Part shown: positions 1 through 64,000 of the stretch, in pieces
Numbering within the stretch: the first letter of the stretch is position 1
Layout: each line of letters begins with the position of its first letter
NCBI GenBank assembly: GCA_964016885.1
Contig: OZ024749.1
Location: 34,658,001 to 34,722,000, forward strand
Reading direction: 5' to 3'
From: Eledone cirrhosa
Lineage: Eukaryota
DNA: 64,000 bases
The notes under the pieces: generated by a model
Databases searched by the model: none
What the model was told of the DNA's origin: nothing
What the model saw: the letters and a program-made list of their open reading frames with translations, nothing else
Made by a program: the position numbers and the translations under genes

Positions 1-339
1 GCTAGAGAGATCTTTGATCGGGATCCTGATGGTGTGTGTAGTACACAGCGATTTTCTCCCTCTCTCTCTCTCTTCCTCTCTCTCCCTCCATTGACGAATG
101 TTGTTTGATCTTTGGTGACGATAATGATGGTTTGTATTACATATTGATTTCTCTCTACCAAGTAAAAGGTGTGTACTTTCACTGTCTCTCTCTCCCCTTC
201 TCTCTATTGGTGGTGGTGGAGACCTGTGTATAATTATAGAATGGGTCTGGACATGTGAACAATTGAGAAGACTTCACTTAATGTTGTTTAATCTGTTTAA
301 TCGGAGTAGAAGAGTTAAAGGTAAATAAGATAAGTTAGA

Positions 340-1130
340 AAGTTAATATATCTTCTGTGTAGTGGAGATGAGTACTAGAGAGTGTTGGAGAGTGTTGTCT
401 GAGATGATGACATAAATTAGAGAGTTGATAATATATCTTCTGTGTGGTAGAGAAGAGTGTTGGAGAGTGTTGTCTGAGATGATGACATAAATTAGAGAGT
501 TGATAATATATCTTCTGCGTGGTAGAGAAGAGTGTTGGAGAGTGTTGTCTGAGATGATGTCATAAATTAGAGAGTTGATAATATATCTTCTGTGTGGTAG
601 AGAAGAGTGTTGGAGAGTTTTAGCTGAGATGGAGATAGAAGTTAGAGAGTTGATAATATATCTTCTGTGTGGTAGAGAAGAGTGTTGGAGAGTTTTGGCT
701 GAGATGGAGATAGAAGTTAGAGAGTTGATAATATATCTTCTGTGTGGTAGAGAAGAGTGTTGGAGAGTGTTGGCTGAGATGGAGATAGAAGTTAGAGAGT
801 TGATAATATATCTTCTGTGTGGTAGAGAAGAGTGTTGGAGAGTTTTGGCTGAGATTGAGATAGAAGTTAGAGAGTTGATAATATATCTTCTGTGTGGTAA
901 AGAAGAGTGTTGGAGAGTTTTGGCTGAGATGGAGATAGAAGTTAGAGGGTTTATAATATATCTTCTGTGTGGTAGAGAAGAGTGTTGGAGAGTGTTGGCT
1001 GAGATGGAGATAGAAGTTAGGGAGTTGATAATATATCTGTTGCCAGCTGAGATAGAGATAGAAGTTAGGGAGTTGATGATATATCTTCTGTGTGGTAGAG
1101 GCGAGTGTTGGAGGGTGTTGTCTAAGATAG
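340..1130. repeat. 75-bp tandem minisatellite, ~10 copies
   Basis: TCTTCTGYGTGGTAGAGAAGAGTGTTGGAGAG recurs at ~436, 511, 586, 661, 736, 811, 886 and 961. The 25-aa periodic ORF 575-1138 comes from this repeat. Confidence 0.95.
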
Positions 1131-1194
1131 GGAAATAAGAGCTGTGAGTGAAGATGCATGCTTATATTTCTTGGCTATTTCAATAGTTGTTATG

Positions 1195-1388
1195 ACAATC
1201 AAATATTAATAGCAATAACAACAATAGCATCAAAATTAGCCACAATATCAACTACAATAATAACAAGAACAACAGCAATAGCAACAACAATAGCCCAAAA
1301 AAATGACAACAATAACAACAGTAACACTAACAACAATATCAACAACAAAAACAATAACAGCAACAACAATAACAACAACAACAACAGT
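1195..1388. repeat. degenerate (AAC)n/(AAT)n trinucleotide tract
   Basis: Runs of aacaacaat/aacagc seen directly. Confidence 0.9.
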
Positions 1389-1947
1389 TTTTACAATGAA
1401 AAAATACCTTATTCTATTAAATTCTACTTTATACAAAAGGATATATTTTGACTCTTCTTAGCTGGAGTTGAATTGTTGGATAGACATGAAATGTTGTATT
1501 GAGAGGTCAAAGTGTTTGTGGTTTTTTTTTTTTTTGTTTTTGTTTACAAATGGATTAAAGAAAAAACAAATCTCTAAGAATAGCTTTGAAATAATGGCTC
1601 CTGTGTTATAGTGAGTGGCAAGTATGTGTTTAGGCATGTTAGTGTTGAATAGAGAAAGGCTTTGTTAAACTATCTCATGATTTTTCTTTTGAAGAAACAT
1701 CCTCATGTGTTAACCTTCATTGTATCTCCAATGTCTTTTGTGAACAACACATTAAATATTCTAATTTTTTCTTTCGTTTTTTTTTCAGTTTTTTTTCTTT
1801 AACTTCTCAGAGAAATTCTTCATTTCTGATTCAATATAGTTTGTTTGGTTGATATATCTGTGGGACACCAGATGTTGGGATTTTAGCAACTTTTTACCCA
1901 GTTTTCTCCAAGGCAGTGAGTTGTCTTCAACTGTTCCACTATCATGG

Positions 1948-2176
1948 ACCCTTTCATTACTTATATTTCTAATGAAAGACACTGCCTATGATTTTCAAAT
2001 TATTTTGAAAATCATCAAGAATTTGATGGGATTTAGTAATATAACTAACTTTCTCATTATTAAGTTGGTGTTTGGAACATAACTTAACAAAGGCTCTCAC
2101 ATAGAATTAGGATGGATAAGCAGTTTTGTAACATAGATCCAGGAGTTGCTTCAAGCAGTTTAGTATTGAAAGGGAT
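1948..2176 (+). mobile_element. TTAA/CCCTTT-ended MITE family B, decayed copy
   Basis: Shares atttctaatgaaagacactgcctatga...ttctcattattaagytggtgtttggaacataacttaacaaagg with copies at ~3695, 4080, 38417, 53030 and 53352 (+) and ~2925-3190, 50745-51008 and 51030-51206 (-). Confidence 0.7.
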
Positions 2177-4079
2177 AATATAGCTTGTTTCTTTGATAGT
2201 TTTGTGGAGCACCAGATGTTTCTTGGAACTTTAGCAATTTTCTCTTGGACAGTGATTCCCAACCTTTTCACTGTTAACCTTAACTCTTAACATCATGTAA
2301 TGATTTAGCAGAAAATATTATCTAAAACGGATTTATTAATTCAAATGTTTATAGTATCTTTACTGATGGACAGGTCTTCGTAAAATTTCGCAGTATTAGA
2401 GTAAATACTTTCATTTTTAATATTATGCAGTTATAGTGCTGTTTTGTACTAAATGTTTATAGTATAATTAGTAGTGAACAGATTGTTGTTAACCTGTGTA
2501 GCATTAGAGTAAATAGTTTAATTTTTAATATAGTGCTGTTTTGTACTTTTTAAGAATGTTTTGCTAATGTAGTTTCATGTGGTACAGGATGTTATAAGTT
2601 AAATACATTTTTCCTAGAATCCCTGTTACAATTACTCTTCTCCCTAGCTTGTTATACAGAAAAAAAATGTTTATACTTAGAGAAGAATAAATACCCAACA
2701 GTGTCTATATATTATATTTTTTATGAAATATTTGAAATTTTTATACAGTGAGAATAACAATCAAAAGAGAAAAATGGTTAGAGTTAGAGACAAATCGATA
2801 CTCAATAGTGTATATATCTTTATATATAAAGTTGTAGTTCCTATCTGTTTGTTTGTCACTTCCCATCCCATGCACTGACGCTAGGTCTCCAACACTACCT
2901 CTTCCAGTCTGTCATTCTTTATTAACTCCTTTTGACACTAGACTGCCTGAAACTGTCCCTGTTTCTATGATTTAAAAAAAAGTTGATCATTTTAAAGTGT
3001 TTATATTTATCTAAAAACCTTCCATCATAATTATACATAAGGACCTTTGTTAAGTAATGTTCCAAACACCAGCTTGATAAAGAGAAAGCTGGCTACATTT
3101 CTAAATCTGTCAAAATTCTTGATTACTTTAAAAAATTATTTGAAAAACTTACAACCAGTCCTTTCCATTAAAGATATGGTAAGGAAAGGGTTACAGGGTA
3201 AGCAGCAATGTAACTTGCAAGCAGATTTTATAATAAAAGGAGACACTGCTTAAAGTTGCTAATTTCATGAAATTTGAAACTGTAACAGACTATTTTTGTT
3301 GTTTGATATAAATATTTAAAATGTTTTCTCACTCTGGGAAAAAAAAATGTCTGGTATAATTCTTTGGGGAATTTAAAAAAAAAACAACTACTAAATTTTG
3401 AAATGAATAAGTCCAAACGTTAAAACTGCAATGTTTAAAATAGAAACAGGCTCTTATTATTTCTAAACTAATTCTTTTTTTTTTAATTCCATATGGTTGC
3501 AATAATATTATCAAAACATCTTACCTTGTTTTGTGTGTCAGGTTTCTTCTATGTATGGTTTAATTTGAATCTTTTACAATGAAAGAATTTTATCACTACA
3601 GTATTATATTATTACATAAAATCAACATGATATTGTCATCTGTGATTTACCATTGATATAAATCAACTCAGCCTTGACCCTACTGCTGATCATCTTAACC
3701 CCTTTGTTGCTATATTTCTAATGAAACACACATATGTGTTTCAAATATTTTTGAAAATACTTAAGAATTCCAAGTGATTTAGTAATTTAGTGGATGTTCT
3801 CATTATTAAACTGGTATTTGGAACATAACTTAACAAAGGTTCTTACATAAAATTATGACAGAAGATTTTTAGATAAAACAAATCCACTACACACTGTGAT
3901 ATCATCCCAGGTCTAGATCTAGGAAACAGTGCCCCCAATTTTAATGGGTTTGTATTTAAATTAAAATCGTCCAACATAATTTTAGTAAATTCCACCAAAT
4001 TTTTCATGAATTAAGTGAAATAGTGTATTTCATTAGAAATGCTGTTGTGAAAATATGGCATGCCACTTAAAAGTATGTA

Positions 4080-4519
4080 TAACCCTTTCCTTATTGTATT
4101 TCTAATGAAAAATATTGCCTTCATTTTCAAATAATCAGAAATTTGGAGGGATTTAGTTAATATAACTAATTTTATCATTACTAAGCTGGAGTTTGCACAA
4201 AGGTTCTTACAAAAGATTATAATGTTAAATTTTTTGATAAACATAAACACCTTAACCTTTTAACATTTAAATCAGCCATATCTGGCTAGAATTCTCACAC
4301 CTCTTTCTGTTCAAATTGGCTGTAACAAGCCACTCATACTGATGTTAAGGTGGGGTTCTCAAAATAAATAATATAAAAATCTCATAGATTCAATATTATG
4401 TGAAATAATTATGTGAAAATATAATAGTTAATAAAGAGTAATGTAAATGTTAAAGGGTTAAAATAGGGTTATCATAGAACCAAAGGCAGTTTCAGGTAGC
4501 TTGATATTAAAAGGGTTAA
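4080..4519 (+). mobile_element. MITE family B containing nested MITE family A
   Basis: Termini are taaccctttc...aaaagggttaa. The internal segment 4252-4461 is a second TTAA-bounded element. Confidence 0.75.
4252..4461 (+). mobile_element. TTAA-flanked MITE family A (piggyBac-like termini)
   Basis: TTAA-cctttaacattta...taaatgttaaaggg-TTAA terminal inverted repeat. Homologous copies at 23848, 38588, 40850 and 45078. Confidence 0.8.
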
Positions 4520-4858
4520 AAAAATATAGGTGGGGGTCTGTTTTAAGGTTGGGAATTGGGAATGCAAAATCAATAATAGAGTTCAGACTCAATAAATTGA
4601 TTCATGAAAATATTGATTTTGAATTGTGAAAAGTATAGATTTCCCTGACTATGTTGATAGGGGAGGGTCCCTGAACAGGGTGTAACCAGCCTAGAAGGGC
4701 ATGTGTTGTTTATAAATTACAGCTGAAAGAAAGGAACGTGGTTATAACATTATTTGAAACCATCTGTGTCAAATATTATTCTCGTCTTACCTCCACATAA
4801 TACAACCTGTTGGTATTATAATTTCTTTGTTGTGTTACACAATATAGATATAACAATA

Positions 4859-5120
4859 GAGGCACGTGGCTTAGTGGTTAGGGTGTTTGGCTCTGTATTA
4901 TAAGGTTGTGGGTTTGAGTAAGACTCTATTTTATGTTGCTCCAGTTTATTCAACTGGAATAAATAAATGAGTTGTACCAGTAATTCAAAGGACCTGCCTT
5001 GTCATCCACTGTGTCATGTTGAATCTCTCTGAGAACTATGTTAGGGATACACGTTTATAGAATGCTCAGCCACTTGCACGTTAATTTCACAAGAAAGCTG
5101 TTCAGTTGATCAAACAACTA
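4859..5120 (+). mobile_element. tRNA-headed SINE (decayed)
   Basis: A-box-like ggcttagtggttaggg head. Body with ttgctccagtttattcaactgg and gctcagccacttgcacgttaatttca is shared with many copies in the window. Confidence 0.75.
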
Positions 5121-5184
5121 TAGCTATGTTGTACTACACAGCATAGCGCATAGCTATAGTTGATATAACTACATCATAAGGGTG

Positions 5185-7095
5185 AATGTGGGGTGGGTAT
5201 TAATGGAGGTAGCTGACTGTTGTTGGGGTGAAAGTAGGGTGGGTATTACTGGAGGTAGCTGGCTCTTGTTGGGGGTGAAATTAGGGTGGGTATTACTGGA
5301 GGTAGCTGGCTGTTGTTGGGGTGAAAGTAGGGTGGGTATTACTGGAGGTAGCTGGCTGTTGTTGAGGTGAAAGTAGGGTGGGTATTACTGGAGGTAGCTG
5401 GCTGTTGTTGGGGTGAAGGCAGGGTGGGTATTACTGGAGGTAGCTGGCTGTTGTTGGGGTGAAATTAGGGTGGGTATTACTGGAGATAGCTGGCTGTTAT
5501 GGGGTTAAATTAGGGTGGGTATTACTGGAGGTAGCTGGCTGTTGTTGGGGTGAAATTAGGGTGGGTATTACTGGAGATAGCTGGCTGTTGTTGGGGTGAA
5601 ATTAGGGTGGGTATTACTGGAGGTAGCTGGCTGTTGTTGGGGTGAAATTAGGGTGGGTATTACTGGCGGTAGCTGGCTGTTGTTGGGGTGAAATTAGTGT
5701 GGGTATTACTGGAGGTAGCTGGCTGTTGTTCGGGTGAAATTAGGGTGGGTATTACTGGAGGTAGCTGGCTGTTGTTGGGGTGAAATTAGGGTGGGTATTA
5801 CTGGAGGTAGCTGGCTGTTGTTGGGGTAAAGGCAGGGTGGGTATTATTGGAGATAGCTGGCTGTTGTTGGGGTGAAATTAGGGTGGGTATTACTGGAGGT
5901 AGCTGGCTGTTGTTGGGTTGAAATTAGGGTGGGTATTACTGGAGGTAGCTGGCTGTTGTTGGGGTAAAGGCAGGGTGGGTATTACTGGAGGTAGCTGGCT
6001 GTTGTTTGGGTAAAGGCAGGGTGGGTATTACTGGAGGTAGCTGGCTGTTGTAGGGGTAAAGGCAGGGTGGGTATTACTGGAGGTAGCTGGCTGTTGTTGG
6101 GGTGAAAGTAGGGTGGGTATTACTGGAGGTAGCTGGCTGTTGTTGGGGTGAAAGTAGGGGGGGTATTACTGGAGGTAGCTGGCTGTTGTTGGGGTGAAAT
6201 TAGGGTGGGTATTACTGGAGGTAGCTGGCTGTTGTTGGGTTGAAATTAGGGTGGGTATTACTGGAGATAGCTGGCTCTTGTTGGGGTGAAAGTAAGGTGG
6301 GTATTACTGGAGGTAGCTGGCTGTTGTTCGGGTGAAATTAGGGTGGGTATTACTGGAGGTAGCTGGCTGTTGTTGGGGTAAAGGTGGGGGTGGGTATTAC
6401 TGGAGGTAGCTGGCTGTTGTTGGGGTGAAGGCAGGGTGGGTATTACTGGAGGTAGCTGGCTGGTGTTGGGGTGAAATTAGAGTGGGTATTACTGGAGGTA
6501 GCTGGCTGTTGTTGGGGTGAAAGTAGTGTGGGTATTACTGGAGGTAGCTGGCTGTTGTTGGGATGAAATTAGGGTGGGTATTACTGGAGGTAGATGGCTG
6601 TTGTTGGGGTCAAAGTAGGGTGGGTATTACTGGAGGTAGCTGGCTGTTGTTGGGGTGAAAGTAGGGTGGGTATTTCTGGAGGTAGCTGGCTGTTGTTGGG
6701 GTGAAAGTAGGGTGGGTATTACTGGAGGTAGCTGGCTGTTGTTGGGGTGAAAGTATGGTGGGTATTACTGGAGGTAGCTGGCTGTTGTTGGGGTGAAAGT
6801 AGGGTGGGTATTACTGGAGGTAGCTGGCTGTTGTTGGGGTGAAAGTAGGGTGGGTATTACTGGAGGTAGCTGGCTGTTGTTGGGGTGAAAGTAGGGTGGG
6901 TATTACTGGAGGTAGCTGGCTGTTGTTGGGGTGAAAGTAGGGTGGGTATTACTGGAGGTAGCTGGCTGTTATTGGGGTGAAAGTAGGGTGGGTATTACTG
7001 GAGGTAGCTGGCTGTTGTTGGGGTGAAAGTAGGGTGGGTATTACTGAAGGTAGCTGGCTGTTGTTGGGGTAAAGGCAGGGTGGGTATTACTGAAG
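5185..7095. repeat. 46-bp G-rich tandem minisatellite, ~41 copies
   Basis: Unit GGGTGGGTATTACTGGAGGTAGCTGGCTGTTGTTGGGGTGAAA(G/T)TA; period 46 (e.g. 5284 to 5330). Confidence 0.97.
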
Positions 7096-7282
7096 TTATA
7101 TACATGAATCCATGATCAAAGTAAAATTAAAATATTTCCAGGAAAGAAGAAAAAAGTGTCTTTTGTTCCTAAGTTTTAGTTTTTTAAAAGACTCAGATAA
7201 TCTTTTTCTTTAGGTTAGAAATTCTTAAGAACCTGAAATATATTGTGTTAGAATCAGCTGACTGTCAAGGTTACTATAGCTT

Positions 7283-9270
7283 TGTGTGTGTATGTGTGGT
7301 AGTGTGTGGCTGTGTATGAGTGAGTGTATGTGTGGTTGTGTGTGTGTGCCTTTGTGCATGTGTGGCTGTGTGGTTGTGTGTGGCTGTTTGTGAATCTCTG
7401 TGTGTGGCTGTGTGTTTGTGTGGTTGTGTGTGGCTGTGTGGTTATGTGTGCGTGATTTTGTGTATGTGTGGCTTTTTGTGAATCTCTGTGTGTGGCTGTG
7501 TGTTTGTGTGGTTGTGTGTGGCTGTGTGGTTATGTGTGCGTGATTTTGTGTATGTGTGGCTTTTTGTGAATCTCTGTATGTGGCTGTGTGTTTGTGTGGT
7601 TGTGTGTGGCTGTGTGGTTATGTGTGCGTGACTTTGTGTATGTGTGGCTTTTTGTGAATCTCTGTGTGTGGCTGTGTGTTTGTGTGGTTGTGTGTGGCTG
7701 TTTGTGAATCTCTGTGTGTGGCTGTGTGTTTGTGTGGTTGTGTGTGGCTGTGTGGTTATGTGTGCGTGACTTTGTGTATGTGTGGCTTTTTGTGAATCTC
7801 TGTGTGTGGCTGTGTGTTTGTATGGTTGTGTGTGGCTGTTTGTGAATCTCTGTGTGTGGCTGTGTTTTTGTGTGGTTGTGTGTGGCTGTGTGGTTATGTG
7901 TGCATGACTTTGTGGATGTGTGGCTTTTTGTGAATCTCTGTGTGTGGCTGTGTGTTTGTGTGGTTGTGTGTGGCTGTTTGTGAATCTCTGTGTGTGGCTG
8001 TGTGTTTGTGTGGTTGTGTGTGGCTGTGTGGTTATGTGTGCGTGACTTTGTGTATGTGTGGCTTTTTGTGAATCTCTGTGTGTGGCTGTGTGTTTGTATG
8101 GTTGTGTGTGGCTGTTTGTGAATCTCTGTGTGTGGCTGTGTGTTTGTGTGGTTGTGTGTGGCTGTGTGGTTATGTGTGCATGACTTTGTGGATGTGTGGC
8201 TTTTTGTGAATCTCTGTGTGTGGCTGTGTGTTTGTGTGGTTGTGTGTGGCTGTTTGTGAATCTCTGTGTGTGGCTGTGTGTTTGTGTGGTTGTGTGTGGC
8301 TGTGTGGTTATGTGTGCGTGACTTTGTGTATGTGTGGCTTTTTGTGAATCTCTGTGTGTGGCTGTGTGTTTGTATGGTTGTGTGTGGCTGTTTGTGAATC
8401 TCTGTGTGTGGCTGTGTGTGGCTGTGTGGTTATGTGTGCGTGACTTTGTGTATGTGTGGCTTTTTGTGAATCTCTGTGTGTGGCTGTGTGTTTGTGTGGT
8501 TGTGTGTGGCTGTTTGTGAATCTCTGTGTGTGGCTGTGTGTTTGTGTGGTTGTGTGTGGCTGTGTGGTTATGTGTGCGTGACTTTGTGTATGTGTGGCTT
8601 TTTGTGAATCTCTGTGTGTGGCTGTGTGTTTGTATGGTTGTGTGTGGCTGTTTGTGAATCTCTGTGTGTGGCTGTGTGTTTGTGTGGTTGTGTGTGGCTG
8701 TGTGGTTATGTGTGCATGACTTTGTGGATGTGTGGCTTTTTGTGAATCTCTGTGTGTGGCTGTGTGTTTGTGTGGTTGTGTGTGGCTGTTTGTGAATCTC
8801 TGTGTGTGGCTGTGTGTTTGTGTGGTTGTGTGTGGCTGTGTGGTTATGTGTGCGTGACTTTGTGTATGAGTGGCTTTTTGTGAATCTCTGTGTGTGGCTG
8901 TGTGTTTGTATGGTTGTGTGTGGCTGTTTGTGAATCTCTGTGTGTGGCTGTGTGTTTGTGTGGTTGTGTGTGGCTGTGTGGTTATGTGTGCGTGACTTTG
9001 TGTATGTGTGGCTTTTTGTGAATCTCTGTGTGTGGCTGTGTGTTTGTGTGGTTGTGTGTGGCTGTTTGTGAATCTCTGTGTGTGGCTGTGTGTTTGTGTG
9101 GTTGTGTGTGGCTGTGTGTGTATGTGTGTGTATGTGGCTGTGTGTGTGTATGTGTGTTGAACTGTAATTGTCTGTGTGTATGTATATGTGTGTGGTTGTG
9201 TATGTGACTGCATTAGTGTATACACATATATATATGTGTGACAGTATTTGTATATATGTGTGGTTGTGTG
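7283..9270. repeat. TG-derived compound minisatellite with alternating 88+50-bp subunits
   Basis: GAATCTC anchor spacing alternates 88 and 50 bp (7656, 7706, 7794, 7844, 7932...), grading into simple (TG)n at the edges. Confidence 0.92.
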
Positions 9271-9829
9271 TCACACACAAACACATGCAAACATGCAAAC
9301 TCACGCATACTCACATGCGTGTTTCATGTTCTGGTCAGGTTGACAGTAAATACAATTGTCACTCCAATCACCAGCACCACCACCACCACTACCAACACTA
9401 CCTTTTCCTCCCTCCATAACAACTGAACACCGCCCCCCCCCCTTCCACCACAACTGAACATTACCACCACCACCACCATCACCACCTTTCCCCCTTCCAC
9501 CACAACTGAACATTACCACCATCACCACCATCACCACCACCATCACCACCACAACCACCACCACCACCACCACCTTTGCTCTGTCCTATGCCTTCTTGGT
9601 TTTTCAAAAAAAAAACAAGATGGCATAGGACAGAACAAAGGAGAGGCACAAAACAAAGAAAAGAATCCCCAGTCACTGAAGAGGTCACAGAATGTGTGAC
9701 GAAAGAACTTTGACAATATATGAACAACCATCCGGTTATGGAACCAACCAACCGGAAATTTATAATAAATTGAAGTGAAAGCAACTGGTGCGTGTGTTTC
9801 TTATTGGCAACATGACCCTCCCAAAGTAT

Positions 9830-9871
<42 letters not shown>

Positions 9872-9872
<1 letters not shown>

Positions 9873-10003
9873 CCAGATCTGCACAGATCAAATACTAATG
9901 TGTTGTTCTATCTCAAGTACGACTATATATATATATATATATATATATATTGTCATACTTAAGATAGAACAACACAGTACTGTTTGATCTGTGCAGATCT
10001 GGT
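9872..10003. repeat. inverted repeat (~52-bp arms) centred on a (TA)n tract
   Basis: accagatctgcacagatcaaa...gttgttctatctcaagtacgac / gtcatacttaagatagaacaac...tttgatctgtgcagatctggt. Confidence 0.9.
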
Positions 10004-10360
10004 TAGATTAAGTGCAAAAATATTAAGTATTTCTGCTACATTGTTAATGTAATGTGAGTATGTATGTCTTTATGTGTTTTAGTATTGGTATATGTAAGTG
10101 ACTGAGTGTGCATGTGTGTTTATTATATTTTGATATTTCCCTGTTTCACAATACTATTAAGGTGTTATGATCAAAACTACACAATATAAAGTGATGTCCA
10201 AGTGAGAAAAGGTTGTATTTTTCTCTGTGTTTCAATATTTTCTTTGTTCTGTCCATTGTTCTGTACACAATAAATGTAAGGGAAAACAGAAATATATACG
10301 ACTTAAAAACATTCTGAAATAAATATATGGATTGTGATGTTTTAAATAATAATTTTTTTA

Positions 10361-10398
<38 letters not shown>

Positions 10399-10526
10399 GT
10401 GTGTGTGTGTATATGTATGTGTGTGTGTGTGTGTATATATGTATGTGTGTGTGTTTATGTATGTGTGTGTATATATATAATAGTAAATATAGTAAAGGCC
10501 ATGTGAAGTTGTGTATAAGTTTATTT

Positions 10527-10679
10527 ACTGTATTTCCCGACGTCAAAGACACTACTTTTTTCCTAAAATAAGTCTCAAAAATCTACCATGCATCCTAGAG
10601 GCCGAAGGTTGTTTATTATTTTTTTTCAAATTTTTGGTTGTCAAAATTAGGTGTGTCCTTGGCGCCAGGAAATATAGTA
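10527..10679. mobile_element. TA-flanked Tc1/mariner-superfamily (Tc2/pogo-like CYGTA terminus) MITE
   Basis: TA-ctgtatttcccgacgtcaaagacac ... gtgtccttggcgccaggaaatatag-TA TIRs. A second copy in opposite orientation lies at 13538-13882. Confidence 0.8.
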
Positions 10680-10824
10680 CCTATTATACATATTTTGCTG
10701 GGGGTTGATGATTAGGTGGTGTGATTTCCATGTATCCGACAGCCTGAGTTCATCAGATAGCAATAAGAGATGTAAACAAGCAACTTCTAGGTTTTTTTTA
10801 TATGAGAGGCTGGCATATATATAT

Positions 10825-12099
10825 ATCATCATCATCATCATCATCATCATCATCGTTTAACGTCCATCTTCCACGCTTGCATGGGTTTGGACGGGAGTTT
10901 TCCCACTTGAGGCAAGATTGGTTGTCCTGCTCGTAAAGGACTGTCTGGCGGGTTTTCTACGGCTGGATGCCTTTCCTAACACCAACCATGTTTACAGTGT
11001 GGACTGGGAGGTTTTTACCGTGCTACCTACACGGCCACATTACAGCGTGGACTGTGTGTTTTTTTGTCGTGACACCTACACGTCTGGCAGGTTTTCTACG
11101 GCTGGATGCCCTTCCTAACACCAGCCACGTTTACAGTGTGGACTGGGAGGTTTTTACCGTGTTACCTACACGGCCACATTACAGCGTGGACTGTGTGTTT
11201 TTTTGTCGTGACACCTACACGACCTCATTTGTTTCGGTCTGGATGTTGTGGTACCAACATAACTTCACATTTAAGGGGGTGGTGTGGATGGGGTGGGGGT
11301 AGTGGGACAGGGGTGTATTTTTGTTAGAGGTGCTTCCTGACTGTAGGTTCCGCTTTGTACTTAGGCAAGGCGGATCTTCTGTATTACTGTGTAGTGCCAT
11401 AGATCTCAGTCCAGTGACATTGTCTTGGAGAGGTGTAAGTGTGTGAGGTCGGAATTTATCAAGTCGTCCCAGGTTTTTCTGGGTCTGCCTACTCCGTGGC
11501 TACCATCTATTTTTATCGTCCTGCACTTTTTTATACAGCTGTCGTCTTTCATGCGCATCATGTGACCGTACCAACGTAGTCTTCTCTCGAGTAAACAACA
11601 TCTGATCCCTCTTATTCCTAATTTCTCCCTTAGTTCGTTTATGCTTTGCCATTCACGTATATTACTATTACACATCCAGCGGAGCATGCAAGCTTCATTC
11701 CTCTCCAGTCTGCATATATCCTCTGCACACAATGCCCAGGTCTCACTGCCATGTAACATTGCTGTTCGTTTGCAGGCATCATAGAGCCTGCCTTTCATTT
11801 TTAGAGAGAACCCTTTAACGGCCAATAGTGGTATAAACTCTCTGAAATTTTTTCATCCCGTTCTGACTCTAGCTACTGTACTTTCAGAACACCCTCCCCC
11901 ACTGCTGATTTTGTCACCCAGGTAACGGAAGGTGTCCACTATTTCAATAGAACCATCTGTGCAATGGAATGAGCTAGTATTCTGTGGGCACTTGCTGCTA
12001 CTTATTGCACCAGAGCACCGGCCGCATATAAAATCTATATTCTTAGTTAGCTTACCTGGGATCCCACTACATCTTTTATGCACCCATACTTTGCATTTG
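10825..12099 (-). mobile_element. 5'-truncated RTE-clade LINE (C-terminal ORF part, 3'UTR, (ATG)n tail)
   Basis: Minus-strand translation includes KCKVWVHKRC...FRYLGD...MLHGSETW...RRLRWYGHMMRM...GRPRKTW, the typical RTE C-terminus, with a frameshift near 11853. Tail reads (CAT)n on +. Highly similar to 59571-60917. Confidence 0.93.
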
Positions 12100-12407
12100 A
12101 TATACACACATGTATATATACATACAAAGATATATATGGCATATTATTATCATGATTGATTTTTTCCACTTTATATTTCAGGAACTTTATCAACAACTGG
12201 TCATTCCACCAACTTTGTATTTACCATTGAAGTTCCAAGTGACAAGGAACAGAGTTACTGGGTGAAAAGGGGTGTGGCCTTACTGTGTGCACTGAATTAT
12301 TAATCTCACTGTTTGAACTGTATGGGAAATAAAATTAGTTGATGATTGTAGTTTTCTCATTATTTCCTGAGTAGCTTCATTACATGCACATGCACACATG
12401 TGTGTAT

Positions 12408-12665
12408 CATGACTCATGCACTGTTCATTTTACTGATGTTTGTGCATTGCCCTATGTACTGTACATGCACTTTTTGATGAGTTGTGGTGCACCTGGGCAC
12501 TGTACACAATATTTCATTATTATTATTATTATTATATCATGACTCATACACTGTTCATTTTCCTGACATTTGTACATTATTCTATGTACTATACATGCAC
12601 CTTTGATGAGTTGTAGTGCACCTGAGCACTGTACACAATAATTTCATTATTATCATTATTATCAT
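12408..12665 (+). repeat. ~130-bp tandem duplication resembling a retroposon 3' end with (ATT)n tail
   Basis: gactcatRcactgttcatttt...gttgtRgtgcacctgRgcactgtacacaat...attattatt occurs twice (12411, 12541). Confidence 0.75.
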
Positions 12666-13225
12666 CATTCTCATCAGTATCATTTGTACCATCCTTATCT
12701 TCATTGCTTTTGTTGCTGTGTGTGCTTTTGCTTTATAACAGCTACACTATATGTATTCCTGCATGTCGTAAGAGTAAACTAAGAGGCTTGGTGCCAGGAA
12801 GGGCATAAAACATTGCTTTAGAAAGGATTCCATCATGTGCATGAAACCCTTCATGGAGCACTACAAAGCTAACCCCTGCATTAACAGGGATAAAAAATGG
12901 TCGTAAAATGCTTGCTGTTGTTGTTGCTGTTTCATTGATGTCATCCTTGTTGTTGCGTCATCATCATCATCATCGTCGTCATCATCATCATCGTCATCAA
13001 TTACATCATTACCAGTTTTCACTTCAACTTGACACAGTGACACCTGCTCATTTGTCTTTATCCACGTCCATGTGTATGTCAAGCAATAACTGATGAACAC
13101 CACCACCTCCCCTACAGAAATAAGGTAAGGTTGCTAGATTAAAATTAAATGTTCCTAAATCTAACATCAACTTGTTTCATTGAATTAACAATACATAATA
13201 GTTTTTGCTCTCTATATTATTATTG

Positions 13226-13470
13226 TGGAAGTACGTGGCCTAGTGGTAAGGGTGTTGGACTTACAATCATAGTGTTGTGGGTTCAATTCCTGGACTGGGT
13301 TGTGTGTTGTGTTGCTGAGCAAAACACATCATTTCATGTTGTTCCAGTATACTCAACTGAAAATGAGTACCAGCAATAAGTGGGGGTTTAACCCTGTGGT
13401 GGACTGACATTCTGTCTTGGGGGTAGTCTTGCACTCTCAGTCGCTTCACACCACGAAAACTGGGATAAGC
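13226..13470 (+). mobile_element. tRNA-headed SINE
   Basis: tggcctagtggtaaggg (A box) and ggttcaattcc (B box). The 3' part resembles 54685-54765. Confidence 0.8.
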
Positions 13471-13537
13471 AATTTAGTCTATATTATTACCAAAGCGAAA
13501 CTATTACAGATATATTGGGAGATTCAGCAATATTAGG

Positions 13538-13882
13538 TACTGTATTTCCTGGCACCGAAGATGCTTTGTTCTCAAGGAAGCATCCTAATTTTGACAACTA
13601 AAAATTTTTAAAAAATAATTGTTTCTATTTTTGGCACAAGGCCAGCAATTATATCAGTGCATTACTGGTACTTTATTTTATCGACCCCGTAAGGATGAAA
13701 GGCAAAGTTAACCTCGGCGGGATTTGAACTCAGACCGTAAGGGGCGTAACTCTATGCTGCAAAGCATGGCGTCCGACCTTCAACTGATACAATAAACAAT
13801 CTTCAGCCTCCAGGACGCATGGTAGATTTTTGAGACTTATTTTAGGAAAAAAGTAGCATCTTCGATGCTGGGAAATATGGTA
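13538..13882. mobile_element. TA-flanked MITE (same family as 10527) with nested SINE fragment
   Basis: TIRs TA-ctgtatttcctggcaccgaagatgct / agcatcttcgatgctgggaaatatgg-TA. The interior matches the reverse complement of 10527-10679 except for an insert at ~13618-13790. Confidence 0.82.
13618..13790 (-). mobile_element. SINE fragment (second tRNA-headed family)
   Basis: ggcacaaggccagcaatt...ctggtactttattttatcgacccc.taaggatgaaaggcaaagttaacc..ggcgggatttgaactc is near-identical to 22241-22414. B box gagttcaaatcc on the minus strand. Confidence 0.8.
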
Positions 13883-13885
13883 TAT

Positions 13886-14735
13886 GTACTGCATTTGAAG
13901 CTACAGACTTTAATCTACAGATATATTGAGAGACTCAGCAATATTAGGTAGAAGTACTGCATTTGAAGCTACAGACTTTAATCTACAGATATATTGAGAG
14001 ACTCAGCAATATTAGGTAGAAGTACTGCATTTGAAGCTACAGACTTTAATCTACAGATATATTGAGAGACTCAGCAATATTAGGTAGAAGTACTGCATTT
14101 GAAGCTACAGACTTTAATCTACAGATATATTGAGAGACTCAGCAATATTAGGTAGAAGTACTGCATTTGAAGCTACAGACTTTAATCTACAGATATATTG
14201 AGAGACTCAGCAATATTAGGTAGAAGTACTGCATTTGAAGCTACAGACTTTAATCTACAGATATATTGAGAGACTCAGCAATATTAGGTAGAAGTACTGC
14301 ATTTGAAGCTACAGACTTTAATCTACAGATATATTGAGAGACTCAGCAATATTAGGTAGAAGTACTGCATTTGAAGCTACAGACTTTAATCTACAGATAT
14401 ATTGAGAGACTCAGCAATATTAGGTAGAAGTACTGCATTTGAAGCTACAGACTTTAATCTACAGATATATTGAGAGACTCAGCAATATTAGGTAGAAGTA
14501 CTGCATTTGAAGCTACAGACTTTAATCTACAGATATATTGAGAGACTCAGCAATATTAGGTAGAAGTACTGCATTTGAAGCTACAGACTTTAATCTACAG
14601 ATATATTGAGAGACTCAGCAATATTAGGTAGAAGTACTGCATTTGAAGCTACAGACTTTAATCTACAGATATATTGAGAGACTCAGCAATATTAGGTAGA
14701 AGTACTGCATTTGAAGCTACAGACTTTAATCTACA
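13886..14735. repeat. perfect 68-bp tandem repeat, ~12.5 copies
   Basis: ATATTGAGAGACTCAGCAATATTAGGTAGAAGTACTGCATTTGAAGCTACAGACTTTAATCTACAGAT at 13991, 14059... with no visible variants. Confidence 0.97.
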
Positions 14736-14889
14736 AATTTCAATTGAATTATGTAATGTTTGCAATAAAAAGAGAAAAAGAAAAGAAATGAAATTGTAAA
14801 ACTCAGGGAAAGTCTAGATAGTATATCTCAGTTGTGCCTTGTGGATGAAATAGTGAAGGCATTAGCATGGAAAATAGCCAGCAACACTC

Positions 14890-15092
14890 GTCTTTTACCC
14901 TGATATCTATCCTCTTTACACTGATATCCCTATATTTCACTCTGATATCCTTGTCATTCACCCTCATATCCTTGTCTTTCACCCTCATATCCCTGTGTTT
15001 CACCCTGATATCTTTGTATTTTACTCTGACATCCCTGTAATTTACCCTGATATCCTTATCTTTCCCCCATGTCTTTTACTCTGATATCTTAT
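14890..15092. repeat. degenerate 21-bp tandem repeat
   Basis: tttYaccctSatatcc recurs every 21 bp. Confidence 0.8.
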
Positions 15093-15790
15093 ATTACAAT
15101 GAAGAAAGGAAAGGCATATTTCTATCCACATCAGTCTGAAGCAACTTATTCATCTCCAGTTAAGAGAGAGAAACATAATTGATGATATATGCAATGTGGT
15201 GTCATTGCTGGTAACATTCCACTGAAATACAGACATATTGATAAGATTATATTAGCTACACTACATTGTAAAGACACTACTGCCACACCCTGCATATATA
15301 GTTTGTGATACTGGTATTGTATAGAAGGCAAACACCTATACACAGTCACATGCACACACATCACACACATCACACACGTATACATACATACGTGCATACA
15401 TACGTGCATACATACGTACATACAGAGACATGCAAATACATAAACACAAATACAATGATACATATGAACACATACAGACAGTCAAATACACATACATGCA
15501 CATACAAATGTACACATATACTCATGCACAATGTATACATACATACATACATGTATACATACATATACATACATACATATGTATACATACATACATATGT
15601 ATATATAAATATATATATATAATATCACCCCATAAAAGAAGATTGAAGAAAGTCTTTGTCCACACTTAAGACATGTGGAGGTACAAAAATAAATGGCAAG
15701 GATTATTTCTAAATTATATACCCTATGATAAACACTACACTCCAGACTGTTTTTCTCCTATCTGTGTGTGTGAATATACATATCTCATCT

Positions 15791-15799
<9 letters not shown>

Positions 15800-15837
<38 letters not shown>

Positions 15838-15909
15838 CTACATTACTTCAGTATGTCTTTACCTAATTAAAGACAGTAGGGTATGCCAGCAGGGAAATAC
15901 AGTTGTGAA

Positions 15910-15993
<84 letters not shown>

Positions 15994-16004
15994 CACACAT
16001 AATA

Positions 16005-16045
<41 letters not shown>

Positions 16046-16117
16046 CTACATTACTTCAGTATGTCTTTACCTAATTAAAGACAGTAGGGTATGCCAGCAG
16101 GGAAATACAGTTGTGAA

Positions 16118-16179
<62 letters not shown>

Positions 16180-16192
16180 TACACACATAATA

Positions 16193-16236
<44 letters not shown>
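15800..16236. repeat. ~209-bp tandem duplication bounded by and containing (TA)n
   Basis: tgactacattacttcag...gttgtgaactt is identical at ~15834 and ~16043. Confidence 0.9.
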
Positions 16237-16240
<4 letters not shown>

Positions 16241-16312
16241 TGATGTTAGCAGGGAATAAAGTCCATAAAAAAAATGGATGATGAAGATATCTATCTACCC
16301 CACTGTATTATG

Positions 16313-16370
<58 letters not shown>

Positions 16371-16961
16371 CTGTGTATATGGGGAAACAGAGAAACATCA
16401 TCATCATCATCATCATCATCATCATTGGCAATCCCTCAGGGTCAAGGGCACTTGTCCACAAGTTTCAACTTTTGTGAACCAGTATGTAATGTGAGTGTGT
16501 GTGTCTGTTAAGATTTAGCTGACCAATGTACAACAGTTGGTCTGTGACATTTCAGTAAGATGGAAGGTCATGTCTGTTGTATTTGTCTGATTTAATCAAT
16601 ACAACTGTGGATATACACTATGTTAGGTTTCTTCTAGTTATTCATTTCTCACTAGGTTAATACTACGTTAATATCAGCTCAGTATATGTATGTATACACA
16701 CACACATATATATATATATATATATGGTGGCTGCCAACTCGTTTTCGAGTACGGCCACTACTTTATATCCATGTAGGAGAACCCCTACCGATGCGCTGAA
16801 CGAGTGTGACTTTTTAGTCCAGCCAGCAACTTGAAAACTCTGGTACAAACACTACACTTGTGACAATTATTTACATATCCATATATACTTACATACATAC
16901 ATATATATGCATGCATACACACATATAAATATATATAAATATACACATAAATACGTGCATG

Positions 16962-17025
<64 letters not shown>

Positions 17026-18248
17026 TACATATATATATACATATGTACATACACATGCATATATATATATATATACCTCTCTCAGTTCTCACTAAAAATG
17101 TTCCAGTTGTTCAAAGAATGGAACAGCTTGTGAAATTAATGTGCAAGTAGCTGAGCATTCCACAGCCACGTGCACTCTTAATGTTATTACCACAGAAATT
17201 CTGTGTGACGAAGAATTTTAAGAGATATACTAAATAATTCATTACTAAGATGTATCGTAACAAATGGTTCCTATATAAAATTATGTTGAAAGATTTTAAT
17301 TTCAGTGGGATTTTTTTAAATAAGTGGTTTTCTGTGACCAAATTGAGCCTTTGAATTATGAGTACAACACATTTTTACCAGCTTAGTAGAATGGAGCTAC
17401 ATGAAATAAGGAATCTGACCATATGGTCATGAGCTGAACACCCTAATCACTAAACCATGTGTCTTCACACCCCTTGACTATAATGTTAATATTTTTCCAA
17501 GATGGCTGACAAGCAATTACACCAATTTCCTTCTCTCTCCTGTTTTTCTCCATTTTCCTTTTTCTTTTCTCTTGTCTATCTTTCTTTTTTCTTCTCTCTT
17601 CCAAACATCTCTTCTCTCATTTATCTTCTGATGAAGGATTATCCTCTGACATGTTAAGACTATTTTAACTTTTTATAAAGAGAAATGAGTTGTTATGTGC
17701 AGGAGAAAAAAATGGTGGTATGAATATCTTATGAATATGGATGATGATTGTTGAGAGAAGAAGTTCCAGGAGAACCTATTGGAAGGAAACTGGAAAAGGT
17801 AGACCAAGGAAAACATTAACAAAAGTGTTGAGAGCTGATCTCAGATCACTGAACTTCATCTGCCCATGCAAGAATGGAGAGCCAGCCATAAAACAATGAT
17901 GGTGTTGATGAGAATGATGATGAAGTTTTCTAGCACTGTTTTCTTGTCATGTTATTAAGACAATAAGCCTAATAATGCCTGTCCAACTTGATATCCTATC
18001 CATGATACAAAGCTGTACCATGGCCAAGCCATTGAAATGTCTTCTCCACTTACTCTGCTGTTAAAATAATTAAAAATGGGAGTTAAAAACTAGCAACAGG
18101 TGCTTTATTAATTTACACCACTACCACCATTAAATGTTCTCATTCAAGAAAGGAGAATATAATAGTATTCATTAGTACGGTTATGAATATTATGTCTGTG
18201 TATGTATCATTATCATCCTTTTACATCATATATATATATATATATATT

Positions 18249-18283
<35 letters not shown>

Positions 18284-18289
18284 GTATGA

Positions 18290-18323
<34 letters not shown>

Positions 18324-18857
18324 TGTATGTGATTCAATGAATTACTGGTGGTGGTACCAAAATGAGCACCTCGATGGGTGCACAGACAGTGTATATAAGA
18401 GGTCGATACACAAAAAAAAAACCCAACTAAATACATGTAAACAAAACTTCATAGTTTTCCTTTATATATATGTGTGTGTGTGTATATATATATATATCAT
18501 TTCTATTATCATTTGCCATTCATCCTTACGGGGTCGATAAAATAAAGTACCAGTAATGCACTGGGTAATTGATCGCCCTGTGCCAAAAGTAGAAACAATT
18601 AGTATTATCATCCTCATTGATTTTATGGCCATTTTTACATGCCTCCAAGCATTTGAAGAGTATTCTTTGCTACTAAAGCAGGAGTTAGCCTTGTGGGCTC
18701 CATGAAAAGCTTCATGTACATCATGGGAGTCCTTTTTGAAGCAATGTTCTGTGACTGGAAGCCCTTCCTGGTGCCAACCTTTTTAGTCACCTCTTATGAT
18801 GTGCAAGGATACATTGTACTTATTTTAAACTGGATACACACAGTATATTACGTATTA

Positions 18858-19620
18858 TATTACACACTACATTACACATACACTACATAATACATTATAC
18901 ACACCGTACATATTACATTACATACTACATTACACACACACATTATGCACATATTACATAATACATTACACATACACTACATAATACATTATACACACTG
19001 TACATATTACATTACATACTACATTTCACATACATTATGCACATATTACATAATACATTACACATACACTACATAATACATTATACACACCGTACATATT
19101 ACATTACATACTACATTTCACATACATTATGCACATATTACATAATACATTACACATACACTACATAATACATTATACACACCGTACATATTACATTACA
19201 TACTACATTTCACATACATTATGCACATATTACATAATACATTACACATACACTACATAATACATTATACACACCGTACATATTACATTACATACTACAT
19301 TACACACACACATTATGCACATATTACATAATATATTACACATACACTACATAATACATTATACACACTGTACATATTACATTACATACTACATTACACA
19401 CACACATTGTGCACATATTACATAATACATTACACATACACTACATAATACATTATACACACCGTACATATTACATTACATACTACATTACACACACACA
19501 TTATGCACATATTACATAATACATTACACATACATTACATAACACATCATACACATAGTATATATTACATTACATACACATTACACAGACACTACACATT
19601 ACATAATACATTACACACTA
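18858..19620. repeat. 92-94-bp CA/TA-rich minisatellite, ~8 copies
   Basis: acYgtacatattac anchor at 18903, 18997, 19089, 19181, 19273, 19367 and 19461. Confidence 0.92.
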
Positions 19621-20392
19621 CTAAATAAATAGCAGTTTCTTGATTTGTAAGTTTTCAATAATTGTATTTTCAATAATTCATCAGAATTCATCTAGCCCAC
19701 CCACTTACAAACTTATTGATATTTGGGCCCAACAAAATGTTACCTAGCAATATTGAACTATTGAACTCATGTGAAAGATAAACAATCTATAATAGTGTCA
19801 CAGCTGGATAATAATGTATAAATATATACTCTAGCAACCTAGCTAGCTTACTTTTAATTCCATTACTGTTGAAGTTATAAATATGAGTGGTGGCTAGGGC
19901 AGAGTTGTTCTCAGAGACCCACGGCACATTCCTCTCCTTGCTATCCCAGATTTCTTCAGTTATTCCTCTATTAAATTCTTTATTTTTGTGTAATTTTATC
20001 CTAGGAATATATTTGAGTATTTTTTTAAAAACAATTTCAACATATATAAAAAAAGAAATTTGATTGTCATCTAGTAATTGTTTCACTTGAGCACCATATT
20101 AACATGAGCAAACTTTCCAAATCTAAATAATACTATAGTCCAGTGGTTCTCAAAGACCCAGATCACATTTCTCTCTTTGCAATCCCAGGTTTCTTCAATT
20201 CCTCTTCAATTTTGAATTGCCATCTAGTAATTTTTCAACCCAGCACCATATTAACACGAATAAATTTACCAAACCTTAATAATTGAGTACTTCCATATAA
20301 GATTAAGTTGGATATATTGGTATTTCATTTAATATATACAGGATGTACACTATAGTTGGGTGGTATATTGTTATTTCATTTAATATATTTAT

Positions 20393-20787
20393 GTGGAGGC
20401 ACATGGCTTAGTGGTTAGAGCATTGGCTTTGTAATCGAAAGGTTGTGAGTTCAATTCTCAGACCGGGTGATGTGTTGTTTCCTTGAGCAAGACTCTTTAT
20501 TTCACATTGCTCCAGTTTACTCAGCTGTAGAAATGAGATGATAGGAGTGGGGTCCCTATCATTCCACTACAAAGTGGCCGTGGAGGTACCATGGCAAAAA
20601 AGCACCCAGCCTACACTATAAAGTGGACGTGTAGGCGCCATGGATAAAAAGCACCCAGCACTCACTGTAAATGAGGTTGGTGTTAGGAAGGGCATCCAGC
20701 TGTAGAAGTCAAGCCAGAATCAGTTCCCGTCCCACCCTTGCAAACAGGGAAAAGCGGACATAAGATGATGATGATGATGATGATGAT
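20393..20787 (+). mobile_element. full-length tRNA-headed SINE with RTE-derived 3' tail
   Basis: Head ggaggcacatggcttagtggttagagc...gagttcaattctc. Tail ggttggtgttaggaagggcatccagc matches the RTE 3'UTR; ends in (GAT)n. Near-identical to 32927-33264. Confidence 0.9.
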
Positions 20788-21570
20788 AGTGTAATTGGGT
20801 ATATTGGTTATTTCATGTTATTTCATATATTGGTTATTTCAATGTACATTATAGTTAGATATATTGGTATTTCATTTGATATATACACAATGTGTTCTGG
20901 GACAAGTCACTTTATTTCCCATTGCTCAGTTGGTAAAAATGAGCTACGATGACATTAATGCCAAGCTGTATTGGCCTTTGCCTTTCCCTTAGATGACATT
21001 AGTGGATGTCTGCTGGTCTTTTACAGAAACATCATGTCCAGGCTTGCACCTTGGAAAGTGCAAACTTATGATCACTGGAAATGAAGTGTATTGCTCAAGA
21101 GCACAACACACCACTGGGAACTGAACTCATGACCTTTGGGTGAGTGTATGAGCCAAATACCCTAACTTCTGAGCATGCAGCTGTATACATTCATGTACAT
21201 TCACTCACATATCTTCTCATATATGCATACACAGATACACACATATATATGCATTCATAGACATAGGTACACACATAGATGCATATACAGACACACAAAC
21301 TCACAGAGACACTCAGTGGCTCACACACTCACCCAAATATCTTCCTACCTGCACGTATACATATAAGTATTTCCATATGCATATCTGACACATGTGGAAA
21401 CTAATACAATACATTTATGTGCATCTTGCTATATTAGGTGCACGTGTTTATTGTACGATGTGCATGTGCAGCTGGTTATCCAAATATAGAAACATACTCC
21501 CACTTACATATCTTGAGATATATGTGTAGGAGTACATTTCATGCATCTATACATATACATACACACACGC

Positions 21571-21610
<40 letters not shown>

Positions 21611-21613
<3 letters not shown>

Positions 21614-22231
21614 ATAATAATAAATTTGAAGACTAAAATCCAAAGAGGGCTCGATAGGATAAATATATATCAAATATATAAGAACCGTAGAGCAAATATT
21701 TATTAAAATAACAGATTAAAGTTTAAGCAAAGAATCGCTGCTTTCACCCTTAACGGGATCTTCTGAAACTAACAAAGTCAATCTGTAAACGCAGAAGTGG
21801 ATATTTCAAAAAACGTTGCAACCGGAGGAAGACACGAAGACGATACTTTGGTTCGTTGAAACGTTCCCTGGCAAAGAACGGGAAAAAACGAATATAATAC
21901 GTCATTAATAGGAGCGGTGAAAAACAATTACGCGCAAAGACATAACCACGTCTACGACTTCTTTTATACCATAAACGTGGTTATGTCTTTGTGTGTAATT
22001 GTTTTTCACCGCTCCTATTAATGACGTATTGTATTCGTTTTTTCCCGTTCTTTGCCAGGGAACGTTTCCACGAACCAAAGTATCGTCTTCGTGTCTTCCT
22101 CCAGTTGCAACGTTTTTTGAAATATCCACTTCTGCGTTTACAGATTGACTTTGTTAGTTTCAGAAGATCCCGTTAAGGGTGAAAGCAGCGATTCTTTGCT
22201 TAAACTTTAATCTGTTATTTTAATAAATATA
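21611..22231. mobile_element. fold-back element, family 2 (Penelope-like pLTR remnant?): ~255-bp inverted arms, ~22-nt spacer, ~85-bp tail
   Basis: ~21695-21951 is the reverse complement of ~21974-22230 with few mismatches. Flanked by (TA)n on both sides; homolog at 49116-49338. Confidence 0.75.
22156..22206 (+). ncRNA. hammerhead-like fold with non-canonical CAGAAGA core
   Basis: Stem I AGTTT/AAACT; core CAGAAGA; stem II (T)CCC-GTTAA-GGG(T); GAAA; stem III GCA/TGC; triplet CUU. Confidence 0.5.
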
Positions 22232-22240
22232 TATATATAT

Positions 22241-22414
22241 TGGCACAAGGCCAGGAATTACCTAGTGTATTACTGGTACTTTATTTTATCGACCCCATAA
22301 GGATGAAAGGCAAAGTTAACCTTGGCGGGATTTGAACTCAGAATGGCAAGGGCCGTAACTCTATGCGTTAAAGCATGGCGTCCAACCCTCTACCGATACT
22401 GCCAATCCACCGCC
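22241..22414 (-). mobile_element. tRNA-headed SINE (second family)
   Basis: Minus strand begins ggcggtggattggcagtatcggtagag and has B box gagttcaaatcc. Homologous to 13618-13790. Confidence 0.8.
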
Positions 22415-22755
22415 CTTTATAAATATATATATATATATATAATAGTTGTAAATCGAAGTTTTAGCTGTTGTACAAGTACTATTCAATTCATTTGAGGCAA
22501 TCACAAAGCACTCAATGGATCAAAAGTTAAAAATATTAGGAAGATTAGGTCCAGAGTAAACACAACTATATAGTATGACACCAAGAAAACTGACCGAAGG
22601 CACCGGCTATACATATAACCTAACTACGATATATATATATATGTATATATATAAATAGAATAATGAAATACATATGAAATAAATACTCTGTCATTCTTAT
22701 ACGGATAAAGTACGTTGAGTTCTTGAATGGAATTGCATCAATGTTTTATTGCATG

Positions 22756-22786
<31 letters not shown>

Positions 22787-22945
22787 ATATACTTCGCTAT
22801 TGTATTTATTTTGCAAGATTCATGATGTGAAATCGTGTGATGAAACAGATATTTCTATACTTTGGTAGGGCCATATTGCCAAAAGCACACATACACACCA
22901 CTGAGTTTCAAAATTGTTGGCCTTGTGCCTAAATCAGAAACTATG

Positions 22946-23004
<59 letters not shown>

Positions 23005-23188
23005 GTGTACCTGAGGTGGTGTAATCAATGGACATCAGAATGAAAAGCTCCCATACATCTGGCATTCATATCATTGATCAGATAGAACTTCTGTTTGTAT
23101 AGTTCACACATCTCTTCCCCAACCTCTTTCTCTCTCTCTATGTATATATATATATCATAATACATATATACACATATGTATATGTATG

Positions 23189-23227
<39 letters not shown>

Positions 23228-23847
23228 TAATATATATATATATATACATACATAAATAAATGGATGTGTGTCTATGTTTACATATATGTGTATATCAGCA
23301 TTGCAGCAACACACACACACACACACGCACACGTGTGTGTATGTGTAGAAATATATATATGTGTGTGTGTGTGTGTTTCCTTCTCCCCTGTCTTCCAGCT
23401 GTTACACCACTTCCATTGATTACATCCATTTGTATTTGGAACATGCCATGACAGAGATGAGAGGGGAGTGAGAAAGAAAGATAAAGAAAGACAGGCAGGC
23501 AGACAGACAGACAGAAAGAAAGAAAGAAAGAAAGAAAGCCAGACAGAAATAAAGACAGACAGACAGAAATAAAGAAACTAATGAATAAATGAAACAAATC
23601 AATGAAAGAAAGAAAAGAAATATTCTTTGAAATGGAAAGATTTATTCGAGAAAATCATTTCTAAATTAACATTAAATATTCAATATTATGGAATGAGAAG
23701 AAATATATTTTAATGGTATGGGAGAGACATTCATTTGGACATCTGTTGGACCTCTGACCAAACCACAAGTGTTCCAGTTGTTTGAACAATAGAATAGCCA
23801 GATTGGGTAATTAATGTGCAAGTGACTGAGCATAGACACGTGCATCC

Positions 23848-24058
23848 TTAACCCTTTAGCATTTAAACCGGCCATATCTGGCCAGAATTATCTCATCTCT
23901 TTCTGTTCAAACCAACCGAAACCAGCTGCTTGTATTTAGGTTAAATTATTGTTCTCAAAATATATAATGTCAACATCTCGTAGATTTGATATTATGTGAG
24001 ATATTTATGTGAAAAAAACAATAATAAATATAGAGTAATGTAAATGATAAAGGGTTAA
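23848..24058 (+). mobile_element. TTAA-flanked MITE family A inserted in a minus-strand SINE
   Basis: TTAA-ccctttagcattta...taaatgataaaggg-TTAA. The flanks rejoin to give the SINE sequence gacacgtgcatccTTAA-aatagttctc. Confidence 0.85.
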
Positions 24059-24737
24059 AATAGTTCTCTGGAAGATTCAACATTACACATTGTGTGACAA
24101 GGCTGGCCCTTTTGAATCATAGGTAGAACTAACTTGTCTTTGTTAGCTAAGTAGACTGCAGCAGCGTGAAATAAAGTGTCTTGCTCGAGGACACAACACA
24201 CTGCCAGGAATCAAACTCATGACTTTACAATCCTTAGCTAAACACCTTAACCACTAAGCTTACATGCTTTCACTCTTTTTTTAAAAAAAATAATCTCACA
24301 GTAAATATAGATATAGTTACCGTGTAGATCTGTATACTGAGACTTACTTGTGATGCCGTGGTCATACAGCATGCAATGAAGCGTAGTATGAGAGCAAACT
24401 ACACATTTCCATAGATGGCTTAGTGTCAGGAGGAGGAGGAGGAGGAGGGGGCACATTGAAGATTGGTGGGAGGGTAGAAAGAAGTAACCACAACTAGGGT
24501 ATGAGGCTGTTGGAAGAAGCACACTTTACCTGGTCACTGAAACTGCTAGAAATAGCAGCCACATTTCCATAGATACAACAAATGTTGGGGCATTCAAGTA
24601 AGGACAACCAGAGCAATAACACATACATGAGCTGTTTTTCAAGTAAACAATTATTTACAAATGGTTAAGACAGATAAGACAATGTTTGGCTTGGTAAAAA
24701 TCATTTGTTTTGTGATTGTACCATTTGTTCTTTAAAA

Positions 24738-24967
24738 ACTATAACAGCAACAACAACAACAATAACAACCACAATAAACAGTTATGACAATAACAAGAAA
24801 AACAACACCAATAGCAAACACTACAACAACATCAGCAACAATAGCAGTGATAACAACAACAACAATAGTAGCAACAATAACAACAACAACAACAACAGCA
24901 ATCACCACAATAACAACTGATAACAGCAACAATATACAATGATAACAGCAGCAATAACAACAATAAC
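24738..24967. repeat. degenerate (AAC)n tract
   Basis: Seen directly. Confidence 0.9.
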
Positions 24968-25407
24968 TTGAATAGCTTACAACGAAAGAGATAAGAGTGT
25001 GCTATAGACAATGTATCCCTCTCTTAACTCCATTAGCATAATACCAATCTCATCACTGATATCTCACAGGAAACATGTCTTGGTTACATAAATATCTCAA
25101 TCATATATTCTTTCATTCTCTTATTCTCTGATTAACAAACATTGTCTAAAACTTTGTGACATGGTTGGTGGTTGTATGGAGTTAATACAGGGTAGCAAGG
25201 ACTCTTTAGTCTGGCTGAGTACATGACAACTTCTCTAGTGCTGGTGCGACAATGTAATGCACTCAGTACACACTATAAAGTGTTAATGCTGGTGCCATGA
25301 TAAAATGCACCCTGTACACTCTGTAATGTGCCAGTGCCATGATAAAATACATTTAGTACATTGAAACCATGCCAAATATGGAACATATGAACAAGAGAGG
25401 CTTATAT

Positions 25408-25905
25408 CTATGTTAAGTGTCTGCCAAAGAGATGTAGAGATATTGTTGAGTTCAAGCTAGCTGACAAACAGTGTGGTTTTTCCTCTAGTTAAAGCACAGC
25501 TGACCAAATATTCACTTTGCGACCAGTTCTTAGAGAAATTATGGGAGTATTGCCAAGAGGTGTATGCTTGTTTTGTGGACCCCAACAAAGCATAAGACCA
25601 TGTTCCAAGGGACTTATTGTGGAATGTTATGCATGTGTATGGGATTAATGGACGGTTTCTTGTTGCTTTAAAGTCTCTATATGAATGTCTTATCATTTGT
25701 GTTTGGATAAAAGGTACTAAGTTGAAACCATTCAATGTGGGTGTCAGATTTTGACAAGGGTGCATATTGTTACCTTTCCTGTTCATAATTTTCATGAATT
25801 AGAATGACATGCAGAACTATGTTGGAAGTGGTATCAAAACCAGCTCATGCAGCATCAGTCAGTTGATATTTGGAGGCGACATGGTGCTACTTTCCTTGTT
25901 TCAAT
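25408..25905 (+). pseudogene. decayed RTE-type reverse transcriptase fragment
   Basis: Plus-strand translation with frameshifts and stops: QCGF..TADQIFTLR..FLEKLWEYCQEVYACFVDPNKA*DHVPRDLLWNVMHVYGINGRFLVALKSLY...F*QGCILLPFLFIIFM...LIFGGDMVLL (RT motifs FVD.KA.D.V, QGC.L.P.LF, degenerate FADD). Confidence 0.88.
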
Positions 25906-26436
25906 CTGATAATAGGATACTTTCATCTGTCAGGGGTTGTAACCAGCAGATACCAGCAGCTTTGGAAAGACAAGGTCTGATGTGACACTAGGATACTTTC
26001 TTCTACCAGGAGTTGTGACCAGCAGATACCTGCAGCTATGGAAAGACAAGGTCTGATCTGACAATAGGATACTTTCTTCTACCAGGAGTTGTGACCAGCA
26101 GCTATGGAAAGACAAGGTCTGATCTTACAATAGGATACTTTCTTCTACCAGGAGTTGTGACCAGCAGATACCTGCAGCTATGGAAAGACAAGGTCTGATC
26201 TGACAATAGGATACTTTCTTCTACCAGGAGTTGTAACCAGCAGATACCAGCAGCTATGGAAAGACAAGGTCTGATCTGACACTAGGATACTTTCATCTGT
26301 CAGGAGTTGTGACCAGCAGATACCAGCAGCTATGGAAAGACAAGGTCTGATCTGACAATAGGATACTTTCATCTGTCAGGAGTTGTGACCAGCAGATACC
26401 AGCAGCTATGGAAAGACAAGGTCTTATCTGACAATT
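25905..26436. repeat. 76-bp tandem repeat, ~7 copies
   Basis: ggatactttc at 25915, 25991, 26067...; one unit has a short deletion. Confidence 0.93.
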
Positions 26437-26499
26437 GGCTATTTTTCTTCCATTTTCTTTTTCTACAATGGTGCAACTGATGTTGGAAATCTATTTACA

Positions 26500-29400
26500 A
26501 CAGCAGCAGGAACAGCAGTGCCACAGTTGTAGTTGTAACAATTGAAATAACAACAATAGCCACATTATCAGTTGTAACAACAACTTCCACTCTACCACCA
26601 CCACCTATAACAACCACAACAACAACAATAACAGTAACAATATCAGCTGGAACAACAACAACAACAATAACAGTAACAATATCAGCTGTAACAACAATAA
26701 CAACAACAACAACAGTAACAATATCAGCTGTAACAACAACAACAACAGTAACAAGAATCATAAAATAACATTTGTATTAATAACAAAACAAACTAGAAAG
26801 AACATCAGTTATAACAATAAAGACATCACCACAAACATTTTTACAAGCAACAACAACAACAACAACAAATGCAACTGTGAGAACAACAGCAACAACAACA
26901 GCAGCAGCAGCAACAACAACAACATCAATATCATTAAAAACAACAGCTTCTGCAACAGTAACAACTGCAACAACAACACCAACAGCAGCAACACTATCAT
27001 TACAAACAACAACAACTGCAACAACAGCAGCAGCAGCAACACTATCATGACAAACAACAACAACTACTACTACAACAACACCATCATGACAAACAACAAC
27101 AACAACTACTACTTCTACAACACTATCATGACAAACAACAACTACTACTACTACAACAACACTATCATGACAAACAACAACAACAACTACTACTTCTACA
27201 ACACTATCATGACAAACAACAACTACTACTACTACAACAACACTATCATGACAAACAACAACAACTACTACTACTACAACAACACTATCATGACAAACAA
27301 CAACAACTACTACTACTACAACAACAACACTATCATGACAAACAACTACTACTACTACTACAACAACACTATCATGACAAACAACAACTACTACTACTAC
27401 AACAACACTATCATGACAAACAACAACAACTACTACTACTACAACAACACTATCATGACAAACAACTACTACTACTACTACAACAACACTATCATGACAA
27501 ACAACAACAACTACTACTACTACAACAACACTATCATGACAAACAACAACAACTACTACTACTACAACAACACTATCATGACAAACAACAACAACTACTA
27601 CTACAACAACACTATCATGACAAACAACAACAACTACTACTACTACAACAACACTATCATGACAAACAACAACAACTACTACTACTACTACACTATCATG
27701 ACAAACAACAACAACTACTACTACTACTACAACAACACTATCATGACAAACAACAACTACTACTACTACTACAACAACACCATCATGACAAACAACAACT
27801 ACTACTACTACTACAACAACACTATCATGACAAACAACAACAACTACTACTACAACAACACCATCATGACAAACAATAACTACTACTACTACAACAACAC
27901 TATCATGACAAACAACAACTACTACTACTACTACAACAACACCATCATGACAAACAACAACTACTACTACTACTACAACAACACTATCATGACAAACAAC
28001 AACAACTACTACTACTACTACAACAACACTATCATGACAAACAACAACTACTACTACTACTACAACAACACCATCATGACAAACAACAACTACTACTACT
28101 ACTACAACAACACCATCATGACAAACAACAACTACTACTACTACTACAACAACACTATCATGACAAACAACAACAACTACTACTACTACAACAACACTAT
28201 CATGACAAACAACAACAACTACTACTACAACAACACCATCATGACAAACAATAACTACTACTACTACAACAACACTATCATGACAAACAACAACTACTAC
28301 TACAACAACACCATCATGACAAACAACAACTACTACTACTACTACAACAACACTATCATGACAAACAACAACTACTACTACTACTACAACAACACTATCA
28401 TGACAAACAACAACTACTACTACTACTACAACAACACCATCATGACAAACAACAACTACTACTACTACTACAACAACACTATCATGACAAACAACAACTA
28501 CTACTACTACTACAACAACACTATCATGACAAACAATAACTACTACTACTACTACAACAACAACACTATCATGACAAACAACAACTACTACTACTACTAC
28601 AACAACACCATCATGACAAACAACAACTACTACTACTACTACAACAACACCATCATGACAAACAACAACTACTACTACTACTACAACAACACCATCATGA
28701 CAAACAACAACTACTACTACTACTACAACAACACTATCATGACAAACAACAACTACTACTACTACTACAACAACACTATCATGACAAACAACAACTACTA
28801 CTACTACTACAACAACACTATCATGACAAACAACAACTACTACTACTACTACAACAACACTATCATGACAAACAATAACTACTACTACTACAACAACACT
28901 ATCATGACAAACAACAACTACTACTACTACTACAACAACACTATCATGACAAACAACAACTACTACTACTACTACAACAACACTATCATGACAAACAACA
29001 ACTACTACTACTACTACAACAACACTATCATGACAAACAACAACTACTACTACTACTACAACAACACTATCATGACAAACAATAACTACTACTACTACAA
29101 CAACACTATCATGACAAACAACAACTACTACTACTACTACAACAACACCATCATGACAAACAACAACTACTACTACTACTACAACAACACTATCATGACA
29201 AACAACAACTACTACTACTACTACTACAACAACACCATCATGACAAACAACAACTACTACTACTACTACTACAACAACACCATCATGACAAACAACAACT
29301 ACTACTACTACTACAACAACACTATCATGACAAACAACAACTACTACTACTACTACAACAACACCATCATGACAAACAACAACTACTACTACTACTACAA

Positions 29401-30346
29401 CAACACTATCATGACAAACAACAACTACTACTACTACTACAACAACACCATCATGACAAACAACAACTACTACTACTACTACAACAACACTATCATGACA
29501 AACAACAACTACTACTACTACTACAACAACACTATCATGACAAACAACAACTACTACTACTACTACAACAACACTATCATGACAAACAATAACTACTACT
29601 ACTACAACAACACTATCATGACAAACAACAACTACTACTACTACTACAACAACACTATCATGACAAACAACAACTACTACTACTACAACAACACTATCAT
29701 GACAAACAATAACTACTACTACTACAACAACACTATCATGACAAACAACAACTACTACTACTACTACAACAACACTATCATGACAAACAACAACTACTAC
29801 TACTACTACTACAACAACACTATCATGACAAACAACAACTACTACTACTACTACAACAACACTATCATGACAAACAATAACTACTACTTCTACAACAACA
29901 CTATCATGACAAACAACAACTACTACTACTACTACAACAACACCATCATGACAAACAACAACTACTACTACTACTACAACAACACTATCATGACAGACAA
30001 CAACTACTACTACTACTACAACAACACTATCATGACAAACAACAACTACTACTACTACTACAACAACACCATCATGACAAACAACAACAACTACTACTAC
30101 TACAACAACACCATCATGACAAACAACAACTACTGCAATGGCAAGAAGAACAGCTGCAACAACAACAACAACAACAACAATAACAATATCATTAAAAACA
30201 ACAACTGCAACAACAGGAACAACAATATCATTATAAACAACAACAACAACAACTGCAACAACAACAACAATATCATTACAAACAGCAGCAACAGCAAAAA
30301 GAACAACAACTGCAACAAAAATATCATTACCACCACCACCACCACC

Positions 30347-30395
<49 letters not shown>
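26500..30395. repeat. (AAC)/(TAC) compound minisatellite: ~36-45-bp units ACYATCATGACAAACAACAAC(TAC)nAACAAC, flanked by degenerate (AAC)n
   Basis: Core array ~27040-30130. Unit length varies in 3-nt steps, which explains the >1000-aa low-complexity ORFs. Confidence 0.97.
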
Positions 30396-30529
30396 GTGGT
30401 ACTATTAAAAATAAGCTGACAGTCCAAGAAAGTAAGGGGTTGAGGTGGGAGGAGGGAGGGAGACTGACAAAGTGTTGAAGTAGTTTTGTCTGGGCTGGAA
30501 GTGGGAGAGGAGGTGGTGTGATGGGGGGA

Positions 30530-31360
30530 GTAGTGGAAGAGTGTGCAGCAGAAGTGGTGGGAGAGGAGGTGTGGTGGGAGTAGTAGAAGAGAGTGTGCAA
30601 CAGAAGTGTGTGTGGGGGGGGGGGGGGGGGGGGGGGTAATAGAAGAGGAAGAGAATGTGCAACAGAAGTGGTGTGGGGGGGGGGGGGTAATAGAAGAGGA
30701 AGAGAATGTGCAACAGAAGTGGTGGGGGGTAATAGAAGAGGAAGAGAATGTGCAACAGTAGTGGTGGGGGGAGTAGAAGAGGAAGAGAATGTGCAACAGA
30801 AGTGGTGGGGGGGGGGTAATAGAAGAGGAAGAGAATGTGCAACAGAAGTGGGGGGGGTTAATAGAAGAGGAAGAGAATGTGCAACAGAAGTGGTGTGGGG
30901 GGGGGGTAATAGAAGAGGAAGAGAATGTGCAACAGAAGTGGTGGGGAGGTAATAGAAGAGGAAGAGAATGTGCAACAGTAGTGGTGGGGGGAGTAGAAGA
31001 GGAAGAGAATGTGCAACAGAAGTGGTGGGGGGGTAATAGAAGAGGAAGAGAATGTGCAACAGAAGTGGGGGGGGGGGGGTAATAGAAGAGGAAGAGAATG
31101 TGCAACAGAAGTGGTGGGAGAGGAGGTGTGGTGGGAGTAGTAGAAGAGAGGAAGAGAGTGTGCAACAGAAGTGGGGGGGGGTAATAGAAGAGGAAGAGAA
31201 TGTGCAACAGAAGTGGTGGGAGAGGAGGTGTGGTGGGAGTAGTAGAAGAGAGGAAGAGAGTGTGCAACAGAAGTGTGGGGGGGGGGGGGTAATAGAAGAG
31301 GAAGAGAATGTGCAACAGTAGTGGTGGGGGGAGTAGAAGAGGAAGAGAATGTGCAACAGT
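30530..31360. repeat. ~45-bp purine-rich minisatellite with variable poly-G
   Basis: GTAATAGAAGAGGAAGAGAATGTGCAACAGAAGTG(G)n repeated. Confidence 0.93.
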
Positions 31361-31862
31361 AGCTGCAGCATCAGTTGCATTAGCAACGACAGTTTGTTAG
31401 ACTGAAATAGGAGGAATTTACCAAGTTTTTAACTCCCAGTTTTTAGTTTAGAAGAAGAATAAATAATATTAGAATGGAATGAACCTGCATCATTTTTGAC
31501 AATGAGTGTTCCAATTTGTCTGTTTGGGAAATTAATGTGTAAGTGGCTGAACATTCCACAGAAATGTGTACTTTTAATGTAGTTAGTTCTCAGAGTGGTT
31601 CAGTATGGGGCAGTGCGTGACAAAACTGACCCTTTAAATTTTTTTCCAGCTGAGTGAATTGGAGCAACATGAAATAAAGTATCTTGCTCAAGGACACATC
31701 CTACTGGAAATCGAACTCACTACTTTACAATTGGGAGTCAAACTTCCTACACCACTAAGCCTTGTCTTCAGGCATAAATATATACATTCTCAGATAGTCA
31801 CTGTTTACAAAACTTAATAGTAATATCTAATATGCTAAATTTAAGATGACATGTTCCAACCC

Positions 31863-32080
31863 TTTTCAATCATATTTTATAATTTTCAATCATATTTTAT
31901 AATTTTCAATCATATTTTATAATTTTCAATCATATTTTATAATTTTCAATCATATTTTATAATTTTCAATCATATTTTATAATTTTCAATCATATTTTAT
32001 AATTTTCAATCATATTTTATAATTTTCAATCATATTTTATAATTTTCAATCATATTTTATAATTTTCAATCATATTTTAT
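31863..32080. repeat. perfect 20-bp tandem repeat, 11 copies
   Basis: AATTTTCAATCATATTTTAT repeated. Confidence 0.97.
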
Positions 32081-32295
32081 TTGTTTGACCCGAATTACTT
32101 GGTCGTTTCTATGGCTGTGCGGATAATGGTTTAACCATCGTCTCAGTGTGTTTGGCCTTTTAACTTATGTTGTTGCTCTAGTTCACTAGCTTCTATGGAC
32201 CGCTCGCCACACATCTCGGAAGTTGTTTTTCGCTAATTTCCAATACCCGAAATACGATTCTCGCTAATTTATATTTATATATATATATATATACA

Positions 32296-32609
32296 TGGAA
32301 AGTTATATTTAAAATTGTTGGGTTACAACTAGTAAATATTTATAACTGGTATAAAAGCACTCGACAAATATTTGGAGTATATTTACAATATTAAATAAAT
32401 GGAAAACTATATTTATACAACCATATTTATTTCATTATATATATTTCGGGGATATCATATTAACAATATGCTATGCCTTCATCAGACAAAATACAATTGT
32501 ATTTTGTCTGATGAAGGCATAGCATATTGTTAATATGATATCCCCGAAATATATATAATGAAATAAATATGGTTGTATAAATATAGTTTTCCATTTATTT
32601 AATATTGTA
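32296..32609. mobile_element. fold-back element, family 1: perfect 226-bp palindrome plus ~88-bp tail
   Basis: 32384-32496 is the exact reverse complement of 32497-32609 (centre acaa|ttgt). (TA)n on both sides; homologous to 32625, 45890 and 47790. Confidence 0.85.
32500..32565 (+). ncRNA. minimal type I hammerhead ribozyme (mirror copy on minus strand 32428-32493)
   Basis: Stem I TATTTTGT/ATGAAATA; CTGATGA 32508-14; stem II AGGCATAGCATATT-GTT-AATATGATATCCCC; GAAA 32546-49; palindromic TATATA; UA cleavage site. Confidence 0.8.
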
Positions 32610-32624
32610 TATATATATATATAT

Positions 32625-32923
32625 GCAAAAGTTCTATTTAAAATTGTTGGGATACAACAAGTAAATATTTTTATAACTGATATAAAGCACTCGACAAGTA
32701 TTTGGAGTAGATATACGATATTAATAAATGGAAACTATATTTATAAAACCATAATTCCATTTTTTCAGTTATAATGTAAAGCACTCAACAATACAGGAGC
32801 AGAATATATGCAAAATATTTGCATATATTCTGCTCCTGTATTGTTGAGCACTTTACATTATAACTGAAAAAATGGAATTATGGTTTTATAAATATAGTTT
32901 CCATTTATTAATATCGTATATAT
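32625..32923. mobile_element. fold-back element, family 1, without hammerhead (~105-bp arms plus tail)
   Basis: ~32710-32814 is the reverse complement of ~32818-32922. Tail and outer arm match the 32296 element. Confidence 0.82.
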
Positions 32924-32926
32924 AGA

Positions 32927-33264
32927 TGGAGGCGCATGGCTTAGTAGTTAGAGCATTGGCCTTGCAATCGAAAGGTTGTGAGTTCAATTCTCAGACCGGG
33001 TGATGTGTTGTTTCCTTGAGCAAGACACTTTATTTCACATTGCTCCAGTTTACTCAGCTGTAGAAATGAGATGATAGGGACTGGGGTTCCTATTATTCCA
33101 CTGCAAAGTGGTCGTGGAGGTGCCACGGCAAAAAAGCACCCAGCACTCACTGTAAATGAGGTTGGTGTTAGGAAGGGCATCCAGCTGTAGAAATCAAGCC
33201 AGAGTCAGTTCCCGTCCCACCCTTGCAAGCAGGGAAAAAGCGGACGTAAAATGAAATGAAATGA
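32927..33264 (+). mobile_element. full-length tRNA-headed SINE with RTE-derived tail
   Basis: Near-identical to 20393-20787; ends in (AAATG)n. Confidence 0.9.
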
Positions 33265-36200
33265 TATATATAAAGGGTTGGGAGGACCCTCAGTTGCGTC
33301 AAGGACATGACAACCTCTCCTGTGCACTCAGTGGAACATTGATCATACATAAGTAAGACATAGATCCCTGGCCTACCTGGGAGATCAATGGCTCTGCTTC
33401 AGTACTGACTTGATCTATGTAGACCTTTCCAACCCTTGCTAGTAGGGAAAGCAGACATTAAAACAATGATGATATATATATGTGTGTGAGTGTGTGTATG
33501 TGAGCTCTATCTGTACATGTGTATTGTTTATTTGCTCTCCCATTTATGTCCTATAACTGTGTGCTTCAACAAAAGCTGTCAAGTAAAATAACTAGTGGGG
33601 TTGATATCATTAAGTAAACCTTGAAGGTGGTGCCCCAGCATGGCTACTGTCAAATGACTGAAAATAACAAAAGAATAAATGTATTAATGTGTGTGTGTGT
33701 ACATATATGTAGGTATGTATGTATTAATATATACATGTATGTATGAATGCATATATAAATGTGTATGTATATACAATTGTATGTATATATATGTATGAAT
33801 TCGCTAATCTATGCATATGAATGCATAGATGTATTTTTGTTATTACAAGCATAAGAATATATGCATGAATTATTTAATTACATGCATAACAATGTATGTG
33901 TGTATGTATGTGTGTGTGTGTACATGTGTGTGTATGTATGTAAGTGGTTAGGTAGGTAGGTATGCATGTATGTAATAAATGTATGTATTTATTATTATAT
34001 GCATTCATGAATAATTTGTGGACATTTGAGGTCAAAGAAAGGTTAAATGGTCTAATCACTTGTTCCCTTGATTGTTAAATTGTTAAGGCTGAAAGTGACA
34101 GGATGTTTTTGTGCACTTGGCTGTTTCTAATTGGAGCTTTTGTAAGTTTCTTCAAGTGAAGATGCATAGCCTTGTGGTTTGGTTAGGGTGTTGAACTCAC
34201 AGTCATAAGGTTGTGGGTTCAATTCTTGGACCAGGTGGTGCTTCATATTGCTTTTTGTGATAGGACTGGAGACCCTGTCATTGAAATACCCTAGAAAACT
34301 CTTACAAGATACAACCTTATAGGAGGCTAGCTAAACCTACAAATATGTGAGCTGTCATAACGACAGATGACTGAGGACCCTATTATTAAAACACCCAAGA
34401 AACCTCCTATGAGATACAATCTCATATGATACCATCTGTAAATTTCATTTTTTTTCAAGTTTTGTCCCTAAATTAATAGCCAGGTCTTTATAGACTCTAA
34501 CTAAACTGGTTAGGGACCCCATCCTTGACTCTTACATTTCATATTTGGCATGGTTTGGTTGGAGGCATTTCCTAACACCAATCATTTGACAAAGTGTACC
34601 GGGTACATTTTATTGTGACACCAGCACTACTACATTACAAAATATGCTGGATGTATTTGATTGTGACACCAGCACTATCCCTTTACACACTGCATTGGGT
34701 GTATTATATCATAGAACCAGCACTTACACTTTACAGAGTGTACAGTGTACATTTTATCACCAACCCTAGTCCACTTTACCAACCTTGTATTATAATTTCC
34801 TAATATAATATATATACCAATATCTAGACATCTGTTTACAACTATAGCCTGTTTCAAAGAAAACAATATTTTTTCAAAATCATTATTTGTTTAATTTTTC
34901 TCTTATGGCACTTTGGTTTTTCCCTTGCTAATACTATCAGTTAGTTACAATCAAAGCAGTGTTTCCTTAGTCTCATTTAATGATCATCCCTTTCCTTTTT
35001 TTTTTTTTTGTGGCAAGCTTCTAGAATTTACATCTAAGAGCAGGTCAGCCTTTGGAAGTGCAGAGTCCAACTGGTGTTACATATATATTACCATGTGCTG
35101 TTGCATGTACTTGACAAGCTGAGAGCAGATTAATCTAGTGTGGAGCCCAATTTGGTGTTTTATATATATGTTGTGTGTACTTGATGAGCCAAGAGTAGAT
35201 TACTCTAGTGCAGAGCCCAATTGGTGTTCCATATATATTGCCATGTGTTGTTGTGTGTACTTGACTAGTCAAGAGTAAAGCACTCTTATGTACAGGAGCC
35301 TCAATTAGGCATGGTAGGTGGAGGAAGGTGACGAATTGGTAACAATTGCTCCAGTTGGCTTTAATTCAAACCCTGTCAAAGAGACTGCATTCTTAAGATT
35401 ATCAAAAATTACTTCCTGACAGAAGTTAGTTGTTACTTTGAAATTTTTCCATAACTGGCCACAACATGTTATCACCCATCGCCCAAACCAAACCGGTTTT
35501 TGTTGAATAAGGCTGTAAAATCTACAAAGATCTCAGCCTAGATCAAAAACATTCAGTTATATTCTTAATTTACCAAGACAACATTTACATAGAAACTTCT
35601 CACGATCTGAATTCAACTTTGTCAAATCAGTTTTCTTATTTTTCTATTATATTTTCTTCATACAAAAATGGACGAATTACACCTCTATAATGAAATACAG
35701 ATAACGCCCTTTTATTCAATTTTTCATTGATTAGTTATGCTTTAATTTTTTTTCTTCCAAGTATTCTGTTCACAGACTTATGTAAAGATATGTACTTTAT
35801 ATCTATATCTATTACATCTTTTCTATTAAATAAGTACAGCATGTTAAGCAAACACATTTAACTGATGGTGGCCTTAAGAATCTAGCAGGAGCTAAGCACT
35901 CATAAATGAATGGATGGAAGACATAGAGAAATCATAAGCAAAGTTGAAGCAGTAAATGTTACTGTTGAACTCATTAACCACATAGCAGCCATGACTGCAC
36001 CTATAGGTGAGATGAATGTTGGAATGAACCTCTGTCAGTTTCCATCAACAGAACAACCTGCTTATGACATATGTATACTTAACATAATTCTCAGGGAGAT
36101 TCAGTGTGACACAGTGTGTGACAATGTTGGCCCATTGAATTACAGGTACAGTTCATCTTACAGGCTTCCAAACAGTTTCTTCCTACCCAATTTCACTCAC

Positions 36201-36696
36201 ATACCAAGGCTATAGTAAATGACACTTGCCCAAGATGTCACACAGTGAGATCAAACCTGGGACCTAATGATTGTCAATCGAACTTCTTCACCATTCTGCT
36301 ATGCTGTATTCATATCATCATCATCATACTATTTAACATGTACTTTCCATGCTTGCATGGATGAGACAGGTTGTTACACAAGACCTAATGCCTGTGAAGT
36401 GAACTTCTTAACCATTCAACCATGCTGTGTCTACAGGTGAGAGAAGGGTTAATATGTACCTTTAATGTACTGTCTACTGTGTATTTGGTATGATACTTGT
36501 TCCCTGCTATGGTGTAGATGTGATAAGCTACCATTGTTATTATTTAGCTGGCCATTGTTGACTACTTTGACGTCATCTGAATGTCGTGAGAAGATTTTCT
36601 CTTTTACTAATAATACTGATGATTGTCAGAGGTGAAGATATTTCATTTCTTTTCTTTTATATTTACGTCTGTAACTATTGAATTCAAAATTTAGCG

Positions 36697-36845
36697 TGCA
36701 TGCACACACACACACATACTCATACACACACACACACACTCTCATGCACACACACACACATACTCATACACACACACACACACTCTCATGCACATACACA
36801 CACACATACTCATGCACACACACACACATACACATACTCATGCAC

Positions 36846-36884
<39 letters not shown>

Positions 36885-37080
36885 ATCCCTCTCTCTCACT
36901 CTCTATATCTCACATACATGCATACACCCTCCCTTTTTCTCTCTTTCTCTCACGCATACTCACACATGCATGCTCTCTCTCTCCTATATATATATGAGAG
37001 AGAGAGACTAATTAACCTTTAATGAATATATACATATATATATATATCTATATCTTTATATATATATATCTATATATATA
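36697..37080. repeat. (CA)n/(CT)n/(TA)n compound microsatellite
   Basis: Seen directly. Confidence 0.9.
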
Positions 37081-37240
37081 AGGTCAAATACCAACCCTAC
37101 TACCATCTACAAACTGACCAATGAGAATCAAGACTATTTCTGCTGACAACATTAAATTATTCCTAACAAGCTCATATGTCCCAAGGCTCTGATACCATCA
37201 ACACTATAAACACAGAGCTGGCATATCTAAGAACTGACTA

Positions 37241-37296
37241 ACTGCCTGATGAGGTCATAGCCATTCAATGGCTATCATCGAAATATATATAGCAGT
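37241..37296 (+). ncRNA. minimal type I hammerhead ribozyme in a solo pLTR-like segment (~37081-37345)
   Basis: Stem I ACTGC/GCAGT; CTGATGA 37246-52; stem II GGTCATAGCCA-TTCAA-TGGCTATCATC; GAAA 37280-83; TATATA; UA. AATAAA follows immediately and (TA)n flanks the segment. Confidence 0.88.
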
Positions 37297-37884
37297 AAAT
37301 AAAAGATTATGAGTTCATGCAATTGACTTATGTTTCGTCACTATCTATCTATATATATATATCACATGCATGCACCTTTCACACACTCACTCACTTTCTC
37401 ACATACATACACTCACTCATTCACTCTCTCACACACACTCACTCATTCACTCTCTCTCTCTCTCTCATATATACACACTAATATGCTTACCACTATGCTA
37501 TGGTTATGTAAATGTATTCTCCAAATAGCCCAAGGATATTTATCTCACACCACCTTACACCACAAAGTAAAGCGGTGAAGGTTGATCGTTATTTTTACCT
37601 CAATGCACAATATTCTCAATAAGATGAACCAGAACAATTGTTTTTCTCCTGATTCTCGCCATATCTGGGAAGGGCATTCATTTCTCCACTGTTTCCATAC
37701 CTTCCACTCCTTCAATACTCTCCAAATACCCAAGCAAACAGCATACAATACATAGTTTTCTTCTATGAACATTAAACACACAAACAACTTATGATTATAT
37801 TTTCTAAAGTGATTAGTTTATAAACTAGCAATGTTTATCTTCAAACTATGTTTGTGTTGCTTCTAATGGTTTGGACCTTCATCG

Positions 37885-38412
37885 GCTCTGACGACGAGTG
37901 TTCCAGTTGTTCAGTCAACAAGACAGCCTGCTCATGAAATTAATGTGCAAGTGGCTGAGCATTTCATAAGGCACGTGTGTGTATGTGTGTTGTATGACTA
38001 CTGTTGGCTCTAAAAATGTATGTTCCAGTTGTTCAGTCAACGAGGCAGCCCGTTCATGAAATTAATGTGCAAGTGGTTTAGCATTCTACAAACACGTGCA
38101 CTGCACCCATAATGTAGTTTTTAAGGGAGATTCAGCGTGACGCAATGTGTGAAACGTCTGGCCCTTAGAATTACAGGTATAGGCCATCATATATTATAGT
38201 CTAGGAGGTTGAGTATTCCACGGACATGTGTACCATTAATGTAGTTCTCAGCAAGATTCAGTGTGACACAGCTGGTTCTTTGACATACAGGTACATATCT
38301 GTAACATGAAATAAAGCATCTTACTCAAGGTCAAAGTACCCTGTTGGGAATCGAACTCACAACTATAAGGTCATGAAACAAACACCCTAGCCTCTAAGCC
38401 AAATGCCTTCAC
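37885..38412 (-). mobile_element. tRNA-headed SINE(s), minus strand, with internal duplications
   Basis: gttccagttgttcagtcaac..aattaatgtgcaagtgg occurs twice. Head (reverse complement) gaatcgaactcac...cctctaagccaaatgccttcac. Confidence 0.7.
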
Positions 38413-38416
38413 TGAA

Positions 38417-38852
38417 TTAACCCTTTTGTTACAATATTCCTAATGAAAGACAGTGTTCCCTATGAGTTTAAAATAGAGGTATTTAGTAATATAATGTTCT
38501 CATTATTAAACTGGTGTTTGTTGCATAACCTAACAAAGAATCTTATATAAAATTATGTTGGAAGGATTTCAGATAAATGTAGACACTTCAAGCCTTTAGC
38601 ATTTACACCCAGAATTCTCTCATCTCTTTCTGTTCAAAATGGCCATACTGCTCATACTGATGTTAAGGTATTGTTTTCAAAATAAATAATATAAAAATCT
38701 CATAGATTCAATTTTATGTGAGATAATTATGTGAAATAAAGCCTTTACTGTGAAAATACAATAATAAATATAGAATAATGTAAATGCTAAAAGGTTAAAT
38801 TAAACTGTTTTCTATCATAGAACTAGGAATGGTATAGTATGAAAAGAGTTAA
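38417..38852 (+). mobile_element. MITE family B with nested family A (~38588-38798)
   Basis: ttaacccttttgttac...aaaagagttaa termini. Internal cctttagcattta...aaatgctaaaaggttaa. Confidence 0.75.
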
Positions 38853-40501
38853 TAAACTGTAAAGTTGTAAAATTCCATCAGCGCCTACCATCTTTTCCTC
38901 CAAGTGGTTGTGACAACCCACGACATTTCAAGATCTCAATGGTAACAAGATCTGGTTGACAAAGATCACGTGCTTTATATAAAAAACATGAAATCTGATT
39001 CCATCTCTGAATTCAATCTTTTGGTTTTGAGCAGATTTTTTAAACATAATTCAGTAAGTACGGCATACAGGTAAAATGATATTGTTATCATTACAATTTA
39101 AAGTCCTTCATAAATCTGGCTGATAACATCTAACTGTTCAACAAGAAGTGGGTTCTTTGTTATTTCTGCCTACTGAATCATGTCTTTTAAAATTATATTG
39201 CTGCCTTAATTTATTAGTCAAACAGCTTCATATCAAACATATATTCTGTAGTTTTCCACTTGTAGCTGTTTCATTATATATCATCATCATCATTTAGCTT
39301 CTGCTTTCTCTGCTAGATGGGTCGTCAGCAGACCAAGTTGGTATTCAAGCAGAGGTATTGACCCCATGGATGGGCTGGGAGTCCAAATCTCACTTACATA
39401 TGTTCCTACACTCTAACGAGTGCTCAGCCTGCAACTTGCTTACATACAATCCTGCACACTTCCAATTGCATTTTATCATGATACCAGCACCAGGGAGGTA
39501 TTCATGTCTTTGAGACAGCTGAAGAGTTCCCCTGACTATTTTTTTGGCAGCAGGTTCTTTATGATTAGATGCCTTTCTTATCAACAACCACTATACAGTA
39601 TGTACTGTGTGTGTGTTTATCATGTAAATCACAAACACTAGGGTGGTTATATATGTAAAGCAAAACTTTTTTCAGCTGTTCTGTAAAATGACTGACTGGC
39701 CACAGCTGTAGAATTAACTTTTCTCAACACTAACTTCCTCTCTCTTATATATATGCAATTTATCTCCAAGAGTAGAACAGTGTAGAGTAGTGGTCAGCTA
39801 AGCTAAATCAATAAACTATAAACTTCTAGATAAATATCAATGCCCTAAAACAATGTATTTAAACAGAGTATAAGACAAGCTGCTGCTCTTTAAAGTAATA
39901 TAACTTATTTTATAATTAAAAACACTTGTTTTTGAGAAGTTTAAATACACACACTGATCATCATCGTCAACATCATCATTTAACATCTGTTTTCCCAGCT
40001 AGCAAGGGTTGGACAGGTTACCACAGACCAAGTTAGTACCTAGTTAGAGTCAGTAACCTCTCAGAGGCGCAGAGGTTTGCACCTTGCCCACATGTCTTCC
40101 TGCATTCTACAGAATGTACCAAGTACATTTTATTGTGAAACTAGCTCTAGCACTTTACAGAGAGTATTGGGTGTATTTTATTGTGGCACTGATACTAGAG
40201 AGGTTGTCACAGGTTAGTCCAGACAGAAGAGTCCTCTCAAAACCTATATTGTGTGAGGGACAATATGCTGAAGGATAGTCTTTGTCTCTACACTGAAACT
40301 TTTATTGTATGAAGAAGAAAAATAAAAAAAAACACCTCGTCTTGGGTATATGTTAAAAATGTGAAGGCTCTGAATTTCTAATGGAGTTATAGGAATGCTG
40401 TCCTGACATAACGCATGTTTTGGGTATTTTAAACCTGGCAGAGCCCATCTCTCTCCAGATCAAGATGCAGCCAATTTCTTCTTCTTCTTCTTCTTCTTCT
40501 T

Positions 40502-40552
<51 letters not shown>

Positions 40553-40849
40553 AAGAAAACCATCTCCAATAGTGGAATGGTTCTTTATTAATTGACTTCG
40601 AAAGAATGACTGGTAAAGTTGACCTTGGCAGGAATTAAACTCAAAACACAGTGATCCTGAACAAATATTTGGGCATTTTTTAAATTTGACACCCTAGTTG
40701 CTCTGCCAGTTCACCACCTTGGGTATATGTTATCAATATAATAAAATAGGATGTCTGAAAAACTTACATTTAGCTAAACAATTATACATAACACAAAATG
40801 TCTCTACTGTGGTTAATTCTTTCATCAATTTTCAACAGGCAACATTGAC

Positions 40850-41060
40850 TTAACCCTTTAGCATTTACATTACTCTATATATACTATTGTATTTTGTGGT
40901 AAAGACTTTATCTTACATAATTATCTCACATAATATCGAATCTATGAGATTTTGTTGTTATTTATTTTGAAAACAATACCTTACCAGTTACAGCTGGTTT
41001 GAACAGAAAGAGTTGAGAGAATTCTGACCGGATATAGCCAGTTAAATGCTAAAGTGTTAA
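40850..41060 (-). mobile_element. TTAA-flanked MITE family A
   Basis: TTAA-ccctttagcattta...taaatgctaaagtg-TTAA; interior is the reverse complement of the 23848 copy. Confidence 0.85.
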
Positions 41061-41248
41061 ACCAAATATTTCACATAAAATCAGTCAACCGAATATTATT
41101 GAGATCAACAATTTTATTATGTAACCAGTGAATGAATGAAAGTACAGATTAACTGGGTTAAATATGAAAAAAAAAGAAAAAGTCAACAATTTATAATTAG
41201 GAAGAAAATATTTCTAAATATTTCTAAATAATTCTTTACATCATATAG

Positions 41249-42214
41249 CAGGGCTTCCCAGCCTTTATTCCCCTCTTTCACATGGGAAAAATTTCCACTA
41301 CCCACCTGTATAGTAAATATTCCAAAAGCATTCCAAAAATGTTTGTTAAAAGTTTGATACGGGTTTGTTAGCTGACTTTTTATGATCTAGTAAAAAAAAC
41401 CAAAAGGGAGGTAACAAATAATGATAACTCATGGGGCTGCTGCTGCTGCTATTACCGTATTAAAAATGAAATGAAAGCAAACTTGACCATTTAAAACTGT
41501 ATTTTATTAAATTCTATTAGATTGGGATAAGATGTCACTATACTTTGATGATACCACAAGCCATGGTTACCGTGAAGCTGATACCACATTGTGGCATCAT
41601 GGTCATTTTGTAAATCTATCAATTCTTCCTGCACATGTCTTCACAATCAGTTACTTGAACTTCAAATGGGTTGTTACACCAAACTGGAACAGATGATTGA
41701 TGTTTGATGTTGGTGGCCATTTCATCTATATGTAGAGAAATTGTGTTATTACTAAGTGGAATTGTCTTGATAATTGTGCTAGGTTTCCTTATGCCTTATA
41801 GTCGACAGAACTTCTTCGATAACAAGTCAAAGTAATGTTTCTCCTATAATTGTGGGACTTACTGACTTTTGCAACAAGTAATGCAATGTTGTACACCCTC
41901 AATCATCACTTTTTGTGCTTTCTGAAATTCCGAAATCAACCGTTTTTCACTTTCTGAATGAGGTCTTAAGCTGTAAGAAATATGACAAAGGTTTTTTCTT
42001 CTGGTCAGCATGCTTAGGATATAAATGATACTTTGAGCATAAAAGCTTCATGGCTTTGATACATCAAGTTTGGTTGTCAGTTCTGAGGAGAAGAAATAAA
42101 CCCATAAGATAAATAATCAAATTTTCTCAAATGGAAACATTGGGGTGTCTAAAAATCATAAAAATAAAAAGAGAAAATATAAAATAAGTTTGTGTTAGAC
42201 GTCTGGAAATCCTG
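41249..42214 (-). mobile_element. internally deleted hAT (Buster/Charlie-like) DNA transposon with transposase remnants
   Basis: Minus strand ~41893-41703 reads YNIALLVAKVSKSH/IIGETLL*LVIEEVLSTIRH/RKPSTIIKTIPLSNNTISLHIDEMATNIK (Buster-type LSNNT..RI.EMA motif). It is joined to a C-terminal-like VQEELIDLQND. Terminus CAGGGCTTCCCA at 41249; the other end is uncertain. Confidence 0.8.
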
Positions 42215-42415
42215 ATGACATGTGTTCCAGTTGTTCAGTCAATGGAACAGCCTGTGTGAGAAATTAATGAGCAAGTGACAGTATTCTACAGACATGCATA
42301 CTATTAACGTAGAGTTTTAACATCACATTATCTTTGAATTACAGATATAACTAATTTTTTTCTATCTGAATAAACTGTTGCATTGTGAAATAAAGTGTCT
42401 TGCTTATTGGAAATC

Positions 42416-42616
42416 TACGAGGGTTGGCTGAAAAGTTCATAGGCTGACCAAGATACCCTCATGGAATGACCAGATGAGGTTTATTTTTCCACAAGTCCCT
42501 GGAAAGAAACAATACAGCTATTAATAAGAAGAGTTGAAATTAATGCATACAAGATTTCATAGCTCTAGCATCACTCCTTCATAGTCAGCTTATGAATTTT
42601 TCAGCTGACTCTTGTA
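42416..42616. mobile_element. mariner-type MITE with TA target site, inserted in a SINE
   Basis: TA-cgagggttggctgaaaagttcataggctgac ... gtcagcttatgaatttttcagctgactcttg-TA. Partial second copy at ~62815-62905. Confidence 0.85.
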
Positions 42617-42837
42617 CTTCATGCCCATACAATCATGAGCTGAACACCCTAACTACTAAGCCAAAGATGTTCCAGTCATGGCCATCTCATCTTTATTCCA
42701 GATGTATCTTGTGGATAGATAATCCTCCATCATCTTCAGTTTTAAAATGGTAGAGTGTGGTTTGAAAGAAATATGACTGCTATGTCTAGCATATGGAATT
42801 ACCACAAAAATCTCCTCTTTTGGCTTCTTGTGGTTGA

Positions 42838-43180
42838 TGTTTTTGTTGCTGCTGCTGCTGCTGTCGTTAATGTTGTTTGCTGCTGCTGCCACTGTTGTTG
42901 ATGCTGTTGTTATTGTTGATGTTGTCGCTGCTGTTGTTGCTGATGTTATCACTTCGGTTGTTGTTATTGTTGCTGCTGATGTTGTCACTGCTGTTGTTGT
43001 TATTGTTGCTACTGTTGCTGCTGCTGTTGCTATTGTTGTCACTGCTCCTGCTGTTGATGCTGTTGCTGCCACTGTTATTGCTGCTGGTGCTGGTGCTGCT
43101 GTTGATACTGCTGCTGCTGCTGCTGACGCTGGTGCTGCTGGTGCTCTCTGTTGGTGCTGCTGCTGTTGGTGTTGGTGGCA
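42838..43180. repeat. degenerate (GCT/GTT)n tract
   Basis: Seen directly. Confidence 0.9.
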
Positions 43181-43317
43181 ATGATATTACCTTGTAAAAT
43201 CTCCCTAATAGTAACCTACTTTAAAAAATGTAAACATTAAAAGCTAACATCCTGTTCAGATTTCAGGTGTGATTGCTGGCTGTAAAAATAACCATTCATT
43301 TCCACTCTAGCATTTCC

Positions 43318-44788
43318 GTGTCTGTCTGTCTGTCTATATGTCTGTCTGTCTCTCTGTCTGTGGTGTATGTCTGTCTGTCTGTCTGTCGTGTCTGTATGTC
43401 TGTCTATATGTCTGTCGTGTCTGTCTGTCTGTGGTGTATGTCTGTCTGTCTGTGGTGTATGTCTGTCTGTCGTGTCTGTATGTCGTGCCTGTATGTCTGT
43501 CTGTCTGTCTGTGGTGTATGTCTGTCTGTCTGTCGTGTCTGTCGTGTCTGTCTGTCTGTCTGTGGTGTATGTCTGTCTGTCTGTCGTGTCTGTATGTCGT
43601 GTCTGTATGTCTGTCTGTGGTGTATGTCTGTCTGTCTGTCTGTCGTGTCTGTATGTCGTGTCTGTATGTCTGTCGTGTCTGTCGTGTCTGTCTGTCTGTA
43701 TGTCTGCCGTGTCTGTCTGTCGTGTCTGTCGTGTCTGTCGTGTCTGTCTGTCTGTCTGTCTGTTGTGTCTGTCTGTCGTGTCTGTATGTCGTGTCTGTAT
43801 GTCTGTCGTGTCTGTCTGTCTATGGTGTCTGTCTGTCTGTTGTGTCTGTCATGTCTGTATGTCTGCCAATCTGATGTGTCTGTCTGTATGTCTGTCGTGT
43901 CTGTCTGTCTATATGTCTGTCATGTCTGTCTGTCTGTCTGTCGTGTCTGTCTGTCTATATGTCTGTCGTGTCTGTCTGTCTGTCTGTGGTGTTTGTCTGT
44001 CTGTGGTGTCTGTTGTGTCTGTCATGTCTGTATGTCTGCCAATCTGATGTGTCTGTCTGTATGTCTGTCGTGTCTGTCTGTCTGTCTGTCGTGTCTGTCT
44101 GTCTGTCTGTCTGTGATGTTTGTCTGTCTGTGGTGTCTGTTGTGTCTGTCATGTCTGTCGTGTCTGTATGTCTGTCTGTTTGTTGTGTCTGTGGTGTCTG
44201 TATGTCTGTCTGTCTGTCTGTGATGTTTGTCTGTCTGTGGTGTCTGTTGTGTCTGTCATGTCTGTCGTGTCTGTATGTCTGTCTGTTTGTTGTGTCTGTG
44301 GTGTCTGTATGTCTGTCTGTCTGTCTGTGGTGTCTGTCTGTCTGTGGTGTCTGCTGTGTCTGTCATGTCTGTATGTCTGCCAATCTGATGTGTCTGTCTG
44401 TATGTTTGTCGTGTCTGTCTGTCTGTCGTGTCTGTCTGTCGTGTCTGTCTGTCGTGTCTGTCGTGTCTGTCGTGTCTGTCTGTCTATATGTCTGCCGTGT
44501 CTGTCTGTCTGTCTGTGGTGTTTGTCTGTCTGTGGTGTCTGTTGTGTCTGTCATGTCTGTATGTCTGCCAATCTGATGTGTCTGTCTGTATGTCTGTTGT
44601 GTCTGTCTGTCTGTGGTGTCTGTATGTCTGTCTGTTTGTTGTGTCTGTTGTGTCTGTCGTGTCTGTCTGTCTGTCATGTCTGTCTGTCTGTATGTCTGTT
44701 TGTGTATCTGTATGTCTGTCAGTCGTGTCTGTCGTATCTGTCTGTCAGTCTGTCTGTCTGTCTGCCTGTATGTCAGTCTGTCTGTTGT
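43318..44788. repeat. (GTCT)n-derived compound satellite
   Basis: gtct/gtcgt/gtat units with a recurring gccaatctgatgt marker at ~43865, 44038, 44379 and 44567. Confidence 0.93.
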
Positions 44789-45077
44789 GACGTCACTACT
44801 ATGCTTTACTGATACTATTGTAGGAGAACCATTTGTGTCATGTCACGTTTCAACAACTTCTATTATATCCGTTTTATAATTCAATACTCACATTAAGTTA
44901 TACTTTTATACCAATATTTTTAATAATCTTAAGAACGTTTGCCCAACCCTTTGTAGGAAGGAGGGGAAACAATAATTGTTTTCTACTTTTAGCACAAGGC
45001 CAGCAATCTTAAGGGCAGGAGGAAAAGTCGATTAAACTGACTCCAGTGCATTACTGGTACTTTATTTTACTGACCCC

Positions 45078-45294
45078 TTAACACTTTAGCATTTAAACCG
45101 GCCATAACCGGCCAGAATTTTCTGACTTCTTTCTGTTCAAACCAGCCATAACAAGCTGCTCATAGTTATGTTAAGGTATTGTTCTCAAAATAAATAATAT
45201 CAAAATCTCGCAGATTCGATATTATGTGAAATAAAGTGATTACCATGAAAATACAACAGTAAATATAGAGTAATGTAAATGCTAAAGTATTTAA
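45078..45294 (+). mobile_element. TTAA-flanked MITE family A, adjoining a SINE fragment
   Basis: TTAA-cactttagcatttaaaccggcc...aaatgctaaagtat-TTAA. Confidence 0.82.
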
Positions 45295-45554
45295 TATTTT
45301 CTACTATAGTCCATGTGCCAAATTTATTCAACATAAAAGAATAATTATATTAGCAGTAGCATTTTCTAATTATTTTATATGGGTCTATATACACCTCTAA
45401 ATAACTATATTGTAATTGGTTTGCACTTATCTGCTTGGTTATATAACAAGAAAAAGGGAAGAAATTCTTTTCAAAACCAACAAACAAATCTTTTTGTTAG
45501 GGTAGAAAGGACTTGCCAGTCTGACTGAGCATATAATAAACACAGAAGTACTGT

Positions 45555-45820
45555 TGCCATGATAAGATGCACCCAGTACACTCTGTAAAGTGGTAGTGCT
45601 GGTGCCATGATAAAATGTACAAGTACACTGTATAAAGTGGAAGTGCTGGAGTTACAATAAAATGCACCCAATATATTCTGTAAAATGGTATTGCTGGTGC
45701 CCCAATAAAATGCATCCTGTATACTCTGTAAAGTTGTAGTGCTGGTGTTATGATAAAATGCACTCTGTAAAATGAAAATGCTGGTGGTATGGTAAAATGT
45801 ATCCAGTATACTCTGTAAAA
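45555..45820 (+). repeat. degenerate ~45-bp tandem of a LINE/SINE 3'UTR segment
   Basis: gtgctggtgccatgataaaatgcacccagtacactctgtaaa repeated ~6 times. Similar tracts at ~25230-25360 (+), 34570-34760 (-) and 40110-40195 (-). Confidence 0.7.
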
Positions 45821-45889
45821 CACAAACACAAGGAGAATTCCCACTCATCAGCTGTCTGTGGACCATTACAGTTTATATATATATATATA

Positions 45890-46332
45890 AGCAAAGGGAT
45901 ATTTAATTTGTTGGTAATTCAACAAATATATATATTTATAACTGATTTGAAGCACTCAACAAGTTTTCTGGAATATAATATCAATGATATTAATAAATGG
46001 AAACTATATTTATAAAACCATATTTATTCTATTATATATATCTCAAGGGTACCAAAACTTTGGTACGCTCTCATCAGATAAAATACAAAGTTTGTTTTAT
46101 AAATATTGACATATCCAGGAATGAGACCTTAACGGTTCAAGTTTTAACTGGATACTTATCCAGGTAAAACTTGAACTGTTAAGGTCTCATTCCTGGATAT
46201 GTCAATATTTATAAAACAAACTTTGTATTTTATCTGATGAGAGCGTACCAAAGTTTTGGTACCCTTGAAATATATATAATAGAATAAATATGGTTTTATA
46301 AATATAGTTTCCATTTATTAATATAATTGATA
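45890..46332. mobile_element. fold-back element, family 1: ~176-bp arms, 2-nt spacer, ~90-bp tail
   Basis: ~45979-46154 is the reverse complement of ~46157-46332 (centre ctggata-ct-tatccag). (TA)n on both sides. Confidence 0.85.
46226..46286 (+). ncRNA. minimal type I hammerhead ribozyme
   Basis: Stem I TATTTTAT/ATAGAATA; CTGATGA 46234-40; stem II GAGCGTACCAAA-GT-TTTGGTACCCTT; GAAA 46267-70; TATATA; UA. The mirror copy has GAGA instead of GAAA. Confidence 0.85.
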
Positions 46333-47390
46333 TATATATATAGTGTATAATAGTATGTATATGAATTGCTATGACAATAGTACCAAGCGATGTCACCTTT
46401 GGCTTTCCCTTGGACAACATCAGTGTCATGGAGAGGTGAGACTGAGATACATAGATGACCACTAGTCTTCTACTAAAGCACTCTGTCTGGGCCTGCACCT
46501 TGCAGAGGACCTTTTCAGATGCAAACCTATGGTCAGTTCTTGCCAGAAATTAGCATGCGCCATTAACATTGTTCTCAGGAAGAATCACTCAGCATGACAC
46601 TGTATGTGACACAGTGTGTCTCTCAAGGAGACAATATGCCACCCAGTCTGGGAATTGAACTCATGACCTTACAATCATGAGCCTAACACCCAAACCACTA
46701 AGATAATAGTAATAATTGACAGAAAATAACAAGGAGGGTTTGTTTAAAGGAAATTAAACCTTGTGTGTCAGTGGAGAGTTTCCGTCATTCTCTGGACAGT
46801 TCTGTCAGTGGGTAGCAGCCATGTTAGCTATGAAATAAAGAAACCAAATACATGGCTAAAATATATCTTTCAAATTAAATGAGAAACAAAAGAAATCAAA
46901 ACAAAACAACAGTGATTCAGTTATTTAGTAATTTGATAGCAACATGGTTTTTAATCGATTACTCATGAATTTCTTTCTCTTTTGCTTCTTTGTATTTAAA
47001 AAAAATCTTTATCAATGTTTGTGTCAGAAATCTCTTTGTATCTTTATCTAACAAATTCATGTAGGAGAGGGAGAGAGAGAGAAAAGGGGCTGTTTGTTTA
47101 CCACATAGTTGGTTGCCCACCTTTTTACCATTTTCCGTTGCCATTCTAAAACTAAAATTGTTATTTTTTAAATAAACATATATAAAAATGTTATATATTA
47201 GTTGTCCGTTATCCAACAGTGTGGGTGGTAGCAGTAAAAATTTTGAAAGAAGACAAATAGAATTTGATGTTGTTGTCACATGATCTAAAGCTACAATTAG
47301 GTTCATGTCAACTTTTTTTTTCCTGTCAAAATAATGTTGATACACAATTTTCGTCAAATGTTCATGTTATTGCTGCTATTAATGCTATCT

Positions 47391-47456
<66 letters not shown>

Positions 47457-47717
47457 GTTATTATTAATATTATTTGCATATCCATCTCTCATAACATAAT
47501 ATATAGGATTAATATGAATCTGAATGAGATTTGCTATTTAAAGTAATTATTTCTATGAAGTCAACTTCTAATTAGTCAACTAAATTGTAAATAGTGTAGG
47601 CTAAATAATATCAAATTATCAAATTATGCTTGCATAGCACACTCACATATGTCTGCGTATGTGAGAATGTATATATATGTAAATGTTTGTATATATATAT
47701 ATGTAAATGTATGTGTG

Positions 47718-47789
<72 letters not shown>

Positions 47790-48102
47790 GAAGTTGTATT
47801 TAATTTGTTGGAAGTCCGACAAACATAAATGTTTATAACTGATTTAGAGCACTCAACAAATTACTGGAGTAAATATTCCATGATATTAAATAAATGGAAA
47901 CTATATTTATAAAACCATATTTATTTTATTATATATATTTCAAGGGCAACCAAAACACCATTGGTGCGCTTTCATCAAATAAAACAACCTTTGTATTTTA
48001 TCTGATGAAAGCACACCAATGGTGTCTTGGTTGCCCTTGAAATATATATAATAAAAAAAATATGGTTTTATAAATATAGTTTCCATTTATTTAATATCAT
48101 GG
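47790..48102. mobile_element. fold-back element, family 1: ~107-bp arms plus tail
   Basis: 47878-47984 is the reverse complement of ~47996-48102. (TA)n on both sides. Confidence 0.85.
47994..48058 (+). ncRNA. minimal type I hammerhead ribozyme
   Basis: Stem I TTTTAT/ATAAAA; CTGATGA 48002-08; stem II AAGCACACCAA...TTGGTTGCCCTT; GAAA 48039-42; TATATA; UA. The mirror copy has TTGATGA. Confidence 0.82.
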
Positions 48103-48150
<48 letters not shown>

Positions 48151-48285
48151 TGTATATATATGTATATATATATTTATATATATATATATTTCTTTTTTTT
48201 TAAATTTAATTTTTTATTTATTTATTAATTTTTTTTTTCTCCTCGTGCAATGGCCATACTCGATAACGAGGGGGCAGCCATCATA

Positions 48286-48319
<34 letters not shown>

Positions 48320-48324
48320 CACAC

Positions 48325-48383
<59 letters not shown>

Positions 48384-48384
<1 letters not shown>

Positions 48385-48648
48385 ACGGGATGTGGCATAT
48401 TTGATTAACTTTGGTATTTTTAAATTCTATAATATGAAAAAAAAACACTATTTCACCAAAACATTTTTCAGAGATAATTCTCTGAAAAAATTTTTGCTGG
48501 AATATCTTAAAGCTGGATACAGACGTTATTGTAAGCCTTTGGTCACTGTATTACTAAAGCTAGTTTGAGACTACATAATAGGTCTATAGTAACCTTGTAT
48601 TATTAAAACTAAGGACAGACTATAGAGCAGGTCTGTGGCAATCCTGTA
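48384..48648. mobile_element. possible TA-flanked MITE
   Basis: Short imperfect TIR TA-cgggatg / aatcctg-TA and internal hairpin tttttcagag-ataatt-ctctgaaaaa; single copy in the window. Confidence 0.3.
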
Positions 48649-48887
48649 TTACTTGGTACAGACTAAACAAGAAAGCCATAAATTTATATAATTAACACAC
48701 ATTGAATAATACAACTCATGAGCAAAGTTGTAAAAGTAAGAAAAAACAAACTTGATGATGTTAATCATTTCTGCCATCCACCCTACAAAATATTTGTTCA
48801 TGTATGGGTGTATATATGTATGTGTATGTGTATGTATGTGCATGTCTATGTGTATGTGAATGTATGCACTTGTGTATATGTCTATAG

Positions 48888-48934
<47 letters not shown>

Positions 48935-49115
48935 CAATATGGATACAGTAAAAAACCTGTTTAGACCATTACTCACCAGAGTACTCGATACTTGGGGTAG
49001 TAGAGTATGGTAATATGAAATAGTTGGAATCCCAACAGCTGAGCTCTTGTCTGGAACTAGCTGTTGAAAGAGCAAAAGCTCAGCCATTAGGGTCCTGACT
49101 CTTTCATATATATAT

Positions 49116-49338
49116 ATATTAAAATAACAGATTAAAGTTTAAGCAAAGAATCGCTTAATGGGATCTTCTGAAACGTGTTTCAGAAGATCCCGTTAAGGGT
49201 GAAAGCAGCGATTCTTTGCTTAAACTTTAATCTGTTATTTTAATAAATATTTGCTCTATGGTTTTATATATTTTATATATATATTATCCTTATCGAGCCC
49301 TCTTCGGATTTTAGTCTTCACATTTATTATTATTACTA
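49116..49338 (+). mobile_element. fold-back element, family 2 (short copy) with CAGAAGA hammerhead-like motif 49177-49225
   Basis: Homologous to 21611-22231 in opposite orientation. Centre ctgaaac-gt-gtttcag; the short arm has a small deletion; (TA)n flanks. Confidence 0.8.
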
Positions 49339-49537
49339 TATATATATTTATATATATATACTATAGGCTTCTGCTCTTTTTGTCTACAAATTTCCTGAAA
49401 CAATAGAAGAAACTTGCCCAAGGTGCCACTAAGCAAGACTGAACCCAGAATCACATGGTTACAAAGCCAACTCCTTAACTACACAGCCCTCCATAAGCCT
49501 TATGTTGAAAGTAAATAGAACCTGTCTTTAGACATTC

Positions 49538-49575
<38 letters not shown>

Positions 49576-50744
49576 GCTGTGTTACTGTTTGATATCTGGG
49601 GTGAGGGAGAAATAAAAAGAGATGAGGTGAGGTCGTGACAAAATGAAAAATTAAGGTCAACAGTAAGAAAACTTGTCTAATGACAATTACAGACACAAAC
49701 ACCGATGAGACGAATAAAACAACCACTCCCTCTATTAATGCAGAAATACCTGTTGCTTGAAATCCAGGAAAAAATGTAGCTCTAGGTTTTTCTTGAAAGA
49801 AAGAGAGAGAGAGAGAGAGAGAGAAGTGGGGGCTGAAAGGTAACAAAATATATTTCAGTTAAAATATATTTCATCATCATTTAATGTCCACTTTCCCTGT
49901 TAGCAAGTGTTAGATGGGTCTTCACAGACCAAGTCAGTACTGAAGTGGGTCTACTGACCTCCCAGATAGGTTGGTAGTCCACATTTCACTTACTTAAAAT
50001 CCCACATTCATACTTTAGTTGAAATGGTATGGACTTGCATCTCTTTCAACAACGAGTGTTCCAATTGTTCAATCAATAGAATGACTTACTCATGAAATTA
50101 ACATGTAAGTGGCTGAGCATTGCACAAACATGTGTATTCTTCACCTAATTCTCAGAGAAATTTTAATGTGACACAGTGTGTGATGTGGCTAACCACAGCT
50201 ACAATCCATCTGACTGGCTTCCAAACAGTTTCTGTCTACCCAATTTGACCCACATATCTTGGGTTGGCTCAAGGCTATAGTATATGACACTTACCTAAGA
50301 TTCCTCACAGTGAGATCAAACCTGGGACCTAATGATTGTGAAGCAAACTTCTTAACCATTCAGCCATGTGGTATCCATATATCATCACCATTATTACTGT
50401 TTAACATGTATTTTCCATGCTTGCATAGGTGTGATGGGTTGTCATGTTATGAGGCTAGCCAGGTCAGGGGATCATGTCTTGCTCATACAGATCTATTTTG
50501 GGCTTAGTTTTCTACAGTTGGATGTCCTTCCTAACACCAGCCACATTACAGCTTGTACCTAGAGCTTTTTTCATGGCACTAACACCATGTACTGGGGGGC
50601 TTCACATGAAACATTTTGTTGTGGGAAGGAGAAGGTTTATATTCATATCACTTATGATGATGGTTTGTGATGCATGTAATACCATGTAACCCTTCCTAGC
50701 ATGGAAAAACTCCATCAATAAATATTGATGATGGTAATAAAATT

Positions 50745-51206
50745 TAACCCTTTTGATGGCAAACCTCATGAAATTGTCCCCTAGTTTTATGATAGAAAAT
50801 TGTATATTTTAATGTGTTTATATTTTATGATTTTTATCTAAAAGTCTTCCATCATAATTTTATATAAGAATTTTTATTATGTTCCAAACACTTACTGTAT
50901 AATGAGGAAGTTATTTTTACAAATCCCTCAAAATTTTGTATTCTTTTCAAAATTATTTGAAAATTATAGGCAGTATCCTTCATTAGAAATATTGTAATGA
51001 AAGGGTTAAAGTCCTCATATATAAATAAAAACCTTTTATCAAAATATTATGTAATAACCTTTGTTAAGTTATCTTCCTAACTCCAGCTTAAGAATGAGAA
51101 AGTTAGTTATATTACTAAATCTCTCTTAATTCTTGATTATTTCTAAAAGGATTTCTAAAACTACAGGCAATGTCTTTCATTAGAAATATGGTAACAAAAG
51201 GGTTAA
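50745..51206 (-). mobile_element. two adjacent MITE family B copies (one full, one partial)
   Basis: ttaacccttttga...gaaagggttaa (50745-51008) and a second copy ending caaaagggttaa (51206). Confidence 0.72.
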
Positions 51207-51456
51207 TCTGAGTGTTTATGTTAAGCTGAAACTTCTTTAAGACAAGAAATCAATCTAAAAAAACCTTTTACAAACAAAAATATAATTTATTATTCTGTTA
51301 GTGTTGTTCTCTGTTCAGCTGTTTCAAGAACTGTTTCTATCTGAGTGCGTGACAAGACACATTAAATTTACAAAACATTTCATATTGAATTTTTCGTGTT
51401 TCTCATTTTTAATTCATGTTTTTTTTTTACTATTTTAATGAAGTCAGACAGGAAAG

Positions 51457-51527
<71 letters not shown>

Positions 51528-51557
51528 TTCTTTCTTTCTCTTTCTCTCTCTCTCTCT

Positions 51558-51606
51558 GTTGCCATGGAGATGACAGTGTCATGTTAGAATCCCTGGTGGT
51601 AGCAAC
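51558..51606. promoter_or_regulatory. candidate RFX X-box motif(s)
   Basis: GTTGCCATGGAGAT (51558-71) resembles the X-box palindrome GTTGCCATGGCAAC. A half-site GGTAGCAAC lies ~30 bp downstream. Confidence 0.3.
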
Positions 51607-51689
51607 AGGAGGAAGGGCAGAACACAACAGATCATCAGCATGAATCATGTTATACATTAACATATATCTCTGTCACAATATCACACCCA

Positions 51690-52035
51690 ATATACGTCTC
51701 CATTACATCATCAATCAATGTTGTATGTCACACAATACATCTCTGTTATACAGCACACCTCTGTCACCACATCACCCAATCTATTATGTCACATGCCACA
51801 CCTCTGTTACAACATTACCCAATGCATTATGTCACACAGCACACCTGTTACATCACCCAATGTATTATGTCACACACTACACCTCTATTACAACATCACC
51901 CAATGCATTATGTCACACAACACACCTGTCACAACATCACCCAATGCATTATGTCACACAGCACACCTCTGTTATGTCACCCAATATATTATATCACACA
52001 CTTCCCCTCTATTACATTATTTGTCATAACATCAT
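51690..52035. repeat. degenerate ~38-43-bp tandem repeat
   Basis: catcacccaatgcattatgtcacacagcacacct recurring. Confidence 0.85.
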
Positions 52036-53027
52036 AATGTAGTCTTGCCAAAGCTCAAAACAGAGCATATGAACACGACATGGTCACTTGGCCTGTCTTA
52101 CCCATGAAAACATGGAAAATATACATTGAAGAAGGATCATGATGATATATATATTTATATATAACAGGCTTCTGTAGTTTCTGTCTACAAAATTCCACTG
52201 ACAAATCATTGGTCAATCTAAGGTTATATTAGAAGACCTTTGTCCAAGGTGCTGTACAGTCAGAACTATATGAATCTGGAAGTACATGGCTGTGAAGCAA
52301 ACCCCTTAACCACACAGCCATGCCAAGGCCTATATTTAATCTATATATAATTCTGAGATTGCTTTTCTGATAAAATTATGCTGGTCTTTTAAGTATTTAT
52401 TGTAATAAAAATGACGCAGAAAAAGCCCAGCGTTAAGTACCTGTTGGGGTGACATTAAATGTGTAGCCATTATCAAAGGAAATCTCTACTTCTTGCTGGG
52501 TTTTTGACATATAATGCTGCACATGTTTCTTATCACTTCTGCATCTGTTATCAACAGAAATAACACTTGTAGCAACTGTAACTTTATTAAAAGCTACAAC
52601 AATATGAGGTAATAAGGGGGTTTTGTTGTCTCATATTTTAGACCTGCTAAAAATAACAGCTAAATTGCACTCGGAAATAGATTGTAACTTCAATATCAGC
52701 TGCAACAATACTAAGTAATGAGACAATGAAGGAACCCCATTGTCTAATATTTCAATAAAGTGCCAAACTTAAAAAATAAGTACTGGGTCAATATGATTGA
52801 CTAAAAATGGGCAATACCCAGCATGGCCACAATCTAATGAATGAAATCTGTAAACAAATAAAACAATAAAAGATTGAACAATTCCAGATAAGATTGGATT
52901 TCTTGTAAAATTAAGTGTGTATCTTCTCTTATCTACCCCTTATATCAGCAAATGTTATATTAACAGTTCTCTACTTCTACCATCAAATCTCTTCTTGTAT
53001 CTTTAGGTCTTCCTTCGGTAAGATTTT

Positions 53028-53600
53028 TTAACTCTTTCTTTACTATGTTTCTAATGAAAGACACTGCTGGCTATGATTTTAAAATAATTTTGAAAATAAT
53101 GCAGAATTTGAATGTATTTAGAAATGTAACTTTCATGCTAAGCTGTCTTGTGATTTTGAAAATAATCAAGAACTCAGAGAAATTTAGTAATATATCTAAC
53201 TTTTTCATTATTAAAGTAGTGTTTAGATTTAATTATTAATTATTTATAATGTTATTTATACAACTCTTCAGTAAATAAAAATTTTATTGAAAACTTAGCA
53301 AAGGTTCTTACATAAAATTATGATGGAAATGTTTTTGATAAATATAAACACTAACTCTTTCGTTACCATATTTCTAATGAACACCATTTCATATAACTTT
53401 CAAATCAAATCATTTTGAAAATAATAAAGAATCTGGAAGGATTTAGTATATAACTTTCTCATTATTAAATTAGTGTTCGGAATATAACTTGGCAAAGGAT
53501 CTTAAATAAAATTATGATGAAAGGGTTTTAGATAAATATAAACAATTCAAAACATACAGTTTTGCATCACAGAACCGGAGGGGGGGGGGGGGGGGTTACG
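53028..53600 (+). mobile_element. two tandem MITE family B copies
   Basis: taactcttt..ttacYatRtttctaatgaa...cttacataaaattatgatggaa starts at ~53028 and again at ~53352. Confidence 0.7.
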
Positions 53601-54132
53601 GGTGGCTTGGTGTAAAAAACCAGCCAGGTTATGGCATATATTTTCTTTCTTTCTTTCTAATAACTTTTTCTTATATCACAACATTAGATATTCATCAACA
53701 TTTTTTTTTCTCATTCACCACGGTTATTGTTTCCATTTCTTCTTCTTCATTCTCCTCCTACTCCCCTCCCCTCTCTCTTCTTCTCCTCCTCATCCTTATC
53801 TTCCTCCTACTCCTCCTCTTCCTTATCTTTCTTTTATTATTTATTTCTTTTATGTGTTATTTCTTTCATTGTTTATGTTTATTTATTTATCTATTTTATT
53901 TGTTATTTTATTCTTTCGTTCTTTCTTTCATTCCTTCTTTTTTCTTTCTTGCATTCTATTTTTCTTTTGAATTTTCTTTTCTTTTTTTCCCAATTTCCTC
54001 TTCATCCGTTTGTCCTCCGCCCCACCCCCAACCCTCCCACCATATCCTTCCTGTCCTCGGAATTTTGAAAAAAAAGTTGATATGGAGAGTTACATTTCGG
54101 GAAACATAGGACGTTGCTCTTGTACCGTATTC

Positions 54133-54162
54133 CAGCAGCAGCAGTAACAATATCAATGTCAA

Positions 54163-54193
<31 letters not shown>

Positions 54194-54608
54194 ACAGTAA
54201 CAGCAGCAGTGAATATGATATACCAACAGGATATATCCACAATGTCAACAGCAGCAATAATATCAACCATATCATTAGTAGTAAGGCAACAGCAACAGCA
54301 AAAGTAACAATATCTATGTCAACAGCAGCAATAAGAACAACAACAACAGCAACTGTAACAATATCAAAGTCAATAGTAACACCAATAAGAACAACAACAG
54401 CAACAACTGTAACAATATCAATAAGAACAATAACAGCAGCAGCAATAAGAACAACAACATCAGTAGCAGCAGTAGCAATAAGAACAATAACAGCAGCAGC
54501 AATAAGAACAACAACATCAGTAGCAACAGTAACAATAGCAATCACAACAACAGCAATAAGAACAAGAACAACAGCAGCATCATCAGTAAATAAGAATAGT
54601 AACCACAA
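54133..54608. repeat. degenerate (AAC/AGC)n tract
   Basis: Seen directly. Confidence 0.88.
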
Positions 54609-55026
54609 CTATTGGTTGTTGAGAGATATACTGAGTTTGTCATCTTGCCTTGAAGTCCACCAAGTAGACACTTCAGTTTTATATTCTCCACTGCGATGGA
54701 CTGATGTCCTGTCCAGGGGGAGTCTTGTACTCTCAGTCACTTCACGCCATGAAACCAGGATAAACACCAGCCTTACGAACCCTCTGGCTTAAGGCAGACT
54801 TTAAACTTAGAAACTCTGGTTGATGAAGAGCACATTGCTGTTCACATCAAACACTGCTCCATTTAGCTGCTATTTTGGAGTGGAGGATGGGCACATTGAA
54901 CCCCTCCCTCCTATGAGGATGTGGTGCATCACTTTTCTTCTTAACTACTTGCACAAATTCCTTGGGCAAGGAGACATATGTTTTTGTGACAAAGCACTGC
55001 CACACTTCCTACTCCCACTGCATCAC

Positions 55027-56155
55027 CAGGTACACTGTGTATCTAGGTACACTGCGTGTCTAGGTACACTGTGTCTAGGTACACTGTGTGTCTAGGTACA
55101 CTGTGTGTCTAGGTACACTGTTTGTCTAGGTATACTGTGTGTCTAGGTACACTGCATGTCTAGGTACACTGTGTCTAGGTACACTGTGTGTCTAGGTACA
55201 CTGTGTGTCTAGGTACACTGCGTGTCTAGGTACACTGTGTCTAGGTACACTGTGTGTCTAGGTACACTGTGTGTCTAGGTATACTGTGTATCTAGGCACA
55301 CTGTGTGTCTAGGAACACTGTGTGTCTAGGTACACTGCGTGTCTAGGTACACTGTGTCTAGGTACACTGTGTGTCTAGGTACACAGTGTATCTAGGTACA
55401 CTGTGTATCTAGGTACACTGTGTGTCTAGGTACACTGTGTGTCTAGGTAAACTGTGTGTCTAGGTACACTGTGTGTCTAGGTACACTGTGTGTCTAGGTA
55501 CACTGTGTGTCTAGGTACACTGCGTGTCTAGGTACACTGCGTGTCTAGGTACACTGCGTGTCTAGGTACACTGTGTATCAAGGTACACTGTGTGTCTAGG
55601 TACACTGCATGACGACTAGGTACACTGTGTGTCTAGGTACACTGCGTGTCTAGGTACACTGTGTCTAGGTACACTGTGTGTCTAGGTACACTGTGTGTCT
55701 AGGTATACTGTGTGTCTAGGTACACTCTGTATCTAGGTACACTCTGTGTCTAGGTACACTGTGTATTTAGGTACACTGTGTGTCTAGGTACACTGTGTGT
55801 CTAGGTACACTCTGTATCTAGGTACACTCTGTGTCTAGGTACACTGTGTATCTAGGTACACTGTGTGTCTAGGTACACTGTGTATCTAGGTACACTGTGT
55901 GTCTAGGTACAGTGCGTGTCTAGGTACAGTGCGTGTCTAGGTACACTGCATGTCTAGGTACACTGCGTGTCTAGGTACACTGTGTCTAGGTACACTGTGT
56001 GTCTAGGTACACTGCGTCTCTAGGTACACTGTGTCTAGGTACAGTGCGTGTCTAGGTACACTGTGTGTCTAGGGTTCACTGCGTGTCTAGGTACACTGTG
56101 TGTCTAGGTACATTGTGTGTCTAGGTACACTGAATGTCTTGGTACACTGTGTATC
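55027..56155. repeat. 17-bp quasi-palindromic minisatellite, ~65 copies
   Basis: CTAGGTACACTGTGTGT with period 17; 15-bp variants are present. Confidence 0.96.
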
Positions 56156-56313
56156 TCCTCAACACTGCTGAGATGTGGTAGTTATGATCGAATCTTGTCA
56201 ATCTATCAGGGCTTGTGAGCTGAGGTTACCCGGCAACTATTACTACTACCACTACTGTTACAAATAATAATAATAATACTGCAACAGCTGATTAAGTTCC
56301 TTCTATAAACATG

Positions 56314-56353
<40 letters not shown>

Positions 56354-57687
56354 ATTCCATTTTCTTCCACCTTGCATCTGTTGTTTTTTTCTTGTGTATG
56401 TTTACCCCTTTCATTTGTCATGATTTTGTTTGTGGCAGGTGAGGTGAGTAAATATCAATGCAGAGCTGAGTGAGTGGAAGGTGGAGGAGGAGGCACAATA
56501 TGAGGAAGATTATGTGAAGTGGAATATGGTGTTGAGTTATTATTGATTATATTGATAGTTTTTGACGGTATATATATAATGTGTGTGTTTGTGTTTATGT
56601 GTATGTGTGTGCTTGTATATGCATGTGTGTGTGTGTTTGTGTATGTATGTATGTATGTATACTAAAGGTTTTGCCATTCCCTTGGACAACGTTAATGGCT
56701 TTGAATGGAGGAGGCTGGCATGCATGGGTGACTGATGGTCTTCTGCCCAAGTTTGTGTCTTGAAGAGGTAATCCCATGGTCCGTAAAAAAAAAAAAAAAA
56801 AAAAAATTCTTCAAAGACACAACACACTGCCTGATCTGAGAATCAAGCTCATCACCTTATGATCCTGAGCTCAATACTCAAACCACTGAACCACATGCCT
56901 TCACATCAGTTTATATTTCAAATGAAATTACATTGTATTAGAGAAGTGTCATTTTCAGAGTTATTAGTGGAACAGTTACAGGAGAAAGTCAATCTTATGT
57001 TGTGGTCAGGGATTTCTGAAATCACCAGGGACATGTCACAGATTTCAATATTTCTTTCAGTAAACTAGTTGTATTTGTTTCTTATATATATATATATTTA
57101 TACACATACACACACATACAAATATACACACATGCATACATATGCATATAAATGTATACCCACCCACATATAGTATTTAGCATCTAATTTAGTGTAATGT
57201 TTATAAATACCAAAGCTTTTAAAGTGTGATTGATAACATAAATTTTCTTACGACTGGTAGTTTTACTGTTGTTGATGTTGTTGGTGTTGGTGTTGTTGTT
57301 GTTGGGGGTATTGTTGCTGATCTTATTATTGTTGCTGTTGTTAATGTTAGAGTTGATGTTGTTGTTGTTACATCTGTTATAACATCAGTGTCATCAGCCT
57401 GTAGTTATTGCAACTATAATTATAGTTTTTGTTGTTGTTGCTGTTGTTGGCAGTTAAGAAGATAAATATCATAATCGGAGTAAATATGAAACTCTGTATC
57501 ATATTTAGTTTCAAATGATGATCTGAGAAGACAAGTTAATCTGCAATGAGATTTGCTATCATATCAACTTTCTCCAACACCACCTGGGTTTATAGACAAA
57601 CTAAAACACAGCTAACTACTCCTGTCTTACAAATTCTCTGCTGCGTATTTCTAGATGTGTTTTAAAGGGTTCTACTTCGTCTGGACA

Positions 57688-57886
57688 TGTGAAGACACAT
57701 GGCTTAATGGTTAGAGTATTGGGCTCACAAACAAGGTCATGATTTCAATTCTCAGACTGAGTGGTGTGTTATGTCCTTGAGCAAGACACTTTGTTTCACA
57801 ATGCTATAGTCCACTCAGCTGGCAAAAATGAGTTGTGACAACACTTATGCCAAGCTGTATCGGCCTTTGTCTTTCCCTTGGACAAC
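57688..57886 (+). mobile_element. tRNA-headed SINE (partial)
   Basis: gaagacacatggcttaatggttagag...atttcaattctcagac...gtccttgagcaagacacttt. Confidence 0.78.
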
Positions 57887-58850
57887 ATATGTAGACTATA
57901 TATACAGTATATAGTGTATAGTGTGTGTGTGTGTGTATATATATATATATGTATATGTGTGTGTGTGTATAAAGTAGTTTCCTAACTTAGGGAAGTAAAC
58001 ATCAATCATTCATTTTGTTTCAAATCGTTTTAGTTTTTACATTTGAAAAGAGGGTTTAAGCCCTGAAATATTATGTTGAAATATACTGGGTAAAAACATT
58101 ACTTTATTTTGTTCTACTTGTCATCCTTTGCCTTTTATATATTATATATTATATTATATATAAGGTGATGATACAGGATCAAGGTCTCTGGCGCTCTGCA
58201 GTAATGCAGAAAACCCACATTCACAGGTGCACAGATTGAAGCATAAATCACTTTCCCCTTCTCCCTTCATACACTTCCCATGTCCTAACACTCTACCCTC
58301 CACCCATGTTCTCACATCCCCACTCTAGGCCTCCCTTTCCAATCCCCATGCTTCATACATGCACCTCCCCCATCACAGCCGCCAGTTCACACTGTAAAGT
58401 GGTCATTTTGGTATCACAAAAAAAAAAAGTACAACCCTAAAGTACAACCCTAACTGTAAAGTGGTCATCTTGGTGCCATGATAAATAGTCCACACTGTAA
58501 ATGTAGTTGGTGTTGGGAAGGGCATCCAGCCGTAGTAACCAAGCCAGAAACAGTTCTGCTCTTCAGTTTGGCGATCCAATGAAAAAAAAAAATAGTGTTA
58601 TATTAAGAAAAATTATGAAGTTTCGTTTACATGTACTTAGTTTTTTTAATTTATATTAACCTGTTATGCACATTTTGAAGAGGATTGGCTCAGGGTCAAC
58701 CACTGAAGTTATGGACCTGACTCTGCTATCGATCTGCTCTTCAGACTGGTGATCCAACAAAAAATATAGTGTTTGTTGTGATTTGTTAGACATGGGTATA
58801 TATATATATATAAGCATTAGCCATAAATGTACACACACACACATATATAT

Positions 58851-59259
58851 ATCATCATCATCATCGTTTAACGTCCATCCTCCATGCTATCATGGGTTTG
58901 GACGGGAATTTTCCCACTTGAGGCAAGATTGGTTGTCTTGCTCGTATAGGACTGTCTAGCGGGTTTTCTATGGCTGGATGCTCTTCCCAACACCAACCAC
59001 GTTTTACAGTGTGGACTAGGAGGTTTTTACCGTGTTACCTACATGGCCACATTACAGCCTGGACTGTGTGTTTTTTTTGTCGTGACACCTACACGACCTC
59101 ATTTACTTTACATTGAGAGGGGTGGTGTGGGTTGGGTGGGGGTAGTGAGATGGGGGTGTATTTTGGTAAGAGGTGCCTACTGACTGTAGGTTTCGCTTTG
59201 CACTTAGGCAAGGCGGGTCTTCTGTATTACTGTGTAGCGCCAAAGATCTCGGTCCAGTG

Positions 59260-59264
<5 letters not shown>
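58851..59264 (-). mobile_element. RTE LINE 3' end fragment
   Basis: (CAT)n-cgtttaacgtcca... matches the 10825 and 59571 copies; truncated at ggtccagtgacatt. Confidence 0.9.
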
Positions 59265-59309
<45 letters not shown>

Positions 59310-59335
59310 CATTATATATATATATATATAGTGAC

Positions 59336-59364
<29 letters not shown>

Positions 59365-59369
<5 letters not shown>

Positions 59370-59546
59370 AAAATGTATAACCCCAACGACAGAGCTCAAG
59401 CCGGTTCGACGGCTATTTCTGGACTGAAATAGCTGAAGAGTCCAGAAATAGCCGTCGAAACGGCTTGAGCTCTGCCGTCAGGGTCAGACATTTTCCTATT
59501 ACCCACTCTACTACCCTGCGTTATGGTCCTTACCACAACTCCTCGT
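59365..59546. mobile_element. fold-back element, family 3 (~60-bp arms, 13-nt spacer, ~47-bp tail) with hammerhead core words at the apex
   Basis: ataggaaaatgt...ggctatttctggact / agtccagaaatagcc...acattttcctat. Apex GGACT-GAAA-TAG-CTGAAGA-GTCC; (TA)n on both sides. Confidence 0.7.
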
Positions 59547-59570
59547 TATATATATATATATATATATATA

Positions 59571-60917
59571 TCATCATCATCATCATCATCGTTTAACGTC
59601 CATATTCCACGCTTGCATGGGTTTGGACGGGAGTTTTCCCACTTGAGGCAAGAGTGGTTGTCTTGCTCGCATAGGACTGTCTGGCGGGTTTTCTACGGCT
59701 GGATGCCCTTCCTAACACCAAACACATTTACAGTGTGGAACTGGGAGGTTTTTACCGTGTTACCTACACTGCCACATTACAGCGTGGACTGTGTGTTTTT
59801 TTTGTTGTGACATCTACACGACCTCATTTGTTTCGGGCTGGATGTTGTGGTACCAACATAACTTTACATTGAAAGGTGTGGTGTGGATGGGGTGGGAGTA
59901 GTGGGACGGGGTGTATTTTGTTAGAGGTGCCTACTGACTGTAGTAGGTTTCACTTTGCACTTAGGTAAGGCGGATCTTCTCTATTACTGTGTAGCGCCAA
60001 AGATCTCGGTCCAGTGACATTGTCTTGGAGAGGTGTAAGTGTGTGAGGTCGGAATTTATCAAGTCGTCCCAGGTTTTTCTAGGCCTGCCTACTCTGTGGC
60101 TACCGTCTATTTTTATTGCCCTGCACTTTTTTATACAGCTGTCGTCTTTCATGCGCATCACGTGACCATACCAACGTAGTCTTCTCTCGAGTAAACAACA
60201 TCTGATCCCTCTTATTTCTAATTTCTCCCTTAGTTCGTTTATGCTTTGCCGTTCACGTATATTACTATTACACATCCAGCGGAGCATGCAAGCTTCGTTT
60301 CTCTCCAGTCTGCGTATATCCTCTGCACACAATGCCCAGGTTTCACTGCCATGTAACATTGCTGTTCGTATGCAGGCATCATACAGCCTGCCTTTCATTT
60401 TTAGAGTGAACCCTTTAGCGGCCAATAGTGGTATAAGCTCTCTGAACTTTTTCCATCCCGTTCTGACTCTAGCTACTGTACTTTCAGAGTACCCTCCCCC
60501 ACTGCTGATTTTGTCACCCAGGTAACGGAAGCTGTCCACTATTTCTATAGAACCATCTGTGCAATGGAATGAGTTAGTATTCAGTGGGCACTTGCTGCTA
60601 CTTATTGCACCAGAGCACCGGTCACATATAAAATCTATATTCTTAGTTAGCTTACCTGTGATCCCACTACATCTTTTAGGTACCCATACTTTGCATTTGG
60701 GACATAAAATGGAGTTTCTACCTACTCCTTTCCTACACACTGAGCATGGCCATTTCCCAGATGGGACCAGTGCCCTATTTTCCTTCCTACAAACTAGAAC
60801 TTTAGTCTTAGACAAGTTAACTTTAAGGCCTTTTGATTCTAGGCCATGCTTCCATGTTTGGAATTTCTTCTCTAGTTCAGCCATAGATTCAGCTATGAGC
60901 GTTAGATCATCTGCATA
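59571..60917 (-). mobile_element. 5'-truncated RTE-clade LINE; open frame from the RT YADD motif to the stop (59961-60917)
   Basis: YADDLTLIAES...GLKVNLSKTKVL...CSVC...CPKC...C...CDRC...FRYLGD...HGSETW...RRLRWYGHVMRM...GRPRKTW; (CAT)n tail. The ORF N-terminus in the track is microsatellite read-through. Confidence 0.95.
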
Positions 60918-61506
60918 TGTGTGTGTGTGTGTGCACATAAATGTACGTATATATGTGTGTGTGTGTACAGTACATTTATGAGTTGTATGTATAGATATGT
61001 ACATGTATGCATGTATGTATGTAGTAATATTTAGAATTAGTTAAAGACAGAAAATTATGTCAGAACAGAGATAGAAACATGTAGAATTTGTTAAAGACAA
61101 TAAGTTTAGTCAGAAGAGATATAGAGATATTATGTAGGCAGAGAAAAATAGTTAAAGCTAAACTAATTGTTATTGGATGTCTCTCCAGATCTCTTAACAA
61201 ATATCTGAATATCATCTTAGTCTTTCTTTCCTCTTCCTTTGTCTTTTAATCAATATCAAGTAATCATGCTTTACCTTACCTAGGTAGCTGTTCTGTTAAA
61301 TATAATCAATTTGGCAACAGATGGTGATATATAAGGATGGCGGCAGTGGTGGTGGTGATGTGGTGGTGGTAATGGTGTGTGGTGATTGTAGCATTAGTGG
61401 ATGGTGGTGGTGATGGCAGCAGTGGTGGTGCTGTAATGATCTTGAAGGTACTCTAGGTTGTGAAAATAATGGTGGTGGTGGTTGTGGTGTAGAGGTGGTG
61501 GTGATA

Positions 61507-62490
61507 GTTGTTGGTGTGGTAATGGTGGCAGTGGTGTAGTGATGGTGGTGAAGGAAGACTGGGTTGTGATTATGTTGATGGTGGTAGTGGTGGTGTTAGT
61601 TGTTGGTGTGGTAATGGTGGCAGTGGTGTAGTGATGGTGGTGAAGGAAGACTGGGTTGTGATTATGTTGATGGTGGTAGTGGTGGTGTTAGTTGTTGGTG
61701 TGGTAATGGTGGCAGTGGTATAGTGATGGTGGTGAAGGAAGACTGGGTTGTGATTATGTTGATGGTGGTAGTGGTGGTGTTAGTTGTTGGTGTGGTAATG
61801 GTGGCAGTGGTATAGTGATGGTGGTGAAGGAAGACTGGGTTGTGATTATGTTGATGGTGGTAGTGGTGGTGTTAGTTGTTGGTGTGGTAATGGTGGCAGT
61901 GGTGTAGTGATGGTGGTGAAGGAAGACTGGGTTGTGATTATGTTGATGGTGGTAGTGGTGGTGTTAGTTGTTGGTGTGGTAATGGTGGCAGTGGTATAGT
62001 GATGGTGGTGAAGGAAGACTGGGTTGTGATTATGTTGATGGTGGTAGTGGTGGTGTTAGTTGTTGGTGTGGTAATGGTGGCAGTGGTATAGTGATGGTGG
62101 TGAAGGAAGACTGGGTTGTGATTATGTTGATGGTGGTAGTGGTGGTGTTAGTTGTTGGTGTGGTAATGGTGGCAGTGGTATAGTGATGGTGGTGAAGGAA
62201 GACTGGGTTGTGATTATGTTGATGGTGGTAGTGGTGGTGTTAGTTGTTGGTGTGGTAATGGTGGCAGTGGTATAGTGATGGTGGTGAAGGAAGACTGGGT
62301 TGTGATTATGTTGATGGTGGTAGTGGTGGTGTTAGTTGTTGGTGTGGTAATGGTGGCAGTGGTGTAGTGATGGTGGTGAAGGAAGACTGGGTTGTGATTA
62401 TGTTGATGGTGGTAGTGGTGGTGTTAGTTGTTGGTGTGGTAATGGTGGCAGTGGTGTAGTGATGAGGATGGTAAAGGAAGACTTGGTTGT
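61507..62490. repeat. 92-bp GT-rich tandem repeat, ~10.5 copies
   Basis: aaggaagactgggttgtgattatg at 61551, 61643... (period 92). Confidence 0.96.
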
Positions 62491-63423
62491 GAAAATGGCA
62501 GTGGTGATAATAATGGGGTAGCTGTGGTGCTGTTACTGGTCATGGAGTTCTGTGTTATGATGTTGGTGATGATGGTAATTTATTTGCCACAAAGACTATG
62601 GAATAGGGAACATGATAAAAGAAATTACAATAACATGAGGAGTGTGTGTGTGTGTGGGGGGGGGGGGGGCTTTCATTAAGTATATATTTGGCATGTGACT
62701 ATAGTTACACTGAATCTCCTTGAAAACTAAGTTATGGGTTCAATATGTTTATGGGATGCTCAGCCACTTGCATGTTAATTTCATTTTTCAACATAGTCCT
62801 TAAAAAGAAACAATGCAGTTATTAATAAAAAAAAGTTGAAATTAATGCATGCAAGATTTCACAGCACTAGCATCACTCCTTCATAGTCAGCCTATGAATT
62901 TTTCAGTATTTTTGTATATCAGTATCAGAATGGTGGTAGATTGCCAGAATTGTTAAAGATTCAGACAAAATGTCTTGTGGCTCTTTATGTAGTGAGTTCA
63001 AATCATCCTGAGGTCAACTTTGTCTTTGATTCGTCTCTAAAAATACCAAACAAACTGATTAGTTAATCAACCCCAATTCAAGAGTACAAAAGCGATCAAC
63101 TGTATCATAGTTCTATTGAAAGTGTCAAGTGTTTTATATTTGAAGTCACCTAACATCTCAGTTAACTCAGTAAAAACAATAGCTAGGCGTCTTTTATTGC
63201 CGAAATAATAGAATAAGGTCAAAACAACATTATTGTTTATAAAGAGTGTACGTTTGTTGAAGAGTTTTTATAGTATTTTTGTAACAATTATACAGCTTCA
63301 TAAGCTGTGCTGGGATCTCTTATGGTCCATTAAACCATGATAGAAGGCTTGTTAAAAGGAACGAACAACAATTTAACAATATGTTACCCACCCATCACAT
63401 TTCACCTTTTATATGATGTTTTT

Positions 63424-63535
63424 GTGAAGACATGTGGCCTAGTATTTAGGGTGTCAGACTCATGATCATAAGATTGTGGGTTTGATTCCTGGACAAGGTG
63501 GAATGTTGTGTTCTTAAGCAAGATACTTTATTTCT
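63424..63535 (+). mobile_element. SINE tRNA-like head fragment
   Basis: gaagacatgtggcctagtatttaggg...ggtttgattcctggac...ttcttaagcaagatacttt. Confidence 0.7.
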
Positions 63536-63623
63536 TGAAAACTTTGGTGAAAACATTTAGTCTTATATCTTTAATGAATAATCCATGTTTTATTTACATA
63601 AAGTGTTGTAATGAAGTCTCATA

Positions 63624-63700
<77 letters not shown>

Positions 63701-63791
63701 TATATACATACATACATTTAATAAATGAAACAAAACAAAACACAGGAAGCAAAATTACAGTTATATTAGGTTCACACACTTGGAGGATATA

Positions 63792-63792
63792 T

Positions 63793-63834
<42 letters not shown>

Positions 63835-64000
63835 GTTTGACGTCTATCTTCCACGCCAGCATGGATTAGACGGGAATTGTCCCACTTGAGGCAAGATTGG
63901 TCGAGTGACCGTGTCTTGCTCGTATAGGACTATCTGGATGCCCTTCCTAACACCAACCACATTTACAGTGTGGACTGGGAGCTTTTTACTGTGTTACCTA
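63792..64000 (-). mobile_element. RTE LINE 3' end (continues past window edge)
   Basis: (CAT)n-cgtttgacgtc...cccacttgaggcaagattgg...ggatgcccttcctaacaccaacc matches the other RTE copies. Confidence 0.9.

Follow-up and report, generated by a model that had tools for sequence, protein, structure and literature searches.

On the evidence of their sequences, the hammerhead motifs in a 64,000-nt stretch of the Eledone cirrhosa genome (hereafter the window) are type I hammerheads in the terminal repeats of Hydra-type Penelope-like retroelements, a very abundant family inserted in (TA)n, and the cytosine left unpaired at position 4 of their stem II (C10.4) likely marks a contact so far undescribed, in ribozymes thought to be without tertiary contacts. 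That the motifs are Penelope-like hammerheads is almost certain, and C10.4 is very probably under constraint. An earlier note on this DNA had correctly read four of them as hammerheads but had missed the element context, and because the motifs are the ends of Penelope-like retroelements, the approximately 25,000 copies in the genome are non-independent observations.

Re-reading the window confirmed the four stem II sequences and the positions given for them in the earlier note, and CUGAUGA and GAAAUAUAUAUA were found in all four copies. The copy at 32515 (motif 32496..32569, plus strand; core at 32508, C10.4 at 32518, C11.4 at 32542, predicted cut after 32557) lies in a 5′-truncated, inverted Penelope-like element insertion of lineage A1 (32294..32607), which has 119-nt arms that are 99% complementary, carries the longer 'tail' end in its left arm and is 91–94% identical to L041, a copy with the full ORF; the inverted arm holds an identical motif (32424..32497, minus strand). 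The copy at 37253 (motif 37234..37303, plus strand; core at 37246, C10.4 at 37256, C11.4 at 37276, predicted cut after 37291) belongs to a 5′-truncated lineage B1 insertion (37081..37341, plus strand) that matches L227, a relative with its endonuclease region present, at 96% over 282 nt. An inverted lineage A3 insertion (45890..46329; 177-nt arms, 98% complementary) carries the copy at 46241 (motif 46222..46290, plus strand; core at 46234, C10.4 at 46244, C11.4 at 46263, predicted cut after 46278), and its opposite arm a motif with a decayed core, GAG for GAA (46021..46089, minus strand). The copy at 48009 (motif 47990..48062, plus strand; core at 48002, C10.4 at 48012, C11.4 at 48035, predicted cut after 48050) sits in an inverted lineage A4 insertion (47790..48102; 115-nt arms, 94% complementary), where the opposite-arm motif (47918..47990, minus strand) is also decayed in the core, with U for C3. 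Both decayed motifs retain the C·C apposition. All four insertions lie between (TA)n runs, which were the target of all five bounded insertions in the window and of most other loci examined.

Three of these copies (32515, 46241 and 48009) are relatives with flanks approximately 80–88% alike, each in one arm of a long inverted repeat with a minus-strand copy in the other, and the copy at 37253, noted earlier for its unrelated-looking flanks, is indeed the sole separate lineage among the four. An eighth motif, decayed and from another lineage (10673..10768, minus strand; 38.5 bits with model R1), has a stem II starting ACU-C and has lost G12. C faced C at stem II position 4 in all eight window copies, the four already noted and four more. 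An A·C apposition takes the place of the first stem II pair in the copy at 32515 and of the fifth in the plus-strand copy at 48009. The pattern CTGATGA-N10-40-GAAA matched 10 times in the window, where 1.34 matches were expected, and Rfam hammerhead models at the gathering threshold gave no match anywhere in it.

The link to the host element comes from longer copies elsewhere in the genome. In L470, the one complete repeat–ORF–repeat element found, direct repeats of 390 nt, which are 96.7% alike and lie 3,676 nt apart, flank an ORF encoding reverse transcriptase (RT) and endonuclease (EN), with a C·C hammerhead in each; L277 also has a 5′ repeat, its hammerhead damaged. ORFs were linked to hammerheads for lineages A1, B1 (9 of 14 endonuclease-selected loci), A5 (10 of 12) and J (8 of 8). 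Between the A1 and B1 proteins, identity is 41% over the RT and 34% over the C-terminal part, and A1, A5, J and B1 form a single clade (support 96/89) in a tree built only from the frames of this genome and 19 database relatives sharing the motifs. The DKT motif is present in A1, B1 and J; A1 has the linker CNCRDRSKC (CxCX5C) and, in the nuclease, CDLC..E (CxxC) and CRH (CxH), and B1 is similar. Upstream of the long frame of L277, RWR was read, the Hydra clade motif being an N-terminal RWK. Pfam searches of two A1 frames returned no match. Among the 100 places listed, copy pairs were divergent inverted in 15 cases, convergent in 4 and direct in 1 (3.7 kb apart with the ORF between). A second conserved motif is located in the element tail. 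Endonuclease fragments near hammerheads of lineages F (L056), C (L238), E (L282) and A4 (L061) proved to belong to other insertions, and the L061 fragment led to lineage J; because such adjoining fragments are false links, lineages C, D, E, F, M, N, O and A6–A8 are left without a protein link. No hammerhead was assigned to family K (L325).

To follow the motif across lineages, we aligned 18 of them, picked by hand, with proteins as low as approximately 41% identical in the RT; for lineage F, a copy with G at 10.4, which came from a mutant-selected list, was swapped for a C·C copy (alignment version A1 to A2). The core, CUGANGA ... GAAA ... UH in type I order, was invariant, N17 being A in 16 lineages and C in 2. 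Cells altered on both sides of a pair in stems I, II and III numbered 66, against 21.7 in shuffles, and 13 of 16 pairs had two-sided changes, a score reached by none of 500 shuffles (a control that related rows inflate) and far above that of slid controls. The pairs of all three stems covary, which supports the selection on RNA structure that the earlier note had proposed.

Position 10.4 stands apart from its neighbours. Standard pairing was found in 18/18 lineages at 10.2, 10.3 and 10.6, in 17/18 at 10.5 and in none at 10.4, where the base is always an unpaired C, directly followed by a purine in all 18. Its partner 11.4 is C in 15 lineages, A in 2 and U in 1, and therefore the feature is better written C·H. 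By parsimony, 10.4 changed 0 times against 5, 2, 3, 5 and 4 times at 10.2, 10.3, 10.5, 10.6 and 10.7, and 11.4 changed three times, never to G; at a neighbour-like rate, the Poisson chance of zero changes is approximately 0.02, on a tree of 88 columns and 18 hand-picked rows. Pair 10.1–11.1 is G-C in 3/18 lineages and non-standard in 6/18, and stem II continues for 4–14 pairs beyond position 4.

The enrichment of C·C persisted in the larger set, at 25,784 of 29,113 core matches genome-wide (88.6%); the other states included C-G (172), C·A (534), A/G·C (490) and neither C (186), and among the matches listed there was no amplified lineage with a Watson–Crick pair at this position, lineage D accounting for 2 of the first 100 C-G matches. 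The invariance claimed for C·C holds within the window but not elsewhere in the genome, where neither C·C nor the stem III sequence AUAUAUAU is strictly fixed. The hammerhead subclass that the earlier note had proposed is real, but its better definition is a C10.4 that is invariant and unpaired, with C, A or U opposite, rather than C·C. Rfam misses approximately 29,000 such motifs in this one genome. Beyond it, none of the viral contig matches listed (93 distinct in 120 loci) had C·C, and among the metagenome matches listed for a C·C-requiring pattern (at least 115), 3 had a stem II of passable quality and in none did stem I exceed 1 pair; the top score of model R1, run on 100 of the 115 listed loci, was 32 bits, and the stems were broken. 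Two other organisms yielded 6 contigs and 1 contig only, one contig having a G next to the loop at 46264. In contigs of four runs, depth climbed over the 3′ flank with no step at the predicted cut, contigs being unable to reveal RNA ends. We place no weight on either of these observations.

Stem III, which had been taken as invariant, varies across lineages but is each time an 8-nt palindrome, in four versions: AUAUAUAU, AUAUGUAU, AUGCGCAU and AUGAUCAU. As a self-duplex it has an energy between −2.2 and −10.5 kcal/mol, whereas the hairpin form comes to +4.7 kcal/mol. Minimum-energy folding of monomers did not recover the hammerhead fold (z of 0.03 to −2.78), as expected because stem III is unstable. 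In stem I, position 1.7 is U in 14 of the 18 rows and in 7 of the 8 major groups, with 2 parsimony changes against 4–6 at 1.4–1.6, 1.8 and 1.9, a modest signal because the flanks are U-rich and the lineages related. Group B has A at 1.7 in 21 of 24 copies, C·C being kept nonetheless; in group A, U1.7 could form a Watson–Crick pair with A2.7 and stem I could continue without a bulge. In the accessible part of PMC11875169, U1.7 is the base in a known Hoogsteen contact with loop 2, its partner being A, a base that occupies 11.4 in just 2/18 lineages. Among the 18 lineages, neither a conserved unpaired base in stem I nor a conserved G in its flanks was found as a partner for C10.4. Placing an extra base after A9 gives another register, which was rejected by eye because its bases fail to pair.

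The tertiary contact suggested in the earlier note is plausible. We tentatively propose, at a little short of an even chance, that stem I docks on the long, otherwise closed stem II at a small internal loop formed by unpaired C10.4. The hammerheads are predicted to cleave as dimers only: in a tandem transcript, two of them approximately 3.7 kb apart would pair via stem III, stem I would lie beside stem II in each ribozyme, and the C·H loop, roughly at the start of a canonical loop 2, would substitute for the missing loop 2 contact, cleavage then freeing unit-length RNA. Selection would have worked on active master elements, with the window copies as truncated by-products, in three of which the antisense arm would mask the ribozyme. 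Against docking, the C·H loop sits one pair nearer the core than canonical loop 2, and it is absent from other Penelope-like hammerheads, those of a sister family in the same genome among them. The broader claim is more doubtful, namely that the C·H loop replaces loop 2 as the stem I dock and so constitutes a new hammerhead architecture in a Penelope-like subclade. Hammerheads would then have a third means of tertiary stabilization in addition to loop–loop contacts and pseudoknots, and those of Penelope-like elements a first peripheral contact, one unpublished so far.

The main rival to docking, which we consider unlikely, is that the RT-endonuclease of the element, or a host protein, recognizes the C·H loop as a mark and would bind stem II and aid folding or load the RNA for reverse transcription. 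Within the accessible text of PMC11167929, the only Penelope-like hammerhead assayed with its own protein cleaves solely upon protein addition, and a mark of this kind would agree with a motif that tracks one protein clade and a base fixed on one side only, as a read-out would predict, while also accounting for the group B loop without U1.7. However, the proteins have diverged to 35–50% identity with C unmoved, the same portion of that study places the RNA required for insertion within the first 172 nt of the ORF, and the conserved tail motif is a better candidate for a protein site. The contact between the two ribozymes of a dimer that the earlier note had suggested for the C·C loop is very improbable: dimerization through stem III is well supported, by four different palindromes, but stem II stacks on stem III in the fold described in the accessible part of PMC7229834, so that the two cores would face away from each other across stem III and stem II would point away from the partner, placing position 4 far from the second core.

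Two readings assign the mismatch no contact. It could be a brake or hinge, with a weakened stem II base making the ribozyme slow and leaving uncut RNA as the insertion template, and with C·C, C·A and C·U perhaps adding pH or metal sensitivity. Genomic copies extend past the predicted cut, stopping approximately 50 and 140–150 nt beyond it with the hammerhead intact, and therefore uncut RNA is copied, as has also been reported for the anole element; the adjacent pair 10.1–11.1 is weak too. We nevertheless regard a brake as quite unlikely, as any mismatch anywhere would do, and the constant 5′ C, its fixed position and the purine that follows are left unexplained. Slightly more improbable is a neutral relic, ancestral and inherited by all lineages. 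The ORF-linked lineages do form one clade, other hammerheads function without the mismatch, and both positions decay after insertion at approximately 6% per site, no less than the rest of the motif (approximately 3%; 13 copies, a biased sample). Yet all other stem positions changed repeatedly on the same tree, with compensation, and 11.4 itself changed without ever reaching G.

Cleavage by Penelope-like hammerheads is slow in vitro, and in one case a protein assists it. A non-core base as fixed as the core itself, in lineages at approximately 40% protein identity, offers a single-base handle on this behaviour. Natural variation also supplies ready test constructs: C·C, C·A and C·U all occur, U1.7 is either present or absent, and stem III comes as four palindromes. 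If stem I does dock on the loop, it would be a compact stabilization for hammerheads with a long stem II, often needed by engineered ribozymes; if the loop is a protein mark, the RNA signal of Hydra-type elements would have been located.

We found no published description of the C·H motif in the literature consulted; the small dimeric variants that Lünse, Weinberg and Breaker described in 2017, characterized here by their title and a review, are likewise Penelope-associated, have a short stem III and cut as dimers, and they may already show it. A 2020 review (PMC7761336), in its accessible part, counts Penelope-like hammerheads among the minimal variants, which lack the usual tertiary contacts, and gives their role as unknown. 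The minimal Penelope-like hammerheads of Cervera and de la Peña (2014; PMC4209133) resemble the present motifs in their terminal-repeat location, long stem II, dimer-requiring palindromic stem III, thousands of truncated copies in sequence families and opposite-strand pairs 100–700 nt apart, but the present motifs are without the extra base between A9 and 10.1 and the conserved G10.1–C11.1, and have an 8-nt stem III palindrome and a fixed 1×1 loop at 10.4. By our reading, C·C at 10.4 occurs in none of the 56 rows of Fig. S3 in that study, where a single sea urchin row shows C·A and a single fluke row U·U; the set is biased against such loops because its descriptor demanded paired stems.

The Hydra clade (Craig et al. 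2021; PMC8557442), including Hydra-1_Obim, shares DKT, the CxCX5C linker, CxxC and CxH around conserved E and N, a C-terminal GIY-YIG-type nuclease, (TA)n targets, inverted 5′-truncated copies, tails, a hammerhead close to the 3′ end and, in some families, U·U at 10.1–11.1. None of the 26 Hydra rows of File S2 there has C·C at position 4 or a AUAUAUAU stem III, and the clade is generally below 3 kb in total, whereas the present elements are longer (3,676 nt from repeat to repeat in L470, with 3′ UTRs of approximately 1.1–2.2 kb). Canonical type I hammerheads, of the Schistosoma mansoni type and in animal retrozymes, share the topology and the core; the U1.7 of most of our lineages may correspond to theirs, and the C·A closing their loop 2 resembles the C·A apposition in two of our lineages. 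However, they have a 4-bp stem II with a terminal loop and a bulged stem I, whereas the stem II described here runs on for 4–14 pairs past the C·H loop and stem I is often bulge-free; and unlike retrozymes, which are non-coding tandem repeats of 170–400 nt, the present elements are protein-coding and do not form short tandem repeats.

The four different stem II sequences with C facing C at position 4 (the 10.4–11.4 pair), described in the earlier note, are present in the window. Counted from the core, pairs 1–7 of stem II read AC GC GC CC AU UA AU in the copy with its core at 32508, GC GU UA CC AU UA AU at 37246, GU AU GC CC GC UA AU at 46234 and AU AU GC CC AC CG AU at 48002. Each core is flanked on both sides by stem I and accompanied by the 8-nt palindrome AUAUAUAU and then A17, indicating the type I hammerhead order. 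A covariance model trained on 18 lineage representatives matched eight window copies at E below 1e-6 (three of the eight being training sequences) and gave one further, weak hit; all eight carried C·C at position 4. An Rfam search of the window matched none of these hammerheads. All reported copies lie between (TA)n runs, and in three of the four the copy makes up one arm of a 115–177-nt inverted repeat. A second inverted group A insertion (32625–32916), in the (TA)n run adjoining the insertion that holds copy 32508, has the tail and 3′ flank, lacks a hammerhead and bears in its place a second tail-motif copy like that in the 5′ leader of full-length elements, which suggests a template jump. 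The window also holds four long, homogeneous minisatellite arrays with 89–99% matches, at 5180–7092 (46-nt unit), 13879–14735 (68 nt), 26989–30134 (42 nt) and 55028–56156 (17 nt).

The longer copies of the elements contain a single ORF whose product has an RT with YRDD and DKT, a linker of the form CxCX5C and, at its C terminus, a nuclease bearing CxxC and CxH, all marks of the Hydra clade of Penelope-like elements in the available part of Craig et al. (PMC8557442). The only named database relative of the protein was from Argonauta hians; the label 'GATA zinc finger domain-containing protein 14-like' on one relative is probably a mis-annotation. In L470, a complete repeat–ORF–repeat unit with a broken ORF, the two 390-nt direct repeats match at 96.7%, lie 3,676 nt from one another and both carry a C·C hammerhead belonging to the same lineage as window copy 48002. 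When loci were chosen by coding region and the downstream sequence was then inspected, lineage B1 (window copy 37246) had a hammerhead 1.0–1.3 kb downstream in 9 of 14 loci (one of the 14 being the query's own); eight were C·C and one was mis-registered through a deletion. Lineage A5 had one in 10 of 12 loci (five C·C, one C·A, one A·A, one C-G in the query's own copy, one mis-registered and one truncated). The eight lineage J loci all had one, in every case C·C and with AUAUGUAU as stem III, and for A1 (window copy 32508) the link was seen at L041–L043. Pairs within 5 kb, among the first 100 places listed, were divergent inverted in 15 cases, convergent in four and direct in one. Copies end about 50 or about 140–150 nt beyond the predicted cut, matching the two-ended 'tail' pattern known for these elements from the available part of PMC11167929. 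Although their flanks otherwise differ, groups A, B, C and J retain the motif CTCC...GTTGAGTGCT about 70–110 nt beyond the predicted cut (window 32350–32376; L470 at 878 and 4554; L471; L472). In the 5′ leader it recurs about 77 nt downstream. The motif sits between the two insertion 3′ ends and is a candidate signal for protein binding or priming. The B1 and K proteins (L277 1037–3577; L323–L325) bear low-complexity insertions of about 130–250 aa between RT thumb and linker, which partly account for their low overall identity.

We aligned 18 lineages, one natural copy each, picked by hand from 137 distinct clustered copies and further inspected loci and bearing the lineage's usual position-4 state. 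Standard pairs filled 87.2% of 288 cells, and both sides had changed in 66 cells versus 21.7 in shuffles, a control inflated by relatedness, and 5–13 in slid controls, bearing out the structural covariation proposed earlier. Pairing was standard in 18 of 18 rows at 10.2, 10.3 and 10.6, in 17 at 10.5, in 16 at 10.7, in only 12 at 10.1 and in none at 10.4. Base 10.4 was C and base 10.5 a purine in every row; base 11.4 was C in 15, A in two and U in one, so that the C-C definition holds as a pattern but needs widening to C·H. On a tree built without columns 10.4 and 11.4, no change was needed at 10.4, 2–5 at its neighbours and three at 11.4, none to G. In the protein tree the four protein-linked lineages formed one clade (support 96/89; A5 covers only a third of columns and B1 is biased in composition), with an A1–B1 identity of 41% in RT and of 34% over the C-terminal part, and a J–A1 identity of 50%. 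The sister family H2 of the same genome (36% identity to A1) fell outside this clade, and its short-stemmed hammerhead, present in 23 of 30 loci, lacks C·C. Together, the pairing and change counts, the single protein clade and the position of H2 indicate that the position-4 feature arose once and is old, and that it is probably under constraint.

Other hammerheads were seen in the genome. That of H2, an abundant Hydra-type family (L198, L222, L326; G000:C2:68299584-68302826 and others), is very small, lies some 210 nt downstream of the nuclease region and has a stem II of U·U plus two C-G pairs and stem III ACAAUUGU. A hammerhead-like motif, seen in a single further Hydra-type copy (L282, minus strand) some 950 nt beyond the end of the ORF, combines the core CUGAAAA (versus CUGANGA) with a long stem II and a stem I of four pairs. 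At L325, some 2.7 kb beyond the ORF, lies a classic minimal hammerhead of another family, with an extra base after A9, an uninterrupted 6-pair stem II and no stem III palindrome.

Across the 3.0-Gb genome, the pattern CTGATGA-N18-48-GAAATATATAT gave 29,113 matches versus 51 for the reversed control. Both position-4 sites were C in 25,784 (88.6%); 172 were C-G, 534 C·A, 490 had A or G facing C, 1,947 were C·T or T·C (by subtraction) and 186 had C at neither site (control, 39). Among the first 100 matches listed per search, C-G and G-C copies turned up here and there in the lineages that also hold C·C copies, the distribution expected of single mutations. About a third of the C·A copies listed belonged to lineage E, rare among the C·C matches listed, and several to the short-stemmed lineage A7; of fetched copies, a sample biased by being drawn from the C·A list, 15 of 16 and 4 of 5, respectively, had C·A. 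These counts mostly reflect a few master elements and the neutral decay of their copies, at about 6% per site, and the 25,000 copies are not independent cases. The pattern misses lineages with another stem III, namely J, N (AUGAUCAU, C·C) and M (AUGCGCAU), the last with five C·U, one U·U, one C·A and one C-G among eight local copies.

Stem III is predicted not to form within one molecule (+4.7 kcal/mol) but to pair between two (−2.2 to −10.5), and four different palindromes occur across lineages; the motifs thus fit the dimer model for Penelope-like hammerheads in the available part of PMC4209133. The commonest stem III, AUAUAUAU (for example, window 32549–32556), is common to several lineages and identical to the (TA)n target, so that mixed dimers between lineages, or pairing with transcribed (AU)n, would be possible from sequence. 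In several copies (L241, L242, L257) a (TA)n tract follows stem III immediately, as though insertion or slippage could also take place there. That the mismatch itself forms a dimer contact, as the earlier note proposed, is the weakest reading and highly improbable; it fits among the worst, together with neutral inheritance of the mismatch, which we also consider very unlikely.

In fast hammerheads, the stem II loop contacts stem I, the partner of U1.7 being the final A of loop 2 (available parts of PMC3088659 and PMC11875169). Here stem II continues for 4–14 pairs past position 4, which would place its terminal loop beyond the reach of stem I. We tentatively favour, at somewhat below an even chance, a docking role for the C·H loop in these predicted hammerheads: it lies near a suitable height on stem II to receive stem I, and 14 of 18 rows and 7 of 8 groups retain U1.7. 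Against docking, stem I has no conserved free partner, group B lacks U1.7, U1.7 is pairable in group A, and the loop lies one pair lower than the canonical position. Recognition of the loop by a protein, which would suit the protein-assisted anole ribozyme, is a less likely explanation, and a mismatch acting as a brake is distinctly unlikely: it would suit the copying of uncut RNA but does not account for the fixed base.

Full-text literature searches on hammerheads with C-C mismatches, octopus, helix II internal loops and Penelope dimers or stem II brought up no description of the motif. The work of Lünse et al. 2017, reportedly a survey of Penelope-associated dimeric hammerhead variants, may contain it. 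Read by eye, C·C at position 4 occurs in 0 of 56 rows in the available part of Cervera's Fig. S3 and 0 of 26 Hydra rows in Craig's File S2, both sets deriving from descriptors that require paired stems. In the available published rows, C·A stands there in one sea urchin row and U·U in one fluke row. The unpaired C at position 4 is a real, old feature, probably under selection; both the ribozyme class and the retroelement group in which it occurs are already known.
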